From a virus (lineage: Duplodnaviria; Caudoviricetes): DNA of 61,314 bases. This document shows positions 1 to 61,314 of this stretch, piece after piece (positions within the stretch are counted from its first letter, which is position 1; every line of letters starts with the position of its first letter). Made by a program: the position numbers and the translations under genes. The notes under the pieces are model-generated. The model worked only from the letters and a program-made list of their open reading frames with translations. It had not been told where the DNA came from and ran no database searches. The stretch spans positions 1 through 61,314 of IMG/VR virus record IMGVR_UViG_3300025288_000022. One strand, 5' to 3'.

Positions 1-23
1 CTGCCGTTTGGCCCGGTATTGGT

Positions 24-482
24 ATGGTGGACGTGGAGTTTCCCATGGGGAACAAACGTTACCCCGTGGAAGACCTTCAGCGTGTAGATGTTGACGATGC
101 TGGGGTGGTGCCTCCCTTCACCAATTCCGCTCCAGGTGGTGTGCCTGTTGTGGAGGTCAGTGGTGGCCCTGTAGCACTCCTGCCCAAGAGCCAAACAAGG
201 GAAGCCAATGCACAGCGTGTTGCTGAGGCTTTCGTGAAGCGGGCTCTCTATTGGTCCGGAGCGGATCGACAGTATTCGGCTACAAAAGAGGAGCAGGCCA
301 CAAAGGTCTACTTCTGTCCTAAGTGTCGGGCGCAAGGTGTGGAATCACAGCTTCGCCATGCCAACTACAAGCGTCGTGGTGGGGTGTCTGAAAGGCTTCT
401 GGGTTGTGGGATTTGCCTCTTCTTGATCAAGAAATCTGATATCCCCAATTGCCCTGACCACCAGACGACTGAGGAGCCCTAA
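24..482 (+). CDS. Hypothetical protein with two CxxC motifs (probably 5'-truncated by the window)
   Basis: CPKC and CGIC motifs; its stop overlaps the ATG of the next gene (TAATG); the frame is open back to the window edge. Confidence 0.7.
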   Translation: MVDVEFPMGNKRYPVEDLQRVDVDDAGVVPPFTNSAPGGVPVVEVSGGPVALLPKSQTREANAQRVAEAFVKRALYWSGADRQYSATKEEQATKVYFCPKCRAQGVESQLRHANYKRRGGVSERLLGCGICLFLIKKSDIPNCPDHQTTEEP

Positions 483-1876
483 TGGCTTTCCTACGTTTTG
501 CCAATGCAATGGTGGTGAAGCCACAGATCACAACTTCGGGGTGGTCTAAGGTTCGCACGGCTTCTGTTGCCCCAGCGGTCAACCTCATGGCACAGGCAGA
601 GGAGATTCTGGGTGAACCCCTAGACCCTGCTAGGTTCCTAATCTCCCATTGTACGATTGTGGCTTCTGTGGATGTGGAGAAGGTTCCCAATGTGGTTCTG
701 GGCAACATCAAGGTGGGGAAGCACGGTCGGGTCATCAACCGCAAGTTTGATGACTACTACGTCACCCCTGACACCTTCAAGTACATCAACAACAATGGCG
801 ACTGTTGGAGTCGAGATGTCCTCTTGATGTCTTTCAAGACCTTCATTGCAGGACAGAACTACCAAGAGCACGTTCAGATTGAAGAGCAGTCCAAGGGGCG
901 GCTTATTGATGCCGTGGCTCGGGATATTGGAGAGTCGGTATACATCGACATCCTTGTGGCTACGGATCGCAAGCACAAGCAGCTCATTCAGGACATTCTG
1001 GATGAGAAGATGTCCACCCTTTCCATGGGATGTACCACGGCATACACCATCTGCACCAAGTGTGGAAACGTGGCTGCAGATGAAACGGATCTGTGTCCCT
1101 GTATCAAATACGAAAAGCTGAACAAGTTCATGGACGAGCGTGGACAGCAACGGGTCATTGCAGAGCTGTGTGGGCACCCAAGCCTTGGGGAAACCGCTGG
1201 GGTGGAGTTCATTGAGGCCTCTTGGGTGGCCAACCCTGCGTTTAAGGGTGCAGTTATCCGTAACATCCTTGATCCTGTGGGCATTGCCAAATCCGAGATG
1301 AGGGTTCAGGCAGAACTCAATCGGATTCCTCAAGTGTGGCAGGGATCCAATTACCTCAAGGCCGCATCTTCTCGTCAGGCTTTTGACTTTGGGGAAGAGG
1401 ATGGGGGTGGGGAAGAGGAAGCAGCACCCGAAGAAGCACCTAAGGACAACAAGTCCAAATTAGAGGACCTTGCCGACAAGGTGGAAGATCAGGTCACCAA
1501 GAAGGTGGAAGAAAGGGTTCAGAAGGAGCTGGAAGAAGAAGATGTGAAAGATGCAATCTCTCCAGAGAAATCTTCAATTGCTCCCAATAATTCCATTATT
1601 AGGCAAGCCTATACTCAGGCAGTAGGGGGTTTGCTCCGCACTGCTTCGTCTGAAGTTGCTTTTGTTGATGGGTTGGCTTCTTTGAATCTGGCCTATGGCA
1701 TTGAAATCCCTCTGAATCTCTATCGAGTCGCCGTCAAGGTGGGCTCGTTGTCCGCATACCCCTCGCAAGAGAGGTATCTCACTACATGCTCACATGTGGT
1801 GGGTTCAAATCTCAATTCCGCTGATGCCAGAACGTTGGTTCGCATTGGCAAACTACTTTCCCGAATGGGGAAATAG
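482..1876 (+). CDS. Prohead (capsid maturation) protease
   Basis: 464 aa; SMGC..CTKCG and FIEASWVANPA motifs typical of large-phage prohead proteases; lies directly before the scaffold/decoration/capsid genes. Confidence 0.75.
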   Translation: MAFLRFANAMVVKPQITTSGWSKVRTASVAPAVNLMAQAEEILGEPLDPARFLISHCTIVASVDVEKVPNVVLGNIKVGKHGRVINRKFDDYYVTPDTFKYINNNGDCWSRDVLLMSFKTFIAGQNYQEHVQIEEQSKGRLIDAVARDIGESVYIDILVATDRKHKQLIQDILDEKMSTLSMGCTTAYTICTKCGNVAADETDLCPCIKYEKLNKFMDERGQQRVIAELCGHPSLGETAGVEFIEASWVANPAFKGAVIRNILDPVGIAKSEMRVQAELNRIPQVWQGSNYLKAASSRQAFDFGEEDGGGEEEAAPEEAPKDNKSKLEDLADKVEDQVTKKVEERVQKELEEEDVKDAISPEKSSIAPNNSIIRQAYTQAVGGLLRTASSEVAFVDGLASLNLAYGIEIPLNLYRVAVKVGSLSAYPSQERYLTTCSHVVGSNLNSADARTLVRIGKLLSRMGK

Positions 1877-1899
1877 AGAAACCCCGCAAGGAGACCACA

Positions 1900-3012
1900 A
1901 TGGCTAATCGTCAGCGCTTGTCTTGGAGTCAAGGGGCACTTCCCGTGGAACGTGCCGCTGCTGCCCACCCTGCCACCCCCGATGAGGGCGCGGCTCACCC
2001 TGCACACACGGAAGATCCCGGTGTGCATGACTACGAGAATGGGGACACCTCGGCTTGGGCCGAGGATCCCACCTCGGGTCCTTACCCTGCATCCGCACAC
2101 CCTGCCACTCCGGATGAGGGTGCTGCTCACCCCGCATTCAAGGCTGCGGCTCAGGACCTCCGTGCTGCTGTCGAGCGCAAGGCAGCTCGTTGCGTTCGCA
2201 TTGCCACTGCTCTCCTTGGCCACAAGGTTGCAGAGTCCATGGTTGAAGACCAGGCACTTGCCTTCATGGACCTGAGTGATTCCGCCATCACCGCCACCCT
2301 AGGCCGCCTTGCTGCTCTTGTAGTGGCCGGAGAGGACGAAGAAGAGGAGGTTGAGGACGAGGTTGAGGACGAGGTTGAGGACGAGGTTGAGGACGAGGAC
2401 GTTTCCAAGAAGGCTGACGACACCCTTCTCCGCAAGCTCCTTGCCGAAGAGGGGATGCTAGAGGAGGAGCCTGCCCCTAAGGGTGCAGAGAAGGCCGCTC
2501 TTGACCAGATCCTTGCTGCACTTCAGGGAGTCTCCGCTCGCCTTGATAACCTTGAAAAGGGGGTCACTGCTCCAGAGGTTGCTTCGGATGACGAGCTTCT
2601 TGAGCAGATGTTGGTCGAAGATTCCGTTGACCCCGAAGTTGATGCCATGCTTGCGGAAATGGCAGACGAAGATGCCCTTGACGAAGATGCCCTTGACGAA
2701 GATGGCACTGATTTCGACATTGACATGGGTGGGTTGGAAGACCCCATGGGCCTCATGGACGAGGAGTATGTCAGTGACGAGGATGATGCAATCCTCAACT
2801 CTCTGTTTGCGGGTCAGTCCCTCTTTGCAGGTGAAGAGGAAGAAGAAGAGGTTCCTGCAGCCAAGACGGCTGCCCTCAAGCCCCGTCCTAAGAAGGCCTC
2901 TGCCGGAGCAACTCGTTTGGGCGGCGTAAGCAAGGGTGCCAGCTCTGAGATTGCAGATCTTGAGGCCCTTTGGCCTTCAGCACCTGACCTCTCCAGCCTC
3001 TACGGCCGCTAG
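1900..3012 (+). CDS. Acidic head scaffold/core-like protein
   Basis: SD AAGGAG; very D/E-rich low-complexity 370 aa protein between protease and capsid genes. Confidence 0.6.
   Translation: MANRQRLSWSQGALPVERAAAAHPATPDEGAAHPAHTEDPGVHDYENGDTSAWAEDPTSGPYPASAHPATPDEGAAHPAFKAAAQDLRAAVERKAARCVRIATALLGHKVAESMVEDQALAFMDLSDSAITATLGRLAALVVAGEDEEEEVEDEVEDEVEDEVEDEDVSKKADDTLLRKLLAEEGMLEEEPAPKGAEKAALDQILAALQGVSARLDNLEKGVTAPEVASDDELLEQMLVEDSVDPEVDAMLAEMADEDALDEDALDEDGTDFDIDMGGLEDPMGLMDEEYVSDEDDAILNSLFAGQSLFAGEEEEEEVPAAKTAALKPRPKKASAGATRLGGVSKGASSEIADLEALWPSAPDLSSLYGR
2347..2400 (+). repeat. In-frame 12-bp tandem repeat (GAGGTTGAGGAC x4) encoding EVED repeats
   Basis: Read directly; the same gene also has a duplicated AHPATPDEGAAHPA peptide and a 15-bp DEDAL repeat near 2665-2703. 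Confidence 0.9.
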
Positions 3013-3020
3013 TTCCCTCT

Positions 3021-3063
3021 AGGAAACCGTATCCCCCGAGAGAGATACGGTTTCCTTGTTTCT
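3021..3063 (+). terminator. Intrinsic terminator after the scaffold gene
   Basis: AGGAAACCGTATC...GATACGGTTTCCT stem followed by TGTTTCT. Confidence 0.7.
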
Positions 3064-3215
3064 CCAAGGTTTAGTCAGAGCACCTGCTCCGGACAAATAA
3101 ATCTTCGGTAATCATTAGATAAGGGCCTACATATAGTAGGTAACTATGGGCTGGTTGGATTTCCCACAAGCCTTTCTTGAACCCCCGTTCCTGTGAACAA
3201 TGAGGAGAAGCTAAA

Positions 3216-3884
3216 ATGCCTCTACTTGGACAGGCGAGTGGTGGATGGACTGAGTCAAGCTCAGCGCTTCGTATTCTGCACCTTGGTGTGCGCAATACGA
3301 TTGGCGTTCTTACGGCTGACGCGTTCACCCAAACCAACCCGCCCATCGTAACCGTCCTTTCTACGATCTCGACCAACGTTAGCACTGGTGTCTTCGGTGT
3401 GCTTTCGGGATCTGTAGCTTTCTCGCGTCCTGACGCGGGTTCCAACCACATCGGTGGCAACGCTGAAGGCCTCGCAGTTCCTGCGCAGGAGACCTTCGTC
3501 CGTCCTCTCGGGTTGTTCATCAACTCGGCAGCCGGAAATGCCTTCGAGAATCAGCCCGCTCCTGCTTCTGGCAAGTGCCCCTACGTTTCGGCGCAGGGCA
3601 CCTACGCCAGCGGTCTGTTTGAGACCCAGGCACTCGGGGCTTCGACCGGTGGTGTTGCTCTCGCACAGGGGGCCGCTCTGACCTACGTCACCGGACAGGC
3701 CCTCATTGCTTCGCGCAATGGCTACCTGATGCCTTCGGTTGACGGTTCTGACGGTGTCACCTCACTCGCCAACGCAGCTAACTCTGCGGATGTCGAGCAC
3801 GGTGTTGCTGTTACCACCATTGGTGTCCTCAAGATGCCAGCAGACTCGGTCCAGGCCGAGCTTGTTTTCGATCAACGCATTTAA
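3216..3884 (+). CDS. Head decoration/capsid cement-like protein
   Basis: SD GAGGAG; 222 aa, rich in G/A/S/T; immediately upstream of the capsid gene with the same highly expressed codon style. Confidence 0.6.
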   Translation: MPLLGQASGGWTESSSALRILHLGVRNTIGVLTADAFTQTNPPIVTVLSTISTNVSTGVFGVLSGSVAFSRPDAGSNHIGGNAEGLAVPAQETFVRPLGLFINSAAGNAFENQPAPASGKCPYVSAQGTYASGLFETQALGASTGGVALAQGAALTYVTGQALIASRNGYLMPSVDGSDGVTSLANAANSADVEHGVAVTTIGVLKMPADSVQAELVFDQRI

Positions 3885-3897
3885 GGAGGACCTGAAG

Positions 3898-4770
3898 ATG
3901 GCCGCTAGTAACGCTGTTCGTCAGAAGATCATCCAGGACTTCATCGGGACTCCCCGTGGTCGTGCGAAGCTTGCTGCTTCCATGACGCAGCCTCTCAGGC
4001 TTCGTCGCGACTACATGGCGGTTGGTCGTAAGACCTTCCTCGTGGAGCAGCTCCCTGATGGTGCCCTGCCTGTCTACGACAAGGACCCAGATGTCACCGC
4101 ATACGTTGTTGGTGAAGAGGGTGAGAACATTCTCGCCATCACCAAGCCACGTCGTGTGATCTTCCCTCTGTTCGAGATTGCCTCGAACCCAGAGATTCCA
4201 CTCACCCAGATCAAGGAGCGTCGTTTCGACCTCATCGAACGTGCCCAGGACCTCGCTCGCGCGCAGATCCAGGCCGCTGAAGATGAGCGCGTATTCGCGG
4301 TTCTTGACGCAATCGCTACCAACGGCTTTGACTCCATCGCCGGTGGTGAGAACCCTGACGTTCCTGTCGTTGCCCCAATCTCGGGTGCAGTGCTTGCGGA
4401 CGCCTTCGCTCTCATCGAGCGCCACGACCTTCGCGTTGCACGCATCTACATGAATGCTCGCGATTATGCCGACCTTCGTAAGTTCGGCCGTGACATCCTC
4501 GATATCGAAAGCCAGCGTGAGCTTCTCAAGACCGGTCTGATGGCTACCCTCTGGGGTGCTCAGATCATCGTCAGCCGCCTCGTCCCTGTGGGCACGGTCT
4601 ACGCATGCTGCGAGCCAGATATGTTTGGCCGGATCCCCGTGCGTACCGAGCTAACCGTTTTGAGTGCTGATGACCCTAAGGCACGCACCATTGGTTTCTC
4701 TGTTTTCGAGAATCTGGGTATTGGCGCTTACAACCCCAAGGGGTTGGCAAGGTTGACCATCACTCGCTAG
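3898..4770 (+). CDS. Major capsid protein, HK97-like fold (290 aa)
   Basis: Strong SD AAGGAGG before ATG 3898; strongly biased codons; IQAAEDERVF, IYMNARDYADL, LWGAQIIVS and FENLGIGAYNP motifs resemble large-phage MCPs; followed by a terminator. Confidence 0.85.
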   Translation: MAASNAVRQKIIQDFIGTPRGRAKLAASMTQPLRLRRDYMAVGRKTFLVEQLPDGALPVYDKDPDVTAYVVGEEGENILAITKPRRVIFPLFEIASNPEIPLTQIKERRFDLIERAQDLARAQIQAAEDERVFAVLDAIATNGFDSIAGGENPDVPVVAPISGAVLADAFALIERHDLRVARIYMNARDYADLRKFGRDILDIESQRELLKTGLMATLWGAQIIVSRLVPVGTVYACCEPDMFGRIPVRTELTVLSADDPKARTIGFSVFENLGIGAYNPKGLARLTITR

Positions 4771-4789
4771 GTTGTTAGCGGGTTTTCCC

Positions 4790-4821
4790 AAAGGGTGTCC
4801 TTCACGGGGCACCCTTTTTTT
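4790..4821 (+). terminator. Intrinsic terminator of the capsid operon
   Basis: AAAGGGTGTCC-TTCACG-GGGCACCCTTTTTTT. Confidence 0.85.
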
Positions 4822-4936
4822 GTCTTCATTTTTTAGAGCACTGTACCACAAACAGGAGTCCGCAACACTTGCATACAAAAACTGTTGTCTTCTTTGCAGT
4901 TGTATGCTATTGCTGATAAAAAATCTTGGAGGTACA

Positions 4937-6949
4937 ATGCTTTGTGTTGAGGATTTGGATGAGTGTAAGCTCCGGTTCCTGTACGAACAGGAGGGCTATT
5001 TAGATCAGCAAATAGCAGAGAGATATGGGACGTATCAAGTGAAGATCTCAAGAATGAGATCTAAGTGGGGCATCCCTACTATTAGCATGTCAGATAGGAT
5101 TTCGAGAGGGTTGCTTCCTCTGACAACTCAACAGAAGGAATTGTTGTTGGGCTCTTTGTTGGGGGATGGTTGCATGAAGGCCACCAGTGCAAAAACCGCC
5201 AGGTTTATTGAGAGACACTCTCTTAAACAAGAAGGGTATTTGCGATGGAAGGCTGAGATTCTAGGGGATTATGTCTCTTCCACCTACCCCGTGACTAAAT
5301 GGGAAGGGGATGTCCCCTATCCTGGGATAGAGTTCGCCACCAAAAGCTGCCAAGAATTGTACCCCTACTTCGACTTGTTTTACAAGTCGGGTAAGCGTGT
5401 GTTCCCAGCCTCCCTCAGCAATCTGCTGTCCCCATTCTCTCTGGCCATATGGTACTTGGATGATGGCAGCATCAAGCAACACACACACCCTAGCATCTCT
5501 TTTGGGTTAGACTCGCGGAGTCTGCACAGGGCTACCAAGGCATTAAGAGCATTAGGGCTTCAGCCTCAATATCTGGGTTCAGGGGGGAGGGGATCTATTG
5601 TGTTTCCTGGGCAAGCCGATTTGTTTTACCAAATAGTGGCTCCCCATGTGCCTGAATGCATGCAATACAAGCTACAGACACAGAAGGAGAGGAGGATTGT
5701 CGATGTAAATGCCAAGAGGCTGACACCTGAACGGGCTCGTGTACTGTATGAAGGTGGGATGTCTCTCAAAGACATTGCGGATGCTTACTCCGTGGGCCGT
5801 TCTACTGTTAGAAGAAGACTACAGGAGATGGGGGTTCCTCGGAGGGTTGTGGGTCGCCTAAGGCCCTCCTTTAGCCTAGAGGCTGCAAAGGTGGCCCTGC
5901 AGAATTATGACCCAAAGGTTTGGGCTACTCTCTCTCTGAGCCAGCAGGAGACCTGGGTGGGGGAAATCCTTAGCATATTGCTTCGGACCCCTTTCCCTTT
6001 CCCCTCGAAAGTTGAAAATTTGCAGAAAGAGTTTAGGTTCCTCTTAGAAAAGTCCTTACGGTTAGATGGGGTGGATATTAAGCCTCTTTCCCGGACGGGG
6101 TTGAGAATTTGCACACCCTATTTCCCAAACAGATATAAGGCAGCCTACCGTAAAACAAATTCCGCTTGGGAAGGGTGGCATGATCCCAAACACCTGCAAC
6201 GAGCTATCCTTTTCCAATTAAAGGTGGGTGATCCCGTAGTACCACATAGGGTTCTTCGGGCTTTGACTGCAAACTGCAGAACCCCAACGGTATTCCGCCC
6301 CACCATTGCTAAGTTTGTGTATGAGAATTATGCCCCAAAGGGTGGGAAGGTTTGGGATCCTTGCTCTGGATATGGCGGCAGGCTCTTAGGGGCAGGAGCT
6401 GCCGGGGTGCAATACTTGGGGACAGATGTGGAGCCTCAAACTGTTGCAGGCAACCTTGCTTTGAGTGCGGATTTGGGCTTGGATGCAGAAGTGGTTCTTT
6501 CTAAGGCAGAGGATTTCAATCCTGGGAAGGTAGATCTAGTGTTCACATCCCCCCCCTACTTTAATGTTGAAAGGTACTCGACCCGAGATGCCCAATCTTA
6601 CAAACAACACCAAGAGTTTAACCTTTGGTTGGAGGGGTTCTTGAGGCCTGTTATTCGGACATCCTATGCTTCTCTGGGGGTGGGGCAATATCTGATTCTG
6701 AATGTGGCCAACATTAACTTACCACGCCAAACTCTTCTCTTGGTGGAGTCTACATGCCGTTTGGCAGAGGAAGAGGGTTTCATCCATGAGCAGACGTTGC
6801 ACATGCCTCTTTCCAACCTTAACAGGAAGAACGGGATGGAGCCTTTGCTAGTCTTTAAGAAAGGGATTGCTAGCACACCTAGTACGAGAAAGAGCCTATT
6901 CGAGGGTCTGGGTATCGGAACATACAACCTCAAGAAGCCTCTTGGCTAG
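4937..6949 (+). CDS. LAGLIDADG homing endonuclease + HTH + amino (N4C/N6A) DNA methyltransferase fusion
   Basis: SD GGAGG before ATG 4937; LLGSLLGDG and LAIWYLDDG (LAGLIDADG_2 type); HTH GMSLKDIADAYSVGRSTVRRRL; MTase motif I DPCSGYGG and motif IV TSPPY. Confidence 0.85.
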   Translation: MLCVEDLDECKLRFLYEQEGYLDQQIAERYGTYQVKISRMRSKWGIPTISMSDRISRGLLPLTTQQKELLLGSLLGDGCMKATSAKTARFIERHSLKQEGYLRWKAEILGDYVSSTYPVTKWEGDVPYPGIEFATKSCQELYPYFDLFYKSGKRVFPASLSNLLSPFSLAIWYLDDGSIKQHTHPSISFGLDSRSLHRATKALRALGLQPQYLGSGGRGSIVFPGQADLFYQIVAPHVPECMQYKLQTQKERRIVDVNAKRLTPERARVLYEGGMSLKDIADAYSVGRSTVRRRLQEMGVPRRVVGRLRPSFSLEAAKVALQNYDPKVWATLSLSQQETWVGEILSILLRTPFPFPSKVENLQKEFRFLLEKSLRLDGVDIKPLSRTGLRICTPYFPNRYKAAYRKTNSAWEGWHDPKHLQRAILFQLKVGDPVVPHRVLRALTANCRTPTVFRPTIAKFVYENYAPKGGKVWDPCSGYGGRLLGAGAAGVQYLGTDVEPQTVAGNLALSADLGLDAEVVLSKAEDFNPGKVDLVFTSPPYFNVERYSTRDAQSYKQHQEFNLWLEGFLRPVIRTSYASLGVGQYLILNVANINLPRQTLLLVESTCRLAEEEGFIHEQTLHMPLSNLNRKNGMEPLLVFKKGIASTPSTRKSLFEGLGIGTYNLKKPLG

Positions 6950-6951
6950 GT
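6899..6951 (+). repeat. Degenerate copy of the capsid gene 3' end (4705-4753)
   Basis: FEGLGIGTYNLK vs FENLGIGAYNPK; 29/36 nt identical by manual count, then TTGGCTAGGT vs TTGGCAAGGT. Confidence 0.8.
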
Positions 6952-7110
6952 CTTCCTGAAGTCTGTCCATAGATTTGGGCACATCCTTCAGCCCGCAGGC
7001 ATGCTTGGATCCACGACACAATTCGGTGGGGGGTTGGAACAACCGTTCCAACCTTGGTGGTTTTATTTGCCTATTGTGGAGGTGTGTTGAGTGCAACAGG
7101 GGGTTGGGTT

Positions 7111-8175
7111 ATGCAGGTTTTAGGTTGTGTCCAGAGAGTGGCCGCTAGGTTTGCCGCAAAGTCTTTGTATCTAGAGGATACGGGTGAGTACATTGTGGTC
7201 AGTGGGCCATATGACTTGATGCAACAGGTGTACCCAAAGCTCAAGTCGAGGGGTTTCTGGTATGACTCTTCTGTGCGGGCATGGGGGATTGAGAAGGCAA
7301 AGATGACACCTGCAAAGATGAAAAACCTCCATGCTCTGTTGGAGCCTTACCTGCCCAAGGGCGATGCTTTGTCTGAAGAAACCCCACCCCCGCCACCCCC
7401 GCCAAAGAAGATTCTGATTCAGGTGCCTTATGAATACCGCCACATACCACGACAGGCTGGGGGTGTTTGGGACTCTTGGTCCAAGTCATGGGAGTTCTCC
7501 AATGCTTCCGTGGCGGAAAAGGTTGTACAAAAAGTGGAGGAGGCAAGGCTAGAAAAGCCAGTGTCCCCTGTACCGCTCACGAAACGCGACCCTAATGCGG
7601 TCGTTTTTACTGAGACAGGCAGAAGTAAGCGCGACATTAAACACCCGCTCAATTCCTCCTTTAGGGATCCTAAGTCAGGAAAGATCCTAACGGTGGTTAA
7701 GGTAGACTCCTACTATGTGTCTGAGGATGGTCTGTCTTTTGGTTTGCCAGATGATGCCGGGTGGGTTCATACGATACACGCGGTGGTGGAAGGAGGGGAG
7801 GGTGCGGTTCAAGAAGTGGAAAGGGATGAGAAAGCAAGGATGTCAAAGAGTCAGGCTCTCCACTTAGAACAGGATCTGATTAAGAGGGTTGTTGTTCCTT
7901 CAAATTACCACAAGGCCCCCCACCCACAGAGAGTCGTGGGTGAGATCTTATTGAGGAGGAACCGGAGGAATGTGCTTTATGGTGGTGGGACTTGGTGGGT
8001 TGTTCAGCCTGGGAAAGCCATCTGGTACATCCGGAATAATGGGGCAGATGGTGACGATTGGTCTGCTAACAATGTCCAGACCAACGGCGCAGGGGCAATG
8101 GGATACCATGTTCCTTACACCAAGGAGATGGATGAGACACTCCACCAATTGGATGAGTCCTTGGGTGAACACTGA
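7111..8175 (+). CDS. Hypothetical protein with N-terminal RVAARF motif
   Basis: Long ORF; start chosen at ATG 7111. Confidence 0.7.
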   Translation: MQVLGCVQRVAARFAAKSLYLEDTGEYIVVSGPYDLMQQVYPKLKSRGFWYDSSVRAWGIEKAKMTPAKMKNLHALLEPYLPKGDALSEETPPPPPPPKKILIQVPYEYRHIPRQAGGVWDSWSKSWEFSNASVAEKVVQKVEEARLEKPVSPVPLTKRDPNAVVFTETGRSKRDIKHPLNSSFRDPKSGKILTVVKVDSYYVSEDGLSFGLPDDAGWVHTIHAVVEGGEGAVQEVERDEKARMSKSQALHLEQDLIKRVVVPSNYHKAPHPQRVVGEILLRRNRRNVLYGGGTWWVVQPGKAIWYIRNNGADGDDWSANNVQTNGAGAMGYHVPYTKEMDETLHQLDESLGEH

Positions 8176-8364
8176 CCGTTCCTTGGAACCTGCCTAAACA
8201 GGTGGGTCCCAATTCGAGCCTTTGCCGTTCCTGGGTTGGACGAGTACCTCGGCAGTAAGGCTCCGGCCCAACGGTGGGGGCTGGATCTGCGGAGCAGAGG
8301 CACCAGCCTTAGGGGGGATCAGACTGGGGGGCACGCCACATGCTATCATCTTTTTTTTGCGGGT

Positions 8365-8634
8365 TTAGGGGCCCGTGCTATTTTTAAGCCGGTAGGCCGC
8401 GAAGGCAGCGTCAAATAGACGCTGCATGTCAGCATCAAGGGGGATTGCGGGTGTCACCTCGCTGAGGCTCTGCACCAAACCGGTGCGGAGATCCGTAGCC
8501 GTGCGAGGCTCATCCGGCATGTACTCCCGGCACTTGGTGCACCCTACGGCGCTCGTAGCACTGCGATGGAACTCACCACAGGCACATTCGTGGGTGAAGC
8601 CACTGTGGATTGCGTTGTGGATGGTGTCGTTCAT
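8365..8634 (-). CDS. Small Cys-rich hypothetical protein (CACG...CTKC)
   Basis: ATG 8634 preceded by GGAG and by the GTTTCA-N14-TGCGTT promoter motif. Confidence 0.65.
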   Translation of the reverse strand: MNDTIHNAIHSGFTHECACGEFHRSATSAVGCTKCREYMPDEPRTATDLRTGLVQSLSEVTPAIPLDADMQRLFDAAFAAYRLKNSTGP

Positions 8635-8736
8635 GGTGGGCTCCGTTCCTCCCCTAGAACGCATGCGGGGTAGTCCGTGAAACCACGGGTGCCGTTTTTT
8701 TCCCCCTATACTGCTGAAGACATAGGAGAACACCCT

Positions 8737-9516
8737 ATGTCTGATATTTACACCTCTGTGCTTCGCATTGCATCCACTCTTCCTGTAGGCAACCCAACTC
8801 GGCGAGAATTGCTCGCATCCCCTGTAGGCAACCCAACTCGGCGAGAATTGCTCGCATCCTTGCAGGCTACTGCTTCTAAGGATTGGCAGATCCTAGTGGA
8901 TGGTCCTCATGTCCGAATTCAGTGGCAGGACCACCCCCACAATAACCTGGTGATCCAGGAGCTTCCTAGCAAGCCTTTCAAGGCTAAGCTCAAGAAGGCT
9001 TCCTACTGGGTTTGGATTGGGCAGGATATTCCGTATGAGGGCAGGGGTGCTCTACTCATGGTGAACATGATCCAGGACATGCACCCCAGTGCTTCCATGA
9101 CCTTTGATCAGGCTGTGGCAGCCATGAACAAGGCCGTAGCGCTGGCAGTGGAGCGGTCCATTGCCAGCGGGACTCCAGAGAAGTCCCTCACAGGGTTTAA
9201 GCACATGCCCCACATGGAGCTGGTGCATTACCTACAGGTTGAGCCTTCAGACTACAAGCCGGTGGTCATCCGGGGCACGGCTTTGTATGTGAAGAGCACA
9301 TGGCAGAGCTTCACCTTCTCAGAGGTGAGTGAAAACCGAAAATATCAAGAGATGCCTGATTTTTACCAGTCTAGCTCACCACGGGATAGCCGCAAGCTAT
9401 TCACGCTTGTGAAGGCTCAAGAGGAGACCATTCGCAAGATGACCGTGGCTCAATTTCAGGAAATGCTGGACAAGAACAAGATCCACTATAAATACGTTCC
9501 TTCAGTGTACAGGTAG
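8737..9516 (+). CDS. Hypothetical protein with shared N-terminal leader (LRIASTLPVGNPTRRELLAS)
   Basis: SD AGGAG, CCTATA upstream; leader nearly identical to that of 33336..33827. Confidence 0.75.
   Translation: MSDIYTSVLRIASTLPVGNPTRRELLASPVGNPTRRELLASLQATASKDWQILVDGPHVRIQWQDHPHNNLVIQELPSKPFKAKLKKASYWVWIGQDIPYEGRGALLMVNMIQDMHPSASMTFDQAVAAMNKAVALAVERSIASGTPEKSLTGFKHMPHMELVHYLQVEPSDYKPVVIRGTALYVKSTWQSFTFSEVSENRKYQEMPDFYQSSSPRDSRKLFTLVKAQEETIRKMTVAQFQEMLDKNKIHYKYVPSVYR
8782..8859 (+). repeat. Perfect 39-bp in-frame tandem duplication (PVGNPTRRELLAS x2)
   Basis: 8782-8820 equals 8821-8859, read directly. Confidence 0.95.
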
Positions 9517-9524
9517 GAGGTTTC

Positions 9525-10280
9525 ATGTCTGCTTTAATTCATCGTGTAGCCAGTCGGTCACTGGCAGGCCAAGCCCCCAGTGAGACCATTTCTACGCTGG
9601 TGTCCAAGATCAATTCGAGCTTTGGTCCGGATTGGGAGGTCTTCAAAGAGGAAGTCAAGGACCTTCTCCATGAGTATCGGGATGGGGCGGGGATCCAGGG
9701 CCCTCCGGGATCCCTTTTGCGGTCCATTAGCGTTGCTGCAGAGGGTGGCCGGGTACCCAAGGTTCCCAATGCCAAGGAGTTGTACTACCCTTGGTACCGC
9801 GCTCGAGAGATTGAGCTTGAGCGGGCTAGAGAGCAGGCCTATCTGGCCTCAACGGTGGCTGTACAGATGTGGGCTAAGGACAAGTGGAGCAAGTCTGTTC
9901 GCATCCCGAAAGAGGATGCACAGGTTCCATGGAAGCCAGGGCATTTGTTGGTTACCACCAACACCATCATGCAGGGCCACGGTTTTGATAGCTCCAGTGG
10001 GGCCTCCTTCAATGTGCGGTCTTTGGTTATTGGGGCAGAGGTTCCTAAGGGAACGGTGGTGGGTAAGCGTCTCCTGGGGGGGGAGACCCAATACTTGGTG
10101 AAGCCCCGTGGCGGACCTAAGGAAAAGGCATACATGGCCGCAATGAGGTTGAAGGCTATCCTGGGTCTCTTGCGGGGATCTGTGGATATGATGCCTGAGA
10201 AGCAACGGGAGAGTCTGATTGCTGAAAGGGACAAGCTTCAACCCTTGGTGGAGAATGCAAAGCTGGGTCCCTTGGTATAA
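9525..10280 (+). CDS. Hypothetical protein with N-terminal RVASR motif
   Basis: SD AGGAGG; 251 aa. Confidence 0.75.
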   Translation: MSALIHRVASRSLAGQAPSETISTLVSKINSSFGPDWEVFKEEVKDLLHEYRDGAGIQGPPGSLLRSISVAAEGGRVPKVPNAKELYYPWYRAREIELERAREQAYLASTVAVQMWAKDKWSKSVRIPKEDAQVPWKPGHLLVTTNTIMQGHGFDSSSGASFNVRSLVIGAEVPKGTVVGKRLLGGETQYLVKPRGGPKEKAYMAAMRLKAILGLLRGSVDMMPEKQRESLIAERDKLQPLVENAKLGPLV

Positions 10281-10334
10281 TGGTGTCCTCCCTATACTTC
10301 GTGGTAGGGAGGACCAATAGGTTCTGGGGGCTTT

Positions 10335-11792
10335 TTGGCTAAAGACACCACACCCGTTTCCCTCGCTGTCAACATTGCTGCAGGGCTCAATCCAGAGGAT
10401 TGGGTTGGAGGGTACCGGGAGCTGAAGAAGGGTCTTGGTCTTTCTGAGCATGTTGCAAGGAAGGTCAGCAAGCTCCTGAAGGAACGCTCTGGCATTCCTG
10501 CCAAGAGAGCCGCACCCTCCCCTCTTGTGGATGTTGTCCCAGAGATGGGGGGCGGAGGCTCCTACATGGAGATGCCAGATGGCAGGTACATCTTCGAATG
10601 GGAAGACCGAGGTGTCCAAAGGTCTTTGGTTATCTCCGAAGCTGAGCTGAAGAGTCTCATTCTGGCCTACACCAAGGATGGAGACAATCAGACCATGCAG
10701 GTGACCGCCACGAAGCATGGGTTGACTCGTAGGGACTTCCACAAGGTTAAGACCATCTATGGGGCCACCAAGGACCATGAGCCCTTTACGCTCAAAGAGC
10801 TTGTGGAACGTCCTGTAGCAGACTTGGCAGATGAGCACCTTGCGCTCAAGCGACGTCACCTGATGCAGACTGTGGAGAAGGAGGACTATCGTCGTGTCCA
10901 AGAGGATGCGAGGAAGTGGATTGCCTTCAGCCAAGGTGTCCTCGATCCGTTGGCGGATATGGTGGAGTCTTTGGTGGGGGCTCGCCCCTCCCCTGAACGT
11001 CCAAATCTTTCTTGGACCCCTAGGTCCGGGTATATCACTCTGTACCAGGGTTCGGATCTCCACTTTGGGCTCACTGTAGAAGGTGGCCAGTACAACCGCC
11101 AAATGGCCAAGGAGCGGTACGCTTCAGGCTTGTGGCAGGCTGTGGAGCATGGTCGTCAGTCCTATGGTGACCCCGACTACATTCTCCTCTACATTGGAGG
11201 CGATGTGGCCCATGTGGACAACATGCAGGGAGCCACTTCCTCCATGCGTCACACACAGGATATGGATGGCACCCCTGATACCATAATCCAAGGCATTGCA
11301 GAGATGTACCTGGCAGAGGTGGATGCCCTTTTGGCACAGGGAGAGCGAATTCATGTCGCTTGTGTTCCTGGCAACCATGATGAGTTGATCTCCCGCGCCT
11401 GCGCTTCCATCTTGTGGGCAGCATACCGGAACAATGGGAATGTGTCCTTTGGTAACCTGACGGGTTACCATAGCTACGAAGTCTATGGCAAGAATGCCAT
11501 TGTAGGCCATCATGGCCATGGTGAGAAGACCGCACCGAGTCTTGGTGCGAACCTAGGGTCATGGTTGCGCAATGCAGGCTTGAGCGTTCCCTACCACTAT
11601 GCCATCACAGGGAATCTACACCACCTTGCGGCAAAGGAAGATGCGGGTTGTATTCTGATCCAGCAGCCCTCACCCGCACCTGCGGATAGATACCACACTA
11701 AGAATGGGTATGATAGCAGCCGAAGGGCTACAGTTGGTCTCTATTTTGGGAAGGAGGAGGGTCTTCTTTCCATTAGGTACATTGGTTTTTGA
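10335..11792 (+). CDS. Calcineurin-like metallophosphoesterase
   Basis: SDLH, GGD, GNHD, HGH and GNLHH motifs in canonical order; exact start uncertain. Confidence 0.85.
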   Translation: MAKDTTPVSLAVNIAAGLNPEDWVGGYRELKKGLGLSEHVARKVSKLLKERSGIPAKRAAPSPLVDVVPEMGGGGSYMEMPDGRYIFEWEDRGVQRSLVISEAELKSLILAYTKDGDNQTMQVTATKHGLTRRDFHKVKTIYGATKDHEPFTLKELVERPVADLADEHLALKRRHLMQTVEKEDYRRVQEDARKWIAFSQGVLDPLADMVESLVGARPSPERPNLSWTPRSGYITLYQGSDLHFGLTVEGGQYNRQMAKERYASGLWQAVEHGRQSYGDPDYILLYIGGDVAHVDNMQGATSSMRHTQDMDGTPDTIIQGIAEMYLAEVDALLAQGERIHVACVPGNHDELISRACASILWAAYRNNGNVSFGNLTGYHSYEVYGKNAIVGHHGHGEKTAPSLGANLGSWLRNAGLSVPYHYAITGNLHHLAAKEDAGCILIQQPSPAPADRYHTKNGYDSSRRATVGLYFGKEEGLLSIRYIGF

Positions 11793-11864
11793 GTTTGACA
11801 CCAACCCCTCCTTCCCCTCCTTTGAGGTTGCTGGAGGGGGTTGGTGTCCTCAAAGGAGGTTCAC

Positions 11865-12662
11865 ATGGCGAAGACCGCGAGCTTGGTATTTTTCTACATG
11901 GGGGAGAAGTCCTACCTGAAGCAACTGGCTCAGGAGTCGGTCCCTCTGCACAAAGCCATGGAGGGGTATGACCACACAGTGCTTCTCCACCACACGATTG
12001 AGGCTGGTCCTTTTGAACTATCTGCACAAGCTAGGAAGATGGCTTCAGTTGAGGACATTCCTACGAAGGAGAACTTCGTTCGAGAGCTTCAGCGTCTAGG
12101 CAAGGAGGGGTATACCGTTGACCTCTTCATCTTCTCCCATGGGTCACCGGATGTATGGTTGGTCAGCAAGGGCACCTATGGCCAGAATGCCTTCATCCAT
12201 GCCAATTACATTTTGGACAATGTCGACCCTCTTGATCTGCGCATTGTTTGGCAGTGCAACTGCTATGGTTCCACCCTCAATAGGGTGTGGAGCCGCTTGG
12301 GGGCCAAAGCTTCTGCGGGAAGTCGTTATGTCAACTTCTACCCTACTCGGTTCAATGGATTCATCAACCGGTGGCAGAAGGGTGAGCCTTTTGGCAGGGC
12401 TGTGGCAGACTCTGACACGGCGTGGTTGCATTTCCCCGTACAGTTCTATATCATGACGGACGCTGTATCTAGGCTCAAGGAATGGGGAGGGGCTGTGTAT
12501 CAGGTTCCCTTCATCCTGAACCACACCCATGCCTCAACGGACTACTTCAGGACCTGTTGGTTTTCAGACAGTGAATGGCAGATCGAGTTATCCGGCAGGC
12601 AGAACATGTCCTATAGCTCTGAGATGATGGTAGATGGGGACCCTGCTGTTTGTCGCAGTTAG
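11865..12662 (+). CDS. Possible clan CD (caspase/gingipain-like) cysteine peptidase
   Basis: SD AAAGGAGG; hydrophobic strand-FSHG followed by strand-QCNCYG, matching the His/Cys dyad pattern. Confidence 0.5.
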   Translation: MAKTASLVFFYMGEKSYLKQLAQESVPLHKAMEGYDHTVLLHHTIEAGPFELSAQARKMASVEDIPTKENFVRELQRLGKEGYTVDLFIFSHGSPDVWLVSKGTYGQNAFIHANYILDNVDPLDLRIVWQCNCYGSTLNRVWSRLGAKASAGSRYVNFYPTRFNGFINRWQKGEPFGRAVADSDTAWLHFPVQFYIMTDAVSRLKEWGGAVYQVPFILNHTHASTDYFRTCWFSDSEWQIELSGRQNMSYSSEMMVDGDPAVCRS

Positions 12663-12828
12663 GTGTCTCACCCTCCCTTGTAGATGTAGCTCATATCCTT
12701 GTTGTCTTCAACAAGACGGATGGAGCAGTTCTCTGGGTTTGGTTCCTGTTGAGTTGAACATTTCTTGTTCTAGCGTGTGGCGGTCCTTGCTGAGCATGGT
12801 GTCTCCTATGCTTCTCCTACGTTTCCAT

Positions 12829-13329
12829 CTACGGTTCTGAAACCTTGAAATGACACCTCAGCACAGTGAGCATGTCTGTCAGGGTGTGGGTGGGGGCCTC
12901 ATGGGGGGATACACCGGTGGAGCCCTGCCAGAACCCCTGACAAGTCGGACATTCGCGCCAGCCTTGAATCAGGGTGGTCGTTTGAGCCTGATGGGTACAA
13001 GGCACCCCTTGGAGCCGGGGGAGCTTGGCTAGGAGCTTGGCCTGTTGGTTGGGGGCAGTAGCTCCACAGGTCGAGCAGATCAGCATCTTGCCTCGTCCCT
13101 TGTAGGTGGGGGCGTAGCAACAGCGTGCATTCTCAGGGTCTGGTGTAGGGAGGGGGCTAGGACAACCTTCACGTTCACGGGTCATGCACTGGGGCTTGGG
13201 CTGTGCATGGTAGCTCGTGTACCCTCGCCCGAGGACAAAGGTTCCCTTGTCCTCACCAACCCACATGCACTCCCGCATCCAGCATTTGCTAGGGTCACAG
13301 CAGGCGACATTGAATCGGGTTGCAAGCAT
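12829..13329 (-). CDS. Cys-rich hypothetical protein
   Basis: Several CxxC motifs; SD AAGGA; promoter motif at 13381-13406. Confidence 0.65.
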   Translation of the reverse strand: MLATRFNVACCDPSKCWMRECMWVGEDKGTFVLGRGYTSYHAQPKPQCMTREREGCPSPLPTPDPENARCCYAPTYKGRGKMLICSTCGATAPNQQAKLLAKLPRLQGVPCTHQAQTTTLIQGWRECPTCQGFWQGSTGVSPHEAPTHTLTDMLTVLRCHFKVSEP

Positions 13330-13380
13330 CTGTTTTGTCCTTCAATAGGGTCACTTGTGTAAGGGGAGTCTCCCCCTTAC

Positions 13381-13473
13381 TACGCACAACCCATGCCAAA
13401 TGAAACTTTAGGGGCTCCAAAAAACTTAGGTGTTTCAAAACATAGGTGTTTCAAAAACAGAGCAATCAGCGTA
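13381..13473. promoter_or_regulatory. Divergent pair of GTTTCA-N14-(T/A)GCGTA promoters
   Basis: Minus copy 13381-13406 and plus copy 13448-13473, each pointing at an adjacent gene. Confidence 0.7.
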
Positions 13474-13505
13474 CTAGATGTGCAAGTACAAAGGAGTACA
13501 ACACC

Positions 13506-13730
13506 ATGGCTGACCGCAATGACACTCGCTACACGGATTCACAAGCCCCATGCAAGATGGTTGCATGGGCAGGCCCAGATCTGACCCTAGATATGGGGGG
13601 GTGGTCCGGTGAGGACCCCACTGAGTTCCTAGAGGCGATTGAGGACGAGGCTCGTGTCTGCTTGGGTGAGCCTCTTGCCTGTATCCGCATCGTGGACGTG
13701 AGTACCAATCAGACGCTACTTGAGAAGTAG
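13506..13730 (+). CDS. Small hypothetical protein
   Basis: SD AAAGGAG; downstream of the plus-strand promoter motif. Confidence 0.7.
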   Translation: MADRNDTRYTDSQAPCKMVAWAGPDLTLDMGGWSGEDPTEFLEAIEDEARVCLGEPLACIRIVDVSTNQTLLEK

Positions 13731-14384
13731 CTTCCCACCAAGGGGCTTCAAGTCTAGAGCTTTTGCTAGCTCCCCATCTGCTTTTCGCACCATCCTCCCT
13801 GCCTGGCGAACCCCATTGTAGAGTGTGAAGGGGTCCTTTCTCTCTCTCTTGGGGCGGGGGATGATGGAAACATCAAAGCCCAACAGAGCACTCAGCTCAG
13901 TCACGAGGTTGTCTGTGCTGATGAGAGCCATGCTGTCCCCATAGGTCTGTAGGATTGTCTCCGTGTAGAGGCCTTCACTGCCTGAAGGCCAATCCCAAAA
14001 AGGATCCGTCAGAGTCCTTGGGGTGTTCCCCCATATGGATACATCCGTAGCCCCTACTAGGAATGCATGGAAGCGTCGGTCCCCTTTACCTAGGTGTCGG
14101 ATCAGCATTTGACCCTCTTGACTCTCCAGTAGAACCATCCAAAGGTTGGCATACCAACTCCAAGGATCACGAACCGTGCCAAATAGTCTGCGGTTGTCCT
14201 GCCACTCAAAAGGGATGTCGTAGAGGCTAGGGTAGTTGGAGGTGGGCGTTGGCACTCCTCCAGCAAGGAGGAGGATCTGGGTCACCCATGCCTCTTCGGT
14301 TTCAAACATGGGGAGGTACAAGAGATTGCTTGTGGCGACAGGCATACAAAACTCGCTATGTGGAGGCACATAATACCGAGGCAA
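13716..14384 (-). CDS. Sulfotransferase family-like protein
   Basis: FGTVRDPWSWYAN resembles the 3'-phosphate-binding VRDP motif; the 5'-PSB loop is not clearly seen. Confidence 0.4.
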   Translation of the reverse strand: MPRYYVPPHSEFCMPVATSNLLYLPMFETEEAWVTQILLLAGGVPTPTSNYPSLYDIPFEWQDNRRLFGTVRDPWSWYANLWMVLLESQEGQMLIRHLGKGDRRFHAFLVGATDVSIWGNTPRTLTDPFWDWPSGSEGLYTETILQTYGDSMALISTDNLVTELSALLGFDVSIIPRPKRERKDPFTLYNGVRQAGRMVRKADGELAKALDLKPLGGKLLLK

Positions 14385-14387
14385 AGG

Positions 14388-14421
14388 AAAAGGCCACCTA
14401 GGGTTGCCCCTAGGTGGCCTT
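14388..14421 (-). terminator. Intrinsic terminator
   Basis: AAGGCCACCTAGGG/CCCTAGGTGGCCTT stem with U-tract on the minus strand. Confidence 0.75.
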
Positions 14422-14440
14422 GAGAGTGGAAGATCTTACT

Positions 14441-14629
14441 TTAGCCGTTGTGGCTTCCCCTTGTGCTCCATGCACGTTGGGTGACCCAAGCACATCCGTC
14501 CCAAACCATCCCGTCCCATTCATCCCCTACTTGAGGGCTGGATGGGGGGCTGCCCGAAGGGAGGCGCTCATCCAGAGCGGTTCGTTCTACTCGTGTGGAT
14601 AGTCCAACGCTTGTCTTCATGAAAGCCAT
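14441..14629 (-). CDS. Small hypothetical protein (GDEWDGMVWDG)
   Basis: SD AGGAG upstream, terminator downstream. Confidence 0.65.
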   Translation of the reverse strand: MAFMKTSVGLSTRVERTALDERLPSGSPPSSPQVGDEWDGMVWDGCAWVTQRAWSTRGSHNG

Positions 14630-14674
14630 GGTGTGACTCCTATACTCAGGGTGCTCAGCATAGTCGGATTATTG

Positions 14675-15319
14675 TCAAATCCGACGTAGGGAGCGAAGAA
14701 ACTTCTGGTTTGTTTGAGTCTCTTGTTGGATGCGTTCCACGACTTTCCAAGTGGGCTGGTATTCAGCCCAATCCAGATCGATGACAACTGTGTAGCGGGC
14801 CATTTCTTCAACGAACTCTTCATAGCCCTTGTGGAGCTTCTGGAGGTATTCTAGGGGGAGCCCTGCCTCTGCATCCCGGCTACGGAGGTTGATGCGCTCT
14901 AGGGCCTTCTCCGGCGAAACATTGAGGTATAGGATGACATCGGGGTAGCGTAGGAACCCCTGCATGACGTGGAAGTGGCTGATGTAGGTTTCCCAGTCAC
15001 GCGCATCAAGGGTTCCCTCTTCATAATGCATACGCGCGAAAATCGTATCCTCATAGATGGAGCGATCAAGGATCGCAGGCTTCCCACCCCAGACAATCTC
15101 TTGGTGTGCTTTGAAGCGTTGTGCGAGGAAGAACATCTGCATAGGGAAGGACCAACGAGCTTGGTCCTTGTAGAAGTCTTCCAGGTAGGGGTTGGACGCC
15201 ACAGGCTCAAAGCGCGCAGTGTAGCCCAAGGCATCCGCAAGCTGTGTGGTGAGGGTGGTTTTCCCTGCTCCGATTAGGCCGGAGACCACGATGAAGGGTG
15301 CGCGCTTCTGAATGTCCAT
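14675..15319 (-). CDS. Deoxynucleoside kinase
   Basis: P-loop GLIGAGKTT, EP motif, DRSIYED, RINLRSR lid; SD GAGGA before ATG 15319. Confidence 0.92.
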   Translation of the reverse strand: MDIQKRAPFIVVSGLIGAGKTTLTTQLADALGYTARFEPVASNPYLEDFYKDQARWSFPMQMFFLAQRFKAHQEIVWGGKPAILDRSIYEDTIFARMHYEEGTLDARDWETYISHFHVMQGFLRYPDVILYLNVSPEKALERINLRSRDAEAGLPLEYLQKLHKGYEEFVEEMARYTVVIDLDWAEYQPTWKVVERIQQETQTNQKFLRSLRRI

Positions 15320-15366
15320 TTGTGTCCTCTCTGGGGGGGACACATAGCCTACCCCGGTTTGTCTTC

Positions 15367-15924
15367 TTAGGGAAGTGTGGCAGGGAGTATTCTTCGTGTG
15401 ATTTCCTCAATGGAGTCTGTAAAGGAAATCGAACCTCTGCTGGTTTGGTTTGTACCTTCCCTTTGAAAGAAGATACGCTTCTTCACCCAGTCCACATGGA
15501 AGTGGTAGGTGTTCGGTTGCAATTCAAACCAGAAGTCTGTGGGTTTGTTGCCCTCAGAAATTGTAGTCCACTCTCGTTGGATTGGGCTGTGGCAGGCTTC
15601 TGCTAGGTATTGTGCAAGGCTGTGAATGAACGTGGAAGCTGCGAGGAACATTTGATCCTCAAGCGATGTGACAGAATCAAGCATTCGTGGTCCACTCCAT
15701 TTACATTTCAGCGGGTATAGGAAATGTACAGGGGTGCCAATGGCTTTGGGACACAACATGAAGGCCTTTCTGTCTAGCATTGAGGCTGAGCCGGGGGTGT
15801 GGTCTGCCACCCTCTTGGCTAGAGACTTTAATGTAAAGCCCTCATCCGCCCGAAGGACGTTGAGGGCTTTACATAGTCTAGGGCTGGCACACCGTAGGTC
15901 TGTTGCGTGTGCTTGCTGTGGCAC
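15367..15924 (-). CDS. Hypothetical protein, possible N-terminal HTH
   Basis: 185-aa ORF tiling between same-strand neighbours. Confidence 0.55.
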   Translation of the reverse strand: MPQQAHATDLRCASPRLCKALNVLRADEGFTLKSLAKRVADHTPGSASMLDRKAFMLCPKAIGTPVHFLYPLKCKWSGPRMLDSVTSLEDQMFLAASTFIHSLAQYLAEACHSPIQREWTTISEGNKPTDFWFELQPNTYHFHVDWVKKRIFFQREGTNQTSRGSISFTDSIEEITRRILPATLP

Positions 15925-15948
15925 CGCTGTAGACTTCTGGTGGCCGGG

Positions 15949-16810
15949 TCACTCCTTGTAGTAGTTGACTCGATTGCCATCGGGGTATTCCACCACGACA
16001 CAAGAGAAGGTGGTGTGTTTGTCATGGGCATCGCACTGCTCAAGCACCAAGCGGGCCTTAGAAAGGAAGGCCAAGCGAGCAGCCTCAGATGCAGCCTTTT
16101 CCTGAAGAAGCTCTTCCTGTTCTTCCTTTGCTGCTTGGATCACCCGCTCCAGTTCATTGATGCGCTGAATGAGGGTGGCTTGTGGGTCATGGGTTAGCGG
16201 CATGGGCATGGGTACAGGCTCCGGGATGTCTTTGGTAAGCGGTTCTTCCAAGAAGAGGTCAGACAAGTCTTCTGCAAGGGGGGTGTTGGGGATGACTGGC
16301 CAATCCTGCTCTTCAAGGATCAACTTGAGGGAGGTGGCCTTTGGAAGGGCTTCTCTCTTCCATCGGCATTGTGAAGCAAGGAAGAAATAGAGGAAGGGTC
16401 CGGCAATGAGAAAGGGCCTGCTCTTCCCTCCTAGAAGGGCCTGGATGTCTGGTACCAAGGTGTCAGATTCAATGGCCTCATGCAACACCCTAGGATCGTA
16501 GTCACATGCAACTTTCCACCAAGACTTAATCACACCAGGCGATAGGTGGAGGAGATCTTCAATATCCCTTGCAAGATACAAGGGAACCACGTCACCTCGC
16601 CTTGTCTTGCGGATGTTGACGCCTCTCAATTTTGCTTCATCATAAGCTTCAAAGCCACTGGGGTAACCAACGGCAACAGGGGTGGGGCCCTTGTCGCGTA
16701 GCTTCCAGCAGGTGTTGACCACAGCACGGACAGGTGGGGCCTGCTTCCCCTTGCCCATGTAGATGTAGAGTAGAGAGGCTTCCTTGGAGGTGAGGCTTTC
16801 TTTTGACATA
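15949..16810 (-). CDS. Hypothetical protein with C-terminal coiled coil
   Basis: SD AAGGAG before MSKES; GTTTAA-N14-GGGGTA promoter variant at 16830-16855. Confidence 0.7.
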
Positions 16811-16912
16811 TGTTCTCCTTGCGGTCTTTTACCCCAACTATGGTTGGTTTTAAACCTCACGGAGCAAAGTACGTTAGCCTCCCTATAGCGGGGAGAAGAT
16901 AGGAGTCTACCC

Positions 16913-17509
16913 TTGCCCAAGAACACACTCATCGCCCATGTCATCCGGTTGGCGCATGCAGACAAGTCCTTGCGGAAGGATTTGCTGCGTGTTGCTTTAT
17001 CCACGGGTGCGTTGTCTCCTCAGCAACGTCGGATTGTTGCTTTTGGTTCCACTTCAGTGGTTCAGCAGGCACCTATCATCATCCAGCAACCTCCTATCAT
17101 TGTGCAACAGGAGGCCCAAGCCCCCTCTCCAATGGCAATGCCTGCCCCCATGCCCTTCTTCGGGTTCCCCACGACCCCTCCGCCAATGGCTCCGGCCATT
17201 GCCCCCATTCCTGCAGTGGGGGGCCCTACCCCCTCCTTTGGGGGGATGCTGGTGACAGAGAAGACACAACGAGGGTTTAAGTCAGATCTGCTCCCTGAGT
17301 TGGACCGTAGGGTCCAGATGGGGGGGGTGGTGGGGGTGGTGGCTGCAAACATGGTCGAAGAGGTTAAATCCGCTTTTCTATCAAAAAATGCCCTCTACAA
17401 CGTCCTAATCCAACACCAGTCCGCTTTTGAGGGGGACTCTGAGTACCTGCAAAGCATTCTCCAGCTCATTCAGGTGTGGGCTTCAGGTCCCACGAATAGG
17501 GGAGCCTAA
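16913..17509 (+). CDS. Pro-rich hypothetical protein with leader VIRLAHADKSLRKDLL
   Basis: SD AGGAG, TTG start, CCTATA upstream. Confidence 0.7.
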   Translation: MPKNTLIAHVIRLAHADKSLRKDLLRVALSTGALSPQQRRIVAFGSTSVVQQAPIIIQQPPIIVQQEAQAPSPMAMPAPMPFFGFPTTPPPMAPAIAPIPAVGGPTPSFGGMLVTEKTQRGFKSDLLPELDRRVQMGGVVGVVAANMVEEVKSAFLSKNALYNVLIQHQSAFEGDSEYLQSILQLIQVWASGPTNRGA

Positions 17510-17511
17510 GC

Positions 17512-18795
17512 ATGGCCCAGGAAGGGCTACTCCTCCGTGTGGCCCATACGGGGAAAGCGGCTGGTTCGATCCACCTGTCCGATATTACGGACGGTGTGGA
17601 TGTTCTGACTTCCTTCCGCAAGGCTGGTGCAATTTACGTCCCCCACCCCTCAAATGGTGGGGAGTCTGTTCTCATCTATACTGGGTCTGTGGCGATCTCC
17701 CATGGTTCTGGGGCAATCCGTAAGTTCGTGGATGCGGGTTATCTAACGGTCGAGTTTGTGGCGGGTGCTGGATTTGCTGCGCTCCTTCCATCCGTGCTTG
17801 ACGAGGGTGCTCTCCTTTCCACGACACCGACCACAATTAACTTTGTGGGCGCAGGTGTAACAGCAACCTCGGTTGCTGATGCGATTACTGTCACGATTCC
17901 AGGAGGGGGTGGTTCGGATCACGCCACTTTATCTAGTCTGGGTTGGGCGGTGTCAGGGCATACCGGAACAGCTTCCAGCGTGGCAGGGTTTGATGGTGCG
18001 GGGGCTACTCGAACCTATCTTGTGGGTTCAGATCTGCAGGGGTGGGATGCAGATCTAGATGCTCTGTCTGCTTTGGCAACCTTGGGGATGGTTGCTAGAA
18101 CAGGTGCTGGAACCTATGGCACATGGACGCTCCTGGGCACTGCAGGCAACATTGTCATCACCAATGGCGATGGGGTTAGTGGTGCGCCTACATTTAACGT
18201 GGGCCCCAATGTGATCACCACAAGCACCGTGCTCACCGGGGATGTGTCTGGAACACTCCCCGGTTTGCTATCTGTGGTGGATCTGACGATTGCAGGGGAA
18301 GCACAGGGCTCGCTTCTTTACTTCAATGGCACAAATTGGGTTTCATTGACACCCAGCACTGTGGGGTTGGTGCTAACCACTCAGGGTGTTGGGGCTAACC
18401 CTGAGTGGTCTAGTGCTGGCTCTTCCTCTTTGTTGTGGGGAGCTTCCACTGTTGGGACTACCACTACCACCCGTTACTTGGCTCCGGGATCAGATGTGGG
18501 TTTGGCAGAAACCGTGTCAAATCAGTTTCGCGTGGTTCGCGGGGGCACAATACGAAGCCTGTATGTAAGACACAACACACCCGCCGGAAACGGTCTGCCC
18601 ATTGTCTATACCTTGAGGGTGAACAATGTGGCCACAACACTGACAGTTAGCTTGGCCTCCACAGGCTCGGATGTTAGTGATCTTGTTCATTCGGTTGTGG
18701 TGGCAGCAGGAGACCTGTTGGATTTTGAGGTGACAAAGGCTGCAGTTGTTGAGACCTCTCCCACTAACGTTGTGGCAATGGTAGAGTTCGTCTGA
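17512..18795 (+). CDS. Fibre-like virion protein
   Basis: G/T/V/A-rich; QGWDADLDALSALATLG and GSLLYFNGTNW fibre-type motifs. Confidence 0.7.
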   Translation: MAQEGLLLRVAHTGKAAGSIHLSDITDGVDVLTSFRKAGAIYVPHPSNGGESVLIYTGSVAISHGSGAIRKFVDAGYLTVEFVAGAGFAALLPSVLDEGALLSTTPTTINFVGAGVTATSVADAITVTIPGGGGSDHATLSSLGWAVSGHTGTASSVAGFDGAGATRTYLVGSDLQGWDADLDALSALATLGMVARTGAGTYGTWTLLGTAGNIVITNGDGVSGAPTFNVGPNVITTSTVLTGDVSGTLPGLLSVVDLTIAGEAQGSLLYFNGTNWVSLTPSTVGLVLTTQGVGANPEWSSAGSSSLLWGASTVGTTTTTRYLAPGSDVGLAETVSNQFRVVRGGTIRSLYVRHNTPAGNGLPIVYTLRVNNVATTLTVSLASTGSDVSDLVHSVVVAAGDLLDFEVTKAAVVETSPTNVVAMVEFV

Positions 18796-19490
18796 TGGCA
18801 ACAAAGACGTACCTCTACCGAGCTTCTGGTGTGACCTCAGCGGATCTGATCCCTCTGCTTGCACCTACAGCCACACCCATTGTAGGTGTGGCTCTCAATG
18901 ATGCGCTAATACCTATTTCCATAGATGAATTGGACAAGCCGGACTTGGATGATGCTATGGCATCATTGCAGTACGATTTTGTTGCAGAGTACACGGATCC
19001 CGCACCTATGGTCTCCCGGACAGACTTTGGTGTTCGAACCTCGGATCCTACAGGGATTGTCCCCAACGCAGGAGACTACTATTACAATTCTGCGCTCCAA
19101 ATGGAGATGCGGTATGACGATTTCAGAAGCAAGTGGCTTTCCATTGAGACTTCCGAATTCCAGTTTGGTCGTGATGGTAACACCGCCCCTGGCCAGTATT
19201 ACCGCTCTTTGGATGGGCGTGTGATGTCTTCAACCTTGGGTTGGTTGGCGGTCCGCTCTGGGACCGTGGTGTCCTTTGGCTACACCAGATCCAATGTCAC
19301 AAATGCTACCTTTGATATCCATCGGAATGGTGTTTCTCTGGGTTCCGTGGTCTCGAGTGCGGTGAGTGGGAGGGACGTGGTGCTTAACGGAGATTTTAGC
19401 TTCGGGGAAGTTCTGTCCGTTCAAAATCTGATTGGCGGCAATGTGACAAGCAATGCTTTGGGTTGGGTTAGGGTGAAGTGGAGGCCTTAG
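18795..19490 (+). CDS. Fibre-associated virion protein with shared C-terminal domain
   Basis: GDYYYNSALQMEMRYD..RSKWLS...WVRVKWR domain shared with the next two genes. Confidence 0.7.
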   Translation: MATKTYLYRASGVTSADLIPLLAPTATPIVGVALNDALIPISIDELDKPDLDDAMASLQYDFVAEYTDPAPMVSRTDFGVRTSDPTGIVPNAGDYYYNSALQMEMRYDDFRSKWLSIETSEFQFGRDGNTAPGQYYRSLDGRVMSSTLGWLAVRSGTVVSFGYTRSNVTNATFDIHRNGVSLGSVVSSAVSGRDVVLNGDFSFGEVLSVQNLIGGNVTSNALGWVRVKWRP

Positions 19491-19560
19491 GCTTCCTATA
19501 CTTTAGCCCTCTATGAGATTGTCTCTGGTGCTGTTAACCATGCATACTTAGGGGTGCATC

Positions 19561-22500
19561 ATGTCTCTGCCAACCATTATTGCCAGCAACCAGACCGGCT
19601 CACCTGTAACGCTGACTCGTTTGGGTTTGACAGTCCCTGCAAGCGGCACACTTACCCTTACCGCCTATGCCTATGTGGATGAGATTCTTCATGACGAGTC
19701 TCTCCACTCCGCCATTGTGGCGGACAGCATCCTTCTGGATTACGGCCAGGGGGTTCTCACCAAGGGTGATAGCCTCAAGTTTTTCAATATCATCACCCAA
19801 GAGGTTCGGATCTCGGTTCGTGCCATGTCCACCACCAACGTGGGCTCCCTCTCGGGTGCAGGTAGCACCATGGACACCAGTGTCACGCTGGTGGCGGATG
19901 ATCGGGTCCTGCTGACGGGTCAGGGCACTGCAAGCCAGAATGGTGTTTGGGTTGTGAAGTCGGGTGCTTGGGTTCGTCCAGATGACTTTGGCACAAGCCA
20001 GTCTGCAGCCGCAGCAATGGTTGCGGTCCAGGAAGGAACCCTGTACGCAGGGCAAGTGTGGTTGTGTACCGCTCTGTCTGGTTCCGATGTTATTGGAACC
20101 AACAACCTCCCCTTCGCGCAGATCAGCGGGTCTGGTGGTGGTGGTGTGGCGGACCTTCAGGGCGCATATGACGGTGGCAGCACCATCACGACGGCTGGCA
20201 CAACGGATATTGCTTTCACCCTCTCCTCGGGAGATTTCACTGTAAATTCTGGCAGCGTTCTGTTTGGTGGGGCCACCCCTCTCACAGCTTTTGCTGTGGA
20301 TTCGGGCACGATGTCTCTGGACTCCACGGACACCACCAACCTGACCATGACTGCAAACAATGCTGGGGACAAGACCCTTGCCATTGCAGCTAGCAACTCA
20401 GGGGTGGGTACGGGCGTCATCACCATGACGGCTGATGGCACGATTGACCTTGATGCTGTAGGTGCCTTGAGCCTCAATAGCTCCGGTGCAGCAATCAACA
20501 TTGGCAATGACGCTGTAGCACAGGCCATCAACATTGGCACAGGGGCCGCAGCCCGTACAATCACTGTCGGCAACGCCTCTTCTACCACCACCCTAGACCT
20601 CAATGCAGGCACTGGTGGTGTGCTCGTAGACTCCACTGGGGTTGTCTCCCTGGATGGCGTGGGTGCCTCGAACTTCACAACCGATTCTGGAACCCTGACC
20701 CTAGCAACAACCACTTCAGGTGCGGTGAATGTGTCCTCAGCGGGTGCTGTAGACGTTCAGGCGGCAGGTGACGTTACCCTTGACTCCTCAGGTGGCACTA
20801 TTGGTGTGGGTACCGATGTGGACACGGGGGCGATTAACATTGGCACAGCCGGTGCCCGTGTCCTCACGGTTGGCTCCAACACTGGGGCCACCAGTGTGAC
20901 AGTGCGTACTGGTACCGGCGGTTTGCTTCTGGACTCCCCTACCACCACGGTGTCTGGCAACCTTCTGGTTAATGGTACCACCACCACGGTCCATTCGGAA
21001 GTGGTCAATGTCGCGGACAACTTCCTATACCTTAACGCTGACTACACCACTGTTGCTGGGATGGCAGGTGGCATGGTGGTCAACAGCCTCCCTACCACAA
21101 CTGTGGATGTGGTGGCAACAGGTGGCTTTGTGGCCCGTGCAGGGGCGGCTAATGCCTATGTAGCGGTTGCCGAAGCGGTCACAGCTATTGCGGTGGCCTC
21201 GAATGGTGCCACCCTCCCACAGGCCACCATCAATGTGGATAGCACTACGGGATTCCCCGCAAGTGGGACAGTGTACCTCACGACCACCAATGGTGTTGAG
21301 GCTGTCACCTACACGGGTGTCACCGGGACCTCTTTCACAGGATGCTCTGGAGGTATCGGTACCCTTGCAACAGGAGACCTGGTAAGCACAAGCGCCACAG
21401 CATTACCTGTTGAGGGAGACTTCATTCAGGTTTCGGGAGCCAGCAACCAGAGCAATGACGGGCTCTACGAGGTGTTGAGCAACCTCAACGGTGTACTCAC
21501 TATCAAGGGCCTCGGCACAACCGCAGGTACATTTGAATTCACCCAGAATGACTTCATCACAGACACCACGGTGCTGGGCAGCATCACCGTGGTTAACGTG
21601 GGTGTCCAGCAAGTATCTGCAGCTGGGGTTTTCCAGTATGGTTATGGCTCCAATGCCGGTGCCTTCACCTTTGCGGATGTGACCACAGGGGCTGCTGCAC
21701 TCTCCCTGCAAAGTGCCTACGCGGGTGGAAATACAGTCACAACCTCTGGTGGAAACTCCTTGGTTGTGGCTGGGTCAGAAGCTCTTAGCGTAACCGCTAC
21801 AGGTGGCCTTGTGCTTACCACGGGGTTCAACTTCGACGGGACCTCCTTCGACGTACAAATGACGGGGGACAATGGCTTCTCCATTGATGGCACTGCTTCT
21901 TCCAACGTCACTGCGACGAACACTGCTTCTACCACACCCGTGGTAATGACAGTGGCTGCATCCAACACCGGAGCTACTTCTGGGGATGCAACCGTTCAAA
22001 TCAATGCCACAAGCACGAATGGGGCAGGCATCATTGACTTGAACGCGGATGATACTATCACACTGGATGTGTTGTCTGGCGGTGCCATCAACATTGGCAC
22101 TGCAGCCGTTGCAAGCACCACCACAGTAGGCAACAGCACAGGGGCTTCAGGGGTCATCGTTTCCTCTGGCACGGAAAAGGTGGTAGTAGATGGCGTCACC
22201 TACTACGGCAACAGTGCTGGAGCACCTACAGCCACGGTGGGTGGGTTTGCGGATGGTGACAAGTACTATGACACCAACTTGGATGCCGAGATGCGTTATG
22301 ACGCCACTCGCACTAAGTGGCTGTCTGTAGAGTCCATGACACTGCAGGTGGGTCGCAATGGTGTTACTGCTGTTGACCAGTACTACCGAGGGACGGACGG
22401 TCGTGTGATGTCCTCTGCTCTTGGGTATTACATGCCACACAATGGCACGGTTGTAGGTTTTGGGTACACTCGTTCAGACTTGGATGCGGCCACCTTTGAT

Positions 22501-22674
22501 ATTGTTGAGGGTGGTACATCTAGGGCAACTCTGGCCTCTTCTGCAGTAGCAGGGGTGTCCAATGCTCTGAATGGGGACTTCTCGGCTGGGGGTGTTCTAG
22601 CCGTAGTAAACCAAGCGGGCGGCAACTCCACTTCAGATGTGATGGCTTGGGTCAAGGTTAAGTGGCGTGCCTAA
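19561..22674 (+). CDS. Long fibre protein (1037 aa)
   Basis: DRVLLTGQGTASQNGVWVV fibre motif; repeated INIGT beta units; LQxAY repeats; shared N- and C-terminal modules. Confidence 0.75.
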   Translation: MSLPTIIASNQTGSPVTLTRLGLTVPASGTLTLTAYAYVDEILHDESLHSAIVADSILLDYGQGVLTKGDSLKFFNIITQEVRISVRAMSTTNVGSLSGAGSTMDTSVTLVADDRVLLTGQGTASQNGVWVVKSGAWVRPDDFGTSQSAAAAMVAVQEGTLYAGQVWLCTALSGSDVIGTNNLPFAQISGSGGGGVADLQGAYDGGSTITTAGTTDIAFTLSSGDFTVNSGSVLFGGATPLTAFAVDSGTMSLDSTDTTNLTMTANNAGDKTLAIAASNSGVGTGVITMTADGTIDLDAVGALSLNSSGAAINIGNDAVAQAINIGTGAAARTITVGNASSTTTLDLNAGTGGVLVDSTGVVSLDGVGASNFTTDSGTLTLATTTSGAVNVSSAGAVDVQAAGDVTLDSSGGTIGVGTDVDTGAINIGTAGARVLTVGSNTGATSVTVRTGTGGLLLDSPTTTVSGNLLVNGTTTTVHSEVVNVADNFLYLNADYTTVAGMAGGMVVNSLPTTTVDVVATGGFVARAGAANAYVAVAEAVTAIAVASNGATLPQATINVDSTTGFPASGTVYLTTTNGVEAVTYTGVTGTSFTGCSGGIGTLATGDLVSTSATALPVEGDFIQVSGASNQSNDGLYEVLSNLNGVLTIKGLGTTAGTFEFTQNDFITDTTVLGSITVVNVGVQQVSAAGVFQYGYGSNAGAFTFADVTTGAAALSLQSAYAGGNTVTTSGGNSLVVAGSEALSVTATGGLVLTTGFNFDGTSFDVQMTGDNGFSIDGTASSNVTATNTASTTPVVMTVAASNTGATSGDATVQINATSTNGAGIIDLNADDTITLDVLSGGAINIGTAAVASTTTVGNSTGASGVIVSSGTEKVVVDGVTYYGNSAGAPTATVGGFADGDKYYDTNLDAEMRYDATRTKWLSVESMTLQVGRNGVTAVDQYYRGTDGRVMSSALGYYMPHNGTVVGFGYTRSDLDAATFDIVEGGTSRATLASSAVAGVSNALNGDFSAGGVLAVVNQAGGNSTSDVMAWVKVKWRA

Positions 22675-22692
22675 GTTTAGGTTGGGGGTGTT

Positions 22693-23490
22693 GTGGCTCT
22701 GCCCATTGTGATTGCCAAAAACCAGACCGTGGGGGATATCAATCTCACACGGCTTGGTCTTGTTGTACCTGCCAGTGGGCAGATTACCCTCACGGATTCC
22801 TCATGCTTCTTTGAGATTGGCTCGGATGAGTCTCTTAACACTGCAGTGGGTTCTGGGGACATTGTCATCAATGACGGTTCTTCAGATCTTTCCACAGCAG
22901 AGGCCTTGGCCTACCTAGACACAACCGGCAACCTTAATGGGCCTGTGACAGGGGCGAGTGCCGGAAAGCTGCTTCGTCTCCTAGACGCCACTGGGAGGTA
23001 CACAGAAGCTGCGGGTGTGGTCGTCTATGATCCCTCGACAACGGACCCCACAAGCCCCTCTCCGTCGAATGGGGACCTGTACTACAACACCGCCCTGAAC
23101 CTATTGATGGCTTACGATTCGACTCGCACGAAATGGCTATCTGTTGTGGAGGGTCAGATCTCATTTGGTAGATATGGCACCACTGGTGACGGGGCATACT
23201 ATCGTGGTGCGGACGGCCTGTCTTATAGCTCTACAAGAGGTCGTAGTGCTGAGTTCAATGGTACAGTGGTGGGTATTTCCTACACTCGTGGGGAAACCTC
23301 TTCCGCAACTTTTGAGGCCACGGCAAGTGGCAGCACGGTTGCGGATTTGGTGTCGACTGCGGTGGCAGGTAGTAGCACAGCCCTTGATGGGGTTTTTTCT
23401 CAAGGGGATATTCTGGGTGCCCGAAATGCGGAAGGAGGCGCTGACACCTCTAATGTGCAGGGCTGGATTACCTTCCGTTGGAGAGTCTAA
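22693..23490 (+). CDS. Short paralogue of the long fibre (shared N and C modules, no shaft)
   Basis: IAKNQT..LTRLGLVVPASGQITLT N-module and YDSTRTKWLS...WITFRWR C-module. Confidence 0.75.
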   Translation: MALPIVIAKNQTVGDINLTRLGLVVPASGQITLTDSSCFFEIGSDESLNTAVGSGDIVINDGSSDLSTAEALAYLDTTGNLNGPVTGASAGKLLRLLDATGRYTEAAGVVVYDPSTTDPTSPSPSNGDLYYNTALNLLMAYDSTRTKWLSVVEGQISFGRYGTTGDGAYYRGADGLSYSSTRGRSAEFNGTVVGISYTRGETSSATFEATASGSTVADLVSTAVAGSSTALDGVFSQGDILGARNAEGGADTSNVQGWITFRWRV

Positions 23491-26433
23491 ATGACTGTGA
23501 TCATTGCGAAGAACCAGACGGTAGCTGACCTCCCCCTGGTTCAGACCCCCATCCCCAACAACATGATTCTAGCAAGTCCTGCTACAGTGACCTTGACAAA
23601 CTATGCAAGTTTGAACGAGCTTCGCGAGGATCAACAGCTTCTAGGATATGTTACCTCCGGAGATGTTGTGCTGAACGATGGGTCCGTGGACTTGACCATT
23701 GCCCAAGCACAGATCCTTCTCACAGAGTTGACTTCTACCACCACGACATCCTTGGACGTGGCTGCTACAGCAACTGCAGACCACCTACCCTTGGCGGATG
23801 GTAATGGTTTCATCCACCCTAGTTGGGTGGCTACAGCACAAAGGGTTCGTGTAGGGCTTTCAGGATCGGTTGAGTTCACATCGATCAAGGCTGCAATAGC
23901 CTCCATCACGGACGCAACAATTACAAAGCCTTATGTGATTGATGTGGGGCCGGGGATCTACACTGAAGATCCTTTTACAATGAAGTCGTATGTGGCCGTG
24001 GTTGGACAGGGAATCCTTTCAACTGTCCTTGAGACCACGGACCCCAACAACCATTTCATTACAGGAGCACCAGGAGCCTATCTGAAGGGTGTGGGTGTTT
24101 TAGGGCCATCCGGTACAGGGTTGGCTACGCTGTACTATGCTTCAGAAAGCAATGTGCCTTTCTTCATTGTGGATGTGGTACTCCATGGTGGGTATTACGG
24201 GGTGTGGGTCAATCCTGCTGCGGCACGCGGGATTGTGCATGCCATAAACGTGGGGAACCACTATGTGGGTTCGCCCATGAACACGTTTATGCGCTCCACG
24301 GGGTATGGCAACATCACAGCGATGTCTTCCGGGTTTATGTCTGGACCCTCCTCGTCTGTTGTGCATGGGTTTTACTGCTCGGGTGCCAATGCCGAGATGA
24401 CCTTGGATGTCTGTTTCCACCGGAATGCGGGGTCTACCAACGGTCTTTTTGTGGATGATGGGTCTTTTGTCCGTGCAAATGGATGCACTTTTTCGAGTGG
24501 TGTAAATGCCATCCATCTCGGACCCACAGGTTCAGGAACCCAGGTGACAGCAGCAAGCTGCACCATCAAAAACGGTGGCTTCTCAAGCCTCGACCTATGG
24601 ACAGAGTCCTCCAGTGCTATCCTGACCTTCATGGGAGTGGCTGACCTTCATCAAGTGGATGTCATGGCGGACACCCTCCTAGGTCTCATAGTGCATGAGG
24701 ACAATGTCCTCTCGGGCACCATCGTGTCCGGGGAGCTGTGGTTGGGGGCTAGCCTTGGTTCCACTACAATCCCTGTGCGAGCACTACTCCAGAGTACTGC
24801 CCCCACAGGGTATGTCAGCGGGGGTGCCGTCACACGGGGCACAGGCCTTGAAGTGGATGTCACGTCAGGTGTGGGTTTTGTCAATACGGGTGCTGGAGTA
24901 AACCATGTGGTTTGGGGTGCGGCAAGCGCCCTTACCATAGGCGCAGACGTGGATTTTTGGGTCTATGTGAACAGTGCCGGTGTGGTCTCTGTGGCCCTCA
25001 GCACCGAGCCTTCGGAGGAGGCGAACATCCTCCTTGCAACCGGCCGATCGAATTCTTCCAGCATCGTCAACCTGACCACCTACCACATTGCAGTTGACCA
25101 GTCCTTCGAGCGGCTCCACGAATTCATCACCGACACTATGGGGGTGGTCTGGATCACGGGAGGATCGGTCATCAAGAGCACTGAGCCTGGGCTGGGGCTT
25201 AATGTCACAGCGTCCAGTTTTTATGTGGGGCTGGATAGCCTCACAACCGCTGGTGCAACTCCCATCACCTTCATCTACTGGTATCGGGATGGGTCCGGTG
25301 GATGGAGTCACACATCCAGCCAAACGGACATCAACACCGCCTACTATGATGCTAGTACAGGCACTCTGACCTCAATTCCTTCAGGGGAGTGGAAGAAGGA
25401 TGTGTTGTATGTGACTGTGGGGGGCGACGGGACCGAATACCACATGGTGTATGCTCAGGAGACGTTTGCCTCTCAGGTCCTGGCCGAAGCAGGAGGGTTG
25501 CCCGTCCCACCTGAGCTTCTGGCGAGGCATGCTCTGCGTCTGTTTGGTGCCGTGGTACAGCAGGGTGCTACGAACCTCACCACACTAGTGGACCACCGTC
25601 CAACATTTGGCACCCAGGGCACAGGTTCCACGGCGTCCACTATCCATTCGGCATTGTCAGGACTGAATGTTGATGATCACACCCAGTATTTATTGCTGGC
25701 CGGAGGCTCTTCCAGAAATGCCTTGACAGGCACCCTGGACGCCTCTGGTGGCACTTTGGTCCTACCCACGGCCACGGATCCTGCTCAGACTCAAGAAGGC
25801 TCCGTGGAGTGGGACTCCAACGATGACCACCTGACTGTGGGTACAGGCACTGCCCGCAAAATCCTGATGAACCAGGGAGACAGTGCGGGAGGTGACGTGG
25901 GAGGGACGTTCCCCACTGCTTTGACAGTCACAGATCTGACGATCAGTGGCGAGTCCCAAGGAGACCTGCTGTACTTCAACGGAACGAACTGGGTCCGTCT
26001 TTCTCCAGGCACGGATGGGCAACAGCTTCAGACTAATGGGGCAGGGGCCAACCCCTCATGGGAAAACCCTTTTGTGCCTCAATATGCACAGAGCACCACT
26101 CTGGCCAGCACATCTTCAACAGGCTGGCTGACCTATGTCACCTTGAATACTACGACCTTGCCTGCGGGGACCTACAGGGTGGGCGGGTGTTTAATTTGGC
26201 GTACCTCTCATGACGCGAAAGCTAGGGTGACTGTCGATGGTGCAATTGGGTGGGAAATGCAACAAGAGGGGGAGGATACGGGCACTGATCAAAGGATTCC
26301 AGGGTCTGGATTCTACTATGTGACCTTTGCTACTACCACAACCCACACGGTCCTTCTCCAATACACTTCGAGTAGCAACTCCAGCACCATGTCGGTTTAC
26401 CAAGGTGCTATAGATATTGTGAGGGTGAGCTAA
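23491..26433 (+). CDS. Fibre/tailspike-like protein with probable beta-helix (980 aa)
   Basis: FTSIKAAI...IDVGPGIYTE pectin-lyase-like entry motif; shared IAKNQT N-module; GDLLYFNGTNW motif. Confidence 0.7.
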   Translation: MTVIIAKNQTVADLPLVQTPIPNNMILASPATVTLTNYASLNELREDQQLLGYVTSGDVVLNDGSVDLTIAQAQILLTELTSTTTTSLDVAATATADHLPLADGNGFIHPSWVATAQRVRVGLSGSVEFTSIKAAIASITDATITKPYVIDVGPGIYTEDPFTMKSYVAVVGQGILSTVLETTDPNNHFITGAPGAYLKGVGVLGPSGTGLATLYYASESNVPFFIVDVVLHGGYYGVWVNPAAARGIVHAINVGNHYVGSPMNTFMRSTGYGNITAMSSGFMSGPSSSVVHGFYCSGANAEMTLDVCFHRNAGSTNGLFVDDGSFVRANGCTFSSGVNAIHLGPTGSGTQVTAASCTIKNGGFSSLDLWTESSSAILTFMGVADLHQVDVMADTLLGLIVHEDNVLSGTIVSGELWLGASLGSTTIPVRALLQSTAPTGYVSGGAVTRGTGLEVDVTSGVGFVNTGAGVNHVVWGAASALTIGADVDFWVYVNSAGVVSVALSTEPSEEANILLATGRSNSSSIVNLTTYHIAVDQSFERLHEFITDTMGVVWITGGSVIKSTEPGLGLNVTASSFYVGLDSLTTAGATPITFIYWYRDGSGGWSHTSSQTDINTAYYDASTGTLTSIPSGEWKKDVLYVTVGGDGTEYHMVYAQETFASQVLAEAGGLPVPPELLARHALRLFGAVVQQGATNLTTLVDHRPTFGTQGTGSTASTIHSALSGLNVDDHTQYLLLAGGSSRNALTGTLDASGGTLVLPTATDPAQTQEGSVEWDSNDDHLTVGTGTARKILMNQGDSAGGDVGGTFPTALTVTDLTISGESQGDLLYFNGTNWVRLSPGTDGQQLQTNGAGANPSWENPFVPQYAQSTTLASTSSTGWLTYVTLNTTTLPAGTYRVGGCLIWRTSHDAKARVTVDGAIGWEMQQEGEDTGTDQRIPGSGFYYVTFATTTTHTVLLQYTSSSNSSTMSVYQGAIDIVRVS

Positions 26434-26957
26434 TGGCCCATATGGAGTATTCCTACAACGTAGCCACGGATTTCCCGAATGGGCAGGTCAATGTGGGAGT
26501 GCTGACTTCACAAATTTTACGGAGCACACTTTCAGCAACCACAATGTCTCGTTTTGATGGGGTAGCCTATGATGAAGGCACAGGTGTGGTGCGGGTGTTG
26601 TTTACCAACACCACCCCAATCCCAGCATCCGATCTTCTCATCTTGGATGGGGGACTATCTGCGCCTTGTGGTGGGATCCTTGGATCCCATAATGGATCAT
26701 TGGTTAGGTTTGAGCCTACTTTTGAGGTTACTACAACGCACAAGGGTCTAGTGCAGGTTGTGGAGTGGTTTGGCACGGATCTGGGTGGGGGCTCGTATAC
26801 CGACCTTGCAAAGGATGCGCGGTATGTGTGGAGCAGTGGTGGGACTCTTAAGTCTATCACGACAACGGAGTATGTTTCCGATGGGGGCATTCTTAACCAA
26901 GTGGTTGAGAAGTTTTACACTGCTGACGGCAACAAGCGCGTCAAGAAGAGGAGTTAG
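26433..26957 (+). CDS. Hypothetical virion-operon protein
   Basis: Translationally coupled (TAATG). Confidence 0.7.
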   Translation: MAHMEYSYNVATDFPNGQVNVGVLTSQILRSTLSATTMSRFDGVAYDEGTGVVRVLFTNTTPIPASDLLILDGGLSAPCGGILGSHNGSLVRFEPTFEVTTTHKGLVQVVEWFGTDLGGGSYTDLAKDARYVWSSGGTLKSITTTEYVSDGGILNQVVEKFYTADGNKRVKKRS

Positions 26958-26959
26958 CC

Positions 26960-27694
26960 ATGGCAGAGGTTGAAGGGGTTCAATACCCAGAGTTAGATGC
27001 AAATGGGAACACCAAGGTGGCTTTGCCCACCATTGGTCTTGCTGGCATGGCTGCGGTGACCGTTGTCAATGTGCCTGTGTCATCATCCAACTTGAATAAA
27101 TCATGGCAGATTACGGTTCTCCCTAATGTCATGGAGGTCACCGATATTTGTGTCTGGAATGATTTGGTAGGCCCCAAGGGTCGCTGTTACCTTGCAGGCG
27201 GCAAATACCGTTGTAGGACGCCTGCTGTGGAAGGCTCCGCGTTTCATTTTGCCCTAGTGGATCGTGATGATGTGGCGGGGCTCTTTGGGATGTATGGTCT
27301 GACTAGGACCCACATCCTGTTGAACACCGTTGTGGGTACGATTGCCCCTGGGGAGATCGTAACCGGCATTACTACAGGGCAGACCACAAGAGTTCTGTCT
27401 GTAAATGGTACGACCCTTGACGTGTCCTATGCGGATGGTCCCTTCCAGGATGGGGAGTCTGTCACCTTTAGTGGTGGTGCCACAGCCGTTTGCTTCGATT
27501 GGGTTGAAGGGGACGTGATTGAACTGGGCAGGAGTGTTAAGGACGAATGGCTGGAAGGTTTGGAGGTGGGGGAGTTCAAACCCGGTGACAGTCGAGAGTT
27601 GGTTGCAGGGCTCTACTTACGGGTAATTGTGTACAACGCTTCTCAGGTTGATTCCCTCCGTGTCAAAGTAACTCTTGAATTAGCAACCGAATAG
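26960..27694 (+). CDS. Hypothetical virion-operon protein
   Basis: SD GAGGAG; 244 aa. Confidence 0.7.
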   Translation: MAEVEGVQYPELDANGNTKVALPTIGLAGMAAVTVVNVPVSSSNLNKSWQITVLPNVMEVTDICVWNDLVGPKGRCYLAGGKYRCRTPAVEGSAFHFALVDRDDVAGLFGMYGLTRTHILLNTVVGTIAPGEIVTGITTGQTTRVLSVNGTTLDVSYADGPFQDGESVTFSGGATAVCFDWVEGDVIELGRSVKDEWLEGLEVGEFKPGDSRELVAGLYLRVIVYNASQVDSLRVKVTLELATE

Positions 27695-27705
27695 GAGATT
27701 AGAAT

Positions 27706-27855
27706 ATGCCTATGCCTACTATTACGGACCCTAAGTCAGTGACTATTGCTGGGGAACCAGCTAAGAGATTGGTTACTGTGGTAAAGGTCCATAAGACAGA
27801 GCCTAACATCTTACAGATTGTTAGGGATAAGGTGGCAACAACATCTCCTAAGTAG
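27706..27855 (+). CDS. Small 49-aa protein (not in the ORF track)
   Basis: SD AGGAG; MPMPTITDPKS...; fills the gap between plus-strand genes. Confidence 0.55.
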   Translation: MPMPTITDPKSVTIAGEPAKRLVTVVKVHKTEPNILQIVRDKVATTSPK

Positions 27856-27873
27856 GGGGTTGTGGGGGTTCTG

Positions 27874-28809
27874 ATGCGCGCATTGGTTTTGGCTGGTGGG
27901 GGTTCTAGGGGTAGCTGGGAAGCAGGGGTCTTGAAGTACCTTGCTCGATCTGGCCAGTTTGACGAGGGGTTTGGCTTCGTTTCTGGAACCTCGGTGGGTG
28001 CGATCAATGCTGCAGGTGTGGCAATGTTTCCTGCCAAAGATTTCAAGCAGGCCGCAGCATTTGTGGAACAGATGTGGGTTCAGCACATCAACCGCACAAA
28101 GGATGTGTGGAGGCTTAGGTGGCCTTGGGGCATCCCCTCCTTATGGAACCCATCCGTGGGTATTCCTGGGAATTTGGAGCAAATTCTAACTAGGATTGTG
28201 GATATCCAAGCCATCCAAGAGTCTGGGGTGCAGGTGCGCTTCGCTTCCGTGGATATGGTTTCAGGGCAGTTGGTTGTACACACAAATGCAGACCTGCTTC
28301 AATATGGTATTTCCCCCATCATGGCTTCAGCTAGTTACCCTCTAGCTTTCACCCCCGTAAGTGTGGGTCCACACTGGCTTTCTGATGGTGGTCTTCGGGA
28401 TACAGCCCCTGTTGGGGCTGCTATTGATGCTGGTGCGGATGATATCACCATCCTCACTACCCGCAACCCCTATGAGATGGATCTGAAGCCACAGGCAGAA
28501 ATGAAGAACATCATGCAGTTTGGGCTTCGATGTCTGTCTCTTATGATGTATGAGGGTGTCCAATCTGATGTTAGGATTGCCGAGGTCTACAATCGTTTTG
28601 GTAGCATTGGTGCCACGATGCGTAAGCATGGTGTGGATGAGGTAACCATTGCCAAGGTTGTGTCTGAAATGGGAGCAGACAAGAAGGTAGTGAAGCTCCG
28701 TGTATTGTATCCCTCCCGCAAGCTGCACACTTCCTTGGATTTTTCTGGGGACAAGATGCGCGAACAAATTGCGCTGGGTGAGGCGGATGCTGAAGCACTA
28801 TTGAAGTAG
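27874..28809 (+). CDS. Patatin-like phospholipase
   Basis: GGGSRG oxyanion loop, GTSVG nucleophile elbow, DGG catalytic motif. Confidence 0.92.
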   Translation: MRALVLAGGGSRGSWEAGVLKYLARSGQFDEGFGFVSGTSVGAINAAGVAMFPAKDFKQAAAFVEQMWVQHINRTKDVWRLRWPWGIPSLWNPSVGIPGNLEQILTRIVDIQAIQESGVQVRFASVDMVSGQLVVHTNADLLQYGISPIMASASYPLAFTPVSVGPHWLSDGGLRDTAPVGAAIDAGADDITILTTRNPYEMDLKPQAEMKNIMQFGLRCLSLMMYEGVQSDVRIAEVYNRFGSIGATMRKHGVDEVTIAKVVSEMGADKKVVKLRVLYPSRKLHTSLDFSGDKMREQIALGEADAEALLK

Positions 28810-28811
28810 CT

Positions 28812-29093
28812 TTGGTGTTTCTCTTCTCCTGCTATGGTCTTTGCTTTGCCCTCATGGAAGGTAAGGTAGAGGTGCTCACCAAACCCATGGCCCGCCTTCC
28901 CTTTGGAGTGGGAGGCTTCTTCCAGCGTATGCTGTCTTGTGCTTACTGTACAGGTTTCCACTGTGGTTGGGTTCTTGGGCTTGTGACAGGCCGCTCGGAT
29001 CTTGTGGTGTGTGCTTTTTCTGCATCCGCTTTCTGCTATACGGTGAACACCTGGGTACGGTGGCTAGAGTCTTATCTTGAAGCCAAACCCTGA
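28812..29093 (+). CDS. Small membrane protein with CxxC (DUF1360-like)
   Basis: Hydrophobic helices; LSCAYCTGFH motif. Confidence 0.55.
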   Translation: MVFLFSCYGLCFALMEGKVEVLTKPMARLPFGVGGFFQRMLSCAYCTGFHCGWVLGLVTGRSDLVVCAFSASAFCYTVNTWVRWLESYLEAKP

Positions 29094-29108
29094 CGGTTGG
29101 GATTCTTA

Positions 29109-29405
29109 ATGTCAAACATTAACTGTGCTGTAGCCCTTCGCGAGGGCGTTAGTGGCTTTGGCATTTTTGCGAATGCTATTCGTATCCGTGAGGAGTCCGA
29201 TCAAGAGGTGTATTTGGACTTCTGTATCTACTCCGCAGAGGACAATCTTGCTGAGGTGGTGGCTCGGATTCGTATCCATAAGAGTTTCCTACCCATTTTG
29301 GCGGAGAGGCTCAATGTCGAGGTGCGGGAGATCCCAAGTAGGGAATCCAAGCAGGGATCTTCTTTGCTCTACCTTGTGAAGCCCGCAGACAAACCCGAAG
29401 CTTGA
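29109..29405 (+). CDS. Hypothetical protein
   Basis: ORF tiling in the operon. Confidence 0.6.
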   Translation: MSNINCAVALREGVSGFGIFANAIRIREESDQEVYLDFCIYSAEDNLAEVVARIRIHKSFLPILAERLNVEVREIPSRESKQGSSLLYLVKPADKPEA

Positions 29406-29451
29406 TTTACTGTTTCATGGGTATGGTGGCCCTAACACCTGGGAGTGACAA

Positions 29452-30633
29452 ATGGCCGTAGAATTTGTGCGAGGCGATTTCCAACCTTTCGTAGTCATTA
29501 CAAAGGTCCATCTGGGCCAAATTGAGACAGACTTGGAGCAAGGTGAGGTTGTACTCTATGATGGTACCACCATGCGCCGTGGCTCTGAGGACGTGAACAT
29601 TTCCTCTCTGCGGGCAGCTGTTAAGGTGGGATGGCTCATTCCGGAAGCCAACGAAGGGGCCCATGAGGCCCGCTATGTGGCCAAGTCTGCCGGAGTGGAG
29701 ATCCGAGCGGCAGACTCCAAGAGCGCAGATCGAGGCCCCGCCCGTCATATGGGGATGGTTGAGGACGAGGAGCGTGATATGGGTGGGCTCCAAGAAGTCC
29801 GGCCAAGCAATGCTCTTCGCACCCACAAGGCGAAGTTTGCTGGGGAAGTTTCTGAATACGATCAGGGCAAACCCATCAAGAAGAAAGCACAGGTAATTCC
29901 GGAAGAAGATCAAGAGGGTCGTGTTATTGGTGCTTTCAAGAACTCCGCGAAGGCGAAGAAAATTGATATCTCCTCTACGCAGGCTTCGGTCCTGAAGGGT
30001 CAGTTGGGACCCACGGGTGTTCAGGGTGTTCAGATTGAGAAGTTCTCAGCGGCTTCCGAGCATCTTGAAGACATTGTTCCCAATTCGGCCAGCACTGGTG
30101 TTCCTGATGCCGGGGTTGCAGGAGAGGGTGCGGGGGAGCAGTCAGAAGCTCGTGCCAAAGCCTCAGCTCTTGCTGAGGCTCGTCGCCAAGAACGTCAGGC
30201 CATGGCTCAGAAGACCTTGGGTGAGGCTACTGTTTCTGCATCTGGAGAGGCTATCCAGAACACCGAAGCTCGTGTGACTGTCCCCAAGGACATGGACACC
30301 ACGGTTAAGATCAGCTCTGGGGCTACAGCCGTAGGTGATGCCTCAGACGGTGTGGTCGTTGGTCACATTGGTACTGCACCTACCAAGACACCTGAAGCAC
30401 CCATGGATGAGGTCATCATGGATGAGGTGCCTTCCGATGCAATTGTTCAGGCCAAGATCGAGATGATCCAACAGTTCGTCCCTGGGTTCAGTTGGGACAT
30501 GAAGGATCATTGGAAGGCTCGTGTCAAGAAGGCCCTTGCTTTGAAGGGCAACATGCCTGCCCTGAATGCAGTTCTCTCTCTTGAGACGGATACGGTCCGC
30601 AAGCATGTCATGCAGGCAATCTACGGCAACTAG
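29452..30633 (+). CDS. Hypothetical protein (393 aa)
   Basis: SD GGGAG; biased codons; terminator downstream. Confidence 0.75.
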   Translation: MAVEFVRGDFQPFVVITKVHLGQIETDLEQGEVVLYDGTTMRRGSEDVNISSLRAAVKVGWLIPEANEGAHEARYVAKSAGVEIRAADSKSADRGPARHMGMVEDEERDMGGLQEVRPSNALRTHKAKFAGEVSEYDQGKPIKKKAQVIPEEDQEGRVIGAFKNSAKAKKIDISSTQASVLKGQLGPTGVQGVQIEKFSAASEHLEDIVPNSASTGVPDAGVAGEGAGEQSEARAKASALAEARRQERQAMAQKTLGEATVSASGEAIQNTEARVTVPKDMDTTVKISSGATAVGDASDGVVVGHIGTAPTKTPEAPMDEVIMDEVPSDAIVQAKIEMIQQFVPGFSWDMKDHWKARVKKALALKGNMPALNAVLSLETDTVRKHVMQAIYGN

Positions 30634-30656
30634 GCCCGCGCTATCCGGTCTATAAC

Positions 30657-30698
30657 GAACCCTCGGTAGGAAATCCCTACCGGGGGTTCTGTCTTTTG
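30657..30698 (+). terminator. Intrinsic terminator
   Basis: GAACCCTCGGTAGG/CCTACCGGGGGTTC stem then TGTCTTTT. Confidence 0.6.
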
Positions 30699-30711
30699 TG
30701 GAAGGTCCATC

Positions 30712-33324
30712 ATGAATCGACGCTCCGATCTCTCACCACCACTAGGCTTCCCTGGCGGACCTTGTCAGGTGGTTGAACGCATTCAGGATGTTCGAAACCC
30801 ACGGCTTCGGGAAGAGTTGATCGAGGATGTGGAGAAGGGTAACAAGCTGGACAACGCAGAAGCGTCCCAAGTCTATGACTTGGAGACTGAACGTGGAGCT
30901 ACAGGGACGAGGTTCAAGAGGCTTGTGCTGACCCCCCATGCACAATATCGTATGGACCAACGAGGAGTCACGGTGAATGAAGTCCGCCTAGCTCTGCAGT
31001 CTTTCCACAAGGCATGGGGGGATTTCAAGAGTCGTGGGGACGTGCGGGCTAAAGAATGGGGAGATAAGCTTCAGTCCTCAAGCCCTCTCCTGTGGACAGA
31101 TCCAAAGCTACACCTAGCGATTGCCATTACTGCCCCAGGAAAGGGGGAGGATGTGAGGTTGGTAACCACCTATTGGGTTGGACAGTCTGACCCTAGGGCG
31201 ACCTCTTGCAAAGTTGCCGATGCATACCTGAAGGAGGCTTGGAGCCCTTGGGTGAAGGACTTGGTGTCTCCCAAGTCGGAACTCAACCTCCCTACGGATA
31301 CTGATCGGGAAAAAGAAGTGGCACTTCCTTCGGGTGCTGCTACACCCAATGCCCCGGCAGGTGCTGGTGGTGGTGGCAACCGTGTCATCCCTAAAGCCGA
31401 GATGAACACTCCTGACAATGGGGTCTCGGATCGTCCTAGGACTGTGGGTGTTCCCGGTGATCAATATGGTGTTCCTTACAAGGAAGACTATGGGTACGTC
31501 ACCCGTCGCACTATGGCCTCTGCAGAGCTGATTCTTTACAACCAGGAAGCACCCAACAAGGAAATCCAGTATCCAGAAGACGGAGCGAATTACGCCCCCA
31601 CCAGCCCAACCCATTGGAGAACGGGACCGGGTAGTGGAGACCAAACACGTCCTCCTGCCTATGCCCCTCCAGACGCACACCTGGACGATGTGCCTGCAGG
31701 CAGCTCAAGGGTGGTTCCCAATGGTGATGGTCAGATGTTTGACATCGGCTTCCGTACCGCAGCTACCCTTGGTGACATTGCCTCCCAGACGGGCCCTGAC
31801 GTACACCAGAAGGCTCTGGGTGTCCAAGTCCGCCTGTCGCGTGCTGACCCTCAGAAGGGCATCTGGACGTTTACAGCGATGGGGTCCAAGGGTAAGGGTT
31901 ACACCATCAAGATCAAGGGGCTGCGCAAGGGCAACATCAAGAGCCTTGTGAAGGCGCAGGTTCAGGTGTCCTGTGACTGTCAGTTCTTTCGGTGGCAGGG
32001 TCCTGAGCACTGGGCCAGCACCAACCAGTATCTCTATGGCAAGCCTGTGGGGACCGCTTCCCGTCCAGACGTGAAAGACCCAGGCGGAAAGCATTGGGCC
32101 TGTAAGCACATTGTTGCCGTTCTGGGACAGGTGGGCCAGTACCGGTTGGCGTCCACAGACACATGGTTGACATCTGAGACAGAGGTGTTCCCCGAATGGG
32201 CCAGTGTCAGCCGAGTGGCAGATCGATTCCAGTCTCGTATTGTGGGGCAGCGTGTTGCATCTCTGGCTTTAAAAGCAGCGGGTGAGGCTGATCTTGAGCA
32301 ATTACAGCGTGGCCTGAAGATCGTGTCTTTTCTTCTGGAAGAGGCTAAGGAGCTTCCTCTGGGCTTCGCGGGGAAGCCGGGTAATTACTTCAAGAGTCCG
32401 AAGTATCCCCAAGTAGGGCTCTACTCCACTTTTGTTTTGCTGGTTCAATCTGGCCGAGCTTGGGGGGAGTATGTCATTGACCACAAGACAATCCCCCCCA
32501 AAAGTGCCAAGGCTTTGGAGTTGGCCGTTCGCCTGCTGAGTGTACAAAGAACCCCCAAGGATCTAGTCAAGTGGTTTGAAGACAATGCCAAGCGCTTCAC
32601 CGTTCTTGTGGAAGCAGGTCGTTGGCCAGAAAGAAGTGAGGAGGTTGGCATTCGAACCATTGGTTCTTTTCGTGTCCATGACACCGTAGGTTCTTCCCCT
32701 AGGGATTGGGAACGAGCGGAGCGTGTTCTTACACGGGCAGAGCGAGCCTTGTCCAAAGTGGGGCTTCCAGGCTTCTCCAGCATGGCCTATGGCGATGTCT
32801 ATCTGGTGGGTCAGTTGGGTAGGAAAAGTTGGGCGGCATGGTTCATGCCAGCAAAGGATTCCATTTACCTGCGTGTCAACATACGAGGAGTCTCCGAAGA
32901 GGACTCTGCACGACACCTTGTCCATGAGCTGGCACATCGCTATTGGAAAAATAAGTTGTCTTCAAACCTAAAGGCGGCCTGGAACAGCCACCATTGGGTT
33001 ATGTCCAACAACGCCTCATCAGGGCGAATTCCCGAAGTGGGGGAAGTACTTCCCGTGCTGGTGAACAACAAGACCGTCCGGGTTAAGGAGTATAGCGGTG
33101 GTGCAGCAGTGCTTGTAGAAGACAAGAATGATAAGCCTGTGGGCACCGTGCCTAGAATGAAGCTCTTCAGTTGGATGGCAGATGCAGAACACAAGGGAAA
33201 ATTCCCAAGTCTCTATGCAGCCACTGACGCAGAAGAACACTTTGGAGAGTCGGCCTCCCTCAAGGCCTTTGGTAATCTCAAAGGCGAGAACCTAGAATCC
33301 TTCAACACCATCTTCGATATCTAA
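30712..33324 (+). CDS. Multidomain protein: DUF4258-like RNase fold + SWIM Zn finger + HExxH zincin metallopeptidase
   Basis: LTPHAQYRMDQRGV; CDC...CKH; HELAH...YAATDAEEHFGE. Confidence 0.65.
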   Translation: MNRRSDLSPPLGFPGGPCQVVERIQDVRNPRLREELIEDVEKGNKLDNAEASQVYDLETERGATGTRFKRLVLTPHAQYRMDQRGVTVNEVRLALQSFHKAWGDFKSRGDVRAKEWGDKLQSSSPLLWTDPKLHLAIAITAPGKGEDVRLVTTYWVGQSDPRATSCKVADAYLKEAWSPWVKDLVSPKSELNLPTDTDREKEVALPSGAATPNAPAGAGGGGNRVIPKAEMNTPDNGVSDRPRTVGVPGDQYGVPYKEDYGYVTRRTMASAELILYNQEAPNKEIQYPEDGANYAPTSPTHWRTGPGSGDQTRPPAYAPPDAHLDDVPAGSSRVVPNGDGQMFDIGFRTAATLGDIASQTGPDVHQKALGVQVRLSRADPQKGIWTFTAMGSKGKGYTIKIKGLRKGNIKSLVKAQVQVSCDCQFFRWQGPEHWASTNQYLYGKPVGTASRPDVKDPGGKHWACKHIVAVLGQVGQYRLASTDTWLTSETEVFPEWASVSRVADRFQSRIVGQRVASLALKAAGEADLEQLQRGLKIVSFLLEEAKELPLGFAGKPGNYFKSPKYPQVGLYSTFVLLVQSGRAWGEYVIDHKTIPPKSAKALELAVRLLSVQRTPKDLVKWFEDNAKRFTVLVEAGRWPERSEEVGIRTIGSFRVHDTVGSSPRDWERAERVLTRAERALSKVGLPGFSSMAYGDVYLVGQLGRKSWAAWFMPAKDSIYLRVNIRGVSEEDSARHLVHELAHRYWKNKLSSNLKAAWNSHHWVMSNNASSGRIPEVGEVLPVLVNNKTVRVKEYSGGAAVLVEDKNDKPVGTVPRMKLFSWMADAEHKGKFPSLYAATDAEEHFGESASLKAFGNLKGENLESFNTIFDI

Positions 33325-33335
33325 GGAGAACCTCC

Positions 33336-33827
33336 ATGTCAGATCTACGCACCAAGATGCTCCGCATTGCCTCGAACCTCCCACAGGGGGATCCCACACG
33401 TCGAGAGCTGTTGAGCGCCCTCTCCGAAGTCAAGCCCTACAAGTTCCAAATGGGGTTGACCATCCCCAACGAGTACTGGCGTCCTGAAATGGAGGGGAAG
33501 TTCCTCAAGGCCATTCAGAAGGTTCTCCAGCATGGGGTCGTTGCAGGGAAGTTTCCAGTGGGTGAGATCAAGGGTGGCACGGTCAAGATCCAGGATGATG
33601 GCTTCTATGTCAATTCCATGTTCTACCCTGCCAGCATTGAAGAGACCGAAGCAGCCTACCACCATGTGGACAACTATTACACCCGTCGTAAGATGTGGCC
33701 CATCAACTGGACTCTCAGCTCAAATGGTGGGTTCTTCACTCAAGTCCACAAGGCCCTCCCTGAGTATGGCATGGTACTAGACATTGACTGGTATGCCGCT
33801 GAGCATATCACCGAGTACTTCCGATAG
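33336..33827 (+). CDS. Hypothetical protein with shared N-terminal leader
   Basis: SD AAGGAG; MSDLRTKMLRIASNLPQGDPTRRELLSAL. Confidence 0.75.
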   Translation: MSDLRTKMLRIASNLPQGDPTRRELLSALSEVKPYKFQMGLTIPNEYWRPEMEGKFLKAIQKVLQHGVVAGKFPVGEIKGGTVKIQDDGFYVNSMFYPASIEETEAAYHHVDNYYTRRKMWPINWTLSSNGGFFTQVHKALPEYGMVLDIDWYAAEHITEYFR

Positions 33828-33873
33828 GGCCTACTAACCCTAGTTAAGTGCACCCATTAGGAGAATCCTCACC

Positions 33874-34572
33874 ATGTCTGACTTGCAATACCGAATTGCC
33901 CATCTTGTTGAAACACTTCCTGAAGACTCTGGAATGAGACATAGCCTCACGGCTATGTTGAAGGAAGCCCTGGCGTTTCAAAAGGATGATGTGCAGATTA
34001 AGACTCTACAAGGGGAGAAAATCGTCCCTGCCCTTGTGGCGGGGTCGTGGGCTCTGCACAAGGCCGTGGCAGGTAGTGCATGGGTTATCACCTTCATTCC
34101 ATCGGGGAAGGTGGTGCTATACCCCAAGACAAAGGCAAAGGGTCTGGCCATGGTTGAGGAGATGCTAGAGGAGGTCCCATCACTTCTCCATGCACGTTCT
34201 GAATCAGATGTGATGGCCCACAAGGACTACCTGTTCACCCTGTCTTCAGGAATCCTCCCCTTTTCAAGTATCCTCGCTAAGGAACGTCTCCACAATCTTG
34301 GAGAGCCCTCTGGGAAGTCGGGAGATCAGTGGGGCCTTCCTGGTGGCTCAATTCGCATCCGTGTAGGTGCTCGTGACATTGTGGTCACCAAGTACCGCAT
34401 CAACGGCCTGAAGTTGGTGAACGGTCGGGATGCCATTGACGCTGTGTGGGAAACCATTGCCATGGTGGACCAGTCCAAGGTGGACCGGGCTAAGCTGGAG
34501 TCTTGGATTCACATGGTCAAGAATGCTCCCACCACTCAACAGCTTCGGGACGAGTATCGCGAAGGCCGCTGA
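33874..34572 (+). CDS. Hypothetical protein with divergent shared leader
   Basis: SD AGGAG; MSDLQYRIAHLVETLPEDSGMRHSLTAML. Confidence 0.75.
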   Translation: MSDLQYRIAHLVETLPEDSGMRHSLTAMLKEALAFQKDDVQIKTLQGEKIVPALVAGSWALHKAVAGSAWVITFIPSGKVVLYPKTKAKGLAMVEEMLEEVPSLLHARSESDVMAHKDYLFTLSSGILPFSSILAKERLHNLGEPSGKSGDQWGLPGGSIRIRVGARDIVVTKYRINGLKLVNGRDAIDAVWETIAMVDQSKVDRAKLESWIHMVKNAPTTQQLRDEYREGR

Positions 34573-34603
34573 TGGGTAAGGTGGTACTTTAGGAGTACCC
34601 ACC

Positions 34604-35008
34604 ATGCCCATCTATGGTTACCAGTGCTTGTCTTGTGACTTGGAATTCGACGTAAGGAAGTCCATGTCCAAATCCGATGTGGCAGAATCCTGCCCTGATT
34701 GTGATGGTGACACCAAGAGGTTGATTACAGGTTGTGGCATCATCTTCAAGGGTGACGATTGGGCTTCTAAGAACGGTCGCATTGCATCGCAAATGCGAGC
34801 TAAGCGTGCCGATTTGGGCGTTAAGCAAGAGGCCCTGCGCAGGGACACAAACATTGGTGGGCGGCTTGTCCCCAATGTGGAGGGGGAACGTACCGATTCC
34901 TGGTCGGAAGCGGCCAAGCTTGCCAAAGACAAGGGCAAGGATATAGCAGGGTATGAGAACATGCAGGCCAAGGTCAAGGCAGACACAAAGCGCATTGTCT
35001 CCCGCTAA
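34604..35008 (+). CDS. FmdB-family zinc ribbon protein
   Basis: MPIYGYQCLSC...CPDC...FKGDDW. Confidence 0.85.
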   Translation: MPIYGYQCLSCDLEFDVRKSMSKSDVAESCPDCDGDTKRLITGCGIIFKGDDWASKNGRIASQMRAKRADLGVKQEALRRDTNIGGRLVPNVEGERTDSWSEAAKLAKDKGKDIAGYENMQAKVKADTKRIVSR

Positions 35009-35045
35009 CCCTTTGATAACCTTGTAGGTTGTGAGAGGTTTACAG

Positions 35046-35735
35046 ATGGCCAGCCCAAGACTCATCGGACGTTATGCACACCATGTGGAAATGATACTCC
35101 CCCACAACAAGGGGATTCGATCTTACTCGGTGGGCTCCGCTAATGCTTTGGATACAGCCTTCACGGGCTCCACTGCCATGTTCCAAGTACCAACCGGTGG
35201 TACCTACCGGTCACCCACCATTCAACGCAAGGGGCTTGGTCGTACCCAAAACAATAATCGGGGCCTTACCCACATGCTCTACGACCCAGAAGACTTCTGG
35301 GTGGGTGGTGGTGCAATCCCCCATGATTCGGATATCTCCTATGTGAGAGTGGCAGAGGTGGACTTCGCAGGTGTTGTTCAACCGGAAGGACCCATCTTCA
35401 TTGTGCCTCCTCCAGGGTTCCTGTCCAACCCTCGCCCTTCCCTATCTCTTGCAGGGACCGCACCTCTTCTAGTGGCCTTGGCTACTGGCTTACCCCCTGT
35501 AGGTAGCTTGCACATTGTGCTCCCCACCTTCTCGGACAACATCCGTATTAGAAATCTGGATGCGGGCAACCCTTTGTTTGTCGCCTTCGGTGACGGCCAG
35601 CCTTGTGTCCAACTTCCCTTTGGACAATTGGAAACCTTCTACGATGCTGCTGTGAAGGACCTTTTCCTGTTCAGTACAGGTGGGGCTGTACTCTTCGATG
35701 CACGCTTTGCTCTTGTTAATGGTGAGATGGGATAG
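35046..35735 (+). CDS. Hypothetical protein, probably virion
   Basis: SD GAGG; 229 aa. Confidence 0.7.
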   Translation: MASPRLIGRYAHHVEMILPHNKGIRSYSVGSANALDTAFTGSTAMFQVPTGGTYRSPTIQRKGLGRTQNNNRGLTHMLYDPEDFWVGGGAIPHDSDISYVRVAEVDFAGVVQPEGPIFIVPPPGFLSNPRPSLSLAGTAPLLVALATGLPPVGSLHIVLPTFSDNIRIRNLDAGNPLFVAFGDGQPCVQLPFGQLETFYDAAVKDLFLFSTGGAVLFDARFALVNGEMG

Positions 35736-35810
35736 GCAATATTCGTTCAATATCTCCTGCATATTGTGGGGAGGACACACAAGTCCTTCTCCATAACAAG
35801 GAGTACTCCC

Positions 35811-36467
35811 ATGCCATTTATCTGCAAGGTCCGCACGGACATTCCTGACGGAATCCTTCAAGTTCTCGATCTCAAGCCCAACGAGTCTCAGCGCAACCTC
35901 ATTTATGAGCCTGCGGGTCAGACCAAGTACATCAACCGTTCGGCGACGGATACGGTTGTTCTTTCGGTGGCTACTACTCAGGCCACTGCCCATGGGTTGG
36001 GTGCATACCTCATTGACCACGTCATTGACGGTGTTGCGGCTGTTACTATCACCGCAGCTGTAGCGAATGCAACGGCCGCGTTCATTGTGGCAACCTACCT
36101 CAACCTTGGTGCTGCTTGCACTGTGGCTGCAATCAACACGGCCCTCACCGCAAATGGTGTTGCCAATGCGGGTGCAGGCACCTCGTTGGTCGCAGGTGGT
36201 TCTGATGGTACCGTAGTTGACGTACTCAAGATTCTTGCGGGTGGTGACTATGTTCTCCCTGCAGGCTCGGTTGTTGGTGCTCTTGCAGCACCTGCAGGCT
36301 TGGGTGCTTTCACCGTCGGCACTTTCCGTCACACCTATGCTACAGGCGCATTGAACATCTCTTTGGGTGAGGGGCATTTGTCCCAGTTCACCGCAGCTAC
36401 CTTCTCTTGGGGTGGTGTTGCTGGCGCGGCTCTCGTTGTCTACGCAGACGACGGTTCGCTCCTCTAA
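35811..36467 (+). CDS. Ala/Gly-rich probable virion structural protein
   Basis: SD AAGGAG; capsid-like codon bias; hairpin 36481-36507 downstream. Confidence 0.7.
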   Translation: MPFICKVRTDIPDGILQVLDLKPNESQRNLIYEPAGQTKYINRSATDTVVLSVATTQATAHGLGAYLIDHVIDGVAAVTITAAVANATAAFIVATYLNLGAACTVAAINTALTANGVANAGAGTSLVAGGSDGTVVDVLKILAGGDYVLPAGSVVGALAAPAGLGAFTVGTFRHTYATGALNISLGEGHLSQFTAATFSWGGVAGAALVVYADDGSLL

Positions 36468-36521
36468 GTTGATCTAACCCAGAAGGGGGGCTGGATGCCC
36501 CCCTTCTCTGTGGAGAATACC

Positions 36522-36767
36522 ATGGATCTTAAGAATTCATACACGACCTCGGATCTCTACTTTGCAGCCTACCTCAAGGTAGCTTGTGTCCTTTTCATGG
36601 ATACAACTCGAGAAGGCAACAAGGTGATCTTCCATTTTGATCCCGGCACAGACCCCAGCACGATGCGTGAGCTGAAGCGTCAATATTTCAGTGGGGTTGC
36701 TACTGTGTCCGCTCTGGATCTTACACAAGCCATCAAGTGGGCGAAGTCTCTTACACATCAGGGCTAA
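36522..36767 (+). CDS. Small protein (DUF5659-like, TTSDLYFAAYL)
   Basis: SD GGAG; motif recognition only. Confidence 0.55.
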   Translation: MDLKNSYTTSDLYFAAYLKVACVLFMDTTREGNKVIFHFDPGTDPSTMRELKRQYFSGVATVSALDLTQAIKWAKSLTHQG

Positions 36768-36779
36768 TTGGAGGTTGCC

Positions 36780-37676
36780 ATGGCCGTTGCATTCGATCAA
36801 GGCCAGGAACTCACCCGTGGTGACCTGGACATTTACCTCACCAACCCCAGTGGCAACCCCCTGAATGTGTATGGCATCACCTACGGCATTTACTTCGTAG
36901 ATCCCGCAACCAGTGCAGAAGTGCTCATTGGTTCGCCTACAAGGGTCCCTGTGAACCCTTCGGTGGGTGAGTACTACGCTGCCCTGCAAATCCCACCCAA
37001 CGCCACAGCAGGCTCCTACCGCATTCGTTGGGCCATTGTGGAAACCGCAGGGGCAGAGACAACCTTGGTGGTCCAAGAGTTTACCGTGGTGTCCATCGCT
37101 GGCACAGTCTCTACCAGCCCCTACTCCGTTCAAGAACAAGAGCTTATCAGCAAGCTGAGGTATCTCCTTCGAGACCGCAACCCTGACCGCAATTACCGGT
37201 TCCGCCCCCCTGAAGGGGAAGGTCAGGTGGGGTGCTATAATCAGGTGTTCGGGCACATCTGGGAAGATGAGGAGCTGCTTCAGTTCCTCCAGATCGCTCT
37301 CTGGAAATGGAACATGCAACCTCCAGAGACAGATGACCTCTCCAACATTAGCACCCTCGCCATGCGGAAGCCTTCTTGGCAAGCTGCCCTTCTATGGGGG
37401 GCTCTCGTTAATGCCGCCCAAGCCTTGGCTTATTCGTGGACTGCCGATGAATTCAGTTACTCAATCGGTGGCATCAGCCTCGATATTGAGAAGTCCTCCA
37501 AGTATATGGACCTCAAACGAAACGCTGAAGAACAATGGGATAAACTCACCGAAGCTAAACGGCTCACCACAAAGTTCTTCAGTGGATTGTCACAGCCTCG
37601 ATTTGGTAGAGGGGTTAGGAGCGCCTTTGGTGGGGCTACTGGAAGAGGGGTTCTTTCTCCTCGCAGTTTTATGTGA
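36780..37676 (+). CDS. Head-tail connector/neck-like protein with N-terminal beta domain
   Basis: SD GGAGG; ISKLRYLLRD, WEDEEL and FSYSIGGISLDI resemble large-myophage adaptor proteins. Confidence 0.55.
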   Translation: MAVAFDQGQELTRGDLDIYLTNPSGNPLNVYGITYGIYFVDPATSAEVLIGSPTRVPVNPSVGEYYAALQIPPNATAGSYRIRWAIVETAGAETTLVVQEFTVVSIAGTVSTSPYSVQEQELISKLRYLLRDRNPDRNYRFRPPEGEGQVGCYNQVFGHIWEDEELLQFLQIALWKWNMQPPETDDLSNISTLAMRKPSWQAALLWGALVNAAQALAYSWTADEFSYSIGGISLDIEKSSKYMDLKRNAEEQWDKLTEAKRLTTKFFSGLSQPRFGRGVRSAFGGATGRGVLSPRSFM

Positions 37677-37829
37677 TATTGCTGGGTTTCTAGTCCACAA
37701 CCAAACCTTCCGCTTACAAAGTAGGGAGAGGCGGGCATGGTGGTAGGAATCCTCAAGGGGGATTGCTACCAAGGCAGTAGTTCCTGTCAAAGTGGCACAA
37801 GACATTCGGATGTCTTCGCGATGAACGGA

Positions 37830-38168
37830 TCAAGCGCCCCAGCACTCAGCCGACCATCCCAGAAAGGATTCATCCTTCGCATCCGTAAGGATGAGGAAGA
37901 ATCCTTCTTCAGTCTGGAACCCTCTAGCAGTAGCACCCACAAGAGCGTTGAGGTGTAGGGAGGGAGGTTGGACGTAGAAGGCTTCCGGTTCCTGCACTGG
38001 ATCATAGAGATAGTTGAAGTCCTCTAGGTTGTTCCAAGCCACTTGCACCTTGGAGTCCTTGTGCCAATCGCGCGGGTTGCGTGGTAGAGTGGCAAGGCCA
38101 CCTACTTGGAGGCCTTGGTGGGACTTGAGTGTGTGGCTGATGAAATTCTTGCATTCCGTGTTCGTCAT
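37830..38168 (-). CDS. Hypothetical protein
   Basis: ORF downstream of the beta-helix gene; start uncertain. Confidence 0.45.
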   Translation of the reverse strand: MTNTECKNFISHTLKSHQGLQVGGLATLPRNPRDWHKDSKVQVAWNNLEDFNYLYDPVQEPEAFYVQPPSLHLNALVGATARGFQTEEGFFLILTDAKDESFLGWSAECWGA

Positions 38169-38197
38169 GGCTAAGTCTCTAGAGGTTATGTGAAGGT

Positions 38198-39040
38198 CTA
38201 CTTGTATTTGGGAGTCTTGGCAAGGTTTTCTATGCACAAACGGTGGAATAAGTCTTGTTGGACTTCTTTTTGAATCTCGGGGTAGAGACCCAAGGTCTGG
38301 AGGATTTTGGTGGTTTTTGCAGAGGTTGGTTGTGGGAGCACCTTGTCAGGGAAGCAGGTTGTTTTCAGGAATTCTTGTAGGTCTTCCAGTTGTTTGTTGG
38401 GGCCTCCTTCAAAGTTTACACGGGACTCCAGGAGTCCCCCACCAATGCTTCCATCTGTTTGACGGAAGAAGGTCCAGTCCCATCCAAAGATGGAACCCCA
38501 AGCAACGTCTGTGTGGGCTTTGATGTGGGCCTCTCCGTAGACATCAGCATTCCCGTGAATGAAGACTTCTCCTTCTACACGGGCATTGCCTGTGACAAGG
38601 ACATCTCCCCAGAGCTCTGCTTTGCCGAAAACAAAAGCATGTCCTTCGATGAAGGCTGAACCGGACAGGACAGCTTGCCCTCCAACATTAGCATTGCCTC
38701 CAACTTCAGCCCGATCGCTGAGAGAGGCAGTCCCTCGAACAAGAGCATAGCCACCCACTACAGATCTATCCTGGATGTTGCATTCGCCGTATACATGCGC
38801 ATTGTCTTTTATGGTGGCGTAATCTAAGACTTTTGCATGGTCATGGACTCTTGCATAGTTTAGGATTGAGGCATGGTAGCGTACTTCAGCCTTGCCATAG
38901 ACCATTGCTGTATAGTTGAGGGTGGCAGTAGGAGCCACATAGGCTGTATCCGCGACCCAGCCACCTTCCGAACCATCAGGGTTCTGATGGCGATGGGCGG
39001 GTACATCGCCATTGCCATCTTGGAAATCGAATTTACTCAT
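38198..39040 (-). CDS. Left-handed beta-helix (hexapeptide repeat) protein
   Basis: GGWVADTAYV followed by VYGKAEV/VGGNANV/VTGNARV hexapeptide repeats. Confidence 0.85.
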   Translation of the reverse strand: MSKFDFQDGNGDVPAHRHQNPDGSEGGWVADTAYVAPTATLNYTAMVYGKAEVRYHASILNYARVHDHAKVLDYATIKDNAHVYGECNIQDRSVVGGYALVRGTASLSDRAEVGGNANVGGQAVLSGSAFIEGHAFVFGKAELWGDVLVTGNARVEGEVFIHGNADVYGEAHIKAHTDVAWGSIFGWDWTFFRQTDGSIGGGLLESRVNFEGGPNKQLEDLQEFLKTTCFPDKVLPQPTSAKTTKILQTLGLYPEIQKEVQQDLFHRLCIENLAKTPKYK

Positions 39041-39201
39041 GACCACCCCAACACTTCTGGTTCAAACCACGCCTAACACCAATCTCCAATTCTGGCTTGT
39101 TGCTCAAAGCTTCCAACACTCTGGTGGCATCACCCTCATTGAAGGGATGCCGTGTTGGCATGGCGTTCTTTGCCTATATATCTGTGCTGTAGGAGGTATA
39201 T

Positions 39202-39423
39202 ATGGCTCATAGAGAACTTCTGCGAGAAAAGCTACAAGAGGCTTTAGAGGCTGTTGACGGACAAGCTTCGGTTGTGGAGGCCTTGCAGGAGATTGTTTGG
39301 CTCCTTGCAACCTTGACCGTGTCTGAAGACGTGATGGTGGAAAGTGTCGTATCCGCGTATCGGGATGCGTGCCAACAAGCCTATCAGGTCATCTCCGAAG
39401 AGACAGAGGGTGAGGTCAATTAG
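39202..39423 (+). CDS. Small helical hypothetical protein
   Basis: SD AGGAGG; CCTATA at 39173. Confidence 0.7.
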   Translation: MAHRELLREKLQEALEAVDGQASVVEALQEIVWLLATLTVSEDVMVESVVSAYRDACQQAYQVISEETEGEVN

Positions 39424-39573
39424 GACTCTCTGTTCAGTATTTTCTTGAGTGCGTGTCAAGACTTTTTGTCTCACCCACACCCAACGAGCGAAGCTAATCT
39501 TTCATCATTTTTGTTTGGTTTAAGCCCTAGGGGAATACCCAATCGGGTACATCCTGTGTCAAGACTTTCTTGT

Positions 39574-40062
39574 TCAGTATTCCTTGGAAAGGTGGTCATA
39601 AATTGGTGTGACCGTGTCAGCATAGGCACGGGCCATGGGTCCCGATCCATTGTACTTGCGGAGCGTCTTCCAGATGTTCCCATTAGTCCTTTGAAGGTGT
39701 CCCTGGAGGATGAAGGCAGCACACCGGAGGTTGGTTTCAGGGTCCCAAAGGTCCTGTGATTGCCTGATGAACCCTTCCTTGACAAGAGTTTCACTCCAGA
39801 CCTTGGGGTGGATTTGAGTCAAACCGATCTCCCCAGAGGATCCCAGTGCCTTGGGGTTGCAGGTGGACTCATGGGTCACCACTGCGGAGAGGAGGGCAGG
39901 CGACATTCCTGTCTCTCCAGCCACCTTTTGGACTAGGGCGTCTAAGTCTTCGGATCCACGTTGTCCACAGAGTTCAGTCCATTGTGGTGTGGGGACAGGG
40001 ATGGGCTCCAAGGTTTGGAGCGGGGTGTTGCGACACCCCAAGAGGATAATGATGGCCAGCAT
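39574..40062 (-). CDS. SLT-domain lytic transglycosylase, possible lipoprotein
   Basis: HES catalytic motif, GLTQI, YNG; N-terminus MLAIIILLGC is lipobox-like. Confidence 0.85.
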   Translation of the reverse strand: MLAIIILLGCRNTPLQTLEPIPVPTPQWTELCGQRGSEDLDALVQKVAGETGMSPALLSAVVTHESTCNPKALGSSGEIGLTQIHPKVWSETLVKEGFIRQSQDLWDPETNLRCAAFILQGHLQRTNGNIWKTLRKYNGSGPMARAYADTVTPIYDHLSKEY

Positions 40063-40063
40063 C

Positions 40064-40246
40064 TTAGTTCCAAGCCCCCTTGGTAGAGGTCCTGACGACC
40101 TGGCCGCCACGACGGCGGAGGACCACATGGGGGTCCTTAGAGGGCTTGGGGGTGTCATCCGGCTTGGGGGCGGGAACACGGTCCCGCATTTGCTCCCAGA
40201 TGAGCGAAGCGGCTTGGTAGTGATCCTGGGAGTTGCGGCGAGCCAT
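40064..40246 (-). CDS. Small hypothetical protein
   Basis: SD AAGGAGG; promoter motif at 40269-40294. Confidence 0.7.
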   Translation of the reverse strand: MARRNSQDHYQAASLIWEQMRDRVPAPKPDDTPKPSKDPHVVLRRRGGQVVRTSTKGAWN

Positions 40247-40405
40247 TGGAACCTCCTTGTAGATCTACTACGCAGGAGGGGGAGGCTCTGAAACTTGAAA
40301 GTGGTTTTGTTGAGGCGGTGAAGGGTTCGTGCTTTCCTCAATTCGGGCTTTAGGCTCCTCTACAAAGGCTGGATTTGTAGCATCTTTTCCATGAATCCAG
40401 TACCT

Positions 40406-40738
40406 CTAGCACTTGAAACCCCCCTTTTTTTGTTTCCACCAATCGGGTGTCTCAAGGACTTCCTCTGTGAACATATCATATAGGTGGGTGGGGATGAAGC
40501 CCAACCCTTCTTCTCTAAACCATTCCCCACTGCGAGCCCTACACCGATACTTCCGTAAGTCCGCATGGACCTTCAGCTCTTCATGGCCGTGTCCAGGGGC
40601 ATGAAGAATCATGCGTAGATTGTGCGGGCACCCTGTCTGGACCTCAGTTAGACGGCGTGCCACATTGGACGACCTCCCTACCTTGAAGTCGCCTGTAAGG
40701 TCCATCTGGAATATGTAGAGGTCATCACCGCCAATCAT
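40406..40738 (-). CDS. GIY-YIG / T5orf172-like protein
   Basis: LYIFQ..FKVGRS..RRL..QTGCP..E..H...GEWF. Confidence 0.85.
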   Translation of the reverse strand: MIGGDDLYIFQMDLTGDFKVGRSSNVARRLTEVQTGCPHNLRMILHAPGHGHEELKVHADLRKYRCRARSGEWFREEGLGFIPTHLYDMFTEEVLETPDWWKQKKGGFKC

Positions 40739-40810
40739 GCCACCATGATACCCCGCGCAATACTTTTCCAATACCTTTAGAGAGGTGTACCCTTAGAAGG
40801 AGTCCTCTCA

Positions 40811-41281
40811 ATGTCTGAAAAAGCCCTAAGGTCGAATCTCATTCGTCTTGCTTCCTCCTACCCTAACCGCTCTGCTGAGCGCAGCCAAATCCTGAAGTTG
40901 GTTGCAGGGTTTGACGCCCAAGATATCGGCAAGATGGAAGACGGCGCTCTTGAGGAAGGCACCCCTGAGCAGACCTACCACGGTGAAAATTACACCGAGC
41001 AGGAACACTCTGAACTCCGTCTCAAGCATGAGAGGGGTGAGCTTTCAGATGGCAAGCCTGATGGACGCCAAGCTTCAGACAGCACCCTCTTCTCTGCACT
41101 CATTAAGTTGGCTCATGCCAACAGGGCAGCCCGCAAGCCTGTGCTAGGGATGCTCCGTGAGGCTGGGTTCTTGGATGAGAAGAACCGCCCCACTAAGCTT
41201 GCAGGTTGTGAGAAGCTTCCTGAAGGCGGTATGCGTGAGAACTGTGAGAAGAAAGTTGAGGAAGGCAAGGACGACAAGTAG
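40811..41281 (+). CDS. Hypothetical protein with two copies of the shared leader motif
   Basis: SD AAGGAG; LIRLASSYPNRSAERSQIL and internal LIKLAHANRAARKPVL. Confidence 0.75.
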   Translation: MSEKALRSNLIRLASSYPNRSAERSQILKLVAGFDAQDIGKMEDGALEEGTPEQTYHGENYTEQEHSELRLKHERGELSDGKPDGRQASDSTLFSALIKLAHANRAARKPVLGMLREAGFLDEKNRPTKLAGCEKLPEGGMRENCEKKVEEGKDDK

Positions 41282-41303
41282 CGCCCCCCCTCCCTCCAGA
41301 ATC

Positions 41304-41337
41304 AAAGGGCGTCAGTCAAGAACTGACGCCCTTTCTT
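41304..41337. terminator. Bidirectional terminator between convergent genes
   Basis: AAAGGGCGTCAGT-CAAGA-ACTGACGCCCTTT. Confidence 0.8.
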
Positions 41338-41341
41338 CGTT

Positions 41342-41917
41342 TCAGACCTTCACGGCATAGGTGAGGTGGAGTGGGGTCTTCAACTTCTGGGAGAGGCCAA
41401 AGATCTCTCGAAAGTCCAGAAGGGCTTCACACTGCACCTTGAACCACCAATGGTTGCCATTGGTCTGGGGGGAGATCTGGAAGTCAAACGTGACGGGTGT
41501 GCCCGGAAGAAGATGGGTCGGTACACCCCAACGGTCCCAAGTCTCAAGGGCTTGTCGAAGGTGCTTCTTGTTGGTGGAGGGTCGTTGCTGGAGATCTTCA
41601 ATCCGGACTGCAAGGTCCCAGACATCCAAGTGGAGGTTGGGCCTCTCGTTGCGTGTGATGCTGATGTGAGGCCCCCATGCTGGTTCCTGAAGGGGCGGGC
41701 GGATGAGAGCCAAGTGGGGGCTATAGTCTACCCTACGGCCCTCAAAGATACGGTCCCGGTCTACCGCCAAAACCCAATCTGGGGCCATCTCTGCCAATGT
41801 CTGAGGAGCATAGAGGCGAAACCAGTCAGGGTCACACCGGAGGATAGACCAAAACCCCGCACGAGGTAGGCGGGGGTTGGACGGTCCATATTGGAGATAT
41901 CCGGTGGCTTGGGGCAT
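41342..41917 (-). CDS. 2H phosphoesterase family protein
   Basis: Two HxS/T motifs, PHISI and LHLT; promoter motif at 41938-41963. Confidence 0.65.
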   Translation of the reverse strand: MPQATGYLQYGPSNPRLPRAGFWSILRCDPDWFRLYAPQTLAEMAPDWVLAVDRDRIFEGRRVDYSPHLALIRPPLQEPAWGPHISITRNERPNLHLDVWDLAVRIEDLQQRPSTNKKHLRQALETWDRWGVPTHLLPGTPVTFDFQISPQTNGNHWWFKVQCEALLDFREIFGLSQKLKTPLHLTYAVKV

Positions 41918-41963
41918 TTGCTCTTCCTCGATTCTAGTACGCTGAAGAGCAGCGTCTTGAAAC

Positions 41964-42344
41964 CTAGAGGTTAGGTAAACCATATTTTGCAAGTAGGGTT
42001 GCCAGTGTCTCACGTTCCTTGGCCTCCACAGCTTCTTGTTGCTGTGCAGCCTTAAGTCTCTTCTGTTCGTCCTTCTTGGCTTCCGCGATCCGGTGCATCT
42101 CCCGAAGTTCGTCTTCCCAGCCCTCAGGTTGTTCTAACCATCGGGCTGGGAAAGCCACTCTGCTGATGATGCACCAGTTGCCTTCCCCATAGTAGTACTC
42201 AGCTGTAACCTGGATCTCCCCATTCTTCTTCACTTTTGCAGGTAGAAGATGGGTAGTTTCAGGTCTGCCTGTGATGCTCCTCCCAATGAGGACCACTGCG
42301 TGGGCCTTTTCATCCAGTTCAGTCTTGCCCATAGGCCTATTCAT
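41964..42344 (-). CDS. Hypothetical protein
   Basis: SD AAGGA; promoter motif at 42386-42411. Confidence 0.7.
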   Translation of the reverse strand: MNRPMGKTELDEKAHAVVLIGRSITGRPETTHLLPAKVKKNGEIQVTAEYYYGEGNWCIISRVAFPARWLEQPEGWEDELREMHRIAEAKKDEQKRLKAAQQQEAVEAKERETLATLLAKYGLPNL

Positions 42345-42362
42345 GGTCTTCTTCCTTGTTGC

Positions 42363-42406
42363 ATACGCAGGACCTCTAGCTCTTATACGCAGGACCTCTA
42401 GCTCTT
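42363..42406. repeat. 22-bp perfect tandem repeat overlapping a promoter motif
   Basis: ATACGCAGGACCTCTAGCTCTT x2; related sequence at 40400-40424. Confidence 0.9.
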
Positions 42407-42673
42407 GAAACCCCCTAGACGTGGGGGTTCCCCAAAATCAATGTAACCCTCTACCGCGTTTGAGAAATGTCTAGGGGACATCCTGAAAGCTTCCAAGGGG
42501 GGGTGGACCAATGGAAAGGGAGGTCGTCAAAACAGGACCATTGTTCTGGAGCCAACTCCTCGGATTTATACGCACCCAAGGCAAAGGTGGTAAACACAAC
42601 CCACCCTAGAGGACGGGCTCCTCTATCCGCGTTTAGGCACACAGGCTTAATCCGAACCATTAGAACCATTACA

Positions 42674-42901
42674 TCACACCGTTCCTGTGTGTGTGTGTGC
42701 TTGGCTTGTGCTCCTGATCCCTGCCTCCATCTCCTGAAATGCCCGCTTAAATTCAGACTGTAAAAACTCTGGGGTGGCTTCGTGGAATTCGGCCAGGACC
42801 TGAGCACTCACTTCGAATTCTGGAAGCTCTTGGGATTCACCATTCTCTCCGATTAGGAAGGCCCTTTGTCCATCCAACAGATGCGCTACAAAATACTGCA
42901 T
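42674..42901 (-). CDS. Small hypothetical protein
   Basis: Starts 3 nt after the deaminase stop. Confidence 0.55.
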   Translation of the reverse strand: MQYFVAHLLDGQRAFLIGENGESQELPEFEVSAQVLAEFHEATPEFLQSEFKRAFQEMEAGIRSTSQAHTHTGTV

Positions 42902-42904
42902 TCG

Positions 42905-43564
42905 CTACCCCATCTCAAAGCGGGGGTCTTTAGGGCCATTGACTTCCTGGACCTGAACCCCATATTTTTTCAAATAGTCTATTCCATCCTTGCCGCCAAG
43001 GTATCCCCCATCCACTACGATGACCTTGACGACTCCCGCATGGTGGATGATCTTGGCACACATGAGACAGGGTTCGGCCAAGATGATCATCCAAGAACCT
43101 GCGGTAGGAACTCCACCAGCAGCCGCATTGCAAATGACATTCATCTCTGCATGGTGACACCCTCGTTCCATCATGGTGCCGGACTTGATGGGTGGGTACT
43201 TCTCCACCATTTCATCAATCCAGGCTTCCGCCTTGTCCCCACTCATAAAGGTTTTGACCCCCTTGATCTCACCATAATGAACAAGGGTTCCGCTAACTAT
43301 CTTGTCATCCTGATAGATACCTAGAGCCACAATCTTGGCTTGGTCCCGATGGAAACCATCCCGTTCACAAAAGAACCCATGGCAGAGGTTCTCTGTAGCA
43401 CCTCGTGGCCCCCCGTTGTACCCGTCTGCCAAGATCACATTGCGGGTGGGATCGAGGAGTAGAGCCCCTAGCTTGCGTCGAGGGCAGTTGGAAGCCTTGG
43501 CGAGAGAGAGACACTGCTCAATCCGGATTTGGATGTGCTTAGGTGAGATCATGGTTCTTCTCAC
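42905..43564 (-). CDS. dCMP deaminase family protein
   Basis: SNCPRRKLGA, GYNG, HAEMN and PCLMC zinc-deaminase motifs. Confidence 0.9.
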   Translation of the reverse strand: MRRTMISPKHIQIRIEQCLSLAKASNCPRRKLGALLLDPTRNVILADGYNGGPRGATENLCHGFFCERDGFHRDQAKIVALGIYQDDKIVSGTLVHYGEIKGVKTFMSGDKAEAWIDEMVEKYPPIKSGTMMERGCHHAEMNVICNAAAGGVPTAGSWMIILAEPCLMCAKIIHHAGVVKVIVVDGGYLGGKDGIDYLKKYGVQVQEVNGPKDPRFEMG

Positions 43565-44094
43565 GTTCCCCTGTTAGAAGAGACAAGACCACCCATAGGG
43601 TCGTGGGCAAAGTCATACTCAAACTTTTGGTTGGACATGGAGAAGTGGTGGTTTGCATTGTGGGCGAGAGGGGGGCCTTGGCAGCAACCCATGAGAAGAG
43701 CCAGATCCTCTTCAGAAAGCCATTCCCACCAATGGATGAATTCCTTGGGGTCCTTGACAACACCTTCTTTGCGGTTTTCAATCTCCTTACGGAGTAAGAT
43801 CCCTAGGAAGTCGGTGCCACCCCCCTTGTGGAGTTCTTCAGTGGCGTTTTGGATGAGCCCTGCTAGAGCACTGGCCCAGGTCTTCTTGTCCGCTGAAGGG
43901 CCTTCAACCTCAATGGCTAGGTCTTCCTTACGGACAAGGGCGAACCTGTTGGGTGCAAGGGTCACCCAACACCCGTTGAAGCTCATCGTATGCTCAAGTA
44001 GCTTGGTCTTGGGCGGGCAGTACTGTTGAATTCGGTGCAACAAACAGTCGTAGTCTTCCAAAGGAACCTCCTTGAGTGTCCTTACCCGCTTCAA
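43561..44094 (-). CDS. Hypothetical protein
   Basis: 177-aa ORF coupled to the deaminase start. Confidence 0.65.
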   Translation of the reverse strand: MKRVRTLKEVPLEDYDCLLHRIQQYCPPKTKLLEHTMSFNGCWVTLAPNRFALVRKEDLAIEVEGPSADKKTWASALAGLIQNATEELHKGGGTDFLGILLRKEIENRKEGVVKDPKEFIHWWEWLSEEDLALLMGCCQGPPLAHNANHHFSMSNQKFEYDFAHDPMGGLVSSNRGT

Positions 44095-44116
44095 GGTGGG
44101 GTGCTAACTTTCAAAC

Positions 44117-44151
44117 AAAAAAAAAGGCTGTCCGGTGAAGGACAGCCTTTT
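44117..44151 (-). terminator. Terminator closing the tRNA array
   Basis: AAAAGGCTGTCC-TTCACC-GGACAGCC followed by 9 U on the minus strand. Confidence 0.9.
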
Positions 44152-44239
44152 TGGAGGAAGCGGTGGGATTCGAACCCACGGAGGTTTGACCCCCGCTAGT
44201 TTTCAAGACTAGATCCATCGACCACTCGGACACGCTTCC
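44152..44239 (-). tRNA. tRNA-Ser(UGA)
   Basis: Manual cloverleaf; CTAGT-CT TGA AA-ACTAG; long variable arm; encoded CCA. Confidence 0.92.
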
Positions 44240-44282
44240 TGATGCGGGTACCGTTACTCCTTCTGCACATGGCAGATGAGCT

Positions 44283-44370
44283 TGGTGGGAGAGGAGGGAC
44301 TCGAACCCCCGACGACCGAAGTGCCGCGTTTACAGCGTGGTGTGGACTACCAACATCACACAACTCTCCC
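44283..44370 (-). tRNA. tRNA-Tyr(GUA), copy with an A-C mismatch in the anticodon stem
   Basis: CCACG-CT GTA AA-CGCGG; encoded CCA. Confidence 0.85.
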
Positions 44371-44387
44371 AGAATTCCACCATCCCA

Positions 44388-44473
44388 TGGTGCAGCCAGT
44401 GGGACTCGAACCCACACACCCTTACGAGCACTGGCACCTGAAGCCAGCGTGTCTGCCATTTCACCATGGCTGC
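44388..44473 (-). tRNA. tRNA-Leu(CAG)
   Basis: CTGGC-TT CAG GT-GCCAG; encoded ACCA. Confidence 0.92.
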
Positions 44474-44475
44474 AT

Positions 44476-44568
44476 TGGCAGAAGAGATGGGAATTGAACC
44501 CACGGACCCCTTTTGGGGGTCACCAGTTTTCCAAACTGGCACAGCTCACCAACCTCTGTCGCTCTTCT
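44476..44568 (-). tRNA. tRNA-Ser(GGA) with C8
   Basis: CCAGT-TT GGA AA-ACTGG; long variable arm; GCCA end. Confidence 0.88.
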
Positions 44569-44579
44569 GTATTGGTCAT

Positions 44580-44670
44580 TGGCGGAGAAGATGGGAATTG
44601 AACCCACGGACCCTATTGAGGCCCTCCGTTTTCGAAACGGACACAGCCCACCAACCTCTGTTGCTTCCCC
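44580..44670 (-). tRNA. tRNA-Ser(CGA) with C8 and G3:U70
   Basis: TCCGT-TT CGA AA-ACGGA; acceptor GGGGAAG/CTTCTCC; GCCA end. Confidence 0.88.
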
Positions 44671-44744
44671 GGAAAAGGTGGAATCGAACCACCATTACTA
44701 GAATTAGCCCACAATAGTGGGCTGCAGATCCTCAACATCTTCCG
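44670..44744 (-). ncRNA. tRNA-like element (acceptor and T arm intact, no canonical anticodon loop, no CCA)
   Basis: CGGAAGA/TTTTCCG stem; GGTGG-TTCGATT-CCACC T arm; AGCCCAC-TATT-GTGGGCT hairpin. Confidence 0.55.
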
Positions 44745-44749
44745 CTCTT

Positions 44750-44826
44750 TGGCAGGAGGGGTGGGAATCGAACTCACCACATCTGGTTTTGGAAACCGGA
44801 TCGCCATCCCTGGGACATGCCCCCCT
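44750..44826 (-). tRNA. tRNA-Trp(CCA), atypical (C8, stem mismatches)
   Basis: CCGGT-TT CCA AA-ACCAG; acceptor AGGGGGG/CCCTCCT; GCCA end. Confidence 0.8.
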
Positions 44827-44830
44827 GCAA

Positions 44831-44916
44831 TGGTGCAGCCAGTGGGAGTTGAACCCACACGCCCTTACGAGCACAGCCACCTCAAGGCTGCGTGTCTGCC
44901 ATTTCACCATGGCTGC
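44831..44916 (-). tRNA. tRNA-Leu(GAG)
   Basis: CAGCC-TT GAG GT-GGCTG; ACCA end. Confidence 0.92.
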
Positions 44917-44930
44917 ATAAGAAATCCAAT

Positions 44931-45016
44931 TGGTGCTCATGGTGGGACTCGAACCCACACGCCCTTACGAGCAAGGGATTTTAAGTCCCCAATGTCTACC
45001 ATTCCACCACACGAGC
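44931..45016 (-). tRNA. tRNA-Leu(UAA)
   Basis: GGGGA-CT TAA AA-TCCCT; ACCA end. Confidence 0.92.
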
Positions 45017-45019
45017 ATT

Positions 45020-45106
45020 TGGAGGAAGGCAGGAGAGTCGAACTCCAATGCTTTCACATCGATCCGTTTAGCAAACGGGCCCCTGTCCACACAGGGATTA
45101 CCTTCC
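45020..45106 (-). tRNA. tRNA-Ser(GCU) with 8/4 fold
   Basis: Acceptor GGAAGGTA/TGCCTTCC (8 bp); T stem GGAG/CTCC (4 bp); 6-bp D stem; loop TT GCT AA. Confidence 0.85.
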
Positions 45107-45113
45107 AAAAACA

Positions 45114-45201
45114 TGGTGGGAGAGGAGGGACTCGAACCCCCGACGACCGAAGTGCCGCGTTTACAGCGCGGTGTGGACTACCAACATCACACAACTCTCC
45201 C
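45114..45201 (-). tRNA. tRNA-Tyr(GUA)
   Basis: CCGCG-CT GTA AA-CGCGG; ACCA end. Confidence 0.9.
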
Positions 45202-45218
45202 AGAATTCCACCATTCCA

Positions 45219-45304
45219 TGGTGCAGCCAGTGGGACTCGAACCCACACACCCTAGAGTACAGGTGCCTAAAACCTGCGCGTCTACCAAATTCCGCCATGG
45301 CTGC
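45219..45304 (-). tRNA. tRNA-Leu(UAG)
   Basis: CAGGT-TT TAG GC-ACCTG; ACCA end. Confidence 0.92.
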
Positions 45305-45315
45305 ATAATTGAAAA

Positions 45316-45390
45316 GGGAGGGCAAGTTGAGGAGTCGAACCTCTCTAATACCTTTGCTAGAGTACGCAAGTTGACGCTTGCTTGGTGCCC
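45316..45390 (-). ncRNA. Second tRNA-like element or pseudo-tRNA
   Basis: GGGCA/TGCCC ends; GAGG-TTCGACT-CCTC T arm; ends TCCC; no recognisable anticodon arm. Confidence 0.5.
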
Positions 45391-45408
45391 ATTAAAAACC
45401 CAACAAGT

Positions 45409-45493
45409 TGGTGCGGAAGGTGGGATTCGAACCCACATGCCTTTTGGGCAAGGGTTTTTGAGACCCTCATGTCTGCCTTTCCATCACTCCCGC
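45409..45493 (-). tRNA. tRNA-Leu(CAA)
   Basis: AGGGT-CT CAA AA-ACCCT; ACCA end. Confidence 0.92.
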
Positions 45494-45552
45494 ATAGGCC
45501 CCGTTGGTGTTGGGGCTTTACATCCTTATTCAGGTTTTCAATCTGTCTCTAC

Positions 45553-45578
45553 TACGCTGAGGTCTTCACTTTTGAAAC
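45553..45578 (-). promoter_or_regulatory. GTTTCA-N14-AGCGTA promoter motif between the attenuator and the first tRNA
   Basis: Same spacing as seven other copies; lies inside the inverted repeat 45549-45591. Confidence 0.6.
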
Positions 45579-45614
45579 CTTTGCGTAGTAGGTTTCTTTG
45601 AAACGGAATCTTAC

Positions 45615-45655
45615 AAAGAAAAAGCCCCTTCTGGTTGGTGTTCCGGAGGGGCTTT
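45615..45655 (-). terminator. Attenuator terminator upstream of the tRNA array
   Basis: GCCCCTCCGG-AACACCAA-CCAGAAGGGGC followed by TTTTTCTTT. Confidence 0.85.
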
Positions 45656-45683
45656 GCTCTGATTCGCAATTGGCGTTACGAGA

Positions 45684-45773
45684 TCAGGTGCCTCCTCCGG
45701 AGCACGAGAGCCACAAGCTTGGCCGATATGACAAGCTGGACAATAAGGTGGCGCTGGGGAGGAGGTTGTTCAT
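45684..45773 (-). CDS. Putative leaderless attenuator leader peptide MNNLLPSATLLSSLSYRPSLWLSCSGGGT (29 aa)
   Basis: ATG 7 nt after the -10 box; 16/29 codons are Leu/Ser/Tyr/Trp; its 3' end is complementary to the terminator 5' arm. Confidence 0.8.
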   Translation of the reverse strand: MNNLLPSATLLSSLSYRPSLWLSCSGGGT

Positions 45774-45779
45774 GTCGCC

Positions 45780-45808
45780 AACATACTCTCTGTGTTGTGC
45801 GCCGTCAA
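45780..45808 (-). promoter_or_regulatory. Sigma70-type promoter TTGACG-N17-TATGTT
   Basis: -35 at 45803-45808, -10 at 45780-45785, AT-rich UP-like region upstream. Confidence 0.8.
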
Positions 45809-45843
45809 GAGGATATTTCTTGAAAATAGTTTCCTACCCTATA

Positions 45844-46074
45844 TTAGCGCTTCAGGAACGAAGCAGCCGCCTGCCATCCCACAGCCGTGAGCTGCCTGAG
45901 GCCCTGGTTATCCACTCGTTTAGATAGCCACCCTTTTTGAAGGGCGTGTTCAAAGTACAAGTTGGGAAGGGTGTGGGTCACAAGGTCCTCTTCCTTGAGT
46001 CCCTTGTTGATGATGGCTAGGTTAGCCCAGTCCACAAGGATTTGTCGAGTACGTTGGTCAATAAAGGCAGACTC
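45844..46074 (-). CDS. Small hypothetical protein
   Basis: ORF ending before the tRNA promoter; start uncertain, may extend to 46093 or 46110. Confidence 0.5.
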   Translation of the reverse strand, partial: ESAFIDQRTRQILVDWANLAIINKGLKEEDLVTHTLPNLYFEHALQKGWLSKRVDNQGLRQLTAVGWQAAASFLKR

Positions 46075-46159
46075 TGCTTTGCTTCGTTCCATCCGGATCC
46101 TCGAGGTCAATAGGTGTCTTATAACACGGGAGGATTATATCTACTAGGGGTAGCCCACC

Positions 46160-47005
46160 ATGGCTCATGTTGATTATCGTTCCGAGGCTATCCATCTTGC
46201 GGCATCTTTCCCTGCGGGAAGCGAGGATCGTGTCCAGATTCTTGCCTCCCTCAATGAGGAGCAGATTCTGAAGATGGCTATCAGCAAGGACACCGAAGCC
46301 TTCCTTTCATGGGCTCTCCAGCGAAATGACGAGATGAGTCCTTCGTCAGTTGAGCGCTTTCTGGAGAAGGTTACAGGCCATGAAGCAACACAGCCTGTGG
46401 ATGCTGTGAAGCCAAAGCGTGGGCCTTTGGAGGAGGGTGAGATCATCCTTTGTGATGCGCATCGCAATGGCAATCCCCAGAACGTGGAGGCTTGCGAGAA
46501 GTATCATGACCGCGTTGGGGTGGTGAAGGGTCGTACACCTGAAGGCCTTGTGATCCAGTTCTACCGCAAGGATACGGATCAGCCCGAGTCAGGTGCTGTG
46601 GCTTTCTTTGATGGTGTGGCTTCTGGCAAGGGCACTGGTCTGTACCGCTGGACGATGAAGGCAGACTACCAGGAGCGTGCTGTGTCAAACATGGCTCTTC
46701 TTGAGATCGTCTATCTGCGTGGGGGCACAACCCCACCTCCTCAGCGTGACATTGATGCTCTCCAGAAGTACGTTGAAGAGGGCCTTTCCCGTGGTGAGAA
46801 TCGTTCGGAGATCTACCAGACTGGGTATGTTGGGAAGTTCGCCTACAGCAAGGAAGGCAACATGTACTTCGTGCTGTCTTCCCAGCAGCGTGACCGTCCT
46901 ACGACCATCAGCCCAACCAAGGGTCGCATCTTGTACCTAGGGTATGTGGGTAAGCGTCCAGGTGGTTGGAAGGCTGATGCCAAGTCTATGGGTATTGCTG
47001 TCTAA
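46160..47005 (+). CDS. Hypothetical protein with shared leader (AIHLAASFPAGSEDRVQILASL)
   Basis: 281 aa; biased codons. Confidence 0.75.
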   Translation: MAHVDYRSEAIHLAASFPAGSEDRVQILASLNEEQILKMAISKDTEAFLSWALQRNDEMSPSSVERFLEKVTGHEATQPVDAVKPKRGPLEEGEIILCDAHRNGNPQNVEACEKYHDRVGVVKGRTPEGLVIQFYRKDTDQPESGAVAFFDGVASGKGTGLYRWTMKADYQERAVSNMALLEIVYLRGGTTPPPQRDIDALQKYVEEGLSRGENRSEIYQTGYVGKFAYSKEGNMYFVLSSQQRDRPTTISPTKGRILYLGYVGKRPGGWKADAKSMGIAV

Positions 47006-47015
47006 GGGGGTAACT

Positions 47016-47234
47016 TTGGCAGACAAGGTTGGAGACAGCAAAAAGACAGCCGGTGCCCTTAGGGTCTACGAATATGTGGACCATGATGGCATTGTGTTTT
47101 GGAGTTTCGCCAAGCTTGCTCAAATCTCCACAAGGCGCATGACTTTGGACGATGTGCGGGGAACCCACTTCCGCACACACATTTCTGATGTTCAACGGAT
47201 GGCTTTTCAGGCAGACATTCTGGACGAAGAGTGA
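47016..47234 (+). CDS. Small hypothetical protein
   Basis: Probable TTG start after AAGGGG. Confidence 0.55.
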   Translation: MADKVGDSKKTAGALRVYEYVDHDGIVFWSFAKLAQISTRRMTLDDVRGTHFRTHISDVQRMAFQADILDEE

Positions 47235-47273
47235 TAGGGGGTTGGTGAGGTCTTCACCCCTCTAGGAGCCCAT

Positions 47274-47534
47274 ATGGAAGATACAGTTCAGGATGGTGTA
47301 TACGGAACCGTGACCGATCAGACTCGGGAAGCACTAGCAGGCATCCAGCAGCAAGAGCAGCAAATTCAGTTGGAACTGGGTCGGTTGTCCATCTTGGAAC
47401 ACCGTCTACACAAGCGCTCGGACGAGCTCCAAGCACAGGCACAGAGGCTTCTCAGTGCCGAGGCTATTCGGTTGGGTATCCCAACTGGTACACAATGGCA
47501 GGTGGCTCCAGACGGGGTTGCCAAGGCTGTTTAA
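47274..47534 (+). CDS. Small coiled-coil protein
   Basis: SD AGGAG. Confidence 0.7.
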   Translation: MEDTVQDGVYGTVTDQTREALAGIQQQEQQIQLELGRLSILEHRLHKRSDELQAQAQRLLSAEAIRLGIPTGTQWQVAPDGVAKAV

Positions 47535-47549
47535 CAAGAGGGTGGGAGA

Positions 47550-48980
47550 ATGGCTGCAGTACCCGGATGGGAACCCATCAGTGAGTATCCCTACCCTCCA
47601 GCAAATGTGCAGGTGTTCTCCCCCTTCCTAGGGGGTTGCTTCGACATTCGTTGGGACAACCCCTTGACCCTCTCCACAGGCCCCATTGCGTGTGGTGGTA
47701 AGTCCAACATGTCTTGGAACATTGTTGGAGTGAACATCTACCGTTCGGATACGGGAGAGCGCGGGCCTTATTTCCGCTTGAACAACTTCCCTCTAGGTAT
47801 GGATTTCTACCGGGATTGTACAGACAATGCCCTAGTAGATGCGGAGGTTGTGGATTGGGGTTCACAGTGGGTGTCCAAGGCCAACTCCCCTAATAGCCGA
47901 GCATGGGTTTTTCGGACTAGGTGGACACCTATCGTAAAGAGAGAGGGGCAGTCCATCCCTGCAGATAACCCCACAGATGTGACTGTGACCATAGATGGCC
48001 AGACCGTGGTGCCAAGTTGGGTGAACGGCGTGTCAGGGGAGATTACCCTGATCAATACCCCCACATATGACCCCTCAACAGAACGTCTTGTAGACCCCAT
48101 TCTGCCCAAAGCAGATGGTAGTTCTGTGGTGCAGGTCACCTACCATAGGCCAAGGAATTTCGTCAAGACAGACTTGGAACAGAAGGCCAAAATCTTCTAC
48201 CGAGTCACCTCCGTGGCCGTAGATCCTACAGGCACAACCCCTTCAGGCTATGTGGAGACCCCTTTGGGGTACACCCAGCCTGCCTCCCCTATGGACGTAG
48301 AGTCTCTGGACTACATTTGGAGAGAGGCACAGAAGAGGAACCAGTGGATTCTGGAGCAGGGTGGGGAACGGGTCTACTTGTTCATCCGTAGAAACACCGG
48401 GGTGTCCTGTCCCTGTCAATGGGACGAACAGCTCTTTGAGTATAGCAAGCAGCCTCTTAACAGGTGCTTGGATTGCTACGGGACGGGGTTCCTGCGGGGG
48501 TATGAGGGACCCATCCCTTTGATTGTGGGTCCAGATGATGCTGAGCGTGCCGTGCGCCAGACCCCTACAGGGCGAAGGCTTGAGCACACTTATGAAGTAT
48601 GGACAGGGGTGCGTCCGTTGGTCTCCCAGAGGGACTTCATCTTGAAGCAGACGGGGGAGAGATACAGCATTGGTCCAGTACGTCGCCCTGCGATTCGAGG
48701 CCTGCCTCTTCAACAGCACTTCAACATTGCCTATTTGGACGAGCAGGATATTCGGTACAAGATCCCTATGGTAGGCACAAGCCAACAACCTTGGCCAGAG
48801 ACTCGATACACGAAGCCAGAAGAGGCCCCTTGTGTGGGTGGTGATCCCTTCCCAGTAGGTTATACCTATGAACCTAGCCCCATGGCAACAGAGGTGGCTA
48901 AGGTTCCTGATGGTAGAGAGCAGAGAGGCCGCTCGCCGGTTTATGCCAACTTGACCTATGGTGGTAAGGGGGGGTCATGA
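47550..48980 (+). CDS. Neck/head-closure-like protein with Zn-binding Cys cluster
   Basis: LEQGGERV...CPC...CLDCYGTGF..GY motif of large-myophage neck proteins. Confidence 0.6.
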   Translation: MAAVPGWEPISEYPYPPANVQVFSPFLGGCFDIRWDNPLTLSTGPIACGGKSNMSWNIVGVNIYRSDTGERGPYFRLNNFPLGMDFYRDCTDNALVDAEVVDWGSQWVSKANSPNSRAWVFRTRWTPIVKREGQSIPADNPTDVTVTIDGQTVVPSWVNGVSGEITLINTPTYDPSTERLVDPILPKADGSSVVQVTYHRPRNFVKTDLEQKAKIFYRVTSVAVDPTGTTPSGYVETPLGYTQPASPMDVESLDYIWREAQKRNQWILEQGGERVYLFIRRNTGVSCPCQWDEQLFEYSKQPLNRCLDCYGTGFLRGYEGPIPLIVGPDDAERAVRQTPTGRRLEHTYEVWTGVRPLVSQRDFILKQTGERYSIGPVRRPAIRGLPLQQHFNIAYLDEQDIRYKIPMVGTSQQPWPETRYTKPEEAPCVGGDPFPVGYTYEPSPMATEVAKVPDGREQRGRSPVYANLTYGGKGGS

Positions 48981-49201
48981 TGGAGTTAGGTATGCCAAAG
49001 CGCAGGTATGGCTTCGTCGAGGTCCATGCCTGTCGCATTTGGCGCTTTAAGTCCTGGGTTCACTATGTGTTGTTTCAGGATTACTTGGATCCTCTCTTGC
49101 CCGCACACTTGAGGAGTAAGCGCCATAAGTGGGGGCACTTGTGGCTGTATGGTCCAGGTTCTGACATCTTGGCTAGGATAAGGGTGCCTATTGGCAAGTA
49201 G
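48977..49201 (+). CDS. Small hypothetical protein
   Basis: ATGA overlap with the upstream gene. Confidence 0.45.
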   Translation: MMELGMPKRRYGFVEVHACRIWRFKSWVHYVLFQDYLDPLLPAHLRSKRHKWGHLWLYGPGSDILARIRVPIGK

Positions 49202-49727
49202 AATCCGAGGGGTGTTGGGAAAGCCTTGGTCAAAGATGGCTGGGGAGATTTCCTTGTCGAGAGCCACGCTGGAGAGGCTGGGGAAGGCCTTGGTGGCAGC
49301 GGTGGTCTTTGAGGCAAAGAAGGATTTCGCCAAGCAGGGGAGGAGGGCTACACCAAGAGGTAAGCCAGAAGGAATCCCCAACTCGGATTCCTTCTTTGAC
49401 TCCTTTAGCTACAGGATCTCGGGCAAGTCCACCATTGAGATTCTGTCCACATGGCCTTGGATTGATCAGGTTGTGGAGGGTCGTAGTCCCTACCCTATGA
49501 CGTGGCTCACCCAACAAAATGGGGTGTACCGCGTGCCAATGGTACAAGGCGATGGTACAGTGCTGGTTCGCACAGCTCCGCTTATTGTGGGCAATGCCTG
49601 GGTGCATCCTGGGTTTGCTAGACACACGTTCTTAGAGCGTGGTGTAAAGCGTGCTCGTCAGGAGATGGCTGACATCATCCTGGATGAGGTGAGGGAAATG
49701 CTGATGCAAGGAGATCCTTCAAAATGA
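49191..49727 (+). CDS. Tail completion/neck protein-like
   Basis: WVHPG..RHTFLERG C-terminal motif reminiscent of HK97 gp10-like proteins. Confidence 0.5.
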   Translation: MASRIRGVLGKPWSKMAGEISLSRATLERLGKALVAAVVFEAKKDFAKQGRRATPRGKPEGIPNSDSFFDSFSYRISGKSTIEILSTWPWIDQVVEGRSPYPMTWLTQQNGVYRVPMVQGDGTVLVRTAPLIVGNAWVHPGFARHTFLERGVKRARQEMADIILDEVREMLMQGDPSK

Positions 49728-50227
49728 AAGAAGTTCAAATTCGTTGTCTCACTCGTGAATTCCCTGTTCCTGATCTGGGGTTGCATCTTCAGCGGGGTAG
49801 GGATGTGTATGTAAGTGAAGAACAGGCAGACGCCTCTAAGGACCTCCAGGCTGCCTTGCAGATGGGAGTGGTGTCAACGACACATGTGGAACGAGCACAA
49901 AGCGTCCGGAAAGCTCTTGTTGTCTCCAAAAAACAACAAGGGCCTTCCGTTCCCTTGCTTGCCCCACCTGTCCGGCAGGAAGCCCCACCTCAACCTTTAG
50001 CGACCCCTGCGTTCACCCCGATAGATGTGGGGTTGGTGCGGAGGTTGGTGCGCGAGGAACTGCAAGCCTTTCAAGGGCGGGTCCAAGATTTGGAGTCCCG
50101 TACTGGCGAACGCCTTGATGGGCTTGAAAGTATAGTTGCATCTATGGTGAAGGATGCAGAGGTTGTAGAGGAGCCTGCCAACACAAAGACCCCCCCTACA
50201 AGGGGGCGTCCTAAGAAGGAGGGGTAG
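49724..50227 (+). CDS. Hypothetical protein
   Basis: ATGA overlap; ends in RGRPKK. Confidence 0.65.
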   Translation: MKEVQIRCLTREFPVPDLGLHLQRGRDVYVSEEQADASKDLQAALQMGVVSTTHVERAQSVRKALVVSKKQQGPSVPLLAPPVRQEAPPQPLATPAFTPIDVGLVRRLVREELQAFQGRVQDLESRTGERLDGLESIVASMVKDAEVVEEPANTKTPPTRGRPKKEG

Positions 50228-50270
50228 GGTAGATTCCCTATTCTGAGGGGTTGGGTAGAGGACTCTGCTC

Positions 50271-51494
50271 ATGTTCAACTCCTTGACCGAATCTCTCAAG
50301 CAAAGGGTCATTACCGAGCTACGTCGGTTCTGGTCCTTTGATCCTCAGTACAAGGAGATTGTGCCGCACATCCAGGGCAAGTACTCATTCAAGGAACGCC
50401 CACAAATGGGCATCATTGTGAAGCCGGGATCAGCCAGCCCCATTCAGTTGTCGGCTGATAACTTCCAAGGCACAGTGTCTTCCTATGTGGTCTTACAAAA
50501 GGTGGGAGAGTCTCCAGGGCTGTCCATCGAATGGGTGAAGGAAGATGCCAGAGCCATTCAGAACAACGGGGGTGTGTTCCCAACACCTAGAGGGGTGTAC
50601 TACATCGAAGTCCTACAAGAGAAGGTAGACCTTGGAGGACAGATTGTAGACAGCAAGGTCTTCTACATTGATCCGTTGTTGGAGGTGGTGAATGAGACTC
50701 CCACCCTACAAGATCCTCTCACATGGGTTCTACAGCGAGGGGTGTTCCATCCGGGCTCTCTTCAGTTGTTTGAGATGCCAGGGAACCTGAAGCTGTATGT
50801 GGACGTGAATTACACAGCGGACCCCACAACCGGGGTTGTGACTCTTGTGTCCCCATTGCCAAGGGGCACCTGGTTGTCAGCTGACTACAGATATCCAGGC
50901 ACAAGTACGGGCCCGTTCCTTTTGAAGGAGGGCCGTGGATATAGTCAGGTGCTTCCTGGGGTGGTGTTGGCTTTTGGCAGGAGAATCACCATAGGGGATC
51001 GGATGGCCGTTGTGGTTTCCGATCGAAGGAGTCCTGTTGCCCTAGAATACGGTGGACGATGGGAGGCAAACTTCGACCTAGACATTATGGCTCGGGATGT
51101 GGTTGCCCAAGGGGAGCTTTGTGATCGAACGATGCTCTACCTATGGGGGATTGCACGGAACCGTCTGTCTGGCGAGGGTATTGAAATTACCACGGTTTCG
51201 TTTGGTGGTGAATCTGAAGAGGTATATGATGAGAACGGGGACGACTACTTCTACAATGGCTCTATCTCTTTGACTATCCAGTCCGAGTGGGCTATCCATG
51301 TGCCTTTGGACTCTGCATTTGGCCATGTGTCAGCTCAGTCCATTGCACAGGCTGCTGCGTCAGCGGGCATGGCAGATGATGAGCGGATCCAGAATGAGGA
51401 GCAGAATCTTCAGTTGGTGGGAGATCTGGATATGCTCAACGTACAAGATCCCTTCTTCCGGGGGGGCAAGGCAACATATGAAAAAATTAGTTAG
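50271..51494 (+). CDS. Tail terminator/completion-like protein
   Basis: 407 aa; position shortly before the sheath; function inferred from context. Confidence 0.45.
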   Translation: MFNSLTESLKQRVITELRRFWSFDPQYKEIVPHIQGKYSFKERPQMGIIVKPGSASPIQLSADNFQGTVSSYVVLQKVGESPGLSIEWVKEDARAIQNNGGVFPTPRGVYYIEVLQEKVDLGGQIVDSKVFYIDPLLEVVNETPTLQDPLTWVLQRGVFHPGSLQLFEMPGNLKLYVDVNYTADPTTGVVTLVSPLPRGTWLSADYRYPGTSTGPFLLKEGRGYSQVLPGVVLAFGRRITIGDRMAVVVSDRRSPVALEYGGRWEANFDLDIMARDVVAQGELCDRTMLYLWGIARNRLSGEGIEITTVSFGGESEEVYDENGDDYFYNGSISLTIQSEWAIHVPLDSAFGHVSAQSIAQAAASAGMADDERIQNEEQNLQLVGDLDMLNVQDPFFRGGKATYEKIS

Positions 51495-51635
51495 CACGGT
51501 GTGGTACACCGCTCTTCAGTTGAGTATGCCTGGCATAGGCCCAATGGCCCAGGTTGCAGCAACCATGGCTCGAATCCGCTTAGCAAATGGCATCCGGTCG
51601 GTATCCTATAAGTCTGCAAAAGACAGGAGGCCAGA

Positions 51636-52103
51636 GTGCCAATCTACAAGTACAGCTGCGAGGGTTGCGGGTACGGCTTTGAGGTTCTCTACAAGAGCAT
51701 CTCAAAGGCAGAGACTGAGGTCAATTGTGAGCTTTGTGGCACAAGAGCTTCCAAGCAAGTCACGGCGGCAAGCCACCGATTCAACCACGTCCCTACAGGG
51801 CCAGTTCCCCAGAACACCGGAACCTCCGATGACTGGAAGTTTGACAAGATCATCGGACGAGATGCTGAGGTCAAATGGGAAGTGATCAACAAGAGGAATG
51901 CGGAGAAGGATCGTCTCATTAGAGATGAAGCTAAGGCAGGTCGTCAGATCACAAGGGACCATCTGGTTCCTTCAGGAGAAGCTCCTGGAGTATTTCGTAC
52001 CATGTCTGAACCAGAGAGGGTGGTGGTAAACAACAACCGTTCCCAAGCGGAGGCAGCTCGTTCAAATCTGCCTCCACTACCCCCTCTTCCGACCAAGAAG
52101 TAG
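51636..52103 (+). CDS. Second FmdB-family zinc ribbon protein
   Basis: MPIYKYSCEGCG...CELCG; SD AGGAGG. Confidence 0.8.
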   Translation: MPIYKYSCEGCGYGFEVLYKSISKAETEVNCELCGTRASKQVTAASHRFNHVPTGPVPQNTGTSDDWKFDKIIGRDAEVKWEVINKRNAEKDRLIRDEAKAGRQITRDHLVPSGEAPGVFRTMSEPERVVVNNNRSQAEAARSNLPPLPPLPTKK

Positions 52104-52269
52104 CCAACCCCCCGGCTTTAAGGGGTGGACCTCAAAAACTGAAAAGTCGCGCTGTGTGTCTCCCCCTCGTTTGAGGGTGGTCAAAAATAGAACCGAGAGG
52201 GGGGTCTGCCTTCTCGTTGATGGTTCTATACCTCTCGGTGCTTGAACATCTTCTCTTATTGGGGTTCAG

Positions 52270-55200
52270 ATGGCTAACTTTCCCGGCAAGAATTACGCTC
52301 CTCCTGGTGTCTACACACGGACCCAGTACGAGAACCCCACGCAACCTCTCTTGGCGGGCCTGAAGCTCCCCATGTTCCTAGGGACAGGATCTGAGATCCT
52401 ATCCCAGATGGACTTGGAAGTTGTCCGTGGCAGCTCCTCCAAGGTTGACCAGCGTGTGGTTGGTGAGGATATGGCGGGTCGCTCCGTAGTGTCTATCAGC
52501 AACACGGGCGTTATCACTTTGGGTGCTTTCGACGGGGTGCAGGACCGCATTCAGGTTCGCAACTACCCGGTGGTTACCGGTGCAGGCACTGGCACCACGG
52601 CGACAGATTCTAGCGCCGTGTCTGTGACCATCAATGACCTCCCAGTGGTTGTGCTCCAGATGTCAGGCACAACTGGTGTGTTCAAGCTCTCTACCGCCCC
52701 CAAGCTTGGTGATGTGGTTAGGGTGTCCTACTTCTTCAACCGCACAGACACTCAGACGACAGATGCTGTGTCAGCCCAGGTTGACAGTACCACAGCCATT
52801 ATCTATGGTGCAATGGCTGAGTCCTACACCATCGTAACAGGGGAGAATGATACCCTAGCTTTTACGGTGGATGATGCAACCAGTGTCTCTGTGACAATCC
52901 CTGCATCCAACACAGGGGCTCCATGGTCGGCCTCACAAATGGCTTCGTTCATCAACAGCGGTGCCTTTGGCACCTCGTTGGTGGCTTCAGCCTACGTTAA
53001 CAACTTTGGTGTGAATGCTGTCCAGTTGGTTGCAGATCGCAACCTTGTTGTTGGCAATGGCACGGCCAACTCCACCGTTGGTTTCACGAATGGTGATGCC
53101 ACCCTCCGCAACAAGACCTTTTACACCTTTGAGGGGCCTATTGTTGATGGGACCAACGGTGGTGTGACTACCACGGATCCTGCAGACACCGTGGTGAAGG
53201 TGAACGGGGTTCAGATCATCCCTGTCTCGGTTGATGGCCAGACCCGTGCAGTGGTTCTACCCTTTGCTCCTGAAGTGGGTGCGGTAGTTACGGTTCAGTA
53301 CTACTTCAACACTTGGCAGGATACCTTCGACTATCTTGCACACACGGAAGTCACCACTGTTTTGCGTGCTGGTGCAACTCCTGACCGTTCGGATTACCTC
53401 TCGGGTTCGGATTTTGTCCTCCAGGGTGACAAGATTCTTTGGGGCACTGCTGCCACCGTAGCCTCGGGAGTTCATACTGCGGGCACGTCCTTCTTGGACA
53501 GCACCCAGATCACCCCTACCCTTGTGGATGTACGTCAGTACTTGGCTGAGGCGACCGCTGTGACAAACACCGCTGTCTCTCCTCCACAGACTTCCACGAC
53601 AGTGTTTCAGATGCCTCTGGCACCAACGACAGGTAATGGTCGCTCAACCCCACTGGGTCAGAGTCTGTACCAGTCCGTGACCAACAGCCGTATCGACCTT
53701 CCCACCAACCGTCCAGATCTGGTTCAGGCCTACTGGGGCTTTGGTGTGCAGGACGCTATGGACCGTGGCCCTGTAACGGTCACCAAAGTGGACTCGGCGT
53801 CTTCCACGTTGACACTGGCAAGTGCGGTTCCTGTAGGGGCACAAGTCTTTGTGTCCTTCTACTACAACACCCTTGCCGACCAGGATTACACTCTCACGGT
53901 GGAGAACCCAGGGGCAGCTGGTGTGGGCACCTATAGCATTGTGGATGCTTCTGGTGTAGCACTGCCTACTCCACTCTTCGGCACGAAGTCGGCAGGCCTT
54001 GCTGGTGTGGCTCTCCAGTTCCCATCGGGCTCTGAGCGTTCCCCAGACGTGCGTTTTGAGTCTCCCTTCACCACCACACTCTTCTCAGGTGCGGTGGAAG
54101 AGGATGTGACGGTCACTTTTGCGTCACTGGACTCTACGCTTGCTAAGTTCAGCGTAGGCGGTTCCAATACCTACTACGCAATCTCGGGTGCTTCGGATAA
54201 CCTCAACGTACTGGTGGATGGTTCTTCGGTCACAGGCAGTGCGGTGAACTTCACGGCTGTGAACGGTGTGTCTGGCCTTGGATTTCATGCATCTCTCCTT
54301 GGAGAGGAGGTTTCCTACACGGCTGCTTCGGGTGACACCACCTTTGTGATCGACAGCACCAACAGCGAGATCAACCTCACGGTAGATGGCAAGCTGATTG
54401 CTGGTGTTGCAAATCAGGGTGCTTCACAGACCATTGCCGCTTATGCTGCGGCAATTAACCGTGCTTCGGTTGGTGAGCAGGGTACTGCGGCTGCAGGTGG
54501 GGCTAGCAGCATCACCTTCACAGCTGCGGCTTCTGATCAGACCGACTACTACGTTGGCTGGACCGTGGTCCTAACCAATAACACCGTAGTAGGCACCCAA
54601 GGCCTCACCGCAACGGTTACGGCCTACAATGGGTCAACGAAGGTTGCAACGGTCACCCCAGGATGGGCAACCGTTCCGGATGCAACGACCACCTTCGCGG
54701 TCTTTGACCCTGCGGCTCGTCCTCAGTACATTGGGGCAACAAAGTTCTCCTCCGCATCCACCATCACCGCTGGTGAGTATGACACCCTTGTATTCCACTA
54801 CACGGGTGACGTGACGGGAGTATCGGGCAACTTGACGGCCGTGGTGGCCCCTGCCACCTACGCCTCTGCTACGGCCCTTGCTGTGGCAGTTAATGCTGCT
54901 ATTGCGACCCAGGTTGCAACCTTGGGCTCGGCTTTTGACGGTGTCGAGGTGGCGGTTACTGCCAATGCCAACGCTCAGCTGGTCTTCAGCCTCACCAAGG
55001 CTGGTCTGGACGGTGCTGGGTTCCTTGAGTTCATCACGGGTGTGTCTACGGCAGACTTTGCAATCCTTGGTGGCATCTCCACTGCAGCTGCTACTGTTGG
55101 AGGGCAGGTGAAGTTGGTGGATGGTCCTGTGGCTAGGGCCTTCCGAGACATTGGCAACAACACTGGTGCATACCTGAATGACCGTCTGGTCCTGCGTAAC

Positions 55201-57522
55201 CGTTTGGTTCCAGGTGCAGGTTCGGTGGACCACCAGTGGTCCGTGGACCAGTCTTCCCTGCAGGTGGAAGGTTCTTCGGGAGCCGCACAGGCGGGTCTTG
55301 TGGTTAACTCCACTGGCTCTGCTGGTTGGCATGCTACGGTCATTCCTGCCACACTGGCGGGTGTGGTTGGGTTTGCGGACGGTCAGGCACCTACAGGCAC
55401 CTACGGTGATGCTCGTGATGGCCAGCCTGTGGTGACCTTCTACGCTGCGGGCGGCACCACCGCACAGAACAACGAGTTCAAGTTCCTCGTGGACGGTGTC
55501 CCTGTGACAGTGCTCTTCACGGATGCATCCGGTGTGGCGATTGCCACGGGTGGCACCGCTGATGTTCCTGTGGGCCCCAGTTTGGTGGCAAACACTGTGA
55601 TCAACCAGATTGCAGTGGCCATGGCCAATGCAGGCTTGGCGGGTTCGGCTGCAGCGGTCATTGCTGCTGGCATGTTGGTACAAGAGGGTGCAGGATTCCG
55701 AATCCGTTCGGCTCTGTCCTCTACCCTTGGGACGATCACCATTGGGGCCTCGAATGCTAACACCCGTCTTGGGTTTGTGTCAGGCGCTTCGGCAAGCCGT
55801 AGCTTGGCTACTCCCAAGAAGATGGCTTCTGCTCTGATGGCTCATGCGGGTGCCACCCTAGCCGTTGTGTTGATGACGACTTGGACCACCGGCTTGGCTG
55901 CCACGGGTTACTTCGCGGGTGAGGCTCTTGCAGGTGTTGTGCAGGATGCATCCAATGCAGAGTACCTTTTCTTCCAGAGCATGGGTAATGCAGGACGTGG
56001 CGTGTCGTCTTCGATTGCCTTTGCGGCTGCTGCAACACAGTCTGCCCTTCTCCCCGGAGTTGGGTTGGGTGTGGTTGCTGGAGATGGTGCCTCGGGGGAG
56101 GTTGGTGTCTCCGGATACTACGTCACCAGCACGGATGCTCTAAATGGGTCGGGTACGGCAAACACCTCCATGCTCAACACAGGTTCGGGCCAGGATGGCA
56201 TCATTGGCCAGACCTACCGTGACTCTGTCACTGGCTTGACCTTCACCGTGCTAGAGCGTGCTGGTGGCATTGCTTACCCAGCGGGTGAGACCTTCACCTT
56301 CACGGTCCGTAATGTGACAACCTCGGACTCGAACCTCCCTATCCGTACCGTCCCTGGTGTGGAGCTTCTGGTGACCAACACCTTGGGTGTCGGCGTGCAG
56401 GATACAGCCAAGGTGTCTACGTTCAAGCGTAGTGGCAACGAGCCTACTATTGGGGACACCTACTACATCTCCTACGAGTACCAGAAGCGTGACTTCACGG
56501 CCAAGGTCTACACCAAGTTTGCTACTCTTCAAGCAGAGTATGGGGCAAACAGCCCTCAGAACCCTGTGACCCTTGCCAGTTACCTTGCCATTTTGAATGG
56601 TGCGGTTCTGGTTGGTGTGAAGCAGGTTGAGAAAGATATTGACGAGAACAATGATGGCATCCCAGACTCAGCGTCTGTGACCTCCTTCATTTCGTCTGTA
56701 GACGCCCTAGAGGGCGCTATGTCTGGCAACGTGCTGCCCAACATTCTAATCCCGCTGGATGTCCCCAGCGCCAGCACAGCGGACTTCTTGGCCTACATCA
56801 CACGCCATGCAGACATTCAGTCTACCATCCGTTACCGTGCAGAGCGGACGGTTCTTGCCGGATTCCCTGCAGGGACTACCCCAAGGACGGCAGGTGACAT
56901 TGCCGAGTCCATCAAGCGCTCTCGTCTGCGCGTGGTGTACCCTGACATTGCCACCCTTGTTCTGACTCAGGCGGATGGTACGGAGCAGGAGTTCTTGGTG
57001 GATGGCACCATGCTTGCTGCGTCACTAGCAGGAAGCGTGGTCAAGCCCTCTGTGGACGTGGCTACTGCTTGGACAGGGCGTAAGCTCTATGGGATCAAGC
57101 AAATTGCTCGAATCCTGAATGTCGTGGAACAGAACCAGTTGGCCGTTCGTGGTGTGACAATCCTTGAGGACAACAGCCCAGCGGTTCGCGTCCGTCAGGG
57201 CTTCACCACGGATATGTCATCTATCCTGACAAAGACCCCAACGGTCACCCCAATCGCTGACGAAGTACAGCAGCAGACACGCAACACGCTGGACCGCTTC
57301 ACTGGCATCAAGTTCCTACCCGGAATTTTGAGCCAAGTTGAAGGCCAGACTTCCACCACCCTGAAGCTTTTGGTGGATGCAGAGATCCTGGCAAAATACA
57401 CGGGCGTCCGTGCCCAGGTTGTGGCAGGAGATCCTACAGCAGCAGAGGTGGAGGCATTCTACCAACCTGTTTTCCCCCTACTCTACCTAATCGTTTCCTT
57501 CAACCTGAGATCCTCGCTTTAA
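52270..57522 (+). CDS. Contractile tail sheath protein with large inserted beta domains (1750 aa)
   Basis: N-terminal PPGVYT; C-terminal NQLAVRGVTILE..VRQGFTT...YQPVFPLLYLIVSF sheath motifs. Confidence 0.9.
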   Translation: MANFPGKNYAPPGVYTRTQYENPTQPLLAGLKLPMFLGTGSEILSQMDLEVVRGSSSKVDQRVVGEDMAGRSVVSISNTGVITLGAFDGVQDRIQVRNYPVVTGAGTGTTATDSSAVSVTINDLPVVVLQMSGTTGVFKLSTAPKLGDVVRVSYFFNRTDTQTTDAVSAQVDSTTAIIYGAMAESYTIVTGENDTLAFTVDDATSVSVTIPASNTGAPWSASQMASFINSGAFGTSLVASAYVNNFGVNAVQLVADRNLVVGNGTANSTVGFTNGDATLRNKTFYTFEGPIVDGTNGGVTTTDPADTVVKVNGVQIIPVSVDGQTRAVVLPFAPEVGAVVTVQYYFNTWQDTFDYLAHTEVTTVLRAGATPDRSDYLSGSDFVLQGDKILWGTAATVASGVHTAGTSFLDSTQITPTLVDVRQYLAEATAVTNTAVSPPQTSTTVFQMPLAPTTGNGRSTPLGQSLYQSVTNSRIDLPTNRPDLVQAYWGFGVQDAMDRGPVTVTKVDSASSTLTLASAVPVGAQVFVSFYYNTLADQDYTLTVENPGAAGVGTYSIVDASGVALPTPLFGTKSAGLAGVALQFPSGSERSPDVRFESPFTTTLFSGAVEEDVTVTFASLDSTLAKFSVGGSNTYYAISGASDNLNVLVDGSSVTGSAVNFTAVNGVSGLGFHASLLGEEVSYTAASGDTTFVIDSTNSEINLTVDGKLIAGVANQGASQTIAAYAAAINRASVGEQGTAAAGGASSITFTAAASDQTDYYVGWTVVLTNNTVVGTQGLTATVTAYNGSTKVATVTPGWATVPDATTTFAVFDPAARPQYIGATKFSSASTITAGEYDTLVFHYTGDVTGVSGNLTAVVAPATYASATALAVAVNAAIATQVATLGSAFDGVEVAVTANANAQLVFSLTKAGLDGAGFLEFITGVSTADFAILGGISTAAATVGGQVKLVDGPVARAFRDIGNNTGAYLNDRLVLRNRLVPGAGSVDHQWSVDQSSLQVEGSSGAAQAGLVVNSTGSAGWHATVIPATLAGVVGFADGQAPTGTYGDARDGQPVVTFYAAGGTTAQNNEFKFLVDGVPVTVLFTDASGVAIATGGTADVPVGPSLVANTVINQIAVAMANAGLAGSAAAVIAAGMLVQEGAGFRIRSALSSTLGTITIGASNANTRLGFVSGASASRSLATPKKMASALMAHAGATLAVVLMTTWTTGLAATGYFAGEALAGVVQDASNAEYLFFQSMGNAGRGVSSSIAFAAAATQSALLPGVGLGVVAGDGASGEVGVSGYYVTSTDALNGSGTANTSMLNTGSGQDGIIGQTYRDSVTGLTFTVLERAGGIAYPAGETFTFTVRNVTTSDSNLPIRTVPGVELLVTNTLGVGVQDTAKVSTFKRSGNEPTIGDTYYISYEYQKRDFTAKVYTKFATLQAEYGANSPQNPVTLASYLAILNGAVLVGVKQVEKDIDENNDGIPDSASVTSFISSVDALEGAMSGNVLPNILIPLDVPSASTADFLAYITRHADIQSTIRYRAERTVLAGFPAGTTPRTAGDIAESIKRSRLRVVYPDIATLVLTQADGTEQEFLVDGTMLAASLAGSVVKPSVDVATAWTGRKLYGIKQIARILNVVEQNQLAVRGVTILEDNSPAVRVRQGFTTDMSSILTKTPTVTPIADEVQQQTRNTLDRFTGIKFLPGILSQVEGQTSTTLKLLVDAEILAKYTGVRAQVVAGDPTAAEVEAFYQPVFPLLYLIVSFNLRSSL

Positions 57523-57546
57523 GAGTACACTGAGGTTTGGGTTGTT

Positions 57547-57587
57547 AAGAACGGTGTGTTAGGTTCAGCCTGACACACCGTTCTTTT
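57547..57587 (+). terminator. Intrinsic terminator after the sheath gene
   Basis: AAGAACGGTGTGTTAGG/CCTGACACACCGTTCTTTT. Confidence 0.85.
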
Positions 57588-57679
57588 GCTGGATGGGCAT
57601 TTACTGCAAATAGTGTTCCCCTATCTTGTCTATGAAGTCCCTCTAGGATAGGAGCCGTTGCTTCTTGGAGGGCCAAGCC

Positions 57680-58210
57680 ATGTCCGAAGACTTGCACCCA
57701 CTAAATCTTCGCTTGCTCAAGGCTCTGGAGGATGCCACCCGTAGTTCTGTGGAACAATCCGGGTACATTCAAAGGCTCGAGCGGGAGATGAATGCTTTGC
57801 GGGAGAGTGTTTCGCGTGACCTCCAAGGCGTGGCCGGTGTCTTTGACAATCGTCTCAGCGACTTGGAAGACGAGATGCGTACCACGAATGCCCACCTTGA
57901 CAATTTAGTTCGTGCCACTGACACAACCAACACGATCCTCCAAAACTTTCTGGACTCCTTGGCCTCAAGGCAAGAGGCCGAATTGAAGATTGCGCAGGAC
58001 GAGAAAGCTTTCCAACGCGAGCTGGAACTAAACAACATCAAGGTTGCGGCGGATGATCGGTCCTATATGCGAAAGTACATTGATGAGGTTTGGAACCTCT
58101 TCAAGCAGCCAATGGCCTATGTGCTTGCAGGTTTGGCTTTCTGGCTACTTGTCAAGTATTTGGATGTTCCTTTAACAATTGCTAGCAACCCAATCACGCA
58201 TGTTCCGTGA
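57680..58210 (+). CDS. Coiled-coil protein with C-terminal membrane helix
   Basis: SD GGAGG; hydrophobic AYVLAGLAFWLLV. Confidence 0.7.
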   Translation: MSEDLHPLNLRLLKALEDATRSSVEQSGYIQRLEREMNALRESVSRDLQGVAGVFDNRLSDLEDEMRTTNAHLDNLVRATDTTNTILQNFLDSLASRQEAELKIAQDEKAFQRELELNNIKVAADDRSYMRKYIDEVWNLFKQPMAYVLAGLAFWLLVKYLDVPLTIASNPITHVP

Positions 58211-58216
58211 GGTAAG

Positions 58217-58657
58217 ATGCCCAACCCCCGCCCAATGCGAGTTCTTCTTGTTGAGGATCACTTTGCGGATGTTACACTAACTCGCAAAGCCTTTGGGCGT
58301 TTAGCTACGCCAAATTGTTTGGATGTTGTGTTGGATGGGGCGGAGGCTATGAAGTTCCTACGGAAGCAGGGTCGTTATGTCGATGCCCAACGTCCTGACT
58401 TGGTACTTCTGGACCTCAACATGCCTAGGATGACCGGTTTGGAGGTCCTACAGGCTCTATGGGGAGAGGACTCCCTACGCAGTATTCCTGTAGTGGTTCT
58501 GACAACGTCCTCAGCTGTACAAGACGTGCAAGGCTCTTATGATCTGGGGGCTTCCAGCTATCTTGTGAAGCCTGTGGGGTTTCAGGACTTCATGAGCATT
58601 GTGGAAGTTATTGAGACCTATTGGTTTCATACCGTGTTGTTGCCGAGTCAAGTATGA
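58217..58657 (+). CDS. Single-domain response regulator (Rcp1-like receiver)
   Basis: LLVED, LLDLNMP, LTTS, YLVKP and C-terminal YWF..V.LP typical of Rcp1-type receivers. Confidence 0.95.
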   Translation: MPNPRPMRVLLVEDHFADVTLTRKAFGRLATPNCLDVVLDGAEAMKFLRKQGRYVDAQRPDLVLLDLNMPRMTGLEVLQALWGEDSLRSIPVVVLTTSSAVQDVQGSYDLGASSYLVKPVGFQDFMSIVEVIETYWFHTVLLPSQV

Positions 58658-60156
58658 CCCTCGCCACTATCCACATGCTCTCTCTTGGGGTTGCTGCGGT
58701 TAGTGTGCTGGGTTTTCTGGCTAAAGCCCTCCATTCAGAGTCTAAGTTCCGCCTCTTAGCCATAAATTCTTCTGATGTGGTTGCGATCCATGATCGGGAG
58801 GGGCGTTTCCTGTGGGTGTCTCCTTCCGTATTTAGGATGCTGGGTAAGACCCCCGAAGCTTTGGTTGGACACCTCCCGTATCAACTGTTCCACCCCGAAG
58901 ATCTTAAGCCTCTTCAGGTCTGCTTGAAGACTCTCCATTCTGAGGCTGTACGCACCACCTACAGGGTGAGGGGTACATCGGGGCAGTACCTGTGGGTGGA
59001 AACCATCATGCAGCCTCGTAAGGACCTCTGGGGGCGATTGGTGGGGTTTCAGACATCCACTCGGGATGTGACTGAACAGCGTGACGCACAAGACCTCTAC
59101 AGGTTCCTTGTACGCCACTTACCTAAGACCTCGGTCTTTCTTTTCGATGCACAGTTCAAGCACCGAATCGCAGGAGGAGACTTCTTAGACCTGGTGGATG
59201 AATGCCTTACTGGCAAAACCCTAGACGAGGTTTACCCCCCTGAAGTGAGCGGGGTGCTTTCCCCGTACTACTCCAGAATCTTTGAGGGGCATCCTTCAAA
59301 GATTGAGTATGCCTTTGGCCATAGGACATATCGTATCCACTTCCTTCCCATCTATGGGGCACAGGGTGTGGTCGAGATGGGTATGGCTGTGTTCCATGAT
59401 GTGACTCAAGAGAAGGCGCATACTAAAGCCCTGCTTGGCCAGACTCAAGATCTGGAACGGTCGAATAGAGATCTAGAGCAGTTTGCCAACGTGGCCTCAC
59501 ATGAACTGAAATCTCCGCTACGGCGTATTCAGTCCTTCGTGGATCTCTTGTCAGATGATTATTTTGATTCCCTTACGGAAGAGGCAGACGAGTACCTTCA
59601 ACATATCCGAGAGGGTGTTGAGAACCTACAGGCTGTGGTAGAGTCTCTCCTCGTGTACTCTCGTGTTCAGGTGCAGGATGCACGGAACAATATGACATGG
59701 GTAGACCTCAATCAGGTCTGTGAGGAGGCTATCCAAAGCCTCTCCCTCCTCATTGAGGAGAAGGGGGCTAAGATCAAGGTTTCTGGCCTCCCTGGAATGG
59801 TGGCAGGTGATGCAGGCCTTCTTCGTCAAGTTTTTGAAAACCTGATTGGCAATGCCATCAAGTTCACCCCTGAAGGCGTCGTCCCTGAGATTCAGGTATG
59901 GGTTGACCGCAACACCGTGAATTGGGAGATTGCGGTGAAGGACAACGGCTTTGGGATCGATCCCAACCAGCAAGACAAGATCTTCAAGATGTTCCACCGT
60001 TTGAACCACCATGTGGAAGGGACAGGCATTGGTCTGGCCCTCTGCAAGAAGATTGTGGAAACCCATCGTGGTGAAATTTGGGTGCATTCTGCTATTGGTG
60101 AGGGATCTACTTTCCGCTTCTCAATTCCAGATCACGCACCCTCCGATGTGATCTAG
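58654..60156 (+). CDS. PAS-PAS sensor histidine kinase with N-terminal membrane helix
   Basis: LERSNRDLEQFANVASHELKSP H box; NLIGNAIKF, DNGFGI and GTGIGL boxes; ATGA coupling. Confidence 0.95.
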   Translation: MTLATIHMLSLGVAAVSVLGFLAKALHSESKFRLLAINSSDVVAIHDREGRFLWVSPSVFRMLGKTPEALVGHLPYQLFHPEDLKPLQVCLKTLHSEAVRTTYRVRGTSGQYLWVETIMQPRKDLWGRLVGFQTSTRDVTEQRDAQDLYRFLVRHLPKTSVFLFDAQFKHRIAGGDFLDLVDECLTGKTLDEVYPPEVSGVLSPYYSRIFEGHPSKIEYAFGHRTYRIHFLPIYGAQGVVEMGMAVFHDVTQEKAHTKALLGQTQDLERSNRDLEQFANVASHELKSPLRRIQSFVDLLSDDYFDSLTEEADEYLQHIREGVENLQAVVESLLVYSRVQVQDARNNMTWVDLNQVCEEAIQSLSLLIEEKGAKIKVSGLPGMVAGDAGLLRQVFENLIGNAIKFTPEGVVPEIQVWVDRNTVNWEIAVKDNGFGIDPNQQDKIFKMFHRLNHHVEGTGIGLALCKKIVETHRGEIWVHSAIGEGSTFRFSIPDHAPSDVI

Positions 60157-60214
60157 GTAACTCTCGTTATTTATCCTTTCTTTTGGTGGAAGATAGGATC
60201 CGGAGGTTGAGGCC

Positions 60215-60358
60215 ATGCAGGAAACCAATGCGAAGTTGAGCAAGGTAGTTGCACAGCGCCTCAGGACAAACCAGCTGCTAAGAGCACTTGTAGAAGCAGA
60301 AGAGCCGTCCCATAAAGAGACGGCCCCTGTGAAAGCCAAAGAGACGCTTAAGGTCTAG
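60215..60358 (+). CDS. Small 47-aa protein (not in the ORF track)
   Basis: SD GGAGG; MQETNAKLSKVVAQRL... Confidence 0.5.
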   Translation: MQETNAKLSKVVAQRLRTNQLLRALVEAEEPSHKETAPVKAKETLKV

Positions 60359-60756
60359 TTGAAGGCTGCTGCTTCTTCATTTGCCCGCTTGAAGTACATG
60401 CGTACAAACTCGTCTCCACTGAAGGAGACAGCCTTCAACATGCTAATGGGCTCCCAGCCACCACGAAGCAAGGCCTGTACTTCTGCATCCAGATGGGGAT
60501 CCATGTGGATCTCGCAGTCGATGATCTTCAAGCCAAAGCCTTGCTTGTTGGGTCCAGAGCGCACCGTAGGGGTCTGAACCCCGCCAATAATACCCTGTTC
60601 CCTTGCTGCGCCTAGTATGGCTTGCCCTAATGGAGAGTCTGGGGTGATTTGTACCTCATTTTTTCCATCCGCTTCAGCGAATTCCTCTTCCAAATCGGAT
60701 TCAGTGAACCCACCTAAAAAGTGGATGAGACGTTGCCGGATACCAAAACGAGACAT
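60355..60756 (-). CDS. Hypothetical protein
   Basis: SD AAGGAG before MSRFG. Confidence 0.7.
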   Translation of the reverse strand: MSRFGIRQRLIHFLGGFTESDLEEEFAEADGKNEVQITPDSPLGQAILGAAREQGIIGGVQTPTVRSGPNKQGFGLKIIDCEIHMDPHLDAEVQALLRGGWEPISMLKAVSFSGDEFVRMYFKRANEEAAAFN

Positions 60757-60764
60757 GGGACTCC

Positions 60765-60956
60765 TTAGCACTTGGAGACAGGTTTGAGCTTGTCATTATA
60801 CCATGCGGTATCAACATTCCATTGGGTACCGCACACATCACATTGGTAGACTTCTCTCCCGAAGTATGCCCCCAAACGGGAAGCCCCATTGTTCGGGACA
60901 GAGTGTGGAACACCCTTGCATTTGGGATCGAAGCATCGGATTTTATGGGCAGCCAT
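60765..60956 (-). CDS. Small Zn-ribbon-like protein
   Basis: CFDPKC...CDVCG. Confidence 0.6.
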   Translation of the reverse strand: MAAHKIRCFDPKCKGVPHSVPNNGASRLGAYFGREVYQCDVCGTQWNVDTAWYNDKLKPVSKC

Positions 60957-61023
60957 GTGTCAGACCTTGGTAGGGTGTTTCTAGCCTATATTCTTAAACT
61001 AGTATAAACGGAGGTTTATCCCC

Positions 61024-61314
61024 ATGGCTAATTTGCGTCAAGGTCTGATTCGTCTTGCTTCCTCCTACCCTGCGAAGTCGGAGGAGCGTAGGACGCTTCT
61101 TGCTCTCCTCCAAGAGGAAGGCACGGCAAAGACTGCTCTGACAATGGAGAGCAATGTCTCTGTCATTCCTGTCCTGAATGGTCTTCTTCGCAAGGAGATG
61201 ACAGCTGTGAACCAGTACATGGTTCAACATGCAGTCAATGACAACTGGGGCTACAAGAAGTTGGGGGGTATCCTTCGAGCGCAGGCCATTACTGAGATGC
61301 GTCATGCAGAAGCC
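61024..61314 (+). CDS. bfr: Bacterioferritin with ~40-aa N-terminal leader (truncated by the window)
   Basis: SD GGAGG; LNGLLRKEMTAVNQY...NWGYKKL...EMRHA matches the Bfr ferroxidase and haem-Met region. Confidence 0.85.
   Translation, partial: MANLRQGLIRLASSYPAKSEERRTLLALLQEEGTAKTALTMESNVSVIPVLNGLLRKEMTAVNQYMVQHAVNDNWGYKKLGGILRAQAITEMRHAEA

Follow-up and report, generated by a model that had tools for sequence, protein, structure and literature searches.

The window analysed here, a stretch of 61,314 nucleotides of phage DNA, carries on its minus strand, at positions 44152-45493, a tRNA array composed of Leu (CAA, UAG, UAA, GAG and CAG), Ser (GCU, CGA, GGA and UGA), Tyr (GUA, two copies) and Trp (CCA) genes. 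The array was probably inherited as one part of a phage tRNA set that is far larger and close to complete, and is probably not the answer to a nuclease that recognises tRNA shape. Its 1342 bases hold 12 tRNAs and two decayed remnants, all on the minus strand and separated by spacers of -2 to 43 nt. The location on one strand, the short spacers, the upstream hairpin with its T-run and the strong 3' terminator indicate a single polycistronic tRNA operon.

The whole window was scanned with ARAGORN, which under default settings returned 11 genes, all on the minus strand within 44152-45493, namely the five Leu genes, Ser CGA, GGA and UGA, the two Tyr genes and one tRNA-like gene whose anticodon loop has 6 nt. 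The ten ordinary genes among them have long variable arms, measure 85-93 nt and encode the CCA end. Ser(GCU) and Trp(CCA) were missed by the default search and were both called when the thresholds were lowered to 90%, thus confirming the complete anticodon set proposed by the first-pass annotation. The gathering score of the Rfam tRNA model was passed by 8 of the 12 tRNAs; Ser(GCU) and Trp matched the Rfam tRNA-Sec model, whose cut-off is 47 bits, with sub-threshold scores. No tRNA was found outside the array in the 61-kb window, and tRNA-Sec was absent from the array. The ARAGORN cloverleaves, 11 of which show variable stems of 3-7 bp, also agreed with the annotated proportion of type II molecules (11 of the 12 anticodon-bearing tRNAs). 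Long arms of the ordinary kind are retained in the Leu, Ser and Tyr tRNAs, all five Leu included, and the type II shape of a Tyr tRNA indicates a bacterial-type system. All twelve Leu and Ser codons are covered by the five Leu and four Ser anticodons, and eight tRNAs (Leu CAA and UAA, Ser CGA, GGA and UGA, both Tyr and Trp) carry A36-A37-A38. The two decayed tRNA-like elements, at 44669-44744 and about 45320-45408, were absent from the first-pass annotation. The features are listed below, 5' to 3' on the minus strand.

45613..45653, minus strand: hairpin with stem AGCCCCT/AGGGGCT and a loop containing AACACCAAC, then a T-run (sequence reading, motif location)
45498..45516, minus strand: second hairpin, GCCCC-AACACCAAC-GGGGC, 4 nt upstream of the first tRNA (sequence reading)
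45409..45493, minus strand: tRNA-Leu(CAA), type II, 85 nt, A73, CCA (ARAGORN; Rfam tRNA 52.3 bits)
45320..45408, minus strand: decayed tRNA-like remnant with T-arm-like GAGGTTCGACTCCTC, a 5-bp acceptor-like closing stem and no usable anticodon loop (ARAGORN 80%)
45219..45304, minus strand: tRNA-Leu(UAG), type II, 86 nt, A73, CCA (ARAGORN; Rfam 56 bits)
45114..45201, minus strand: tRNA-Tyr(GUA) copy 1, type II, 88 nt, A73, CCA (ARAGORN; Rfam 42 bits)
45020..45106, minus strand: tRNA-Ser(GCU), type II, 87 nt, U73, CCA (ARAGORN 90%; Rfam Sec 34.5 bits, sub-threshold)
44931..45016, minus strand: tRNA-Leu(UAA), type II, 86 nt, A73, CCA (ARAGORN; Rfam 55.1 bits)
44831..44916, minus strand: tRNA-Leu(GAG), type II, 86 nt, A73, CCA (ARAGORN; Rfam 52.6 bits)
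44750..44826, minus strand: tRNA-Trp(CCA), type I, 77 nt, A1-U72, G73, CCA (ARAGORN 90%; Rfam Sec 32.1 bits, sub-threshold)
44669..44744, minus strand: tRNA-like pseudogene (ARAGORN '???'; fold z -3.84)
44580..44670, minus strand: tRNA-Ser(CGA), type II, 91 nt, G73, CCA (ARAGORN)
44476..44568, minus strand: tRNA-Ser(GGA), type II, 93 nt, G73, CCA (ARAGORN; Rfam Sec 39.7 bits, sub-threshold)
44388..44473, minus strand: tRNA-Leu(CAG), type II, 86 nt, A73, CCA (ARAGORN; Rfam 55.2 bits)
44283..44370, minus strand: tRNA-Tyr(GUA) copy 2, 88 nt (ARAGORN; Rfam 36.9 bits)
44152..44239, minus strand: tRNA-Ser(UGA), type II, 88 nt, U73, CCA (ARAGORN; Rfam 54.1 bits)
44121..44152, minus strand: predicted intrinsic terminator, 13-pair stem with 6 G-C pairs, then a T-run (terminator scan, sequence reading)

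The hairpin at 45613..45653 likely terminates the minus-strand ORF 45844-46110 that lies upstream and, judging from its sequence, likely bounds the tRNA transcription unit on the 5' side. The terminator scan reported the complementary plus-strand hairpin at 45626-45651, the minus-strand loop exceeding the loop limit of the tool. AACACCAAC occurs twice in the window, once in each of the two hairpins, and the hairpin at 45498..45516 may be a candidate processing or regulatory element. No sigma-70-like promoter was found within 45494-45612. At the other end the predicted terminator at 44121..44152, right after the last tRNA, marks the 3' limit of the operon.

Ser(GCU) folds stably (z -3.75), and its D arm can alternatively pair into a hairpin of 6-7 bp closed by a loop of 4 nt. 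In the Trp tRNA the anticodon stem and the T stem contain one mismatch each, only one nucleotide separates the acceptor stem from the D stem, and the free fold was no better than shuffles (z 0.40). Ser(CGA) scored below the Rfam tRNA gathering score and matched clan relatives only, below their cut-offs. The one base by which Tyr copy 2 differs from copy 1 leaves its anticodon stem with an A.C mismatch. In the pseudogene at 44669..44744 the acceptor and T arms are well formed and the variable region measures about 12 nt, but the anticodon stem has 7 bp and a loop of 4-6 nt, and CCA is missing; the element overlaps the next gene by 2 nt. The remnant at 45320..45408 was returned by ARAGORN as '???' at the 80% threshold only, with a fold no stabler than shuffles (z -0.21).

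The window, an IMG/VR virus record, is linear and has a CheckV completeness of 13, i.e. about 13% of the phage genome, a point that the first-pass annotation did not mention. Its ORFs include a major head protein, a head protease, a sheath-like protein and an SLT lysin, confirming that it derives from a phage genome, and the array sits inside this structural-gene region. The structural genes are syntenic with those of the 485-kb phage LR745208.1 (MCP 85% identical, other genes 27-57%), which belongs to the same lineage as the window, as do two complete metagenomic genomes, G001 and G002. The source phage is thus expected to be a huge phage-G-like myovirus with a genome of about 0.45 Mb. Tunturi_5, a cultured 309-kb jumbo phage of Tunturiibacter (PP885688.1; Microbiome 2025, PMC11924767), shows 48% identity in MCP and 31% in the sheath protein. 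Host assignment through the phage histidine kinase returned just 9 weak matches, 21-31% identical and spread over many phyla. An exact 32-nt Tyr pattern gave no match in viral and metagenome contigs, nor did a 27-nt Leu pattern in metagenome contigs or a hairpin pattern in viral contigs. IMG/VR protein scans with three array-adjacent ORFs (43561-44094, 46160-47005 and the dCMP deaminase 42905-43564) retrieved no relatives, and the ESM Atlas gave no usable match for two ORFs neighbouring the array.

Huge phages carry near-complete tRNA complements, as Al-Shayeb et al. reportedly described in 2020. We counted 36 tRNAs for 18 amino acids in LR745208.1, 70 for 20 in G001, 68 for 19 in G002 and 41 for 19 in Tunturi_5 (the available sections of PMC11924767 give 43 tRNAs and 20 amino acids for the latter). 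LR745208.1, G001 and G002 hold tens of tRNA genes in arrays, often by amino acid, together with suppressor tRNAs and tmRNA, whereas the 61 kb of the window show the Leu/Ser/Tyr/Trp block only. All four of these tRNA-rich complete relatives, with 36-70 tRNAs for 18-20 amino acids, thus carry a full type I set, which runs against the earlier proposal that the array had been selected by tRNA shape.

The closest counterpart of the array was observed in Tunturi_5, where the order Leu-Cys-Leu-Leu-Tyr-Leu-Ser-Ser-Ser brings all 8 Leu/Ser/Tyr genes together in a run of 9 among the 41 tRNAs. As in the window, the genes form a separate array on one strand with short spacers and one type I tRNA (8 of 9, plus Cys). 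However, another 32 tRNAs lie 7-24 kb downstream in Tunturi_5, the variable loop is short in two of its four Leu tRNAs, and its block lacks Leu(UAG) and Ser(UGA) and has a single Tyr. An annotated CCA-adding enzyme and an RtcB-like ligase are also present in Tunturi_5. The sections of the paper available to us list the tRNAs and make no remark on their grouping (PMC11924767).

A similar organisation occurs in the two metagenomic genomes, one 22-gene array of G002 containing 12 of 12 Leu/Ser/Tyr genes (68 tRNAs in total) and one 22-gene array of G001 containing 13 of 14 (70 in total). Both arrays also include Trp and Phe, with Thr and Glu genes inside too, and in both genomes the block lies on the strand opposite to the type I arrays. 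Across genomes the membership of the block is kept, while its internal order and genome position vary. The Leu/Ser/Tyr block stands beside a full type I set in three relatives, and the arrays of Tunturi_5 and G002 include Leu-anticodon tRNAs with short variable loops. The grouping therefore tracks amino-acid families and descent at least as well as shape.

The block is not universal in the clade, since in LR745208.1 the four Ser, one Tyr and five Leu genes are split over three separate places, and the arrays of phage G and G020 mix type I and type II tRNAs. None of 48 relatives carries an array within 10 kb of the homologue of the conserved neighbouring ORF 47550-48980, and 45 of them have no tRNA there at all; the exceptions are three odd tRNAs in L021, a tmRNA in L025 and one tRNA in L032. 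Among 18 MCP-bearing fragments an array was present in G020 only, and this was a mixed one of 12 tRNAs with 4 Leu/Ser/Tyr, while fragments G006-G009 hold 0-3 tRNAs. Loci from two other huge phages showed one tRNA (L001) and a mixed content (L002). When 76 window ORFs were compared by tblastn with the tRNA regions of the relatives, no conserved neighbour of the Leu/Ser/Tyr block emerged, the sole nearby match being a dCMP deaminase homologue that adjoins three odd tRNAs in G001. Unrelated phages served as controls: Aeh1 and DSS3_MAL1 have their Leu and Ser genes side by side, EniLVp02 and BillNye have scattered type II genes, and the stretch examined of Atu_ph07 bears no tRNA annotation.

The grouping of Leu, Ser and Tyr genes in the window is not random. 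These families account for 20.5% (44/215) of the tRNA genes in four relatives, and at this background the probability of at least 11 type II genes out of 12 is 2.6e-7. As isoacceptor copies are not independent, a count by family is fairer, and returned P = 0.0035 that four of 20 families include all three type II families. When runs of the same amino acid were collapsed, the adjacency of Leu, Ser and Tyr gave P values of about 0.0005 for G002 and about 0.014 for Tunturi_5. Something beyond drift may then hold these families together.

According to the reading that we consider probable, the operon would allow every codon of Leu, Ser, Tyr and Trp to be decoded, while other tRNA blocks would be located in the remaining 87% of the genome, including the type I tRNAs expected there from the relatives. 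Such a near-complete complement would free phage translation from the host tRNA pool. The tRNAs would be expressed and charged by host synthetases, which is the simplest assumption as five relatives lack synthetases of the LeuRS type (PF00133, 0/5) and of the Tyr/TrpRS type (PF00579, 0/5); PF00587 was detected in short ORFs of two of the five, away from the arrays. The near-pure type II make-up would derive both from the inheritance of a Leu/Ser/Tyr(+Trp/Cys/Phe) block kept together in this lineage and from tandem duplications within the array, after which copies changed their anticodons. Such a switch would be easy for Leu and Ser tRNAs, since the anticodon is not read by LeuRS and SerRS.

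Traces of duplication are evident within the array. The two Tyr copies are 99% identical, Leu(CAG) shares 91% identity with Leu(GAG), the value for Leu(UAG) is 85%, and Ser(GGA) and Ser(CGA) are 81% identical, while identity to the tRNA of any relative reaches only 70-77%. A Leu-spacer-Tyr unit also occurs in two copies, which differ at 2 positions over about 140 nt. For two genes a common origin with those of G001 is suggested by acceptor stems and odd D-arm features: the acceptor stem GGAAGGT of Ser(GCU) is identical in the Ser(GCU) of G001, and that of Trp reads AGGGGGG against AGGGGGC in the G001 Trp, with the same single nucleotide before the D stem in both. Window Ser(GCU) and Trp are thus putative orthologues of the G001 genes, a conservation that adds to their credibility as tRNA genes despite the relaxed thresholds at which they were called.

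Some observations sit uneasily with the inherited-block reading. Duplication alone fails to account for three different amino-acid families side by side, the window array, which has no Phe, Thr or Glu, is purer than its counterparts in G001 and G002, and a block absent from part of the clade occupies here a position matched by none of the 48 relatives.

Although arrays of tRNA genes are familiar from phages, an operon dedicated to a complete long-arm set is an unusual arrangement, which recurs in the cultured Tunturi_5 and in two complete metagenomic genomes, and a literature survey of titles and abstract openings retrieved no earlier description of such an operon. If inherited linkage and duplication alone are responsible, the arrangement makes a small point on the evolution of phage tRNA regions; if selection maintains it, one could test concretely whether the tRNA content of phages is shaped by bacterial effectors that read the variable arm. 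This test is feasible because Tunturi_5 grows on a cultured soil bacterium, Tunturiibacter psychrotolerans.

The alternative that survives best is counter-defence by shape, in which a host effector would recognise the long variable arm, either as an RNase of the SLFN11 kind or as a nucleotidyltransferase toxin of the MenT3/AbiEii kind, and a separately expressed operon with all class II tRNAs would replace or out-titrate the damaged host pool. Effectors with such a preference do exist. Human SLFN11 is reported to prefer type II tRNAs (PMC13462974). MenT3, a toxin of the tuberculosis bacterium, reads the long variable arm and prefers Ser over Leu tRNAs (PMC11541572). AbiEii of Streptococcus agalactiae probably does the same, its preference being deduced from band size only (bioRxiv 10.64898/2026.01.19.700257). 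All three single out the tRNA class that fills the window array, and AbiE is an abortive-infection system; MenT3 and AbiEii add nucleotides to the CCA end instead of cleaving. Phage T5 provides a precedent, as the accessible portions of the reports describe a tRNA-Tyr that counters the PtuAB effector of Retron-Eco7 and a tRNA-Lys that counters AriB of PARIS. There, as might be the case in the window, phage tRNAs, Tyr included, could replace host tRNAs hit by an immune effector, but T5 uses one tRNA species per known effector whereas the window set comprises three whole amino-acid families.

The non-random grouping across families in the window, G002 and Tunturi_5, the constant membership of the block despite its changes in order and position, and its location opposite the type I arrays in G001 and G002 are consistent with this explanation, and the Leu-anticodon tRNAs of the relatives that lack the long arm can be read as escape. 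However, relatives with the same block have full type I sets, so that their content is not restricted to the supposed targets, at least one type I tRNA (Trp, Cys or Phe) is always found within the block, and all five window Leu tRNAs have kept their long arms. Moreover, no gene for tRNA repair, CCA addition or nuclease inhibition was recognised among the 64 window ORFs. The bacterial Schlafens characterised in the accessible parts of the literature either cut type I species (tRNAs for Lys, Ala, Met, Val, Phe and Ile) or act broadly, at the T loop of all tRNAs. The idea that the array points to a long-arm nuclease found no support. We consider counter-defence by shape unlikely. Its extension to the whole clade is similarly doubtful; here the class II operon of phage-G-like phages would have been kept distinct and separately transcribed as the common target of arm-reading immunity (CCA-end nucleotidyltransferases of the AbiE/MenT type or Schlafen-type RNases), with the window array as the purest example and the short-arm Leu tRNAs of Tunturi_5 and G002 as escape variants.

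It appears quite improbable that the unit is instead the first row of the codon table, i.e. the amino acids with UNN codons (Phe, Leu, Ser, Tyr, Cys and Trp), whose tRNAs would either be separated by one anticodon mutation and have arisen as neighbours, or have a shared need for A36-A37 maturation. The i6A37 modification of A36-A37 tRNAs is made by MiaA. This grouping does explain the type I members, namely Trp in the window, Cys in Tunturi_5 and Trp with Phe in G001 and G002, and run-collapsed shuffles returned P values of 0.0027 (G001), 0.00005 (G002) and 0.016 (Tunturi_5), as good as or better than those for Leu/Ser/Tyr alone. One cluster of phage G likewise unites Cys, Phe, Tyr, Ser and Trp, and the eight window tRNAs with A36-A37-A38 fit the same scheme. 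However, the set was picked after the data were seen, and the readers of Leu CUN and Ser AGY codons enter it only via their families. Cys lies outside the block in G001, as do Phe and Trp in Tunturi_5, while Thr and Glu genes are included in the G001 and G002 arrays. A change of anticodon cannot turn a type I tRNA into a type II tRNA, and no MiaA-like gene was seen in the window.

Codon-usage compensation, the classical explanation of phage tRNAs and one cited in the discussion of the Tunturi paper (PMC11924767, available sections), would require Leu, Ser and Tyr codons to be frequent in the phage and poorly decoded by the host. Leu and Ser are indeed among the commonest residues (8.8% and 7.3% of the 17571 codons in the window ORFs), and the 15 codons of the four amino acids of the array make up 20.8% of the total. 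However, the individual Leu and Ser codons are used fairly evenly, at 4-26% within their family, and each has its cognate tRNA whatever its use, even TTA with 4% of Leu codons, so that the set looks like a complete replacement and not a top-up. Seen from the phage side, codon bias does not explain the array, and this explanation is highly improbable. The first-pass statement that the array was selected by shape rather than codon usage thus held for the non-random grouping and for the failure of codon bias as an explanation, while selection by shape remained unsupported.

Finally, the array might be what is left of an ancestral tRNA region, largely neutral and in decay, with the long-arm genes retained by accident. 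This is scarcely credible: 2 of the 14 elements are clearly decayed, and Trp and Tyr copy 2 carry the stem mismatches described above, but ten genes have clean cloverleaves, an encoded CCA and the expected discriminator bases, the operon terminator is intact, and the recent duplications indicate ongoing turnover rather than decay.

The whole 61,314-b window was searched with ARAGORN at default settings and 11 genes were called, all of them within a minus-strand stretch from 45493 to 44152. Read in the direction of transcription, the genes run Leu CAA, Leu UAG, Tyr GUA, Leu UAA, Leu GAG, a tRNA-like gene, Ser CGA, Ser GGA, Leu CAG, Tyr GUA and Ser UGA. The ten ordinary genes fold into cloverleaves of 85-93 nt with long variable arms and an encoded CCA end, and the tRNA-like gene between Leu GAG and Ser CGA has a 6-nt anticodon loop. 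Two further genes were returned by ARAGORN only with the threshold lowered to 90%:

45020-45106, minus strand, tRNA-Ser GCU
44750-44826, minus strand, tRNA-Trp CCA

The default and 90% calls together reproduced the gene set of the first-pass annotation, namely 11 type II genes out of 12, comprising the complete sets of five Leu and four Ser anticodons, two Tyr genes and one Trp. The Rfam tRNA gathering score was passed by 8 of the 12, and the Rfam tRNA-Sec model gave Ser GCU 34.5 bits and Trp CCA 32.1 bits, both below the cut-off of 47. Neither a tRNA-Sec nor any further tRNA outside the array was found by ARAGORN or Rfam in the whole 61 kb. The Ser GCU fold was much better than that of shuffled sequence (z -3.75) and the Trp CCA fold was not (z 0.40). 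On sequence grounds we treated both as real genes because both have counterparts in the complete relative G001: the two phages have the same acceptor stem, GGAAGGT, in Ser GCU, and the Trp acceptor reads AGGGGGG in the window versus AGGGGGC in G001, with a single nucleotide before the D stem in both. The discriminator, position 73, is A in every Leu and Tyr gene of the array, G in Trp and in the Ser genes CGA and GGA, and U in Ser UGA (44152-44239) and Ser GCU; the G001 Ser GCU has G at this position.

The array genes are separated by spacers of -2 to 43 nt and are flanked by the following elements:

45653-45613, minus strand, upstream hairpin and T-run closing the preceding gene, hairpin at 45623-45653, loop motif AACACCAAC
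45498-45516, minus strand, second hairpin, 4 nt before the first tRNA, loop AACACCAAC as in the upstream hairpin
44152-44121, minus strand, hairpin with a 13-pair stem and T-run, directly after the last tRNA gene

Since the flanking hairpins and T-runs mark the operon limits, the array looks like a single transcription unit from its sequence. The 115 nt separating the upstream hairpin with T-run from the first tRNA yielded no sigma-70-like promoter. The AACACCAAC motif occurs twice in the window, in the two hairpins just upstream of the tRNA operon, and a gapped version of the hairpin motif had no match in IMG/VR.

Codon usage was counted in 55 window ORFs (17571 codons), of which 20.8% specify Leu, Ser, Tyr or Trp. 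Use spans 4% (TTA) to 23% among the Leu codons and 11% to 26% among the Ser codons, and the array holds a cognate tRNA for every one of them, even TTA. The array replaces decoding capacity in full instead of supplementing selected codons, and the earlier claim that codon usage does not account for it was borne out on the phage side.

The window is a linear IMG/VR virus record with a CheckV completeness of 13; its ORFs encode a head protease, a major head protein, a 1750-aa sheath-like protein, an SLT lysin, a deoxynucleoside kinase and a dCMP deaminase. About 87% of this phage genome would be absent from the record, and that part was inferred from relatives, whose proteins in common with the window are 27-85% identical. 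Three of the relatives tabulated here are among the nearest records for the head protein, for which identities are given.

tRNA sets of relatives of the window phage
LR745208.1, uncultured phage, 485 kb, head protein identity 85%: 36 tRNAs, 18 amino acids; Ser x4, Tyr-Cys-His and Leu x5 as small clusters in three separate places
G001, 436 kb with terminal repeats: 70 tRNAs, 20 amino acids; 13 of 14 Leu/Ser/Tyr genes in one 22-gene plus-strand array
G002, 536 kb: 68 tRNAs, 19 amino acids; 12 of 12 Leu/Ser/Tyr genes in one 22-gene plus-strand array
Tunturi_5, cultured on an acidobacterium, 309 kb, head protein identity 48%: 41 tRNAs, 19 amino acids; 8 of 8 Leu/Ser/Tyr genes in a 9-gene array
Bacillus phage G, 498 kb, head protein identity 39%: one cluster joining Cys, Asp, Phe, Tyr, Glu, Thr, Ser and Trp, with no Leu/Ser/Tyr grouping

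The structural genes of the window are syntenic with those of LR745208.1 (27-85% identity), and the minus-strand block carrying the array (about 37.8-46.1 kb), which splits these conserved plus-strand genes, has no counterpart at the corresponding place in LR745208.1. The 725-aa ORF immediately downstream of the major head gene (4772-6949) combines a LAGLIDADG homing endonuclease, an HTH and a DNA methylase-like C-terminus, and has a 27% identical counterpart in LR745208.1. The 1750-aa protein (52270-57522), far above the usual sheath length, matches tail sheath (phrog_2839) in its last ~370 residues and has long counterparts in LR745208.1 and Tunturi_5.

The G001 array starts Leu-Ser-Leu-Ser-Trp-Leu-Phe-Phe-Tyr-Tyr-Leu-Leu-Leu and that of G002 Leu-Tyr-Tyr-Ser-Ser-Ser-Leu-Ser-Glu-Trp-Phe-Phe-Phe-Leu-Leu-Leu-Leu; in both genomes almost all remaining tRNAs are found 15-50 kb from the array and on the other strand. 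The Tunturi_5 array (Leu-Cys-Leu-Leu-Tyr-Leu-Ser-Ser-Ser) shares the Leu/Ser/Tyr block with the window but has Cys instead of Trp as its extra type I member, with a further 32 type I genes located 7-24 kb downstream. The published count for Tunturi_5 is 43 tRNAs for 20 amino acids, and the consulted part of that paper makes no remark on the grouping (PMC11924767). A 51-kb fragment whose head protein is 88% identical (G020) has a mixed array with no such grouping, and three more complete or near-complete relatives carry 6-12 tRNAs and no block.

In order to evaluate grouping beyond isoacceptor duplication, runs of the same amino acid were collapsed and shuffled, and the chance of reaching or exceeding the observed number of Leu/Ser/Tyr adjacencies was calculated. 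P was 0.0004-0.0007 in G002, 0.012-0.016 in Tunturi_5 and 0.085-0.11 in G001, with no signal in LR745208.1 or phage G; among all amino-acid triples Leu/Ser/Tyr ranked 2nd of 969, 4th of 969 and 23rd of 1140 in the first three and 305th of 816 in LR745208.1, these genomes being kin, so that neither P values nor ranks are independent events. The six amino acids with UNN codons, a set picked after the fact, performed as well or better (P = 0.00005 in G002, 0.016 in Tunturi_5 and 0.0027 in G001). Four unrelated phages were split: Leu and Ser genes neighbour each other in Aeh1 and DSS3_MAL1, and type II genes are dispersed in EniLVp02 and BillNye.

The array is probably a single operon within a very large set of phage tRNA genes, and descent together with local duplication and anticodon switching best explains its make-up. 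A Leu/Ser/Tyr block, with Trp, Cys or Phe, held together by several members of the lineage would have been inherited, and full isoacceptor sets would then have been built in place. LeuRS and SerRS ignore the anticodon, and therefore a duplicate with a new anticodon is still correctly charged and such sets are easily built. Array tRNAs reach at most 70-77% identity to tRNAs of relatives and are much closer to each other: 99% for the Tyr pair, 91% for Leu CAG/Leu GAG, 85% for Leu CAG/Leu UAG and 81% for Ser GGA/Ser CGA. A Leu-spacer-Tyr unit is present twice (45304-45114 and 44473-44283), with 2 mismatches in ~140 nt from the Leu T arm to the Tyr end and differences in the D loop, anticodon arm and variable arm of its two Leu genes. 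Two decayed tRNAs were also recognized:

44669-44744, minus strand, good acceptor and T arms, variable region of ~12 nt, anticodon loop of 4-6 nt, no CCA
about 45320-45408, minus strand, T-arm-like hairpin alone retained

As no LeuRS-type or Tyr/TrpRS-type enzyme was found in any of five relatives, host synthetases presumably charge the array tRNAs. Phage tRNAs are regarded as a route to translation independent of the host tRNA pool, which would be the general function here. Descent with duplication has two weak points: type I genes in this phage itself are predicted from its relatives, and duplication by itself leaves the linkage of three amino-acid families unexplained.

The first-pass annotation had instead read the array as seemingly selected by tRNA shape, pointing to a host or phage nuclease that recognizes the long variable arm. 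We consider a counter-defence role unlikely: nothing in the window supports such a nuclease, no tRNA repair or tRNase gene was recognized among its 64 ORFs, and block-bearing relatives also hold full type I sets. The characterised bacterial Schlafens, as far as the consulted portions of the reports describe them, are not type II-specific, RorSlfn5 cleaving Lys, Ala, Met, Val, Phe and Ile tRNAs and CbCash cutting the T loop broadly, which its authors set against the SLFN11 preference for type II tRNAs (PMC13462974). On the other side, a 2026 preprint ascribes a class II tRNA preference, inferred from band sizes, to the abortive-infection toxin AbiEii (bioRxiv 10.64898/2026.01.19.700257), and block membership is kept although order, strand and position change. 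Leu-anticodon tRNAs without the long arm in relatives cut both ways: they show that the block tracks amino-acid family rather than shape, yet their loss of the arm with A73 retained could also reflect evasion of an effector that recognizes this arm. They number 3 of 6 in G002, 2 of 4 in Tunturi_5 and 1 of 7 in G001; LR745208.1 and the window, with five Leu genes each, have none.

Openly accessible literature, screened by title and the opening of the abstract, yielded no account of a phage operon dedicated to long-arm tRNAs; as a feature, the arrangement varies on a kind that is well known. It is chiefly of value because Tunturi_5, a relative in culture, has the same block and so opens the shape hypothesis to testing.

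The short-loop Leu-anticodon tRNAs, with type I-like variable loops, are 70-79 nt long, keep A73 and a Leu-like D arm, and lie mostly within the Leu/Ser/Tyr arrays of the relatives (4864-5110 of stretch L062 in G002; 1669-1747 and 2112-2189 of L072 in Tunturi_5; 10092-10161 of L059 in G001); no published description was found in titles and abstracts. Suppressor tRNAs occur in G001 (CUA, L060 1943-2033) and G002 (UUA, L065 1473-1562), both of type II length (90-91 nt), and UUA suppressors in LR745208.1 (L007 7629-7705) and phage G (411932-412006); window ORFs end in TAG (25), TGA (16) and TAA (14). The window also encodes a response regulator and a PAS histidine kinase (58217-60156), whose homologues in G001 (35-37% identical) adjoin its CUA suppressor; bacterial matches of the kinase are 21-31% identical and spread over many phyla, and the host could not be inferred from them. 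Finally, tRNA genes with 6-nt or 8-nt anticodon loops ('tc', 'ggga' twice, 'ttta' and 'tgaa') were found in relatives (L061 of G001, 1728-1801 and 4787-4950; L005, 2332-2406; L062, 7498-7586), and the G001 set adjoins a 49% identical homologue of the window dCMP deaminase, in a neighbourhood corresponding to that of the array.

What the first reader, a model, noticed from the sequence alone, without database searches (positions are those of the whole stretch)
45493..45808. Candidate tRNA-depletion sensor: a ribosome-stalling attenuator controlling a phage tRNA array
Seen on the minus strand: promoter TTGACG-N17-TATGTT, then an ATG 7 nt after the -10 box (leaderless) opening a 29-codon ORF: ATG AAC AAC CTC CTC CCC AGC GCC ACC TTA TTG TCC AGC TTG TCA TAT CGG CCA AGC TTG TGG CTC TCG TGC TCC GGA GGA GGC ACC TGA. 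Thirteen of codons 10-25 are Leu/Ser/Tyr/Trp, exactly the four amino acids of the downstream array. The synonymous codons are varied so that 9 of the 11 anticodons are sampled (TTG, TTA, CTC, AGC, TCC, TCA, TCG, TAT, TGG; only CTA and CTG are missing). The ORF 3' end TCCGGAGG-A-GGC pairs with GCC-CCTCCGGA in the 5' arm of the following U-tailed terminator (antiterminator). CCTCCTCC at codons 3-6 pairs with GGAGGAGG (anti-antiterminator). Established: this is the 1:2/2:3/3:4 logic of trp/his/pheST attenuators, and anti-phage nucleases (PrrC, PARIS AriB, retron Ec78 PtuAB) destroy tRNAs that phage tRNAs can replace. Inference: stalling on depleted tRNAs frees the antiterminator and induces the replacement tRNAs, an inducible counter-defence. 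I know of no described attenuator governing a phage tRNA array.
Basis: partly seen in the sequence, partly recalled or inferred. Interest (0 to 1): 0.95.

Follow-up and report, generated by a model that had tools for sequence, protein, structure and literature searches.

The report
Leader-peptide attenuator before phage tRNA array
A short coding stretch made mostly of the very codons that the downstream phage tRNA genes read, followed by a switchable transcription stop signal, sits in front of a tRNA gene cluster of a huge phage and recurs in other huge phages, so these phages probably make more tRNA when decoding slows down.

Summary
On the minus strand a sigma-70-like promoter (45808-45780), an SD-less 29-codon ORF (45773-45684), a U-tailed terminator (45655-45612) and 13 tRNA-like genes (45493-44152: Leu x5, Ser x4, Tyr x2, Trp, one odd) lie in that order. 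16 of 28 leader codons are read by the array's tRNAs (shuffle P about 1e-4; rank 1 of 536 small ORFs). The ORF 3' end pairs with the terminator's 5' arm (-23 kcal/mol, P about 5e-4) and with codons 3-6.

Two distant relatives (proteins about 50% identical, tRNAs about 75%) keep promoter, ORF, 1:2/2:3/3:4 pairings with changed sequences. Their arrays also hold Thr, Phe and Glu tRNAs, and their leaders have those codons (21/65 against 2/28).

A second leader family with no detectable sequence similarity precedes Asn/Leu/Ile/Val/Thr/Met arrays in AT-rich huge phages (8 of 8 loci).

No Rfam family matches and six literature searches listed no such description. Most likely this is a ribosome-mediated attenuator giving feedback control of tRNA supply. 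The anti-defence trigger is untested, no RNA data exist, and the geometry is imperfect.

The parts
45780..45808 (-). Sigma-70-like promoter TTGACG-N17-TATGTT. The -10 hexamer ends 6 nt before the ATG, so a leaderless transcript is predicted.
   Evidence: the only hit in 3 kb, though chance gives 1.5. Relatives have TTGACA-16-TATCCT and TTGACA-17-TAGGGT at the same place.
45684..45773 (-). Leader ORF of 29 codons plus stop, with no Shine-Dalgarno. 16 of 28 codons are read by the downstream tRNAs.
45758..45765 (-). Segment 1, CCUCCUCC (codons 3-6, including two CUC Leu codons). It pairs with segment 2 (anti-antiterminator).
   Evidence: duplex -17.0 kcal/mol.
45690..45701 (-). Segment 2, UCCGGAGGAGGC (codons 25-28). 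It ends 3 nt before the stop codon and pairs with either segment 1 or segment 3.
45659..45687 (-). Small hairpin across the stop codon and spacer. It is enclosed by the 2:3 helix in the antiterminator form.
   Evidence: A hairpin at the same place appears in both relatives.
45612..45655 (-). Intrinsic terminator: hairpin AAAGCCCCUCCGG...AGGGGCUUU (-15.8 kcal/mol) followed by UUCUUUG. Its 5' arm (45643-45655) is segment 3.
45549..45591 (-). Long hairpin CUACUACGC...GCGUAGUAG in the spacer between the terminator and the first tRNA. Role unknown.
   Evidence: Read. Not analysed further.
45497..45519 (-). Hairpin AAAGCCCC-AACACCAAC-GGGGCC, 3 nt before the first tRNA. It shares stem and loop with the terminator but lacks the UCCGG insert and the U tail.
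   Evidence: Relatives also have a strong hairpin just before the first tRNA.
44152..45493 (-). Array of 13 tRNA-like genes, in order: Leu-CAA, Leu-TAG, Tyr-GTA, Ser-GCT, Leu-TAA, Leu-GAG, Trp-CCA, odd tRNA-like, Ser-CGA, Ser-GGA, Leu-CAG, Tyr-GTA, Ser-TGA.
44121..44152 (-). Strong terminator that closes the array: 13-bp stem followed by a T run.

Best explanation
This is a ribosome-mediated (leader-peptide) transcription attenuator that governs a phage tRNA array.

Proposed mechanism:
- Transcription starts at the sigma-70-like promoter, and the first AUG opens a short ORF.
- With no ribosome, or with a ribosome that runs to the stop codon and covers segment 2, the terminator hairpin forms and the array is not transcribed.
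- If a ribosome stalls early in the leader because a cognate aminoacyl-tRNA is scarce, it covers segment 1. Segment 2 then pairs with the terminator's 5' arm, and RNA polymerase reads into the array.
- The array encodes the tRNAs that decode the leader, so the circuit is a direct negative feedback on tRNA supply: scarce tRNA gives read-through, more tRNA then gives fast decoding and termination.

Shown: the sequence anatomy, its statistical support, conservation with changed sequence in relatives, and the match of leader codons to array content.

Inferred: the transcription start, translation of the leader, termination and its relief, and what makes tRNA scarce during infection (host tRNA loss, phage demand or defence nucleases).
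For: 1. Anatomy in the window: promoter, first-AUG ORF, terminator and array in order.

2. In-frame enrichment of array-cognate codons. This matters only if the frame is read.
- Window: 16/28, P = 1e-4.
- G002: 24/32, 0 of 20000 shuffles.
- G001: 22/33, 0 of 20000 shuffles.
- The other frames give 4-9.

3. Antiterminator duplex against shuffles: window 1 of 2000; G002 0 of 1000; G001 P = 0.007.

4. The structural energies have the classic layout: 1:2 region -30.4, 2:3 region -30.3, terminator -15.8 kcal/mol.

5. Conservation with compensatory change. Segment 1:2 is CCUCCUCC:GGAGGAGG in the window and CACCACCUC:GAGGUGGUG in G002; G001 has a third version. All three MFE folds share the architecture. 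These phages are far apart: a 476-aa protein is 49-51% identical and alignment columns of their tRNAs are 73-78% identical.

6. Covariation with array content. The arrays of G001 and G002 also hold Thr x3, Phe and Glu tRNAs. Their leaders have 21/65 Thr/Phe/Glu codons against 2/28 in the window (Fisher p = 0.009). Peptide sequence is poorly conserved (9-13 identical residues), so composition rather than the peptide is kept.

7. The stop codon lies 3-10 nt after segment 2 in all three.

8. Ribosome-mask folding. A stall at codons 2-11 (window) or 2-15 (G001) drops the terminator probability to below 0.07 and to 0.47 or less, respectively.

9. A second leader family with no detectable sequence similarity, in AT-rich huge phages.
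- LR745206.1 and LR756502.1 carry it.
- 6 of 6 IMG/VR pattern hits lie 15-20 nt before a tRNA-Asn that opens an array.
- The leader is the best-scoring ORF in 8 of 8 loci, P = 0.0002-0.02.
- The leader contains a copy of the terminator's 3' arm; 2:3 duplex P = 0.001 and 0.003.

10. Controls.
- 42 ORFs before 26 tRNA units of three cultured phages: lowest P = 0.021.
- 105 ORFs before 58 other units: 4 at P <= 0.01. The best of these is the tail of a longer coding frame without a terminator.
Against: - No RNA or ribosome data exist. Promoter, start site, translation and termination are all predictions.
- The window's ORF has no Shine-Dalgarno, although most ATG-start genes of the window have GGAG-like motifs. 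It needs leaderless initiation. G001 and G002 have 5' UTRs with only distant SD-like motifs (10-12 nt before the ATG).
- In the equilibrium model, a lone ribosome at codons 13-25 of the window leader leaves the terminator at 0.88-0.94. 10 of the 16 cognate codons lie there.
- In G002 and LR745206.1 the terminator wins at every stall position (0.93-0.95). A kinetic, co-transcriptional argument is needed for them.
- The terminators of G001 and G002 have weak U tracts and are not called by the scan tool.
- A motif, TGACAAsTGAATA, lies between the terminator and the first tRNA in G001 and G002, and also before another G002 array that has no leader. If it is a phage-specific promoter, the attenuator controls only part of array transcription.
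- No comparable leader was found before the other tRNA units of G001 and G002.
- Only three members of this family were found.
Confidence: 0.75

Rival explanations
1. The attenuator is the same, but it is specifically an inducible counter-defence. Host tRNA-cleaving immunity depletes Leu, Ser, Tyr or Trp tRNAs; the leader stalls; and nuclease-resistant phage copies are induced.
For: The window's array is almost entirely long-variable-arm tRNAs (Leu, Ser, Tyr). [quoted passage not shown] Phage tRNAs as an answer to anticodon nucleases: PMC10264068 (abstract seen in the listing).
Against: Nothing in the sequence points to a nuclease as the cause of scarcity. The relatives' arrays and the second family cover ordinary tRNAs (Thr, Phe, Glu, Asn, Ile, Val, Met). 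The host is unknown. Amino-acid starvation or rising phage demand would trigger the same switch.
Confidence: 0.25
2. The promoter-ORF-terminator unit is an independent small gene or small RNA, and the array is transcribed from its own promoter downstream of the terminator. There is no regulatory coupling.
For: The conserved motif TGACAAsTGAATA lies between the terminator and the first tRNA in G001 and G002, and also before another G002 array without a leader. Attenuator-derived RNAs can act in trans (rnTrpL; PMC6614838, abstract seen in the listing).
Against: This does not explain why leader codons match the array in each of 11 loci of two families, nor why they change with array content. It does not explain the conserved complementarity of the ORF end to the terminator's 5' arm. 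No -10-like hexamer lies at promoter spacing after the motif (my reading). The motif is degenerate in the window.
Confidence: 0.1
3. Chance: a spurious ORF in pyrimidine-rich intergenic DNA next to the terminator of the upstream 88-aa gene.
For: The promoter match is at chance level. The terminator could serve the upstream gene, which ends at 45844. The variety of synonymous codons is at chance level.
Against: Frame-specific enrichment has P about 1e-4 and the duplex P about 5e-4. The feature recurs in relatives whose flanking genes differ.
Confidence: 0.02

Closest known systems
Leader-peptide transcription attenuators of amino-acid operons (trpL, hisL, leuL, thrL, ilvL, pheL) and of pheST (pheM) in Proteobacteria
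   Same: Both have a promoter, a short ORF rich in the sensed codons, 1:2 / 2:3 / 3:4 alternative helices, an intrinsic terminator, and a stop codon placed so that a finishing ribosome covers segment 2. Mixed-codon leaders have precedent in thr and ilv (recalled).
   Different: Here the controlled genes are tRNAs, not enzymes or a synthetase, and they are the same tRNAs that read the leader. The element is in a phage. The leader samples up to 7-8 amino acids. The window's copy is predicted to be leaderless. There is no sequence or Rfam similarity.
T-box riboswitches
   Same: Both sense tRNA status and switch a terminator/antiterminator in a 5' leader.
   Different: A T-box binds uncharged tRNA directly and is not translated. 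Here the signal is frame-specific codon content. No Rfam family other than tRNA-clan ones matched 45560-45850 at E <= 1.
Phage tRNA supply as an answer to tRNA-targeting immunity (T5 tRNA-Tyr against retron-Eco7 and Septu; T6 SegB-driven tRNA-Tyr amplification)
   Same: Raising the dose of phage tRNA when tRNA becomes limiting (PMC13096335, passages read).
   Different: Those cases work through early expression or gene amplification. Here a cis-acting RNA switch would adjust transcription.

Membership tests
Ribosome-mediated leader-peptide attenuator (functional class) | A short ORF that begins at the first start codon of the transcript, upstream of the controlled genes | tested here: met
   29-, 33- and 34-codon ORFs follow the promoter-like sites in the window, G002 and G001. 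The transcription start itself is not mapped.
Ribosome-mediated leader-peptide attenuator (functional class) | The ORF is enriched, in frame, in codons tied to the regulated function | tested here: met
   16/28, 24/32 and 22/33 codons, with P <= 1e-4 each. The other frames give 4-9.
Ribosome-mediated leader-peptide attenuator (functional class) | An intrinsic terminator between the ORF and the controlled genes | tested here: met
   Window: -15.8 kcal/mol hairpin plus a U-rich tail. G001 and G002 have hairpins of -18.5 and -30.3 kcal/mol but weak U tracts.
Ribosome-mediated leader-peptide attenuator (functional class) | An antiterminator exclusive with the terminator, and an anti-antiterminator overlapping the early codons | tested here: met
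   2:3 duplex P from <= 0.0005 to 0.007. 1:2 is present in all three MFE folds. 1:2 alone is weakly significant, P = 0.098.
Ribosome-mediated leader-peptide attenuator (functional class) | A ribosome stalled at the regulatory codons favours the antiterminator | tested here: inconclusive
   Equilibrium masking: yes for codons 2-11 (window) and 2-15 (G001). No for codons 13-25 of the window. No at any position in G002 and LR745206.1. Kinetics were not modelled.
Ribosome-mediated leader-peptide attenuator (functional class) | Read-through rises when the cognate charged tRNA is limiting | not testable with these tools
   No RNA run is listed. An experiment is needed.
Rfam leader families (Trp, His, Leu, Thr, Phe leaders) and T-box | A match to the family covariance model | tested here: not met
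   In the window region 43800-46300 at E <= 1, no leader or T-box family matched. In the four relatives' loci at gathering score, only tRNA and tmRNA matched.

The most novel reading that the evidence does not exclude
Huge phages carry a previously undescribed class of cis-acting tRNA-supply sensors. These are leader ORFs that act as codon test tracks for the tRNAs encoded just downstream, and they switch a terminator so that the array regulates itself. The design appears in two leader families with no detectable sequence similarity (GC-rich groundwater phages and AT-rich huge phages). That suggests convergent evolution. It may also serve as an inducible answer to tRNA-cleaving host immunity.
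Probability: 0.55. Interest if true: 0.92.

Novelty: new variant of a known kind. Interest (0 to 1): 0.87.

Why it matters
Why phages carry tRNA genes, and how they use them, has been debated for decades.

An attenuator whose sensor codons are those of the tRNAs it controls would show that phages measure decoding capacity during infection and adjust tRNA output accordingly.

It would be, as far as my searches show, the first leader-peptide attenuation of tRNA genes in any system.

It would also make the supply-versus-defence question directly testable with simple reporters.

Finally, it gives a sequence signature (ORF codon content matching the downstream anticodons, plus a terminator/antiterminator pair) that can be searched for across viral metagenomes.

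Tried and rejected
**Synteny route**
- Relatives of the flanking genes were sought in IMG/VR. The 177-aa and 281-aa proteins had none.
- The 88-aa protein had one homolog in IMG/VR and two in metagenome contigs. None lies next to tRNAs.
- The 476-aa protein had 48 loci. 0 of 48 has a multi-tRNA array nearby.

**BLAST of the array in related records**
- 4 records were searched and one more was not held; only G002 matched.
- 5 records gave tRNA-level matches only, with scattered tRNAs and no Leu/Ser array.
- 10 fragments gave no match.

**Direct searches for the leader**
- The exact 23-nt leader pattern has 0 hits in IMG/VR.
- A degenerate segment-2/terminator pattern finds only G001, G002 and one chance hit inside a coding region.
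- The same pattern in GTDB genomes gives 62 hits, 0 with a same-strand tRNA within 800 nt. No bacterial source was found.
- blastn of the G001 and G002 leaders against GenBank phages gives no match.

**Other attempts**
- RNAalifold on a MAFFT alignment of the three leaders recovered only the terminator, because the 5' part aligns badly. I therefore report the helices per sequence.
- The tRNAs of the three phages are too diverged for a clade-specific pattern.
- No comparable leader lies before the other arrays of G001 and G002.
- A K/E/D-rich ORF that scored well is the tail of a longer frame without a terminator. Three weaker hits in L092 (P = 0.006-0.01) were not followed up.
- Sequencing runs: no RNA holder listed. 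Contigs of four DNA runs showed no variant in the leader and give no expression data.
- LR756511.1 had a single tRNA at the matched place.

**Limits**
- Supplements of papers were not seen. The tRNA tables of PMC7162821 might bear on array content.
Full report
**What the window is.** The window is a 61-kb fragment of a virus record that CheckV puts at 13% complete, so it comes from a huge phage. Its genes include a dCMP deaminase, a head-decoration-like protein and a 1750-aa protein with a tail-sheath domain. Most ATG-start genes have GGAG-like Shine-Dalgarno motifs.

**The observation.** On the minus strand the order is as follows.
- An 88-aa gene ending at 45844.
- TTGACG-N17-TATGTT at 45808-45780.
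- Six bases, then ATG at 45773.
- A 29-codon ORF ending at 45684.
- A 28-nt spacer with a small hairpin.
- A hairpin AAAGCCCCUCCGG...AGGGGCUUU followed by UUCUUUG (45655-45612).
- About 120 nt with two more hairpins.
- The first tRNA at 45493.

Default ARAGORN finds 11 tRNAs. A relaxed run finds 13: Leu-CAA, Leu-TAG, Tyr-GTA, Ser-GCT, Leu-TAA, Leu-GAG, Trp-CCA, an odd tRNA-like gene, Ser-CGA, Ser-GGA, Leu-CAG, Tyr-GTA and Ser-TGA. Rfam sees the two extra ones as weak tRNA-like matches. A 13-bp terminator closes the array at 44152-44121.

**Is it more than chance?**
- 16 of the 28 codons after the ATG are Leu, Ser, Tyr or Trp. This is the highest share among 536 ORFs of 25-60 aa in the window. 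Only 54 of 54229 stop-free 28-codon windows reach it.
- Dinucleotide shuffles reach it 2 times in 20000. The other two frames of the same DNA give 4/29 and 7/29.
- The ORF's 3' end pairs with the terminator's 5' arm at -23.3 kcal/mol, reached by 1 of 2000 shuffles. The pairing of codons 3-6 with the same segment is -17.0 kcal/mol, P = 0.098.
- Regional energies are 1:2 = -30.4, 2:3 = -30.3 and terminator = -15.8 kcal/mol. The MFE shows 1:2 plus the terminator, z = -3.08.
- The promoter match is not significant by itself.
- The variety of synonymous codons (9 of 11 anticodons sampled) is what the peptide's composition gives by chance, P = 0.46-0.75.

**Relatives.** Flanking genes gave no syntenic relatives. 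A BLAST of the array in records that share a 476-aa structural protein (49-51% identical) led to two complete huge phages: G001 (536 kb) and G002 (436 kb).

Both have a homologous array that opens with Leu, Ser, Tyr and Trp tRNAs and also holds Phe, Thr x3 and Glu tRNAs. G002's array also has Arg-CCG.

Directly upstream, both have:
- a TTGACA promoter-like site (for G002; read for G001, where the -10 is TAGGGT);
- the first ATG 25-28 nt after the -10;
- an ORF of 33 or 34 codons;
- a hairpin with a short U tract.

The leader peptides are MNRLFTTTSTTTLSLTWLSRSYLSERRPEVVSG (G002) and MKTLTTSFTERSTVTKGESLTSWYLLSPEGVGGR (G001). I had at first passed over the G001 ORF, because the listed frame starts further upstream inside the promoter.

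**Comparative evidence.**
- 24 of 32 (G002) and 22 of 33 (G001) leader codons are read by that phage's own array. 0 of 20000 shuffles reach this in either case. The other frames give 6-9.
- All 17 and all 16 distinct anticodons are sampled if U34 reads A and G.
- Thr, Phe and Glu codons make up 21 of 65 leader codons in G001 and G002, against 2 of 28 in the window, whose array lacks those tRNAs (Fisher p = 0.009).
- The peptides share only 9-13 identical residues. Composition is kept, not sequence.
- All three MFE folds have the same plan: a long 1:2 helix, a small hairpin after the stop, then the terminator.
- Segment 1:2 is CCUCCUCC:GGAGGAGG in the window, CACCACCUC:GAGGUGGUG in G002, and a third version in G001.
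- The 2:3 duplexes are -20 to -23 kcal/mol, with shuffle P of 0/1000 for G002 and 0.007 for G001.
- The stop codon lies 3-10 nt after segment 2 in all three.
- Alignment columns of the three phages' tRNAs are only 73-78% identical. The design has therefore survived long divergence, and it sits between different flanking genes.

**Geometry.** I folded the leader with a 30-nt ribosome footprint held unpaired.
- Window: a stall with the A site at codons 2-11 drops the terminator probability below 0.07. Codon 12 gives 0.28. Codons 13-30 give 0.84-0.94.
- G001: codons 2-15 give 0.47 or less.
- G002: the -30 kcal/mol terminator wins everywhere at equilibrium.

So the early codons fit the textbook model. 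These include CUC CUC inside segment 1 of the window and the Thr run inside segment 1 of G002. However, 10 of the window's 16 cognate codons lie where a lone stalled ribosome would not free the antiterminator.

Trailing ribosomes queued behind a stalled one, or an initiating ribosome on a leaderless 5' end, would cover segment 1 and widen the sensing range. That is inference. From memory, the terminator of the E. coli trp leader is also more stable than its antiterminator, so the decision there is kinetic. I did not model kinetics.

**A second family.** I looked at an unrelated GenBank huge phage whose tRNAs had matched the window, LR745206.1 (634 kb, AT-rich). Before its array of 19 tRNAs (Asn, Arg, Leu, Val, Ile, Thr, Met) I found:
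- an ORF MTTMNLNMTMNLTLNVVNITLCNIRPTEGSDLFREIVM, with about three quarters of its codons read by the array (27 of 37 after the start codon; P = 6e-4);
- a perfect terminator with a U run;
- inside the ORF, a copy of the terminator's 3' arm, which is an antiterminator.

LR756502.1 has a homologous leader.

A pattern made only of the antiterminator segment and the terminator hit six IMG/VR contigs. All six hits lie 15-20 nt before a tRNA-Asn that opens an array. The leader is the best-scoring upstream ORF in 8 of 8 loci, P = 0.0002-0.02. The 2:3 duplexes have P = 0.001 and 0.003.

In this family too the ATG follows a TATA-rich hexamer by a few bases. In such AT-rich DNA that is weak evidence.

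The G001 and G002 leaders have no blastn match in the GenBank phage collection, which includes these records. No sequence similarity links the two families.

**Controls.**
- Three cultured phages with arrays (DSS3_MAL1, EniLVp02, Aeh1): 26 units, 42 ORFs, lowest P = 0.021.
- Other arrays of G001, G002 and four further records: 58 units, 105 ORFs, four at P <= 0.01. The best is the charged tail of a longer coding frame with no terminator. Three in L092 were not followed up.

The leader is therefore specific, not universal. In G001 and G002 it was found only before the Leu/Ser/Tyr/Trp-led array.

**Known families and literature.**
- Rfam gives no leader or T-box match: E <= 1 in the window region, and gathering score in four relatives' loci, where all 72 matches are tRNA or tmRNA.
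- Six full-text searches listed no paper on leader-peptide attenuation of tRNA genes or of phage tRNA arrays. I saw listings and abstracts only.
- The main text of the huge-phage survey PMC7162821 has no occurrence of 'attenuat', 'leader' or 'terminator'. Its supplements were not seen.
[quoted passage not shown] This makes a dose-raising switch plausible as counter-defence, but it does not test it here.

**Caveats.**
- Nothing is measured. No RNA holder is listed for this DNA.
- The window's ORF needs leaderless initiation.
- G001 and G002 have weak U tracts.
- The motif TGACAAsTGAATA lies between the terminator and the first tRNA in G001 and G002, and also before another G002 array without a leader. 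It has three exact sites in 972 kb, all ahead of tRNA arrays. The window has only degenerate copies. If it is a phage-specific promoter, the attenuator would control only the read-through share of array transcription.

**Verdict.** The finding is real. Its core interpretation, a ribosome-stalling attenuator in front of a phage tRNA array, is well supported by conservation, compensatory change and covariation of leader codons with array content in two families.

The most economical function is negative feedback on tRNA supply. Induction by tRNA-cleaving immunity is a plausible special case and remains untested.

It works like the classical leader-peptide attenuators, but the controlled genes are the tRNAs that read the leader. 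I found no description of this.

Noticed in passing
window 44669-44744 (-): An odd tRNA-like gene inside the array. ARAGORN gives no amino acid and a 2-nt 'anticodon'. The anticodon arm reads as a 7-bp stem with a 4-nt loop, or as 5 bp with an 8-nt loop.
   Followed up: no
window 45612-45655 and 45497-45519 (-): The terminator and the hairpin just before the first tRNA share the stem GCCCC/GGGGC and the loop AACACCAAC, which occurs only at these two sites in the window. The terminator copy has an extra UCCGG that extends the pairing with the ORF end, not its own stem.
   Followed up: partly
L033:2269-2281; L088:5193-5205; G002:C1:123114-123126: The motif TGACAAsTGAATA has only 3 exact sites in 972 kb of G001 plus G002. 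All three lie ahead of tRNA arrays, and one is before an array without a leader. In G002 about 45 nt around it is repeated. It may be a promoter or a processing signal.
   Followed up: partly
L033:2579-3118 (+): A 179-aa ORF with an HNH-like motif sits between two tRNA-Tyr-GTA copies in G001's array. This recalls the homing endonuclease SegB next to tRNA-Tyr in T6 (PMC13096335).
   Followed up: no
L043:772-935 (-); L033:7499-7587 (+); L171: ARAGORN reports tRNA-like genes with 4-nt anticodons (ggga twice, tgaa, acat) in the relatives. They may be quadruplet-decoding tRNAs or degenerate copies.
   Followed up: no
L088:10689-11049 (+); L070:7515-7891 (+): Phage-borne tmRNA genes. In G002 the tmRNA follows the attenuated array (Rfam 168 bits; tag ANDEAVLQAA).
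   Followed up: no
LR745206.1 (L098:6408-6605, -); LR756502.1 (L167:5021-5190); L168-L173: A second leader-attenuator family lies before Asn-led tRNA arrays of AT-rich huge phages. It has five distinct leader peptides in 8 loci.
   Followed up: yes
window 44100-45850 compared with L034-L081: The leader-plus-array module has different neighbours in each phage. 0 of 48 loci with the neighbouring 476-aa gene carry it, so it moves as a unit or its flanks turn over.
   Followed up: partly
window 52270-57522 (+): A 1750-aa protein whose last 365 residues match a tail-sheath family (phrog_2839, 6e-22). This is unusually long for a sheath protein.
   Followed up: no
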